Positions 1 through 64,000 are shown, numbered from the stretch's first letter. The stretch: DNA of 64,000 bases from Pristiophorus japonicus (GCF_044704955.1 NW_027254484.1:124001-188000), one strand, 5' to 3'. Program-made: numbers and translations. The notes: generated by a model from the letters alone, not told the origin.

Positions 1-350
1 TTAAAAGTGGGGTTACATTAACTACCCTCCAGTCCATAGGGACTGATCCAGAGTCTATCGAATGTTGGAAAATGACCACCAATGCATCCACTTTCTGTGG
101 TAGAGAATTCCACAGGTTCACAATTCTCTGGGTGAAGAAGTTTCTCCTCATCTCGGTCCTAAGTGGCTTACCCCTTATCCTTAGACTGTGTGAGCCCTGG
201 TTCTGGACTTCCCCAACATCGGGAACATTCTTCCTGCATCTAAACCTGTCCAGTCCCGTCAGAATTTGACATGTTTCCTATCAGATCCCCCTCTCATCCT
301 TCTAAACTCCAGCGAATATAAGCCCAGTCGATCCAGTCTCTCCTGATATG
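1..350 (-). mobile_element. CR1-clade LINE ORF2 fragments (fused)
   Basis: Identical to 13350-13700: ...VNLWNSLPQK fused to VDALVVIFQHSIDSGSVP. Confidence 0.85.
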
Positions 351-354
351 TCAG

Positions 355-905
355 AAATTAACCCCTCGATGATGTCCTCTCTCACCGGCTGCCCCAATTG
401 AAGCACAGCGAGCTATTTCGGAGATATATGAATGTAGAAAGATTCATATGGATCCCAGGTTATCCCAAGTGAGATATATTAATATACCGGCAGTAATATT
501 AACCCTTGAAGGTCACCCTCCCTCACACCTTGCCTCAATTGAGAGAGAGTTGGCGGTATTGAGGTATATATTAATATACAAAGATTAATATTAGTTCCTG
601 ATGATCCCAAGTGCTATACATGAGATATATTAATATACAAGCAGTAATATTAACCCTTGAAGGTCACCCTCCCTCACACCTTGCCTCAATTTAAGCAAAT
701 TGAGGAATTTTAAGATATTTCGAGCTCTATGCAAAGAAAAACATTAATATTGCTGCCTGGTGATCGCAAGTGCTATATATGAGATATATTAATATACGGG
801 CAGTAATATTAAGCCCTCACTGATGCCCTTCCTCCATCCCTGCCCCAATTGAGGGAGTTTTGGAGCTATTTCGAGGCATATTAATGTATAAACAGTAATA
901 TTGAC
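355..905. repeat. AT-rich degenerate ~150-bp satellite block (also ~9135-9690, 13700-14405, 16705-17260, 23820-24525, 34065-34765, 38785-39335, 43685-44233, 53605-54155, 56615-57162, 60425-60973)
   Basis: Recurrent cccaagtg..gagatatattaatatac..gcagtaatattaacccttgaaggtcaccctccc. Period of 151 bp between 13953 and 14104. Confidence 0.9.
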
Positions 906-964
906 CCCCAGCCACTTGGCCTCAGTGCCCCAGGGCCCTCTTGCAGCATTTATTCAGGTGCATT

Positions 965-1950
965 GATCCCTGGAGCACCCCACTAGTTACTGATTGCCGA
1001 CCCGAGAATGAACAGTTGTCCCGACTCTCTGTTCTCTGTTAGTGAGCCCATCCTCCATCCGTGCTAATATATTACCCCCAAACCCCGCGAGCTTTTATCC
1101 TGCGCAGTAACCTCTCATGTGGTACTTTATCGAAGGATTGCTCAAACTCCCTTCGGTCACTGAGCAGGGAAGGAGGTTTGGGTCCACTGGGATTCTCACA
1201 TCAGAAATAGGAGCCAGGAGTGGGCCATTCGGCCCCTCGAGCCCTGCTCCGCCATTTAATACGATCGTGGCCTGATCCGATCATGGACCCAGCTCCACTT
1301 ACCTGCCCGCCCCCTTATCGGTTAAGAAACTGTCTATCTCTGTCTTAAATATATTCAATGTCCCGGCTTCCACAGCTCTCTGAGGCAGCGAGTTCCACAG
1401 ATTTACAACCCTCAGAGAGAAGAAATTCCTCCTCATCTCAGTTTTAAATGGGCGGCCCCTTATTCTAAGACCATGCCCCCTAGTTCTAGTCTCCCCCATC
1501 AGTGGGAACATCCTCTCTGCATCCACCTTGTAGAGCCCCCCTCATAATCTGATATGTTTCGATAAGATCACCTCTCATTCTTCTGAACTCCAATGAGTAG
1601 AGGCCCAACCTCCTCAACCTTTCCTCATAAGTCAACCCCCTCATCCCCGGAATCGACCGAGTGAACCTTCTCTGAACTGCCTCCAAAGCAAAGTGTGTCC
1701 TTTGGTAAATACGGAGAGCAAAACTGTGCACGCAGTACTCCAGGTGTGGCCTCACCGATACCCTGTGTAACTGGAGCAAGACTTCCCTGCTTTTATACTC
1801 CATCCCCCTTTGCAATAAAGACCAAGATACCATTGGCCCTTCCTGATCACTTGCTGTACCTGCGTACTAACCTTTTGTGTTTCATGTACAAGTAACCCCC
1901 AGGTCCCGCTGTACTGCCGCACTTTGTAATCTTTCTCCGTTTAAATAATC
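965..1950 (-). mobile_element. CR1 RT-core fragment (965-1135) plus CR1 'A' 3' end (1200-1950)
   Basis: RPHLEYC, LYSLEFRRMRGDLIE, TRGH, FFS.RVVNLWNSLP; frameshifted. Confidence 0.9.
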
Positions 1951-2087
1951 GCTTCCTTCTTCTCTCGCAACCAGAGGCTCCATTCAGCTCACCAGGCAAT
2001 GTGGGGAAATGCAGCACACAAACATAACGCTCCCCATCGGGGGCAGAAAACCATCTTTTTATTGATCACAGCAGGTTTGTACAGCGG

Positions 2088-2574
2088 NNNNNNNNNNNNN
2101 NNNNNNNNNNNNNNNNNNNNNNNNNNNNNNNNNNNNNNNNNNNNNNNNNNNNNNNNNNNNNNNNNNNNNNNNNNNNNNNNNNNNNNNNNNNNNNNNNNNN
2201 NNNNNNNNNNNNNNNNNNNNNNNNNNNNNNNNNNNNNNNNNNNNNNNNNNNNNNNNNNNNNNNNNNNNNNNNNNNNNNNNNNNNNNNNNNNNNNNNNNNN
2301 NNNNNNNNNNNNNNNNNNNNNNNNNNNNNNNNNNNNNNNNNNNNNNNNNNNNNNNNNNNNNNNNNNNNNNNNNNNNNNNNNNNNNNNNNNNNNNNNNNNN
2401 NNNNNNNNNNNNNNNNNNNNNNNNNNNNNNNNNNNNNNNNNNNNNNNNNNNNNNNNNNNNNNNNNNNNNNNNNNNNNNNNNNNNNNNNNNNNNNNNNNNN
2501 NNNNNNNNNNNNNNNNNNNNNNNNNNNNNNNNNNNNNNNNNNNNNNNNNNNNNNNNNNNNNNNNNNNNNNNNNN
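2088..2574. other. N block (487 nt) in the Z1 3'UTR
   Basis: Flanks ...gtacagcgg / gtggagagac... Confidence 0.95.
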
Positions 2575-3612
2575 GTGGAGAGACAGAGCGACCATCACAT
2601 ACAACAGCAGACATTTTTCAGGAGGAGACCTTCGATCGAGAGCTGACTCGGGTCTCCCTCTCACCCCTCACCCCGCCATCTCGCATTCCGCGCTCCGGAT
2701 TTCAACCCGCTTCCCACGCCCGGCCCCCTGTTCCCAGGCGCGAACCCGCGGGTGCGGGCTATTCGACTGGAGGGGCATCAGGCCCACGGTTGAGACGTTG
2801 TTTCTCCGCCCTCCCCAGCGCGGAGGGAGGGAGGGGGTGGGCGGAGGGATGTGTGTGTGTGTGTGGGGAGAGGGTGGGGGGGAAAACACGTGTGGCCTTG
2901 CCCCTCCCCTCCCTACCCACCCGTGAGCCTTCCGGAGGTAGGGAGCAGGAACGCTCGTATCGTCTCACGCCCCCGGTCCGCGCGCCTGTGCGGGGCGTGT
3001 GCGAGAGCGGGGCTCTCTGTACCCGTCGGGGCAGTGGGGTGTGGGGGTAAGGAGCACGAGGTGATCTGATTGGTGTTTGCCTTGAGATGGGATTTGTGAG
3101 GGACGGGGTGGGGGAGAAGAGGGCGAAGGTGAGCACGGGCGGGGGAGGGGTCGAGTTCGAAGGGGTCAGGAGTCCGCTTGACCTCCTCCCCCCACCACAC
3201 CCCCCACCCCGTCCCCAACTTGCAAACGGCGCCCTCTTCAGGGGAGGTGGGGAGCGGGCGGCGATGCACGCCGCAGTCGAATAGCCCGCCGCGCGGCACG
3301 AGGGGCTTGTGGGGGTGCGGGGAGGCGGAGGAGCTGTGCGGTCCGCGATCGAGGGATAATTCAGTGTTTGCAACGTGCAGTAGGGGGAGGGGAGAGGGAA
3401 CAGCGGGGGAGGGGAGGAGAGGGGACGGAGGGGGAGGGGAGGAGAGGGGACGGAGGGGGAGGGGAGTTGGGACCAAGTTCCCACAAGACCCCCTCGACCT
3501 GCCCAGCAACGACCGGATACCAGCCCCGCCCACTCTTACCCCAACCCCTCCCCCGCCCTCCCGTGGGTGGGGGGAGGGGGTTAAGCCCCCACCGCAGCCC
3601 CCCCCCCCTCGG

Positions 3613-6537
3613 TCAGCGGGGACAGGGCAGGGCCCGGTCGGCCGCGTGGCGGGGGAGGTGACAGGCCAGCTCAAAGGCCCGGGCAAAAGCCTCGGGGCAG
3701 TGGGGGCAGGGAAAGGCGGGCTGGTGCTGGGCCGGGCGACGGCAACGGTGGCCGAGCAGCTCCACCAGCCGGCCAAAGTCGCGGCCGCACAGGGCGCAGT
3801 CGTAGGGGCGGGGGGCGGCAGGGGCATCCGGGCTGGCCGCCCGCGCAGGGAGGGGGGCGTCCGAGGTGCTGGCCTCCGGGGGTTGGCGGATGTCAGCATA
3901 CGGGGCCTCGTAGCCCTGCGGGAGTTCCAGGCCTTGGGCCTGCGGGGGTTCGCGGTTCTGCGCACGCGCCTCCTCTAAGCCCTGTGGGAGTTTGAGGCCT
4001 TGGGCCTGTGGTAGTTGCCGGCTCTGCGCATGCGCATTTTCCGAGCAATGTGGTAGTTGCCGGCTCTGCGCATGCGCATTTTCCGAGCAATGTGCTAGTT
4101 GCCGGCTCTGCGCATGCGCATTCTCCGAGCCCTGCGGCTGCTGCCGGCTCTGCGCATGCACATTCTCCGAGCAATGTGGTAGTTGCTGGCTCTGCGCATG
4201 CGCATTTCCCGAGCTATGTGGTAGTTGCCGGCTCTGCGCATGCGCATCCTCTGAGCCCTGCGGGAGTTGCCGGCTCTGCGCATGCGCATCCTCTGAGCCC
4301 TGCGGCAGTTGCCGGCTCTGCGCATGCGCATCCTCTGAGCCCTGCGGGAGTTGCCGGCTCTGCGCATGCGCATTCTCCGAACCCTGCGGCAGTTGCCGGC
4401 TCTGCGCATGCGCATTCTCCGAGCCCTGCGGCAGTTGCCGGCTCTGCGCATGCGCATTCTCCGAGCCCTGCGGGAGTTGCCGGCTCTGCGCATGCTGCTC
4501 CCCGGCCTCCGGCGTCGGCGGACCCCCCCGGCAGTGCCGGGCCCGGTGGCCCCTCAGCCCCCCGGGGGCCTTGAAGGCCCGGCCGCAGCGGGGGCAGGCG
4601 TGGGGGCGCAGCGGCGAGTGGGTGCGCCGGTGCCGGCCCAGCAGCGACGGGCGGGTGAAGCCCTTGCCGCACTGGCCGCAGACGTAGGGCCGCTCGCCCG
4701 TGTGGAGGCGGGCGTGGTGGTCGCGGTCCCGCCCGCTCTTGAAGCGGCGGGGGCAGGAGGGGCAGGGGTAGGGGGCCCGGTCCGAGTGGGCCCGCAGGTG
4801 GCGGGCCAGCTCGTAGGGGTAGCGGAAGCCCTTGTCGCAGTGCGGGCAAGCGTGCCGCGGCGGGTCGGGCAGGTGGCGCCCCCGGTGCTTGAGCAGGTAG
4901 GAGGCGGTCTTGAAGCGCTTGGGGCACAGCGGGCACGGGTAGGGGGTCTGGTCGGTGTGGGTGCGCAGGTGCTGGGCCAGGTAGTGGGGCCGCTTGAAGC
5001 GCTTGTCGCAGCGGGGGCAGGGGAAGGGGGCCTCGTCGGTGTGAGTCAACCGGTGGCGGAGCAGCTCGTAGGAGTTGACGAAGCCCTTGCCGCAGGCCGG
5101 GCAGGCGAAGGGCCGCTCGTCGGTGTGGCTGCGCTGGTGGCGGAGGAGGTGGGAGGCCCGGCTGTACCGGCGGCCGCACTGGGCGCAGCGGAAGGGGGCG
5201 GGCAGCGGCGGGTGCAGGGCCACCCCCGTTCCTCCCCGGTGCAACGGCGACGAGGAGGAGGCGGCGGAGGAGGAGGCGTGCTCCTGGAGCTCGGCCGCCC
5301 CCTCGAAGGTCAGCCGGCACAGCGGGCAGGAGAAGGGGCCCTGGCCGGCGTGGCCCGCCAGGTGGTGGCGGGAGAGGGCCTGGGGGTCGCAGAAGGACTT
5401 GCCGCACACGGCGCACTTGGGGCGCTCGGGGAGGGGGGCGGGCCCGTCCGCGTTGGGCGCCGTTGTCGGGCCGGGGGCCGGGCAGGGCGGGGCGGGCCCG
5501 AGCGAGGTCGGCGTCAAAGTTGGCGACGAGGCCCATGATGTCAACGTTGTCGTCAACGTTGGCGACGAGGCCAATGATGTCAATGTTGGCGACGAGGCCA
5601 ATGGCGTCAACGTTGGCGACGAGGCCAATGACGTCAACGTTGGCGACGAGGCCAATGACGTCAACGTTGGCGACGAGGCCAATGACGTCAACGTTGGCGA
5701 CGAGGCCAATGACGTCAACGTTGGCGACGAGGGAGCGATCAATTCGGCGGAGGCTGCCACCGGCGCCCTCTGGTGGGTGCGCCGGTGACGGCGGAGCGTG
5801 CCGGGGTCGCGGAAGGCCCGCAGGCACTCGGGGCACGGGTACGGCCGCTCGCCGGTGTGCGAGTACTGGTGCCGCAGGAGGTGGGCCGAGCGGCTGTAGC
5901 CCTTGCCGCAGGCCCGGCAGCGGAAGGGGCGGCGGGGCGGGGGCCCGTGCTCGGCCCGGCGGTGGCAGGCCAGGCCCCGGGGCCGGGCGAAGCGGCGGGG
6001 GCAGGCGTCGCAGCGGTAGGGGCGGGAGGGGTCGTGGACCAGGGCGTGGCGGGCCAGCTCGTAGCGCTCCTTGAAGGACTTGCCGCACTGGGGGCAGGCG
6101 AAGGCCGAGGGCCGCCCGTGACGGCGCCGGTGCTTCTGGAGGTACCAGGGCGTGGCGAAGCGCTTGGGGCACAGCGGGCACAGGTACGGGCGCTGGCGCT
6201 CGCAGGAGTGGCGGGCCAGCAGCTCGGGCAGGGCAAAGTCCAGGCCGCAGGAGCGGCAGCGCTGCGCGTCGCCGCGCGGGTCCGGCGCGCCGGCGGGCGG
6301 CGTCGTCGGCGGCGGCGACGGCGGCGGCCGGCAGCGGTGGCGGGCCAGCAGCGGGAAGTAGCCGAAGCCCCGCCCGCAGGAGGAGCAGATGAAGGGCGTG
6401 CGGGGCGGGTGCAGGGCCCGGTGGCGCCAGAGGGGCCAGGCGCCCGGGAAGCGCTTGCCGCAGTCGCCGCAGCGGTGGGGGCGGCGGGGGGCGGGCGGGC
6501 CGGGCCTCCCCCGGCGGAGCGGGGCCCGGCGCGTCAT
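3613..6537 (-). CDS. Multi-C2H2 zinc-finger protein, copy Z1 (974 aa, ~20 fingers, two internal VNTRs)
   Basis: ATG with A at -3 (gggacgATG). Repeated C-x2-C-x3-F/Y-x5-L-x2-H-x3-H motifs with TGERP/TDERP linkers. Three short H-x-C fingers. No KRAB/SCAN/BTB domain seen. AATAAA at 2058-2063 (minus). Confidence 0.9.
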   Translation of the reverse strand: MTRRAPLRRGRPGPPAPRRPHRCGDCGKRFPGAWPLWRHRALHPPRTPFICSSCGRGFGYFPLLARHRCRPPPSPPPTTPPAGAPDPRGDAQRCRSCGLDFALPELLARHSCERQRPYLCPLCPKRFATPWYLQKHRRRHGRPSAFACPQCGKSFKERYELARHALVHDPSRPYRCDACPRRFARPRGLACHRRAEHGPPPRRPFRCRACGKGYSRSAHLLRHQYSHTGERPYPCPECLRAFRDPGTLRRHRRTHQRAPVAASAELIAPSSPTLTSLASSPTLTSLASSPTLTSLASSPTLTSLASSPTLTPLASSPTLTSLASSPTLTTTLTSWASSPTLTPTSLGPAPPCPAPGPTTAPNADGPAPLPERPKCAVCGKSFCDPQALSRHHLAGHAGQGPFSCPLCRLTFEGAAELQEHASSSAASSSSPLHRGGTGVALHPPLPAPFRCAQCGRRYSRASHLLRHQRSHTDERPFACPACGKGFVNSYELLRHRLTHTDEAPFPCPRCDKRFKRPHYLAQHLRTHTDQTPYPCPLCPKRFKTASYLLKHRGRHLPDPPRHACPHCDKGFRYPYELARHLRAHSDRAPYPCPSCPRRFKSGRDRDHHARLHTGERPYVCGQCGKGFTRPSLLGRHRRTHSPLRPHACPRCGRAFKAPGGLRGHRARHCRGGPPTPEAGEQHAQSRQLPQGSENAHAQSRQLPQGSENAHAQSRQLPQGSENAHAQSRQLPQGSEDAHAQSRQLPQGSEDAHAQSRQLPQGSEDAHAQSRQLPHSSGNAHAQSQQLPHCSENVHAQSRQQPQGSENAHAQSRQLAHCSENAHAQSRQLPHCSENAHAQSRQLPQAQGLKLPQGLEEARAQNREPPQAQGLELPQGYEAPYADIRQPPEASTSDAPLPARAASPDAPAAPRPYDCALCGRDFGRLVELLGHRCRRPAQHQPAFPCPHCPEAFARAFELACHLPRHAADRALPCPR
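4011..4494. repeat. Coding 42-bp VNTR (HAQSRQLPQGSENA), 12 units; TGCGCATGCGCA array
   Basis: Counted from the translation; 10 perfect TGCGCATGCGCA palindromes. Confidence 0.95.
5511..5731. repeat. Coding 27-bp VNTR (SSPTLTSLA), 8 units; CCAAT/TGACGTCA array
   Basis: Unit GGCCAATGACGTCAACGTTGGCGACGA; 4 perfect TGACGTCA. Confidence 0.95.
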
Positions 6538-7779
6538 CGTCCCGGGGCGGGGGAGGGTGGGGGCGCTACCCGACCGCGCGCATCGCCAGCCGCCCGCGCC
6601 GTCTCCCTCCTCTCCCTCCCGCCTTCCGACGGAGTACCCACGTCTACCGCCCTTCTTCTCTCTCCCTCGCGATCGTCACAGCCGGCAAGGGGGGGGTCGC
6701 GAGTGGCGAGATAAATAGTCCGAGGCAGAGGGGGGGTCGATGGATTGTCCGTCGAGGCTTCTTGCTCCGGAGGGTGGGTGGGGCGTCCGTTCCGGGCCCC
6801 ACGGTTGTCGCTGTTGGTCGCCGCTGGGTCGAGTCGCTTGTCACGCGCCGGTCTCTTTGCGGGGGGAGGGGGAGCGGGGCGACGATCGCACACCTCTGCC
6901 AGCAAACCTCCTTTTCCCCCCCCCCCTCTCACCCCTGCCCGCAGACCCCCTTGCTCTTTTGTTTCTCCTCCTCCTCTTCTTCCCGAGGGGGGCGTTGGGG
7001 GGGAGGGGGGCAGGAGCGGGGGAACAGCCCACGGAGAGAGAGAGAGGTCGGTGTCTCTCGCTGGCCCTGCAAGGGGTGGGGGGGGGGGGGAGGAGGAAGA
7101 CGGGCGAGCGTTGAGACAATGCAAATGGCCGACGCGCGCGCTCCCCACCCCCGCACACACCCCCTCCCCCCCCACCACACAAGTCTCACAAGGGGGGGGG
7201 GTGGGGGAGTCTGGATTCCGAAACATTCCGAATTTTGGAACTCTGGATTTTAGACGCTCAAAAATCAATATTGACCCCGGAATATCCCAAGTGCCCCAAT
7301 TAATATATTTTGAGCTTTATCAATATAGAAGAGTAATATTATGCCCCTGAATAGTTCCCTCGCTGACTCATTCCCCCGTTGGTGTATTTACAGATAGATT
7401 GATGGACAGATATTGATCTCATTCCGTTGATATAAATCTATCTGTAAATATATTCAGATATTGTCCGCATGTTCCCCTCCCCCCGCCCCCCAGACACCAG
7501 ACTCCCGAAGCGAGCGCTCGACTCGGAACTCCTGCACGGGCGCGCGAGCCCCAAGGTGGGCAGAGGAAACGTTCTGCAAGGGACACACCCACTCCCCTGA
7601 TAAAGTGCAACACCCCCGCCCCCCCCACCGACACCTGGGAGTCCCCCCTGGCCCAAAGACCAGTCCGCCCCTAAGTGGTGGAAGTGCATCCGGGAGGGCA
7701 CCGAGCACCTCGTGTCTCGTCGCCAATTGCGAGCACGCAGAAAGCAAGCGCAAGGCAGCGGAAGGAGCGTGCGGCAAAC

Positions 7780-8338
7780 CTGTCCCACCCTCCCCTTTCC
7801 CTCAACGTCTATCTGTCCCACCCTCCCCTTCCCTCAACGTCTATCTGTCCCACCCTCCCCTTCCCTCAACGTCTATCTGTCCCACCCTCCCCTTCCCTCA
7901 ACGTCTCTCTGTCCCACCCTCCCCTTCCCTCAACGTCTATCTGTCCCACCCTCCCCTTCCCTCAACATCTATCTGTCCCACCCTCCCCTTTCCCTCAACG
8001 TCTATCTGTCCCACCCTCCCCTTTCCCTCAACGTCTCTCTGTCCCACTCTCCCCTTCCCTCAACGTCTATCTGTCCCACCCTCCCCTTCCCTCAACGTCT
8101 ATCTGTCCCACCCTCCCCTTCCCTCAACGTCTATCTGTCCCACCCTCCCCTTCCCTCAACGTCTATCTGTCCCACCCTCCCCTTCCCTCAACGTCTATCT
8201 GTCCCACCCTCCCCTTCCCTCAACGTCTATCTGTCCCACCCTCCCCTTCCCTCAACGTCTATCTGTCCCACCCTCCCCTTCCCTCAACGTCTATCTGTCC
8301 CACGCTCCCCTTTCCCTCAACGTCTATCTGTCCCACCC
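7780..8338. repeat. 32-bp G4 minisatellite, ~17 units
   Basis: Unit GGGAGGGTGGGACAGATAGACGTTGAGGGAAG (minus strand). Short ~2-unit versions at 11499-11576, 16215-16290 and 36895-36970. Confidence 0.95.
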
Positions 8339-8667
8339 CGTGACAGGGACTGCGACTCTCGTATTGCACTATTCAACCACCTTAGGCCTCGTTTTTAAGA
8401 GTGGAAACAAGTCTTCCTCGATTCCAAGGGGCTGCCTCTAACGATGAGATGTAGACAAGTGATATTAACCCTTATACTCATTCCGTTATATACTCTCTGC
8501 CCCAATTTAAACAGAGAGAGATATTTTACGATATTTAGACATTAATATTGATTCATTATCCCCAAGTGCTCCATGTGCGAAGTATGGGATGTATTAAAAT
8601 ACAGACACTAATATTAACCCCGTCAATATGCCCTCTCTCACTCACTGCCCCAATTACAGCATAGTTA

Positions 8668-9132
8668 GAGACATAGAAACATAGAAAATAGGTGCAGGAG
8701 CAGGCCATTGGGCCCTTCGAGCCTGCCCCACCATTCAATATGATCATGGCTGAACATGCAACTTCAGTACCCCACTCCTGCCTTCTCTCCATACCCCCCT
8801 GATCCCTTTAGCCGTAAGGGCCACATCTAACTCCCTTTTGAATATATCCAACGAACTGGCCCCCAACAACTTTCTGTGTTAGAGAATTCCACAGGTTCAC
8901 AATTCTCTGGGTGAAGAAGTTTCTCCTCATCTGGGTCCTAAATGGCTTACCCCTTATCCTTAGACTGTGTGAGCCCCTGGTTCTGGACTTCCCCAACATC
9001 GGGAACATTCTTCCCGCATCTAAACCTGTCCCGTCCCGTCAGAATTTGACATGTTTCCTATCAGATCCCCCCCTCATCCTTCTAAACTCCAGCGAATATA
9101 AGCCCAGTCGATCCAGTCTCTCCTGATATGTC
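8668..9132 (-). mobile_element. CR1 'B' 3' end (short form)
   Basis: (CATAGAAA)n tail; RNFFTQRIVNLWNSL. Confidence 0.9.
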
Positions 9133-9744
9133 AGAAATTAACCCCTCGATGATGTCCTTTCTCACCGGCTGCCCCAATTGAAGCACAGCGAGCTATTTCG
9201 GAGATATATGAATGTAGAAAGATTCATATGGATCCCAGGTTATCCCAAGTGAGATATATTAATATACCGGCAGTAATATTAACCCTTGAAGGTCACCCTC
9301 CCTCACACCTTGCCTCAATTGAGAGAGAGTTGGCGGTATTGAGGTATATATTAATATACAAAGATTAATATTGGTTCCTGATGATCCCAAGTGCTATACA
9401 TGAGATATATTAATATACAGGCAGTAATATTAACCCTTGAAGGTCACCCTCCCTCACACCTTGCCTCAATTTAAGCAAATTGAGGAATTTTAAGATATTT
9501 CGAGCTCGATGCAAAGAAAAACATTAATATTGCTGCCTGGTGATCGCAAGTGCTATATATGAGATATATTAATATACGGGCAGTAATATTAAGCCCTCAC
9601 TGATGCCCTCCCTCCATCCCTGCCCCAATTGAGGGAGTTTTGGAGCTATTTCGAGGCATATTAATGTATAAACAGTAATATTGACCCCCAGCCACTTGGC
9701 CTCAGTGCCCCAGGGCCCTCTTGCAGCATTTATTCAGGTGCATT

Positions 9745-10580
9745 GATCCCTGGGGCACCCCACTAGTTACTGATTGCCGACCCGAGAATGAACAGTTGTC
9801 CCGACTCTCTGTTCTCTGTTAGTGAGCCCATCCTCCATCCGTGCTAATATATTACCCCCAAACCCCGCGAGCTTTTATCCTGCGCAGTAACCTCTCATGT
9901 GGTACTTTATCGAAGGATTGCTCAAACTCCCTTCGGTCACTGAGCAGGGAAGGGGGTTTGGGTCCACTGGGATTCTCACATCAGAAACAGGAGCAGGAGT
10001 GGGCCATTCGGCCCCTCGAGCCCTGCTCCGCCATTTAATACCATCGTGGCCTGATCCGATCATGGACCCAGCTCCACTTCCCTGCCCGCCCCCTTATCGG
10101 TTAAGGAACTGTCTATCTCTGTCTTAAATATATTCAATGTCCCGGCTTCCACAGCTCTCTGAGGCAGCGAGTTCCACAGATTTACAACCCTCTGAGAGAA
10201 GAAATTCCTCCTCATCTCAGTTTTAAATGGGCGGCCCCTTATTCTAAGACCATGCCCCGTAGTTCTAGTCTCCCCCATCAGTGGGAACATCCTCTCTGCA
10301 TCCACCTTGTCGAGCCCCCCCCTCATAATCTGATACGTTTCGATAAGATCACCTCTCATTCTTCTGAACTCCAATGAGTAGAGGCCCAACCTCCTCAACC
10401 TTTCCTCATAAGTCAACCCCCCTCATCGCCGGAATCGACCGAGTGAACCTTCTCTGAACTGCCTCCAAAGCAAAGTGTGTCCTTTGGTAAATACGGAGAG
10501 CAAAACTGTGCACGCAGTACTCCAGGTGTGGCCTCACCAATACCCTGTGTAACTGGAGCAAGACTTCCCTGCTTTTGTAC
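9745..10580 (-). mobile_element. CR1 RT fragment plus CR1 'A' 3' end (empty-module form; also 14462-15295)
   Basis: ORF2 C-terminal motifs; 5' truncated at tacaaaagcagggaag. Confidence 0.9.
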
Positions 10581-10696
10581 ATACAGGGAATAATACACAA
10601 AGATTAAATATTGTTTCCCGATTATCCCAAGTTCCCCAATCGATACAGTCACAGAGATATTAATCGTTGGCGATGAATATTTAATCCCAGATTACT

Positions 10697-10700
<4 letters not shown>

Positions 10701-10729
<29 letters not shown>
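10701..10729. repeat. (CT)n/(GA)n microsatellite of the empty modules (also ~15417, 37742, 42656, 55578, 59384)
   Basis: Directly visible; length varies between copies. Confidence 0.9.
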
Positions 10730-10732
<3 letters not shown>

Positions 10733-10789
10733 ACTGCCCCAATTGCAGCCTATTGAGCTGTTTTAAGATATTTTGAGATCGAGTAAACG

Positions 10790-10982
10790 TACAGGTGGAG
10801 AGGCCGCTCCGGATTCCGGGGGATTTCCGGATTCCGGAACGTCGTTGCCTGGGCTGAGGTTGGTGTCGTTGGCCAGCTGAGGTTAGTGGGGGAGGGGAGA
10901 GCGGGGGAGCCGAGGAGGGCGGGGGGAGAGTCTGGATTCCGAAACATTCCGAATTTTGGAACTCTGGATTTTAGACGCTCAA
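10790..10982 (-). mobile_element. Tc1/mariner (Tigger-like) MITE remnant (copies 15503-15695, 37487-37680, 42402-42594, 55321-55515, 59130-59322)
   Basis: One end TA-CAGGTGGAG, other end TTGAGCG (CAGG lost). Internal TCCGGA/TTCGGA reiterations resemble CAGGTTGAG-ended Tigger MITEs. Family assignment is from recall only. Confidence 0.5.
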
Positions 10983-11904
10983 AAATCAATATTGACCCCG
11001 GAATATCCCAAGTGCCCCAATTAATATATTTTGAGCTTTATCAATATAGAAGAGTAATATTATGCCCCTGAATAGTTCCCTCGCTGACTCATTCCCCCGT
11101 TGGTGTATTTACAGATAGATTGATGGACAGATATTGATCTCATTCCGTTGATATAAATCTATCTGTAAATATATTCAGATATTGTCCGCATGTTCCCCTC
11201 CCCCGCCCCCCAGACACCAGACTCCCGAAGCGAGCGCTCGACTCGGAACTCCTGCACGGGCGCGCGAGCCCCAAGGTGGGCAGAGGAAACGTTCTGCAAG
11301 GGACACACCCACTCCCCTGATAAAGTGCAACATCCCCGCCCCCCACCGACACCTGGGAGTCCCCCCTGGGCCCAAAGACCAGTCCGCCCCTAAGTGGTGG
11401 AAGTGCATCCGGGAGGGCGCCGAGCACCTCGAGTCTCGTCGCCAATTGCGAGCACGCAGAAAGCAAGCGCAAGGCAGCGGAAGGAGCGTGCGGCAAACCT
11501 GTCCCACCCTCCCCTTTCCCTCAACGTCTATCTGTCCCACCCTCCCCTTTCCCTCAACGTCTATCTGTCCCACCCCGTGACAGGGACTGCGACTCCCGTA
11601 TTGGACTATTCAGCCTCCTTAGGCCTCGTTTTTAAGAGTGGAAACAAGTCTTCCTCGATTCCAAGGGGCTTCCTCTAACGATGAGATATAGAGAAGTGAT
11701 ATTAACCCTTATACTCATTCCGTTATATACTCTCTGCCCCAATTTAAACAGAGAGAGATATTTTACGATATTTAGACATTAATATTGACTCATTATCCCC
11801 AAGTGCTCCATGTGCGAAGTATGAGATGTATTAAAATACAGACACTAATATTAACCCCGTCAATATGCCCTCTCTCACTCACTGCCCCAATTACAGCATA
11901 GTTA

Positions 11905-13700
11905 GAGACATAGAAACATAGAAAATAGGTGCAGGAGCAGGCCATTGGGTCCTTCGAGCCTGCCCCACCATTCAATATGATCATGGCTGATCATGCAACT
12001 TCAGTACCCCACTCCTGCCTTCTCTCCATACCCCCCTGATCCCTTTAGCCGTAAGGGCCACATCTAACTCCCTTTTGAATATATCCAACGAACTGGCCCC
12101 CAACAACTTTCTGTGGCAGAGAATTCCACAGGTTCGCAATTCTCTGGTTGAAGAAGTTTCTCCTCATCTCGGTCCAAAATGGCTGACCCCTTATCCTTAG
12201 ACTGTGTGAGCCCTGGTTCTGGACTTCCCCAACATCGGGAACATTCTTCCCGCATCTAAACCTGTCCAGTCCCGTCAGAATTTTATATGTTTCTATGAGA
12301 TCCCCTCTCATTCTTCTAAACTCCAGTGAATATAAGCCCAGTCGATCCAGTCTTTCTTCATATGTCAGTCCTGCCATCCCGGGAATCAGTCTGGTGAACC
12401 TTCGCTGCACTCCCTCAATAGCAAGAATGTCCTTCCTCAGATTAGGAGACCAAAACTGAACACAATACTCCAGGTGTGGCCTCACCAAGGCCCTGTACAA
12501 CTGCAGTAAGACCTCCCTGCTCCTATACTCAAATCCTCTCGCTATGAAGGCCAACATACCATTTGCCTTCTTCACCGCCTGCTGTACCTGCATGGCCAAC
12601 TTTCAATGACTGATGTCCCATGACACCCAGGTCTCGTTGCACCTCCCCTTTTCCTAATCTGTCACCATTCAGATAATATTCTGCCTTCCTGTTTTTACCA
12701 CCAAAGTGGATCACCTCACATTTATCCACATTATACTGCATCTGCCATGCATTTGCCCCACTCACCTAACCTGTCCAAGTCACCCTGCAGCCTCTTAGCA
12801 TCCTCCTCACAGCTCACACCGCCACCCAGCTTAGTGTCATCTGTAAACTTGGAGATATTACACTCAATTCCTTCGTCTAAATCATTAATGTATATTGTAA
12901 ATAGCTGGGGTCCCAGCACTGATCCCTGCGGCACCCCACTAGTCACTGCCTGCCGTTCTGAAAAGGACCCGTTTATCCCGACTCTCTGCTTCCTGTCTGA
13001 CAACCAGTTCTCGATCCCCGTCAGTACATTACCCCCAATACCATGTGCTTTAATGTTGCACACCAATCTCTTGTGTGGGACCTTGTCAAAAGCCTTTTGT
13101 CAGTCCAAATACACCACATCCACTGGTTCTCCCTTGTCCACTCTACGAGTTACATCCTCCAAAAATCCCAGAAGATCTTTCAAGCATGATTTCCCCTTTC
13201 ATAAATCCATGTTGACTTGGACCGATCCTGTCCCTGCTTTCCAAATGCGCTGCTATTACATCTTAAATAATTGATTCCAACATTTTCCCCACTACTGATG
13301 TCAGGCTAACCGGTCTATAATTACCCATTTTCTATCTCCCTCCTTTTTTAAAAGTGGGGTTACATTAACTACCCTCCAGTCCATAGGGACTGATCCAGAG
13401 TCTATCGAATGTTGGAAAATGACCACCAATGCATCCACTTTCTGTGGTAGAGAATTCCACAGGTTCACAATTCTCTGGGTGAAGAAGTTTCTCCTCATCT
13501 CGGTCCTAAGTGGCTTACCCCTTATCCTTAGACTGTGTGAGCCCTGGTTCTGGACTTCCCCAACATCGGGAACATTCTTCCCGCATCTAAACCTGTCCAG
13601 TCCCGTCAGAATTTGACATGTTTCCTGTCAGATCCCCCTCTCATCCTTCTAAACTCCAGCGAATATAAGCCCAGTCGATCCAGTCTCTCCTGATATGTCA
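11905..13700 (-). mobile_element. CR1 'B' long fragment (RT domain to tail), decayed
   Basis: [28 protein letters not shown](A/T)DDTKL; stop in YLD*QKAF and frameshifts. Confidence 0.92.
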
Positions 13701-16700
13701 GAAATTAACCCCTCGATGATGTCCTTTCTCACCGGCTGCCCCAATTGAAGCACAGCGAGCTATTTCGGAGATACATGAATGCAGAAAGATTCAAATGGAT
13801 CCCAGGTTATCCCAAGTGAGATATATTAATATACCGGCAGTAATATTAACCCTTGAAGGTCACCCTCCCTCACACCTTGCCTCAATTGAGAGAGAGTTGG
13901 CGGTATTGAGGTATATATTAATATACAAAGATTAATATAGGTTCCTGATGATCCCAAGTGCTATATATGAGATATATTAATATACCAGCAGTAATATTAA
14001 CCCTTGAAGGTCACCCTAACTCACACCTTGCCTCAATTGAGAGAGAGTTGGCAGTATTGAGGTATATATTAATATGCAAAGATTAATATTGGTTCCTGAT
14101 GATCCCAAGTGCTATACATGAGATATATTAATATACAGGCAGTAATATTAACCCTTGAAGGTCACCCTCCCTCACACCTTGCCTCAATTTAAGCAAATTG
14201 AGGAATTTTAAGATATTTCGAGCTCTATTCAAAGAAAAACATTAATATTGCTGCCTGGTGATCCCAAGTGCTATATATGAGATATATTAATATACGGGTA
14301 GTAATATTAAGCCCTCACTGATGCCCTCCCTCCATCCCTGCCCCAATTGAGGGAGTTTTGGAGCTATTTCGAGACATATTAATGTACAAACAGTAATATT
14401 GACCCCCAGCCACTTGGCCTCAGTGCCCCAGGGCCCTCTTGCAGCATTTATTCAGGTGCATTGATCCCTGGGGCACCCCACCAGTTACTGATTGCCGACC
14501 CGAGAATGAACAGTTGTCCCGACTCTCTGTTCTCTGTTAGTGACCCCATCCTCTATCCGTGCTAATATATTACCCCCAAACCCCGCGAGCTTTTATCCTG
14601 CGCAGTAACCTCTCATGTGGTACTTTATCGAAGGATTGCTCAAACTCCCTTCGGTCACTGAGCAGGGAAGGGGGTTTGGGTCCACTGGGATTCTCACATC
14701 AGAAATAGGAGCCAGGAGTGGGCCATTCGGCCCCTCGAGCCCTGCTCCGCCATTTAATACCATCGTGGCCTGATCCGATCATGGACCCAGCTCCACTTCC
14801 CTGCCCGCCCCTTATCGGTTAAGGAACTGTCTATCTCTGTCTTAAATATATTCAATGTCCCGGCTTCCACAGCTCTCTGAGGCAGCGAGTTCCACAGATT
14901 TACAACCCTCTGAGAGAAGAAATTCCTCCTCATCTCAGTTTTAAATGGGCGGCCCCTTATTCTAAGACCATGCCCCCTAGTTCCAGTCTCCCCCATCAGT
15001 GGGAACATCCTCTCTGCATCCACCTTGTCGAGCCCCCCTCATAATCTGATACGTTTCGATAAGATCACCTCTTATTCTTCTGAACTCCAATGAGTAGAGG
15101 CCCAACCTCCTCAACCTTTCCTCATAAGTCAACCCCCTCATCCCCGGAATCGACCGAGTGAACCTTCTCTGAACTGCCTCCAAAGCAAAGTGTGTCCTTT
15201 GGTAAATACGGAGAGCAAAACTGTGCACGCAGTACTCCAGGTGTGGCCTCACCAATACCCTGTGTAACTGGAGCAAAACTTCCCTGCTTTTGTACATACA
15301 GGGAATAATACACAAAGATTAAATATTGTTTCCCGATTATCCCAAGTTCCCCAATCGATACAGTCACAGAGATATTAATCGTTGGCGACGAATATTTAAT
15401 CCCAGATTACTCCCCCCTCTCTCTCTCTCTCTCTCTCTCTCACTCACTGCCCCAATTGCAGCCTATTGATCTGTTTTAAGATACTTTGAGATCGAGTAAA
15501 CGTACAGGTGGAGAGGCCGCTCCGGATTCCGGGGGATTTCCGGATTCCGGAACGTCGTTGCCTGGGCTGAGGTTGGTGGGGTTGGCCAGCTGAGGTTAGT
15601 GGGGGAGGGGAGAGCGGGGGAGCCGAGGAGGGCGGGGGGAGAGTCTGGATTCCGAAACATTCCGAATTTTGGAACTCTGGATTTTGGACGCTCAAAAATC
15701 AATATTGACCCCGGAATATCCCAAGTGCCCCAATTAATATATTTTGCGCTTTATCAATATAGAAGAGTAATATTATGCCCCTGAATAGTTCCCTCGCTGA
15801 CTCATTCCCCCGTTGGTGTATTTACAGATAGATTGATGGACAGATATTGATCTCATTCCGTTGATATAAACCTATCTGTAAATATATTCAGATATTGTCC
15901 GCATGTTCCCCCCCCCCCCCTCCCCCAGACACCAGACTCCCGAAGCGAGCGCTCGACTCGGAACTCCTGCACGGGCGCGCGAGCCCCAAGGTGGGCAGAG
16001 GAAACGTTCTGCAAGGGACACACCCACTCCCCTGATAAAGTGCAACACCCCCGCCCCCCGCACCGACACCTGGGAGTCCCCCCTGGCCCAAAGACCAGTC
16101 CGCCCCTAAGTGGTGGTAGTGCATCCGGGAGGGCGCCGAGCACCTCGAGTCTCGTCGCCAATTGCGAGCACGCAGAAAGCAAGCGCAAGGCAGCGGAGGG
16201 AGCGTGCGGCAAACCAGTCCCACCCTCCCCTTTCCCTCAACGTCTATCTGTCCCACCCTCCCCTTCCCTCAATGTCTATCTGTCCCACCCCGTGACAGGG
16301 ACTGCGACTCCCGTATTGGACTATTCAGCCACCTGAGGCCTCGTTTTTAAAAGTGGAAACAAGTCTTCCTCGATTCCAAGGGGCTGCCTCTAACGATGAG
16401 ATATAGACAAGTGATATTAACCCTTATACTCATTCCGTTATATACTCTCTGCCCCAATTTAAACAGAGAGAGATATTTTACGATATTTAGACATTAATAT
16501 TGACTCATTATCCCCAAGTGCTCCATGTGCGAAGTATGGGATGTATTAAAATACAGAGACTAATATTAACCCCGTCAATATGCCCTCTCTCACTCACTGC
16601 CCCAATTACAGCATAGTTAGAGACACAGAAACATAGAAAATAGGTGCAGGAGCAGGCCATTGGGCCAATATAAGCCCAGTCGATCCAGTCTCTCCTGATA

Positions 16701-17314
16701 TGTCAGAAATTAACCCCTCTATGATCTCCTCTCTCACCGGCTGCCCCAATTGAAGCACAGCGAGCTATTTCGGAGATATATGAATGTAGAAAGATTCATA
16801 TGGATCCCAGGTTATCCCAAGTGAGATATATTAATATACCGGCAGTAATATTAACCCTTGAAGGTCACCCTCCCTCACACCTTGCCTCAATTGAGAGAGA
16901 GTTGGCGGTATTGAGGTATATATTAATATACAAAGATTAATATTAGTTCCTGATGATCCCAAGTGCTATACATGAGATATATTAATATACCGGCAGTAAT
17001 ATTAACCCTTGAAGGTCACCCTCCCTCACACCTTGCCTCAATTTAAGCAAATTGAGGAATTTTAAGATATTTCGAGCTCTATTCAAAGAAAAACATTAAT
17101 ATTGCTGCCTGGTGATCGCAAGTGCTATATATGAGATATATTAATATACGGGCAGTAATATTAAGCCCTCACTGATGCCCTCCCTCCATCCCTGCCTCAA
17201 TTGAGGGAGTTTTGGAGCTATTTCGAGACATATTAATGTACAAACAGTAATATTGACCCCCAGCCACTTGGCCTCAGTGCCCCAGGGCCCTCTTGCAGCA
17301 TTTATTCAGGTGCA

Positions 17315-18302
17315 TTGATCCCTGGAGCACCCCACTAGTTACTGATTGCCGACCCGAGAATGAACAGTTGTCCCGACTCTCTGTTCTCTGTTAGTGAGCC
17401 CATCCTCCATCCGTGCTAATATATTACCCCCAAACCCCGCGAGCTTTTATCCTGCGCAGTAACCTCTCATGTGGTACTTTATCGAAGGATTGCTCAAACT
17501 CCCTTCGGTCACTGAGCAGGGAAGGAGGTTTGGGTCCACTGGGATTCTCACATCAGAAATAGGAGCCAGGAGTGGGCCATTCGGCCCCTCGAGCCCTGCC
17601 CCGCCATTTAATACGATCGTGGCCTGATCCGATCATGGACCCAGCTCCACTTCCCTGCCCGCCCCCTTATCGGTTAAGAAACTGTCTATCTCTGTCTTAA
17701 ATATATTCAATGTCCCGGCTTCCACAGCTCTCTGAGGCAGCGAGTTCCACAGATTTACAACCCTCTGAGAGAAGAAATTCCTCCTCATCTCAGTTTTAAA
17801 TGGGCGGCCCCTTATTCTAAGACCATGCCCCCTAGTTCTAGTCTCCCCCATCAGTGGGAACATCCTCTCTGCATCCACCTTGTAGAGCCCCCCTCATAAT
17901 CTGATACGTTTCGATAAGATCACCTCTCATTCTTCTGAACTCCAATGAGTAGAGGCCCAACCTCCTCAACCTTTCCTCATAAGTCAACCCCCTCATCCCC
18001 CGGAATCGACCGAGTGAACCTTCTCTGAACTGCCTCCAAAGCAAAGTGTGTCCTTTGGTAAATACGGAGAGCAAAACTGTGCACGCAGTACTCCGGGTGT
18101 GGCCTCACCGATACCCTGTGTAACTGGAGCAAGACTTCCCTGCTTTTATACTCCATCCCCCTTTGCAATAAAGACCAAGATACCATTGGCCCTTCCTGAT
18201 CACTTGCTGTACCTGCGTACTAACCTTTTGTGTTTCATGTACAAGTAACCCCCAGGTCCCGCTGTACTGCGGCACTTTGTAATCTTTCTCCATTTAAATA
18301 AT
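17315..18302 (-). mobile_element. CR1 RT fragment plus CR1 'A' 3' end downstream of Z2
   Basis: Same as 965-1950. Confidence 0.9.
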
Positions 18303-18458
18303 CGCTTCCTTCTTCTCTCGCAACCAGAGGCTCCATTCAGCTCACCAGGCAATGTGGGGAAATGCAGCACACAAACATAACGCTCCCCATCGGGGTCAGA
18401 GTGGGGGCAGAAAACCATCTTTTTATTGGTCACAGCAGGTTTGTACAGCGGTAGCAGA

Positions 18459-18586
18459 NNNNNNNNNNNNNNNNNNNNNNNNNNNNNNNNNNNNNNNNNN
18501 NNNNNNNNNNNNNNNNNNNNNNNNNNNNNNNNNNNNNNNNNNNNNNNNNNNNNNNNNNNNNNNNNNNNNNNNNNNNNNNNNNNNNN
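18459..18586. other. N block (128 nt) in the Z2 3'UTR
   Basis: Same flanks as the other N blocks. Confidence 0.95.
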
Positions 18587-19662
18587 GTGGAGAGACAGAG
18601 CGACCATCACATACAACAGCAGACATTTTTCAGGAGGAGACCTTCGATCGAGAGCTGACTCGGGTCTCCCTCTCACCCCTCACCCCGCCGTCTCGCATTC
18701 CGCGCTCCGGATTTCAACCCGCTTCCCACGCCCGGCCCCCTGTTCCCAGGCGCGAACCCGCGGGTGCGGGCTATTCGACTCGAGGGGCATCAGGCCCACG
18801 GTTGAGACGTTGTTTCTCCGCCCTCCCCAGCGCGGAGGGAGGGAGGGGGTGGGCGGAGGGATGTGTGTGTGTGTGGGGAGAGGGTGGGGGGGGGGGAAAA
18901 CACGTGTGGCCTTGCCCCTCCCCTCCCCACCCACCCGTGAGCCTTCCGGAGGTAGGGAGCACTAAAGCTCGTATCGTCTCACGCCCCCGGTCCGCGCGCC
19001 TGTGCGGGGCGTGTGCGAGAGCGGGGCTCTCTGTACCCGTCGGGGCAGGGGGGGGTGGGGGTAAGGAGCACGAGGTGATCTGATTGGTGTTTGCCTTGAG
19101 ATGGGATTTGTGAGGGACGGGGTAGGGGAGAAGAGGGCGAAGGTGAGCACGGGCGGGGGAGGGGTCATGAGTCCGCTTGACCTCCTCCCCCCACCAGACC
19201 CCCCACCCCGACCCCAGCTTGCAAACGGCGCCCTCTTCAGGGGAGGTGGGGAGCGGGCGGCGATGCACGCCGCAGTCGAATAGCCCGCCGCGCAGCACGA
19301 GGGGCTTGTGGGGGTGCGGGGAGGCGGGGGAGCTGTGCGGTCCGCGATCGAGGGATAATTCAGTGTTTGCAACGTGCAGTAGGGGGAGGGGAGAGGGAAC
19401 GGCGGGGGAGGGGAGGAGAGGGAACGGCGGGGGAGGGGAGGAGAGGGGACGGAGGGGGAGGGGAGGAGAGGGGACGGAGGGGGTGGGGAGGAGAGGGGAC
19501 GGAGGGGGAGGGGAGTTGGGACCAAGTCCCCACAAGATCCCCTCGACCTGCCCAGCAACGACCGGATCCTAGCCCCGCCCACTCTTACCCCAACTCCTCC
19601 CCCGCCCTCCCGTGGGTGGGGGGAGGGGGTTAAGCCCCCACCCCAGCCCCCCCACCCCTCGG

Positions 19663-22600
19663 TCAGCGGGGACAGGGCAGGGCCCGGTCGGCCGCGTGGC
19701 GGGGGAGGTGACAGGCCAGCTCAAAGGCCCGGGCAAAAGCCTCGGGGCAGTGGGGGCAGGGAAAGGCGGGCTGGTGCTGGGCCGGGCGACGGCAACGGTG
19801 GCCGAGCAGCTCCACCAGCCGGCCAAAGTCGCGGCCGCACAGGGCGCAGTCGTAGGGGCGGGGGGCGACAGGGGAGTCCGGGCTGGCCGCCCGCGCAGGG
19901 AGGGGGGCGTCCGAGGTGCTGGCCTCCGGGGGTTGGCGGATGTCAGCATACGGGGCCTCGTAGCCCTGCGGGAATTCCAGGCCTTGGGCCTGCGGGGGTT
20001 CGCGGTTCTGCGCACGCGCCTCCTCTAAGCCCTGTGGGAGTTTGAGGCCTTGGGCCTGTGGTAGTTGCCGGTTCTGCGCATGCGCATTTTCCGAGCAATG
20101 TGGTAGTTGCCGGCTCTGCGCATGCGCATTTTCCGAGCAATGTGCTAGTTGCCGGCTCTGCGCATGCGCATTCTCCGAGCCCTGCGGCTGCTGCCGGCTC
20201 TGCGCATGCACATTCTCCGAGCAATGTGGTAGTTGCTGGCTCTGCGCATGCGCATTTTCCGAGCTATGTGGTAGTTGCCGGCTCTGCGCATGCGCATCCT
20301 CTGAGCCTTGCGGCAGCTGCCGGCTCTGCGCATGCGCATCCTCTGAGCCCTGCGGCAACTGCCGGCTCTGCGCATGCACATTCTCCGAGCAATGTGGTAG
20401 TTGCCGGCTCTGCGCATGCGCATTTTCCGAGCTATGTGGAAGTTGCTGGCTCTGCGCATGCGCATTCTCCGAGCCCTGCGGCAGTTGCCGGCTCTGCGTA
20501 TGCGCATTCTCCGAGCTATGTGGAAGTTGCCGGCTCTGCGTATGCGCATTCTCCGAGCCCTGCGGCAGTTGCCGGCTCTGCGCATGCGCATTCTCCGAGC
20601 CCTGCGGCAGTTGCCGGCTCTGCGCATGCTGCTCCCCGGCCTCCGGCGTCGGCGGCCCCCCCCGGCAGTGCCGGGCCCGGTGGCCCCTCAGCCCCCCGGG
20701 GGCCTTGAAGGCCCGGCCGCAGCGGGGGCAGGCGTGGGGGCGCAGCGGCGAGTGGGTGCGCCGGTGCCGGCCCAGCAGCGAAGGGCGGGTGAAGCCCTTG
20801 CCGCACTGGCCGCAGACGTAGGGCCGCTCGCCCGTGTGGAGGCGGGCGTGGTGGTCGCGGTCCCGCCCGCTCTTGAAGCGGCGGGGGCAGGAGGGGCAGG
20901 GGTAGGGGGCCCGGTCCGAGTGGGCCCGCAGGTGGCGGGCCAGCTCGTAGGGGTAGCGGAAGCCCTTGTCGCAGTGCGGGCAAGCGTGCCGCGGCGGGTC
21001 GGGCAGGTGGCGCCCCCGGTGCTTGAGCAGGTAGGAGGCGGTCTTGAAGCGCTTGGGGCACAGCGGGCACGGGTAGGGGGTCTGGTCGGTGTGGGTGCGC
21101 AGGTGCTGGGCCAGGTAGTGGGGCCGCTTGAAGCGCTTGTCGCAGCGGGGGCAGGGGAAGGGGGCCTCGTCGGTGTGAGTCAACCGGTGGCGGAGCAGCT
21201 CGTAGGAGTTGACGAAGCCCTTGCCGCAGGCCGGGCAGGCGAAGGGCCGCTCGTCGGTGTGGCTGCGCTGGTGGCGGAGGAGGTGGGAGGCCCGGCTGTA
21301 CCGGCGGCCGCACTGGGCGCAGCGGAAGGGGGCGGGCAGCGGCGGGTGCAGGGCCACCCCCGTTCCTCCCCGGTGCAACGGCGACGAGGAGGCGGCGGAG
21401 GAGGAGGCGTGCTCCTGGAGCTCGGCCGCCCCCTCGAAGGTCAGCCGGCACAGCGGGCAGGAGAAGGGGCCCTGGCCGGCGTGGCCCGCCAGGTGGTGGC
21501 GGGAGAGGGCCTGGGGGTCGCAGAAGGACTTGCCGCACACGGCGCACTTGGGGCGCTCGGGGAGGGGGGCGGGCCCGTCCGCGTTGGCCGCCGTTGTCGG
21601 GCCGGGGGCCGGGCAGGGCGGGGCGGGCCCGAGCGAGGTCGGCGTCAACGTTGGCGACGAGGCCCATGATGTCAACGTTGGCGACGAGGCCAATGGCGTC
21701 AACGTTGGCGACGAGGCCAATGACGTCAACGTTGGCGACGAGGCCAATGACGTCAACGTTGGCGACGAGGCCAATGACGTCAACGTTGGCGACGAGGCCA
21801 ATGACGTCAACGTTGGCGACGAGGCCAATGACGTCAACGTTGGCGACGAGGCCAATGACGTCAACGTTGGCGACGAGGCCAATGACGTCAACGTTGGCGA
21901 CGAGGGAGCGATCAATTCGGCGGAGGCTGCCACCGGCGCCCTCTGGTGGGTGCGCCGGTGACGGCGGAGCGTGCCGGGGTCGCGGAAGGCCCGCAGGCAC
22001 TCGGGGCACGGGTACGGCCGCTCGCCGGTGTGCGAGTACTGGTGCCGCAGGAGGTGGGCCGAGCGGCTGTAGCCCTTGCCGCAGGCCCGGCAGCGGAAGG
22101 GGCGGCGGGGCGGGGGCCCGTGCTCGGCCCGGCGGTGGCAGGCCAGGCCCCGGGGCCGGGCGAAGCGGCGGGGGCAGGCGTCGCAGCGGTAGGGGCGGGA
22201 GGGGTCGTGGACCAGGGCGTGGCGGGCCAGCTCGTAGCGCTCCTTGAAGGACTTGCCGCACTGGGGGCAGGCGAAGGCCGAGGGCCGCCCGTGACGGCGC
22301 CGGTGCTTCTGGAGGTACCAGGGCGTGGCGAAGCGCTTGGGGCACAGCGGGCACAGGTACGGGCGCTGGCGCTCGCAGGAGTGGCGGGCCAGCAGCTCGG
22401 GCAGGGCAAAGTCCAGGCCGCAGGAGCGGCAACGCTGCGCGTCGCCGCGCGGGTCCGGCGCGCCGGCGGGCGGCGTCTGCGGCGGCGGCGGCCGGCAGCG
22501 GTGGCGGGCCAGCAGCGGGAAGTAGCCGAAGCCCCGCCCGCAGGAGGAGCAGATGAAGGGCGTGCGGGGCGGGTGCAGGGCCCGGTGGCGCCAGAGGGGC

Positions 22601-22701
22601 CAGGCGCCCGGGAAGCGCTTGCCGCAGTCGCCGCAGCGGTGGGGGCGGCGGGGGGCGGGCGGGCCGGGCCTCCCCCGGCGGAGCGGGGCCCGGCGCGTCA
22701 T
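19663..22701 (-). CDS. Multi-C2H2 zinc-finger protein, copy Z2 (1012 aa)
   Basis: Near-identical to Z1, differing mainly in VNTR copy number. In-frame TGA 141 nt upstream of the ATG. AATAAA at 18422-18427 (minus). Confidence 0.9.
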   Translation of the reverse strand: MTRRAPLRRGRPGPPAPRRPHRCGDCGKRFPGAWPLWRHRALHPPRTPFICSSCGRGFGYFPLLARHRCRPPPPQTPPAGAPDPRGDAQRCRSCGLDFALPELLARHSCERQRPYLCPLCPKRFATPWYLQKHRRRHGRPSAFACPQCGKSFKERYELARHALVHDPSRPYRCDACPRRFARPRGLACHRRAEHGPPPRRPFRCRACGKGYSRSAHLLRHQYSHTGERPYPCPECLRAFRDPGTLRRHRRTHQRAPVAASAELIAPSSPTLTSLASSPTLTSLASSPTLTSLASSPTLTSLASSPTLTSLASSPTLTSLASSPTLTSLASSPTLTPLASSPTLTSWASSPTLTPTSLGPAPPCPAPGPTTAANADGPAPLPERPKCAVCGKSFCDPQALSRHHLAGHAGQGPFSCPLCRLTFEGAAELQEHASSSAASSSPLHRGGTGVALHPPLPAPFRCAQCGRRYSRASHLLRHQRSHTDERPFACPACGKGFVNSYELLRHRLTHTDEAPFPCPRCDKRFKRPHYLAQHLRTHTDQTPYPCPLCPKRFKTASYLLKHRGRHLPDPPRHACPHCDKGFRYPYELARHLRAHSDRAPYPCPSCPRRFKSGRDRDHHARLHTGERPYVCGQCGKGFTRPSLLGRHRRTHSPLRPHACPRCGRAFKAPGGLRGHRARHCRGGPPTPEAGEQHAQSRQLPQGSENAHAQSRQLPQGSENAHTQSRQLPHSSENAHTQSRQLPQGSENAHAQSQQLPHSSENAHAQSRQLPHCSENVHAQSRQLPQGSEDAHAQSRQLPQGSEDAHAQSRQLPHSSENAHAQSQQLPHCSENVHAQSRQQPQGSENAHAQSRQLAHCSENAHAQSRQLPHCSENAHAQNRQLPQAQGLKLPQGLEEARAQNREPPQAQGLEFPQGYEAPYADIRQPPEASTSDAPLPARAASPDSPVAPRPYDCALCGRDFGRLVELLGHRCRRPAQHQPAFPCPHCPEAFARAFELACHLPRHAADRALPCPR
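20061..20629. repeat. Coding 42-bp VNTR, 14 units
   Basis: Same unit; 9 perfect palindromes. Confidence 0.95.
21641..21904. repeat. Coding 27-bp VNTR, 10 units
   Basis: 7 perfect TGACGTCA. Confidence 0.95.
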
Positions 22702-48558: not shown

Positions 48559-49570
48559 CGACCTCGCTCGGGCCCGCCCCGCCCTGCCCGGCCCCCGGCC
48601 CGACAACGGCGGCCAACGCGGACGGGCCCGCCCCCCTCCCCGAGCGCCCCAAGTGCGCCGTGTGCGGCAAGTCCTTCTGCGACCCCCAGGCCCTCTCCCG
48701 CCACCACCTGGCGGGCCACGCCGGCCAGGGCCCCTTCTCCTGCCCGCTGTGCCGGCTGACCTTCGAGGGGGCGGCCGAGCTCCAGGAGCACGCCTCCTCC
48801 TCCGCCGCCTCCTCGTCGCCGTTGCACCGGGGAGGAACGGGGGTGGCCCTGCACCCGCCGCTGCCCGCCCCCTTCCGCTGCGCCCAGTGCGGCCGCCGGT
48901 ACAGCCGGGCCTCCCACCTCCTCCGCCACCAGCGCAGCCACACCGACGAGCGGCCCTTCGCCTGCCCGGCCTGCGGCAAGGGCTTCGTCAACTCCTACGA
49001 GCTGCTCCGCCACCGGTTGACTCACACCGACGAGGCCCCCTTCCCCTGCCCCCGCTGCGACAAGCGCTTCAAGCGGCCCCACTACCTGGCCCAGCACCTG
49101 CGCACCCACACCGACCAGACCCCCTACCCGTGCCCGCTGTGCCCCAAGCGCTTCAAGACCGCCTCCTACCTGCTCAAGCACCGGGGGCGCCACCTGCCCG
49201 ACCCGCCGCGGCACGCTTGCCCGCACTGCGACAAGGGCTTCCGCTACCCCTACGAGCTGGCCCGCCACCTGCGGGCCCACTCGGACCGGGCCCCCTACCC
49301 CTGCCCCTCCTGCCCCTGCCGCTTCAAGAGCGGGCGGGACCGCGACCACCACGCCCGCCTCCACACGGGCGAGCGGCCCTACGTCTGCGGCCAGTGCGGC
49401 AAGGGCTTCACCCGCCCGTCGCTGCTGGGCCGGCACCGGCGCACCCACTCGCCGCTGCGCCCCCACGCCTGCCCCCGCTGCGGCCGGGCCTTCAAGGCCC
49501 CCGGGGGGCTGAGGGGCCACCGGGCCCGGCACTGCCGGGGGGGGCCGCCGACGCCGGAGGCCGGGGAGCA

Positions 49571-50184
49571 GCATGCGCAGAGCCGGCAACTGCCGCAGGG
49601 CTCGGAGAATGCGCATGCGCAGAGCCGGCAACTACCACATAGCTCGGAAAATGCGCATGCGCAGAGCCGGCAACTACCGCATTGCTCGGAGAATGTGCAT
49701 GCGCAGAGTCGGCAGCTGCCGCAGGGCTCGGAGAATGTGCATGCGCAGAGCCGGCAGCTGCCGCAGGGCTCAGAGGATGCGCATGCGCAGAGCCGGCAGC
49801 TGCCGCAGGGCTCGGAGAATGCGCATGCGCAGAGCCGGCAACTACCACATAGCTCGGAAAATGCGCATGCGCAGAGCCGGCAACTACCACATTGCTCGGA
49901 AAATGCGCATGCGCAGAGTCGGCAGCTGCCGCAGGGCTCGGAGAATGCGCATGCGCAGAGCCGGCAGCTGCCGCAGGGCTCGGAGAATGCGCATGCGCAG
50001 AGCCGGCAACTACCACATAGCTCGGAAAATGCGCATGTGCAGAGCCAGCAACTACCGCAGGGCTCGGAGAATGCGCATGCGCAGAGCCGGCAACTAGCAC
50101 ATTGCTCGGAAAATGCGCATGCGCAGAGCCGGCAACGACCACATTGCTCGGAAAATGCGCATGCGCAGAGCCGGCAACTACCAC
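49571..50184. repeat. Coding 42-bp VNTR, 15 units
   Basis: Same unit; 11 perfect palindromes. Confidence 0.95.
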
Positions 50185-51595
50185 AGGCCCAAGGCCTCAA
50201 ACTCCCACAGGGCTTAGAGGAGGCGCATGCGCAGAACCGCGAACCCCCGCAGGCCCAAGGCCTGGAACTCCCGCAGGGCTACGAGGCCCCGTATGCTGAC
50301 ATCCGCCAACCCCCGGAGGCCAGCACCTCGGACGCCCCCCTCCCTGCGCGGGCGGCCAGCCCGGACGCCCCCGCCGCCCCCCGCCCCTACGACTGCGCCC
50401 TGTGCGGCCGCGACTTTGGCCGGCTGGTGGAGCTGCTCGGCCACCGTTGCCGTCGCCCGGCCCAGCACCAGCCCGCCTTTCCCTGCCCCCACTGCCCCGA
50501 GGCTTTTGCCCGGGCCTTTGAGCTGGCCTGTCACCTCCCCCGCCACGCGGCCGACCGGGCCCTGCCCTGTCCCCGCTGACCGAGGGGTGGGGGGGCTGGG
50601 TTGGGGGCTTAACCCCCTCCCCCCACCCACGGGAGGGCGGGGGAGGGGTTGGGTAAGCGTGGGCGGGGCTAGGATCCGGTCGTTGCTGGGCAGGTCGAGG
50701 GGGTCTTGTGGGGACTTGGTCCCAACTCCCCTCCCCCTCCGTCCCCTCTCCTCCCCTCCCCCTCCGTCCCCTCTCCTCCCCTCCCCCGCCGTTCCCTCTC
50801 CCCTCCCCCTACTGCACGTTGCAAACACTGAATTATCCCTCGATCGCGGACCGCACAGCTCCTCCGCCTCCCCGCACCCCCACAACCCCCACAAGCCCCT
50901 CGTGCCACGCGGCGGGCTATTCGACTGCGGCGTGCATGGCCGCCCGCTCCCCACCTCCCCTGAAGAGGGCGCCGTTTGCAAGCTGGGGTCAGGGTGGGGG
51001 GTCTGGTGGGGGGAGGAGGTCAAGCGGACTCCTGACCCCTTCGAACTCGACCCCTCCCCTGCCCGTGCTCACCTTCGCCCTCTTCTCCCCTACCCCGTCC
51101 CTCACAAACCCCATCTCAAGGCAAACACCAATCAGATCACCTCGTGCTCCTTACCCCCACCCCCCCTGCCCCGACGGGTACAGAGAGCCCCGCTCTCGCA
51201 CACGCCCCGCACAGGCGCGCGGACCGGGGGCGTGAGACGATACGAGCTTTCCTGCTCCCTACCTCCGGAAGGCTCACGTGTGGGTGGGGAGGGGAGGGGC
51301 AAGGCCACACGTGTTTTCCCCCCCACCCTCTCCCCACACACACACACATCCCCCCGCCCACCCCCCTCCCTCCCTCCGCGCTGGGGAGGGCGGAGAAACA
51401 ACGTCTCAACCGTGGGCCTGATGCCCCTCCAGTCGAATAGCCCGCACCCGCGGGTTCGCGCCTGGGAACAGGGGGCCGGGCGTGGGAATCGGGTTGAAAT
51501 CCGGAGCGCGGAATGCGAGACGGCGGGGTGAGAGGGAGACCCGAGTCAGCTCTCGATCGAAGGTCTCCTCCTGAAAAATGTCTGCTGTTGTATGT

Positions 51596-52418
51596 NNNNN
51601 NNNNNNNNNNNNNNNNNNNNNNNNNNNNNNNNNNNNNNNNNNNNNNNNNNNNNNNNNNNNNNNNNNNNNNNNNNNNNNNNNNNNNNNNNNNNNNNNNNNN
51701 NNNNNNNNNNNNNNNNNNNNNNNNNNNNNNNNNNNNNNNNNNNNNNNNNNNNNNNNNNNNNNNNNNNNNNNNNNNNNNNNNNNNNNNNNNNNNNNNNNNN
51801 NNNNNNNNNNNNNNNNNNNNNNNNNNNNNNNNNNNNNNNNNNNNNNNNNNNNNNNNNNNNNNNNNNNNNNNNNNNNNNNNNNNNNNNNNNNNNNNNNNNN
51901 NNNNNNNNNNNNNNNNNNNNNNNNNNNNNNNNNNNNNNNNNNNNNNNNNNNNNNNNNNNNNNNNNNNNNNNNNNNNNNNNNNNNNNNNNNNNNNNNNNNN
52001 NNNNNNNNNNNNNNNNNNNNNNNNNNNNNNNNNNNNNNNNNNNNNNNNNNNNNNNNNNNNNNNNNNNNNNNNNNNNNNNNNNNNNNNNNNNNNNNNNNNN
52101 NNNNNNNNNNNNNNNNNNNNNNNNNNNNNNNNNNNNNNNNNNNNNNNNNNNNNNNNNNNNNNNNNNNNNNNNNNNNNNNNNNNNNNNNNNNNNNNNNNNN
52201 NNNNNNNNNNNNNNNNNNNNNNNNNNNNNNNNNNNNNNNNNNNNNNNNNNNNNNNNNNNNNNNNNNNNNNNNNNNNNNNNNNNNNNNNNNNNNNNNNNNN
52301 NNNNNNNNNNNNNNNNNNNNNNNNNNNNNNNNNNNNNNNNNNNNNNNNNNNNNNNNNNNNNNNNNNNNNNNNNNNNNNNNNNNNNNNNNNNNNNNNNNNN
52401 NNNNNNNNNNNNNNNNNN
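51596..52418. other. N block (823 nt) in the Z4 3'UTR
   Basis: Same flanks, inverted; starts 22 nt earlier. Confidence 0.95.
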
Positions 52419-54569
52419 CCGCTGTACAAACCAGCTGTGACCAATAAAAAGATGGTTTTCTGCCCCCACTCTGACCCCGATGGGGAGCGTTATGTTTGTG
52501 TGCTGCATTTCCCCACATTGCCTGGTGAGCTGAATGGAGCCTCTGGTTGCGAGAGAAGAAGGAAGCGATTATTTAAACGGAGAAAGATTACAAAGTGCCG
52601 CAGTACAGCGGGACCTGGGGGTTACTTGTACATGAAACACAAAAGGTTAGTACGCAGGTACAGCAAGTGCTCAGGAAGGGCCAATGGTATCTTGGCCTTT
52701 ATTGCAAAGGGGGATGGAGTATAAAAGCAGGGAAGTCTTGCTCCAGTTACACAGGGTATTGGTGAGGCCACACCTGGAGTACTGCGTGCACAGTTTTGCT
52801 CTCCGTATTTACCAAAGGACACACTTTGCTTTGGAGGCAGTTCAGAGAAGGTTCACTCGGTCGATTCCGGGGATGAGGGGGTTGACTTATGAGGAAAGGT
52901 TGAGGAGGTTGGGCCTCTACTCATTGGAGTTCAGAAGAATGAGAGGTGATCTTATCGAAAGGTATCAGATTATGAGGGGGGGGCTCGACAAGGTGGATGC
53001 AGAGAGGATGTTCCCACTGATGGGGGAGACTAGAACTAGGGGGCATGGTCTTAGAATAAGGGGCCGCCCATTTAAAACTGAGATGAGGAGGAATTTCTTC
53101 TCAGAGGGTTGTAAATCTGTGGAACTCGCTGCCTCAGAGAGCTGTGGAAGCCGGGACATTGAATATATTGAAGACAGAGATAGACAGTTCCTTAACCGAT
53201 AAGGGGGCGGGCAGGGAAGTGGAGCTGGGTCCATGATCGGATCAGGCCACGATGGTATTAAATGGCGGAGCAGGGCTCGAGGGGCCGAATGGCCCACTCC
53301 TGGCTCCTATTTCTGATGTGAGAATCCCAGTGGACCCAAACCCCCTTCCCTGCTCAGTGACCGAAGGGAGTTTGAGCAATCCTTCGATAAAGTACCACAT
53401 AAGAGGTTACTGCGCAGGATAAAAGCTCGCGGGGTTTGGGGGTAATATATTAGCACGGATGGGCTCACTAACAGAGAACAGAGAGTCGGGACAACTGTTC
53501 ATTCTCGGGTCGGCAATCAGTAACTAGTGGGGTGCCCCAGGGATCAATGCACCTGAATAAATGCTGCAAGAGGGCACTGGGGCACTGAGGCCAAGTGGCT
53601 GGGGGTCAATATTACTGTTTGTACATTAATATGTCTCGAAATAGCTCCAAAACTCCCTCAATTGGGGCAGGGATGGAGGGAGGGCATCAATGAGGGCTTA
53701 ATATTACTGCCCGTATATTAATATATCTCCTATATAGCACTTGCGATCACCAGGCAGCAATATTAATGTTTTTCTTTGAATAGAGCTCGAAATATCTTAA
53801 AATTCCTCAATTTGCTTTAATTGAGGCAAGGTGTGAGGGAGGGTGACCTTCAAGGGTTAATATTACTGCCGGTATATTAATATATCTCATGCATAGCACT
53901 TGGGATCATCAGGAACCAATATTAATCTTTGTATATTAATATATCCCTCAATATCGCTAACTCTCTCTCAATTGAGGCAAGGTGTGAGGGAGGGTGACCT
54001 TCAAGGGTTAATATTACTGCCGGTCTAGAAATATATCTCACTTGGGATAACCTGGGATCCATATGAATCTTTCTGCATTCATGTATCTCCGAAATAGCTC
54101 GCTGTGCTTCAATTGGGGCAGCCGGTGAGAAAGGACGTCATAGAGGGGTTAATTTCTGACATATCAGGAGAGACTGGATCGACTGGGCTTATATTGGCCC
54201 AATGGCCTGCTCCTGCACCTATTTTCTATGTTTCCATGTCTCTAACTATGCTGTAATTGGGGCAGTGAGTGAGAGAGGGCATATTGACGGGGTTAATATC
54301 AGTGCCTGTATTTTAATACATCTCACTTCGCACATGGAGCACTTGGGGATAATGAGTCAATATTAATGTCTAAATATCGTAAAATATCTCTCTCTGTTTA
54401 AATTGGGGCAGAGAGTATATAACGGAATGAGTATAAGGGTTAATATCACTTGTCTACATCTCATCGTTAGAGGCAGCCCCTTGGAATCGAGGAAGACTTG
54501 TTTCCAATCTTAAAAACGAGGCCTAGGGTGGCTGAATAGTCTAATACGGGAGTCGCAGTCCCTGTCACG

Positions 54570-54808
54570 GGGTGGGACAGATAGACGTTGAGGGAAAGGG
54601 GAGGGTGGGACAGATAGACGTTGAGCGAAGGGGAGGGTGGGACAGAGAGACGTTGAGGGAAAGGGGAGGGTGGGACAGATAGACGTTGAGGGAAGGGGAG
54701 GCTGGGACAGATAGACGTTGAGGGAAGGGGAGGGTGGGACAGATAGACGTTGAGGGAAGGGGGAGAGTGGGACAGATAGACGTTGAGGGAAAGGGGAGGG
54801 TGGGACAG
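54570..54808. repeat. 32-bp G4 minisatellite, ~7 units
   Basis: Same unit. Confidence 0.95.
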
Positions 54809-57164
54809 GTTTGCCGCACGCTCCTTCCGCTGCCTTGCGCTTGCTTTCTGCGTGCTCGCAATTGGCGACGAGACTCGAGGTGCTCGGCGCCCGCCCGGAT
54901 GCACTTCCACCACTTAGGGGCGGACTGGTCTTTGGGCCAGGGGGGACTCCCAGGTGTCGGTGGTGGGGCGGGTGTTGCACTTTATCAGGGGAGCGGGTGT
55001 GTCCCTTGCAGAACGTTTCCTCTGCCCACCTTGGGGCTCGCGCGCCCGCGCAGGAGTTCCGAGTCGAGCGCTCGCTTCGGGAGTCTGGTGTCTGGGGGGC
55101 GGGGGGGGAACATGCGGACAATATCTGAATATATTTACAGAGAGATTTATATCAACGGAATGAGATCAATATCTGTCCATCAATCTATCTGTAAATACAC
55201 CAACGGGGGAATGAGTCAGCGAGGGAACTATTCAGGGGCATAATATTACTCTTCTATATTGATAAAGCTCAAAATATATTAATTGGGGCACTTGGGATAT
55301 TCCGGGGTCAATATTGATTTTTGAGCGTCCAAAATCCAGAGTTCCAAACTTCGGAATGTTTCGGAATCCTGACTCCTCCCCCCCGCCCTCCTCGGCTCCC
55401 TCGCTCTCCCCTTCCCCACTAACCTCAGCTGGCCAACCCCACCAACCTCAGCCCAGGCAACGACGTTCCGGAATCCGGAAATCCCCCGGAATCCGGAGCG
55501 GCCTCTCCACCTGTACGTTTACTCGATCTCAAAATATCTTAAAACAGATCAATAGGCTGCGATTGGGGCAGTGAGTGAGAGAGAGAGAGAGAGAGAGAGG
55601 GGGGAGTAATCTGGGATTAAATATTCGTCGCCAACGATTAATATCTCTGTGACTGTATCGATTGGGGAACTTGGGATAATCGGGAGACAATATTTAATCT
55701 TTGTGTATTATTCCATGTATGTACAAAAGCAGGGAAGTCTTGCTCCAGTTACACAGGGTATTGGTGAGGCCACACCTGGAGTACTGCGTGCACAGTTTTG
55801 CTCTCCGTATTTACCAAAGGACACACTTTGCTTTGGAGGCAGTTCAGAGAAGGTTCACTCGGTCGATTCCGGGGATGAGGGGGTTGACTTATGAGGAAAG
55901 GTTGAGGAGGTTGGGCCTCTACTCATTGGAGTTCAGAAGAATGAGAGGCGATCTTATCGAAACGTATCAGATTATGAGGGGGGGGCTCGACAAGGTGGAT
56001 GCAGAGAGGATGTTCCCACTGATGGGGGAGACTAGAACTAGGGGGCATGGTCTTAGAATAAGGGGCCGCCCATTTAAAACTGAGATGAGGAGGAATTTCT
56101 TCTCTCAGAGAGTTGTAAATCTGTGGAACTCGCTGCCTCAGAGAGCTGTGGAAGCCGGGACATTGAATATATTTAAGGCAGAGATAGACAGTTCCTTAAC
56201 CGATAAGGGGGCGGGCAGGGAAGTGGAGCTGGGTCCATGATCGGATCAGGCCACGATCGTATTAAATGGCGGGGCAGGGCTCGAGGGGCCGAATGGCCCA
56301 CTCCTGGCTCCTATTTCTGATGTGAGAATCCCAGTGGACCCAAACCTCCTTCCCTGCTCAGTGACCGAAGGGAGTTTGAGCAATCCTTCGATAAAGTACC
56401 ACATGAGAGGTTACTGCGCAGGATAAAAGCTCGCGGGGTTTGGGGGTAATATATTAGCACGGATGGAGGATGGGCTCACTAACAGAGAACAGAGAGTCGG
56501 GACAACTGTTCATTCTCGGGTCGGCAATCAGTAACTAGTGGGGTGCCCCAGGGATCAGTGCACCTGAATAAATGCAGCAAGAGGGCCCTGGGGCACTGAG
56601 GCCAAGTGGCTGGGGGTCAATATTACTGTTTATACATTAATATGTCTCGAAATAGCTCCAAAACTCCCTCAATTGGGGCAGGGATGGAGGGAGGGCATCA
56701 GTGAGGGCTTAATATTACTGCCCGTATATTAATATATCTCATATATAGCACTTGGGATCACCAGGCAGCAATATTAATGTTTTTCTTTGCATAGAGCTCG
56801 AAATATCTTAAAATTCCTCAATTTAAATTGAGGCAAGGTGTGAGGGAGGGTGACCTTCAAGGGTTAATATTACTGCCTGTATATTAATATATCTCATGTA
56901 TAGCACTTGGGATCATCAGGAACCAATATTAATCTTTGTATATTAATATATACCTCAATACCGCCAACTCTCTCTCAATTGAGGCAAGGTGTGAGGGAGG
57001 GTGACCTTCAAGGGTTAATATTACTGCCGGTATATGAATATATCTCACTTGGGATAACCTGGGATCCATATGAATCTTTCTACATTCATATATCTCCGAA
57101 ATAGCTCGCTGTGCTTCAATTGGGGCAGCCGGTGAGAAAGGACATCATCGAGGGGTTAATTTCT

Positions 57165-57628
57165 GACATATCAGGAGAGACTGGATCGACTGGGCTTATA
57201 TTCGCTGGAGTTTAGAAGGATGAGGGGGGGATCTGACAGGAAACATGTCAAATTCTGACGGGACGGGACAGGTTTAGATGCGGGAAGAATGTTCCCGATG
57301 TTGGGGAAGTCCAGAACCAGGGGCTCACACAGTCTAAGGATAAGGGGTAAGCCATTTAGGACCCAGATGAGGAGAAACTTCTTCACCCAGAGAATTGTGA
57401 ACCTGTGGAATTCTCTAACACAGAAAGTTGTTGGGGGCCAGTTCGTTGGATATATTCAAAAGGGAGTTAGATGTGACCCTTACGGCTAAAGGGATCAGGG
57501 GGGTATGGAGAGAAGGCAGGAGTGGGGTACTGAAGTTGCATGTTCAGCCATGATCATATTGAATGGTGGGGCAGGCTCGAAGGGCCCAATGGCCTGCTCC
57601 TGCACCTATTTTCTATGTTTCCATGTCT
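57165..57628 (+). mobile_element. CR1 'B' short 3' end (also 60975-61437)
   Basis: Inverted copy of 8668-9132. Confidence 0.9.
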
Positions 57629-57958
57629 CTAACTATGTTGTAATTGGGGCAGTGAGTGAGAGAGGGCATATTGACGGGGTTAATATTAGTGTCTGTATTT
57701 TAATACATCCCATACTTCGCACATGGAGCACTTGGGGATAATGAGTCAATATTAATGTCTAAATATCGTAAAATATCTCTCTCTGTTTAAATTGGGGCAG
57801 AGAGTATATAACGGAATGAGTATAAGGGTTAATATCACTTGTCTACATCTCATCGTTAGAGGCAGCCCCTTGGAATCGAGGAAGACTTGTTTCCACTCTT
57901 AAAAACGAGGCCTAGGGTGGCTGAATAGTCCAATACGGGAGTCGCAGTCCCTGTCACA

Positions 57959-58611
57959 GGGTGGGACAGATAGACGTTGAGGGAAGGGGAGGGTGGGACA
58001 GATAGACGTTGAGGGAAGGGGAGGGTGGGACAGATAGACGTTGAGGGAAGGGGGAGGGTGGGACAGATAGACGTTGAGGGAAGGGGAGGGCGGGACAGAT
58101 AGACGTTGAGGGAAGGGGAGGGTGGGACAGATAGACGTTGAGGGAAGGGGAGGGTGGGACAGATAGACGTTGAGGGAAGGGGAGGCTGGGACAGATAGAC
58201 ATTGAGGGAAGGGGAGGGTGGGACAGATAGACGTTGAGGGAAGGGGAGGGTGGGACAGATAGACGTTGAGGGAAGGGGAGGATGGGACAGATAGACGTTG
58301 AGGGAAAGGGGAGGGTGGGACAGATAGACGTTGAGGGAAGGGGAGGGTGGGACAGATAGACGTTGAGGGAAGGGGAGGGTGGGACAGATAGACGTTGAGG
58401 GAAGGGGAGGGTGGGACAGATAGACGTTGAGGGAAGGGGAGGGTGGGACAGATAGACGTTGAGGGAAGGGGAGGGTGGGACAGATAGACGTTGAGGGAAG
58501 GGGAGGGTGGGACAGATAGACGTTGAGGGAAGGGGAGGGTGGGACAGATAGACGTTGAGGGAAGGGGAGGGTGGGACAGATAGACGTTGAGGGAAAGGGG
58601 AGGGTGGGACA
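57959..58611. repeat. 32-bp G4 minisatellite, ~20 units
   Basis: Same unit. Confidence 0.95.
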
Positions 58612-58923
58612 GGTTTGCCGCACGCTCCTTCCGCTGCCTTGCGCTTGCTTTCTGCGTGCTCGCAATTGGCGACGAGACTCGAGGTGCTCGGCGCCCTCCC
58701 GGATGCACTTCCACCACTTAGGGGCGGACTGGTCTTTGGGCCAGGGGGGACTCCCAGGTGTCGGTGCGGGGGGCGGGGGTGTTGCACTTTATCAGGGGAG
58801 TGGGTGTGTCCCTTGCAGAACGTTTCCTCTGCCCACCTTGGGGCTCGCGCGCCCGTGCAGGAGTTCCGAGTCGAGCGCTCGCTTCGGGAGTCTGGTGTCT
58901 GGGGGGCGGGGGAGGGGAACATG
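58612..58923 (+). other. CpG-rich ~310-bp 'element X' (copies: 7468-7779, 11189-11499, 15902-16214, 23632-23756 truncated, 36971-37280, 41887-42195, 46756-47063, 54809-55113, 62329-62642)
   Basis: gtttgccgcacgctccttccg...ggggaacatg. Contains CTTCCG, CCGGAT, ATTGG and GGGGCGGA. Directly follows the G4 minisatellite in all nine full copies. Confidence 0.8.
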
Positions 58924-59379
58924 CGGACAATATCTGAATATATTTACAGAGAGATTTATATCAACGGAATGAGATCAATATCTGTCCATCAATCTATCTG
59001 TAAATACACCAACGGGGGAATGAGTCAGCGAGGGAACTATTCAGGGGCATAATATTACTCTTCTATATTGATAAAGCTCAAAATATATTAATTGGGGCAC
59101 TTGGGATATTCCGGGGTCAATATTGATTTTTGAGCGTCTAAAATCCAGAGTTCCAAAATTCGGAATGTTTCGGAATCCAGACTCTCCCCCCGCCTGCCTC
59201 GGCTCCCCCGCTCTCCCCTCCCCCACTAACCTCAGCTGGCCAACCCCACCAACCTCAGCCCAGGCAACGACGTTCCGGAATCCGGAAATCCCCCGGAATC
59301 CGGAGCGGCCTCTCCACCTGTACGTTTACTCGATCTCAAAATATCTTAAAACAGCTCAATAGGCTGCAATTGGGGCAGT

Positions 59380-59410
<31 letters not shown>

Positions 59411-61767
59411 GGGAGTAATCTGGGATTAAATATTCGTCGCCAACGATTAATATCTCTGTGACTGTATCGATTGGGGAACTTGGGATAATCGGGAAACAAT
59501 ATTTAATCTTTGTGTATTATTCCCTGTATGTACAAAAGCAGGGAAGTCTTGCTCCAGTTACACAGGGTATCGGTGAGGCCACACCTGGAGTACTGCGTGC
59601 ACAGTTTTGCTCTCCGTATTTACCAAAGGACACACTTTGCTTTGGAGGCAGTTCAGAGAAGGTTCACTCGGTCGATTCCGGGGATGAGGGGGTTGACTTA
59701 TGAGGAAAGGTTGAGGAGGTTGGGCCTCTACTCATTGGAGTTCAGAAGAATGAGAGGTGATCTTATCGAAACGTATCAGATTATGAGGGGGGCTCGACAA
59801 GGTGGATGCAGAGAGGATGTTCCCACTGATGGGGGAGACTAGAACTAGGGGGCATGGTCTTAGAATAAGGGGCCGCCCATTTAAAACTGAGATGAGGAGG
59901 AATTTCTTCTCTCAGAGGGTTGTAAATCTGTGGAACTCGCTGCCTCAGAGAGCTGTGGAAGCCGGGACATTGAATATATTTAAGGCAGAGATAGACAGTT
60001 CCTTAACCGATAAGGGGGCGGGCAGGGAAGTGGAGCTGGGTCCATGATCGGATCAGGCCACGATGGTATTAAATGGCGGAGCAGGGCTCGAGGGGCCGAA
60101 TGGCCCACTCCTGGCTCCTATTTCTGATGTGAGAATCCCAGTGGACCCAAACCCCCTTCCCTGCTCAGTGACCGAAGGGAGTTTGAGCAATCCTTCGATA
60201 AAGTACCACATGAGAGGTTACTGCGCAGGATAAAAGCTCGTGGGGTTTGGGGGTAATATATTAGCACGGATGGAGGATGGGCTCACTAACAGAGAACAGA
60301 GAGTCGGGACAACTGTTCATTCTCGGGTCGGCAATCAGTAACTAGTGGGGTGCCCCAGGGATCAATGCACCTGAATAAATGCTGCAAGAGGGCCCTGGGG
60401 CACTGAGGCCAAGTGGCTGGGGGTCAATATTACTGTTTATACATTAATATGCCTCGAAATAGCTCCAAAACTCCCTCAATTGGGGCAGGGATGGAGGGAG
60501 GGCATCAGTGAGGGCTTAATATTACTGCCCGTATATTAATATATCTCATATATAGCACTTGCGATCACCAGGCAGCAATATTAATGTTTTTCTTTGCATC
60601 GAGCTCGAAATATCTTAAAATTCCTCAATTTGCTTAAATTGAGGCAAGGTGTGAGGGAGGGTGACCTTCAAGGGTTAATATTACTGCCTGTATATTAATA
60701 TATCTCATGTATAGCACTTGGGATCATCAGGAACCAATATTAATCTTTGTATATTAATATATACCTCAATATCGCCAACTCTCTCTCAATTGAGGCAAGG
60801 TGTGAGGGAGGGTGACCTTCAAGGGTTAATATTACTGCCGGTATATTAATATATCTCACTTGGGATAACCTGGGATCCATATGAATCTTTCTACATTCAT
60901 ATATCTCCGAAATAGCTCGCTGTGCTTCAATTGGGGCAGCCGGTGAGAAAGGACATCATAGAGGGGTTAATTTCTGACATATCAGGAGAGACTGGATCGA
61001 CTGGGCTTATATTCGCTGGAGTTTAGAAGGATGAGGGGGGGATCTGATAGGAAACATGTCAAATTCTGACGGGACGGGACAGGTTTAGATGCGGGAAGAA
61101 TGTTCCCGATGTTGGGGAAGTCCAGAACCAGGGGCTCACAGTCTAAGGATAAGGGGTAAGCCATTTAGGACCCAGATGAGGAGAAACTTCTTCACCCAGA
61201 GAATTGTGAACCTGTGGAATTCTCTGCCACAGAAAGTTGTTGGGGGCCAGTTCGTTGGATATATTCAAAAGGGAGTTAGATGTGGCCCTTACGGCTAAAG
61301 GGATCAGGGGGGTATGGAGAGAAGGCAGGAGTGGGGTACTGAAGTTGCATGATCAGCCATGATCATATTGAATGGTGGGGCAGGCTCGAAGGACCCAATG
61401 GCCTGCTCCTGCACCTATTTTCTATGTTTCTATGTCTCTAACTATGCTGTAATTGGGGCAGTGAGTGAGAGAGGGCATATTGACGAGGTTAATATTAGTG
61501 TCTGTATTTTAATACATCTCATACTTCGCACATGGAGCACTTGGGGATAATGAGTCAATATTAATGTCTAAATATCGTAAAATATCTCTCTCTGTTTAAA
61601 TTGGGGCAGAGAGTATATAACGGAATGAGTATAAGGGTTAATATCACTTGTCTACATCTCATCGTTAGAGGCAGCCCCTTGGAATCGAGGAAGACTTGTT
61701 TCCACTCTTAAAAACGAGGCCTAAGGTGGCTGAATAGTCCAATACGGGAGTCGCAGACCCTGTCACG

Positions 61768-62328
61768 GGGTGGGACAGATAGACGATGAGGGAAAGGGGA
61801 GTGTGGGACAGATAGACGTTGAGGGAAGGGGAGGGTGGGACAGATAGACGTTGAGGGAAAGGGGAGGGTGGGACAGATAGACGTTGAGCGAAGGGGAGGG
61901 TGGGACAGATAGACGTTGAGGGAAGGGGAGGGTGGGACAGATAGACGTTGAGGGAAGGGGAGGGTGGGACAGATAGACGTTGAGGGAAGGGGAGGGTGGG
62001 ACAGATAGACGTTGAGGGAAGGGGAGAGTGGGACAGAGAGACGTTGAGGGAAAGGGGAGGGTGGGACAGATAGACGTTGAGGGAAGGGGAGGGTGGGACA
62101 GATAGACGTTGAGGGAAAGGGGAGGGTGGGACAGATAGATGTTGAGGGAAGGGGAGGGTGGGACAGATAGACGTTGAGGGAAGGGGAGGGTGGGACAGAT
62201 AGACGTTGAGGGAAGGGGAGGGTGGGACAGATAGACGTTGAGGGAAGGGGAGGGTGGGACAGATAGACGTTGAGGGAAGGGGAGGGTGGGACAGATCAGA
62301 CGTTGAGGGAAAGGGGAGGGTGGGACAG
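61768..62328. repeat. 32-bp G4 minisatellite, ~17 units
   Basis: Same unit. Confidence 0.95.
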
Positions 62329-63000
62329 GTTTGCCGCACGCTCCTTCCGCTGCCTTGCGCTTGCTTTCTGCGTGCTCGCAATTGGCGACGAGACTCGAGG
62401 TGCTCGGCGCCCTCCCGGATGCACTTCCACCACTTAGGGGTGGGACTGGTCTTTGGGCCAGGGGGGACTCCCAGGTGTCGGTGGTGGGGGGCGGGGGTGT
62501 TGCACTTTATCAGGGGAGCGGGTGTGTCCCTTGCAGAACGTTTCCTCTGCCCACCTTGGGGCTCGCGCGCCCGTGCAGGAGTTCCGAGTCGAGCGCTCGC
62601 TTCGGGAGTCTGGTGTCTGGGGGGCGGGGGAGGGGAACATGCGGACAATATCTGAATATATTTACAGAGAGATTTATATCAACGGAATGAGATCAATATC
62701 TGTCCATCAATCTATCTGTAAATACACCAACGGGGGAATGAGTCAGCGAGGGAACTATTCAGGGGCATAATATTACTCTTCTATATTGATAAAGCTCAAA
62801 ATATATTAATTGGGGCACTTGGGATATTCCGGGGTCAATATTGATTTTTGAGCGTCTAAAATCCAGAGTTCCAAAATTCGGAATGTTTCGGAATCCAGAC
62901 TCTCCCCCCCCCCCCCCCTTGTGAGACTTGTGGGGGCGGGGGGAGGGGGTGTGTGCGGGGGTGGGGAGCGCGCGCGTCGGCCATTTGCATTGTCTCAACG

Positions 63001-63044
63001 CTCGCCCGTCTTCCTCCTCCCCCCTCCCCCCCCACCCCTTGCAG
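63001..63044 (+). promoter_or_regulatory. Putative 3' splice acceptor of the ZNF terminal exon (also AG at 7067-7068 -, 23232-23233 -, 47460-47461 +)
   Basis: ~35-nt pyrimidine tract ending ccccttgcag|gg, about 530 nt before the ATG in the intact copies (Z1, Z2, Z5). Confidence 0.55.
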
Positions 63045-63577
63045 GGCCAGCGAGAGACACCGACCTCTCTCTCTCTCCGTGGGCTGTTCCCCCGCTCCTG
63101 CCCCCCTCCCCCCCAACGCCCCCCCTCGGGAAGAAGAGGAGGAGGAGAAACAAAAGAGCAAGGGGGTCTGCGGGCAGGGGTGAGAGGTGGGGGGGGGGGA
63201 AAAGGAGGTTTGCTGGCAGAGGTGTGCGATCGTCGCCCCGCTCCCCCTCCCCCCGCAAAGAGACCGGCGCGTGACAAGCGACTCGACCCAGCGGCGACCA
63301 ACAGCGACAACCGTGGGGCCCGGAACGGACGCCCCCCCCACCCTCCGGAGCAAGAAGCCTCGACGGACAATCCATCGACCCCCCCCTCTGCCTCGGACTA
63401 TTTATCTCGCCACTCGCGACCCCCCCTTGCCGGCTGTGACGATCGCGAGGGAGAGAGAAGAAGGGCGGTAGACGTGGGTACTCCGTCGGAAGGCGGGAGG
63501 GAGAGGAGGGAGACGGCGCGGGCGGCTGGCGATGCGCGCGGTCGGGTAGCGCCCCCACCCTCCCCCGCCCCGGGACG

Positions 63578-64000
63578 ATGACGCGCCGGGCCCCGCTCCG
63601 CCGGGGGAGGCCCGGCCCGCCCGCCCCCCGCCGCCCCCACCGCTGCGGCGACTGCGGCAAGCGCTTCCCGGGCGCCTGGCCCCTCTGGCGCCACCGGGCC
63701 CTGCACCCGCCCCGCACGCCCTTCATCTGCTCCTCCTGCGGGCGGGGCTTCGGCTACTTCCCGCTGCTGGCCCGCCACCGCTGCCGGCCGCCGCCGTCGC
63801 CGCCGCCGACGACGCCGCCCGCCGGCGCGCCGGACCCGCGCGGCGACGCGCAGCGCTGCCGCTCCTGCGGCCTGGACTTTGCCCTGCCCGAGCTGCTGGC
63901 CCGCCACTCCTGCGAGCGCCAGCGCCCGTACCTGTGCCCGCTGTGCCCCAAGCGCTTCGCCACGCCCTGGTACCTCCAGAAGCACCGGCGCCGTCACGGG
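63578..64000 (+). CDS. ZNF copy Z5, 5' part (runs off the window)
   Basis: gggacgATGacgcgccgg; translates MTRRAPLRRGRPG...CGDCGKRF..., matching the Z1 N-terminus. Confidence 0.88.
   Translation, partial: MTRRAPLRRGRPGPPAPRRPHRCGDCGKRFPGAWPLWRHRALHPPRTPFICSSCGRGFGYFPLLARHRCRPPPSPPPTTPPAGAPDPRGDAQRCRSCGLDFALPELLARHSCERQRPYLCPLCPKRFATPWYLQKHRRRHG

Follow-up and report, generated by a model that had tools for sequence, protein, structure and literature searches.

Coding VNTRs are usually read as variants of protein length, and motif arrays as non-coding elements. Exonic codons that also spell a transcription-factor site are known as 'duons', which are single sites defined by footprints. Tandem arrays of NRF1 sites can work as methylation-controlled promoters: the 29-bp subtelomeric repeats of the human TERRA promoter are reported to carry an NRF1 site in each tandem unit of a CpG-rich region, to be non-coding and upstream of a mapped start, and to show measured NRF1 binding that rises on demethylation (PMC6600276). 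Perfect CREs in repeated DNA are reported for IAPLTR1/1a, dispersed LTR promoters that are silent when methylated and bound by CREB1 on demethylation; the same report describes both NRF1 and CREB1 as methylation-sensitive activators in cells (PMC9729108).

The window analyzed here (the whole stretch of 64,000 nucleotides from Pristiophorus japonicus) contains a C2H2 zinc-finger ORF with two coding repeat arrays. Its first copy, Z1, has the following features:

2058..2063, minus strand: AATAAA, a candidate signal for polyadenylation on the far side of an N gap
3613..6537, minus strand: Z1 ORF, uninterrupted, 974 aa, ATG at 6537, with C2H2 zinc-finger clusters and two repeat linkers between them
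3874..3909, minus strand: most diverged unit, EAPYADIRQPPE, 13 of 36 bases off the array unit, NRF1 site absent
3940..3975, minus strand: older diverged unit, EEARAQNREPPQ, 8 of 36 bases off the array unit, still fitting GCGCNTGCGC; the 10-mer is perfect in Z4
4000..4503, minus strand: 42-bp coding array of ENAHAQSRQLPQGS type, one partial and 11 full units, with 10 perfect NRF1 palindromes at 4025-4456
5545..5733, minus strand: 27-bp coding array encoding ASSPTLTSL, with the perfect CRE TGACGTCA at 5629, 5656, 5683 and 5710
7067..7100, minus strand: candidate 3' splice site (polypyrimidine tract and CAG), found in Z1, Z2, Z4 and Z5

The Z1 start codon has an A at -3, and PF00096 scores 244 bits on the ORF against a cut-off of 25.2 (Pfam); no KRAB or other non-C2H2 Pfam domain was detected in this ORF. 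Because of the candidate 3' splice site at about 7067-7100 and the AATAAA at 2058, the ORF is probably one long last exon.

Like the TERRA repeats, the 42-bp array is tandem and CpG-rich and carries an NRF1 site in most of its units, and it would work in a similar way. However, it lies within coding sequence about 2 kb downstream of the ATG and, being coding, does not belong to the TERRA class. The 27-bp array shares with IAPLTR1/1a a perfect CRE in repeated DNA, which makes them a possible model for it, but it is a coding tandem array and they are reported to be dispersed LTR promoters. As in duons, codons double as a predicted binding site, with the difference that the predicted sites here are multiplied by a VNTR. 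New to this analysis is the second coding repeat of the gene, with its CRE/NF-Y sites. A search of the open-access literature (titles and abstract starts) brought up no description of NRF1 or CRE sites arrayed in a coding VNTR. If the sites were bound and active, repeat number would alter transcription-factor dose and linker length at once, and four copies with different unit numbers would provide a natural comparison and a clean case for synonymous recoding. Callorhinchus milii XP_042200556.1 (P0123), compared at the protein level, also has an in-frame tandem peptide repeat next to C2H2 finger clusters, although its 7-aa unit is unrelated. In searches for orthologs by word-index protein comparison and by an HMMER scan with the C-terminal 305 aa (best 150 of 4575), best local identity was at most 47%; these and an atlas search returned only generic finger arrays or unrelated repeats, which does not imply absence.

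Four further copies of the ORF, whole or partial, are present in the window:

19663..22701, minus strand: Z2, full-length; 42-bp array at 20050-20637 with 9 palindromes in 13 full units, 27-bp array at 21691-21906 with 7 CREs
28307..31150, plus strand: Z3, 5'-truncated and without a start codon; 42-bp array at 30218-30763 with 10 palindromes in 12 full units, 27-bp array at 28991-29152 with 3 CREs
47274..50579, plus strand: Z4; 42-bp array at 49563-50192 with 11 palindromes in 14 full units, 27-bp array at 48309-48497 with 5 CREs
63578..64000, plus strand: Z5, the 5' end of a fifth copy that runs off the window, identical to Z1 across 423 coding bases

Outside the two arrays, Z2-Z4 differ from Z1 by 10-15 codons, and the 3' regions of the copies diverge more than the coding parts. 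Tandem-repeat detection gave a period of 42 with 11.7 copies at 4005-4495 for the Z1 array. Cut in codon register, the arrays of Z1-Z4 hold 11, 13, 12 and 14 full units, respectively, so that an in-frame period is combined with a unit number that differs between copies, as in a coding minisatellite (VNTR). The sequence-only reading had counted TGCGCATGCGCA 10, 9, 10 and 11 times in Z1-Z4, and the codon-register cut gave the same counts, with the sites at 42-bp spacing. The origin that it gave the motif, N/D-A-H-A-Q codons, also held, in frame in four near-identical ORF copies, and the purine-pyrimidine alternation it had pointed out is strict across the 12-mer. The window contains 40 exact TGCGCATGCGCA sites against 0 in each of 100 shuffles, a contrast that cannot gauge surprise, since all 40 derive from a single unit; with about 90% likeness between units, they do not count as independent sites. 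The description as a phased array of perfect palindromes needs qualifying: 40 of the 50 full units have the perfect palindrome, but the other 10 are broken and the partial first unit lacks the motif in all four arrays. Every break is non-synonymous and falls at unit position 8 (7 units), 13 (2 units) or 14 (1 unit). Nor does the other half of the unit vary freely, as had been proposed, since at positions 30/33/36/37 most units belong to one of two linked types: of 46 internal units, 17 have GGGG and 20 have AATT/AATA. The stretch of lowest variation, from about unit position 5 to 26, exceeds the motif; of the 42 sliding 12-mers, 6 share the lowest count of 3 variant alleles, and one of these begins near the motif end. 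In the older diverged (EEARAQ) unit the only core mismatch is at the degenerate N (p=0.07). Identification of GCGCNTGCGC, or TGCGCATGCGCA in its palindromic form, as the NRF1 consensus agrees with published binding data (PMC10810270), as does the methylation sensitivity of NRF1 with the reported activity in cells (PMC9729108), and the predicted sites would bind NRF1 wherever they are unmethylated.

About 1.1 kb from the 42-bp array, the 27-bp array carries the perfect CRE TGACGTCA, which overlaps a CCAAT (NF-Y-type) box, and in addition the palindrome CAACGTTG. All 19 CREs of the window are inside 27-bp arrays, where the CRE is intact in 19 of 27 units and broken in 8, with the CCAAT box intact in 27 of 27. 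Within 2575-7300, all NRF1, CRE and NF-Y panel matches are in the arrays or the diverged unit. The panel comprised ten promoter motifs that were fixed after the data had been seen, so that figures from it are post hoc within a very large scan: in 200,000 trials, shuffles of the 42-bp unit matched any panel motif in 1.3% of cases and those of the 27-bp unit in 0.95%, with two motifs in 0.003% of the 27-bp shuffles. Seven of eight other repeat units in the window have no panel motif, and the eighth is a related 66-bp unit. It is unlikely that promoter-factor motifs occur in both repeats by chance. The pair of motif-bearing repeats is the real oddity of the locus, and its second member the best reason to keep the regulatory idea alive. 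A duller account is possible, namely that the units are self-complementary and palindromes are what dimeric factors read. For both arrays, stretches of two or three units have a better fold than shuffled sequence (z -3.1, -3.3, -3.6; +0.5 for a flanking 32-bp repeat), as expected for tandem palindromes, and hairpins favour slippage. Some 12-bp palindrome is present in 3% of random 42-mers and an 8-bp one in 20% of random 27-mers. However, this account leaves the CCAAT box unexplained.

We also examined the suggestion that the repeat is selected as DNA, for which a comparison of synonymous variation inside and outside the motif had been proposed. All counts in these comparisons are small. Third codon positions are variable at 0 of 4 sites inside the motif versus 8 of 10 outside (Fisher p=0.015, post hoc), which favors the suggestion, and non-CpG positions at 1 of 8 versus 13 of 24 (p=0.047). 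However, the difference weakens when all positions are taken together (3 of 12 versus 16 of 30, p=0.09), and an allele-based contrast (3 of 24 alleles) gave p=0.057. We set aside a count along a spanning tree, with 7 changes inside the motif and 34 outside, because recombined units enter it repeatedly. The motif codons AAT/GAT and CAT keep their T in 50 of 50 units, in an ORF whose non-repeat part has 95% GC3, with CAC at every one of its 49 His codons; other array codons likewise often end in A or T. The commonest break, C>T at position 8, occurs in 7 units that share one background; every one of the four copies has it, and Z3 and Z4 each show a tandem doubling of it. In the numbering of PMC10810270, onto which we mapped the breaks ourselves, the 7 units carry C4T, 2 units G9A and 1 unit C10T. 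NRF1 binding is reported there to be about 6-fold weaker for C4T, with a loss of about 4-fold for C6T (mirror of G9A) and about 2-fold for G5A (mirror of C10T) (PMC10810270). By palindromic symmetry, C4T corresponds to the synonymous change at position 15, which no unit shows. The synonymous changes at positions 9 and 12 are absent too, and of these the former corresponds to the mildest substitution in those measurements and the latter stays within the consensus (PMC10810270). Since C4T has spread while two mild synonymous changes are absent, synonymous invariance does not follow NRF1 affinity. Thus third positions speak for selection on the repeat as DNA, but an affinity-damaging variant has spread, the conserved block extends beyond the motif, a large part of the outside variation belongs to the two linked types, and the most diverged unit lacks the site; support for selection on the motif at the DNA level appears weak and mixed, leaning against selection unit by unit. 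Selection could still act on the total dose of sites.

The 42-bp period had also been taken as a sign of helical phasing, and this was not borne out. The length equals 4 x 10.5, but between 12 and 99 there are 30 lengths that keep the frame, of which 4 qualify. We scanned for arrays of at least three copies of this palindrome alone at 24-54-bp spacing and obtained 35 loci in metagenome contigs and 9 in prokaryote genomes, with 0 in viral contigs. Leaving out irregular clusters, we compared 16 regular arrays from these 44 loci, with each BLAST family represented once except for one that entered with two periods. Their periods range from 21 to 50, and 5 of 16 are within 1 bp of a whole turn versus 29% expected (p=0.5), a comparison that is no clean negative control if many of the 44 loci come from animals with NRF1 homologs. 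One, a 25-bp palindrome array, is in a bacterial MAG (L007), and some lie inside transposon-like elements. Palindrome minisatellites thus occur at arbitrary periods, and 42 bp is not shown to reflect phasing.

The block 2575-7300, a 4.7-kb exon, is CpG-island-like (GC 0.65-0.79, CpG o/e 0.65-1.2), which could mean low germline methylation. Between copies, transitions at CpG exceed those at other C/G positions 3.7-fold in the coding part (5/458 vs 3/1012, p=0.12), 4.0-fold in the 3' region (7/151 vs 6/503, p=0.015) and 2.3-fold in the flanks (7/159 vs 29/1478, p=0.08). The absolute rate of CpG transitions is lower in the coding part than in the flanks (p=0.016), a difference confounded by protein selection. 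In the array, CpG positions are variable at 2 of 4 sites inside the motif versus 3 of 6 outside. This CpG mutation spectrum, a weak proxy with low counts, gives no sign that the gene is protected from methylation beyond its flanks. Gene bodies are reported to be generally hypermethylated in the elephant shark (PMC5437953), and the same may hold here.

The explanation we favor, with about an even chance of being right, is that these are hairpin-prone young coding minisatellites in which the motifs are passengers. The host would be a lineage-specific C2H2 zinc-finger gene, recently multiplied, in which a single founder unit held the 12-bp palindrome, perhaps one CpG change away from the Ala-Arg-Ala codons of the older unit (the direction could be either way). 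Slippage and unequal exchange, aided by palindrome pairing of neighbouring units, could then have raised the array to 11-14 copies before segmental duplication multiplied the whole gene, the only firm constraint being a unit length divisible by three. The NRF1 sites would ride along, with damaged units spreading as readily as perfect ones; we read them as passengers because 10 of 50 units are broken and the commonest break has spread to all four copies. If so, palindromic units can yield large clusters of perfect sites, whose silencing by methylation is presumably required.

The sites may nevertheless have a regulatory role. It is rather unlikely, in our judgement, that both coding arrays were selected as DNA, whether as an intragenic promoter or enhancer or to keep the 4.7-kb CpG-rich exon unmethylated, with some 10 NRF1 and 4-7 CRE/NF-Y sites whose dose would scale with unit and gene number, so that single broken units would be tolerated. 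Three promoter-type motifs across two separate repeats, the confinement of the 19 CREs to the 27-bp arrays and of the panel matches in 2575-7300 to the arrays or diverged unit, the CCAAT box intact in 27 of 27 units and the synonymous invariance (p=0.015) all fit this idea, as do the reports of NRF1 and CREB1 as methylation-sensitive activators (PMC9729108) and the TERRA precedent (PMC6600276). However, damaging variants have spread in both arrays, the period has no phase signal, the CpG mutation spectrum indicates no protection from methylation, the protein searches (identity <=47%) found no ortholog to show a lasting arrangement, and the motif panel was post hoc in a very large scan. We consider it unlikely, too, that the gene has built a promoter-like cassette from its own coding VNTRs, one supplying about 10 NRF1 sites and the other CRE/NF-Y sites. 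In such a cassette a methylation-sensitive internal promoter or enhancer would be adjusted by repeat and gene number, with the same sequence also encoding the linkers. Cause and effect could also be reversed: NRF1 and CREB/NF-Y binding may open germ-line chromatin, turning the exon into a hot spot of recombination from which repeat growth, GC-biased conversion and gene duplication would follow, the binding itself being of no benefit. The expanded units are indeed the motif-bearing ones, GC3 is 95% against about 45-50% GC in the flanks, and the window is a mosaic of direct and inverted segments of 92-99% identity, but the motif-free flanking 32-bp repeat has also expanded and the duplication breakpoints are mostly outside the arrays, which leaves this proposal improbable.

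The remaining alternatives concern where the units came from and what is kept in them. The founder units may be non-coding DNA that landed in frame, either a piece of a promoter or an array from within a small transposon. Such a capture would explain the motifs and odd codons without present-day function and is compatible with passenger motifs in young minisatellites, differing from that explanation on origin. Array codons depart from the usage of the gene, under which only 1 of 100,000 draws for this peptide produces the perfect 12-mer, and 13 metagenome loci carry an array of this palindrome next to terminal-repeat-like words, 6 of them with both ends. We consider capture improbable, however, as a gradation leads from the array units to older ones in frame in this linker, no donor was found within the window, and the sole similarity to the 44 loci (69% over 101 bp) is probably due to the shared palindrome. 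The least credible alternative, which we regard as very improbable, is that the peptide is selected as a His/Gln/Ser-rich spacer or interaction tract, the palindrome being a by-product of Asn-Ala-His-Ala-Gln codons. His, Gln and several further residues are invariant, 1.6% of draws with uniform synonymous codons produce the perfect 12-mer, and the coding parts of the copies diverge less than their 3' regions; yet 11 of the 19 positions that vary are the first or second of a codon, and three kinds of search found no protein relative of the repeat.

Finally, pure assembly error is an unlikely source of the copies. Among the variant rows listed from four public runs (40 of 62, with two rows in a high-copy spot left out), 34 of 38 match an allele that another copy in the window has. 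None of the contig pieces listed from these runs spans the 42-bp array. Z4 lacks the equivalent of Z1 about 6400-6872, including the ATG and the first finger; the joint of this deletion (6399-6878) also occurs in a contig of run X3. Runs X1 and X3 are possibly from the source sample, and their support for the copies is then not independent. Depth steps in X1/X3 contigs roughly fit the copy structure, but they were set aside because depth is no copy number. Rfam gave 0 matches over positions 1-19000, and LINE-like fragments are present in the window. In runs X5 and X6, which belong to one study and whose kind is unrecorded, contigs end at 7068, the candidate acceptor, and one runs on for 49 unmatched letters; DNA-type contigs read through 7068. 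Given a single study and an unrecorded library type, the X5/X6 stop was not counted as evidence.

Besides the 42-bp repeat with its NRF1-consensus palindrome, the four near-identical zinc-finger gene copies (Z1-Z4) carry a second coding VNTR with a 27-bp unit, found as four arrays in the window:

5545-5733, 27-bp coding array
21691-21906, 27-bp coding array
28991-29152, 27-bp coding array
48309-48497, 27-bp coding array

A perfect CRE is present in 19 of the 27 units of these arrays, and a CCAAT box that overlaps the CRE is kept in every unit (27/27). A scan of the whole window found no CRE outside the 27-bp arrays.

Z3 (28307-31150) and Z4 (47274-50579) both lack a start codon, the first methionine of the open frame being residue 260 in Z3 and residue 426 in Z4. 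Their frames are still open and both coding arrays are retained; the two are probably very young truncated copies. The window as a whole is a mosaic of direct and inverted segments that are 92-99% identical, and its four N gaps all sit at one common spot, in the 3' region of the four gene copies. Contigs from one public sequencing run (X5) align with portions of the zinc-finger stretch at 4600-5100 and carry differing letters between these portions, which suggests that the organism has an additional, diverged paralog. The window also holds repeats and mobile-element remains:

7500-8340 and copies, repetitive element with a pyrimidine-rich tandem repeat (32-bp unit) after it
12045-12602 (reverse strand) and frames resembling it, degenerate pieces of LINE-like coding sequence

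The former has very many contig matches in each of four runs and looks like a high-copy family of SINE or satellite type. The latter are presumably CR1-type; the fragment at 12045-12602 shares 60% identity over 57 amino acids with part of a protein predicted in Heterodontus francisci. These fragments point tentatively to a cartilaginous fish as the source of the DNA.

Arrays of the NRF1-type palindrome also occur in prokaryote and metagenome loci:

L001, L002, L004-L006, L008 and L009, 601-677, Kitasatospora/Streptomyces loci (n=7)
L007, 257-970, 25-bp tandem repeat of 28.7 copies in an Arenicellales MAG
L010, L015, L030, L034, L038 and L044, palindrome array between both CAGTGTT ends
L013, L016, L028, L029, L032, L040 and L043, palindrome array with one CAGTGTT end only

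Each Kitasatospora/Streptomyces locus has three perfect copies of TGCGCATGCGCA spaced 30-35 bp apart, separated by spacers that are dissimilar, and these triplets could be an operator array for a bacterial regulator. In the Arenicellales repeat, the palindrome lies in 8 units. The metagenome contigs contain short elements of ~250-360 bp, bordered by inverted words starting CAGTGTT, that enclose palindrome arrays with a period of 28-38 bp and look like small non-autonomous DNA transposons.
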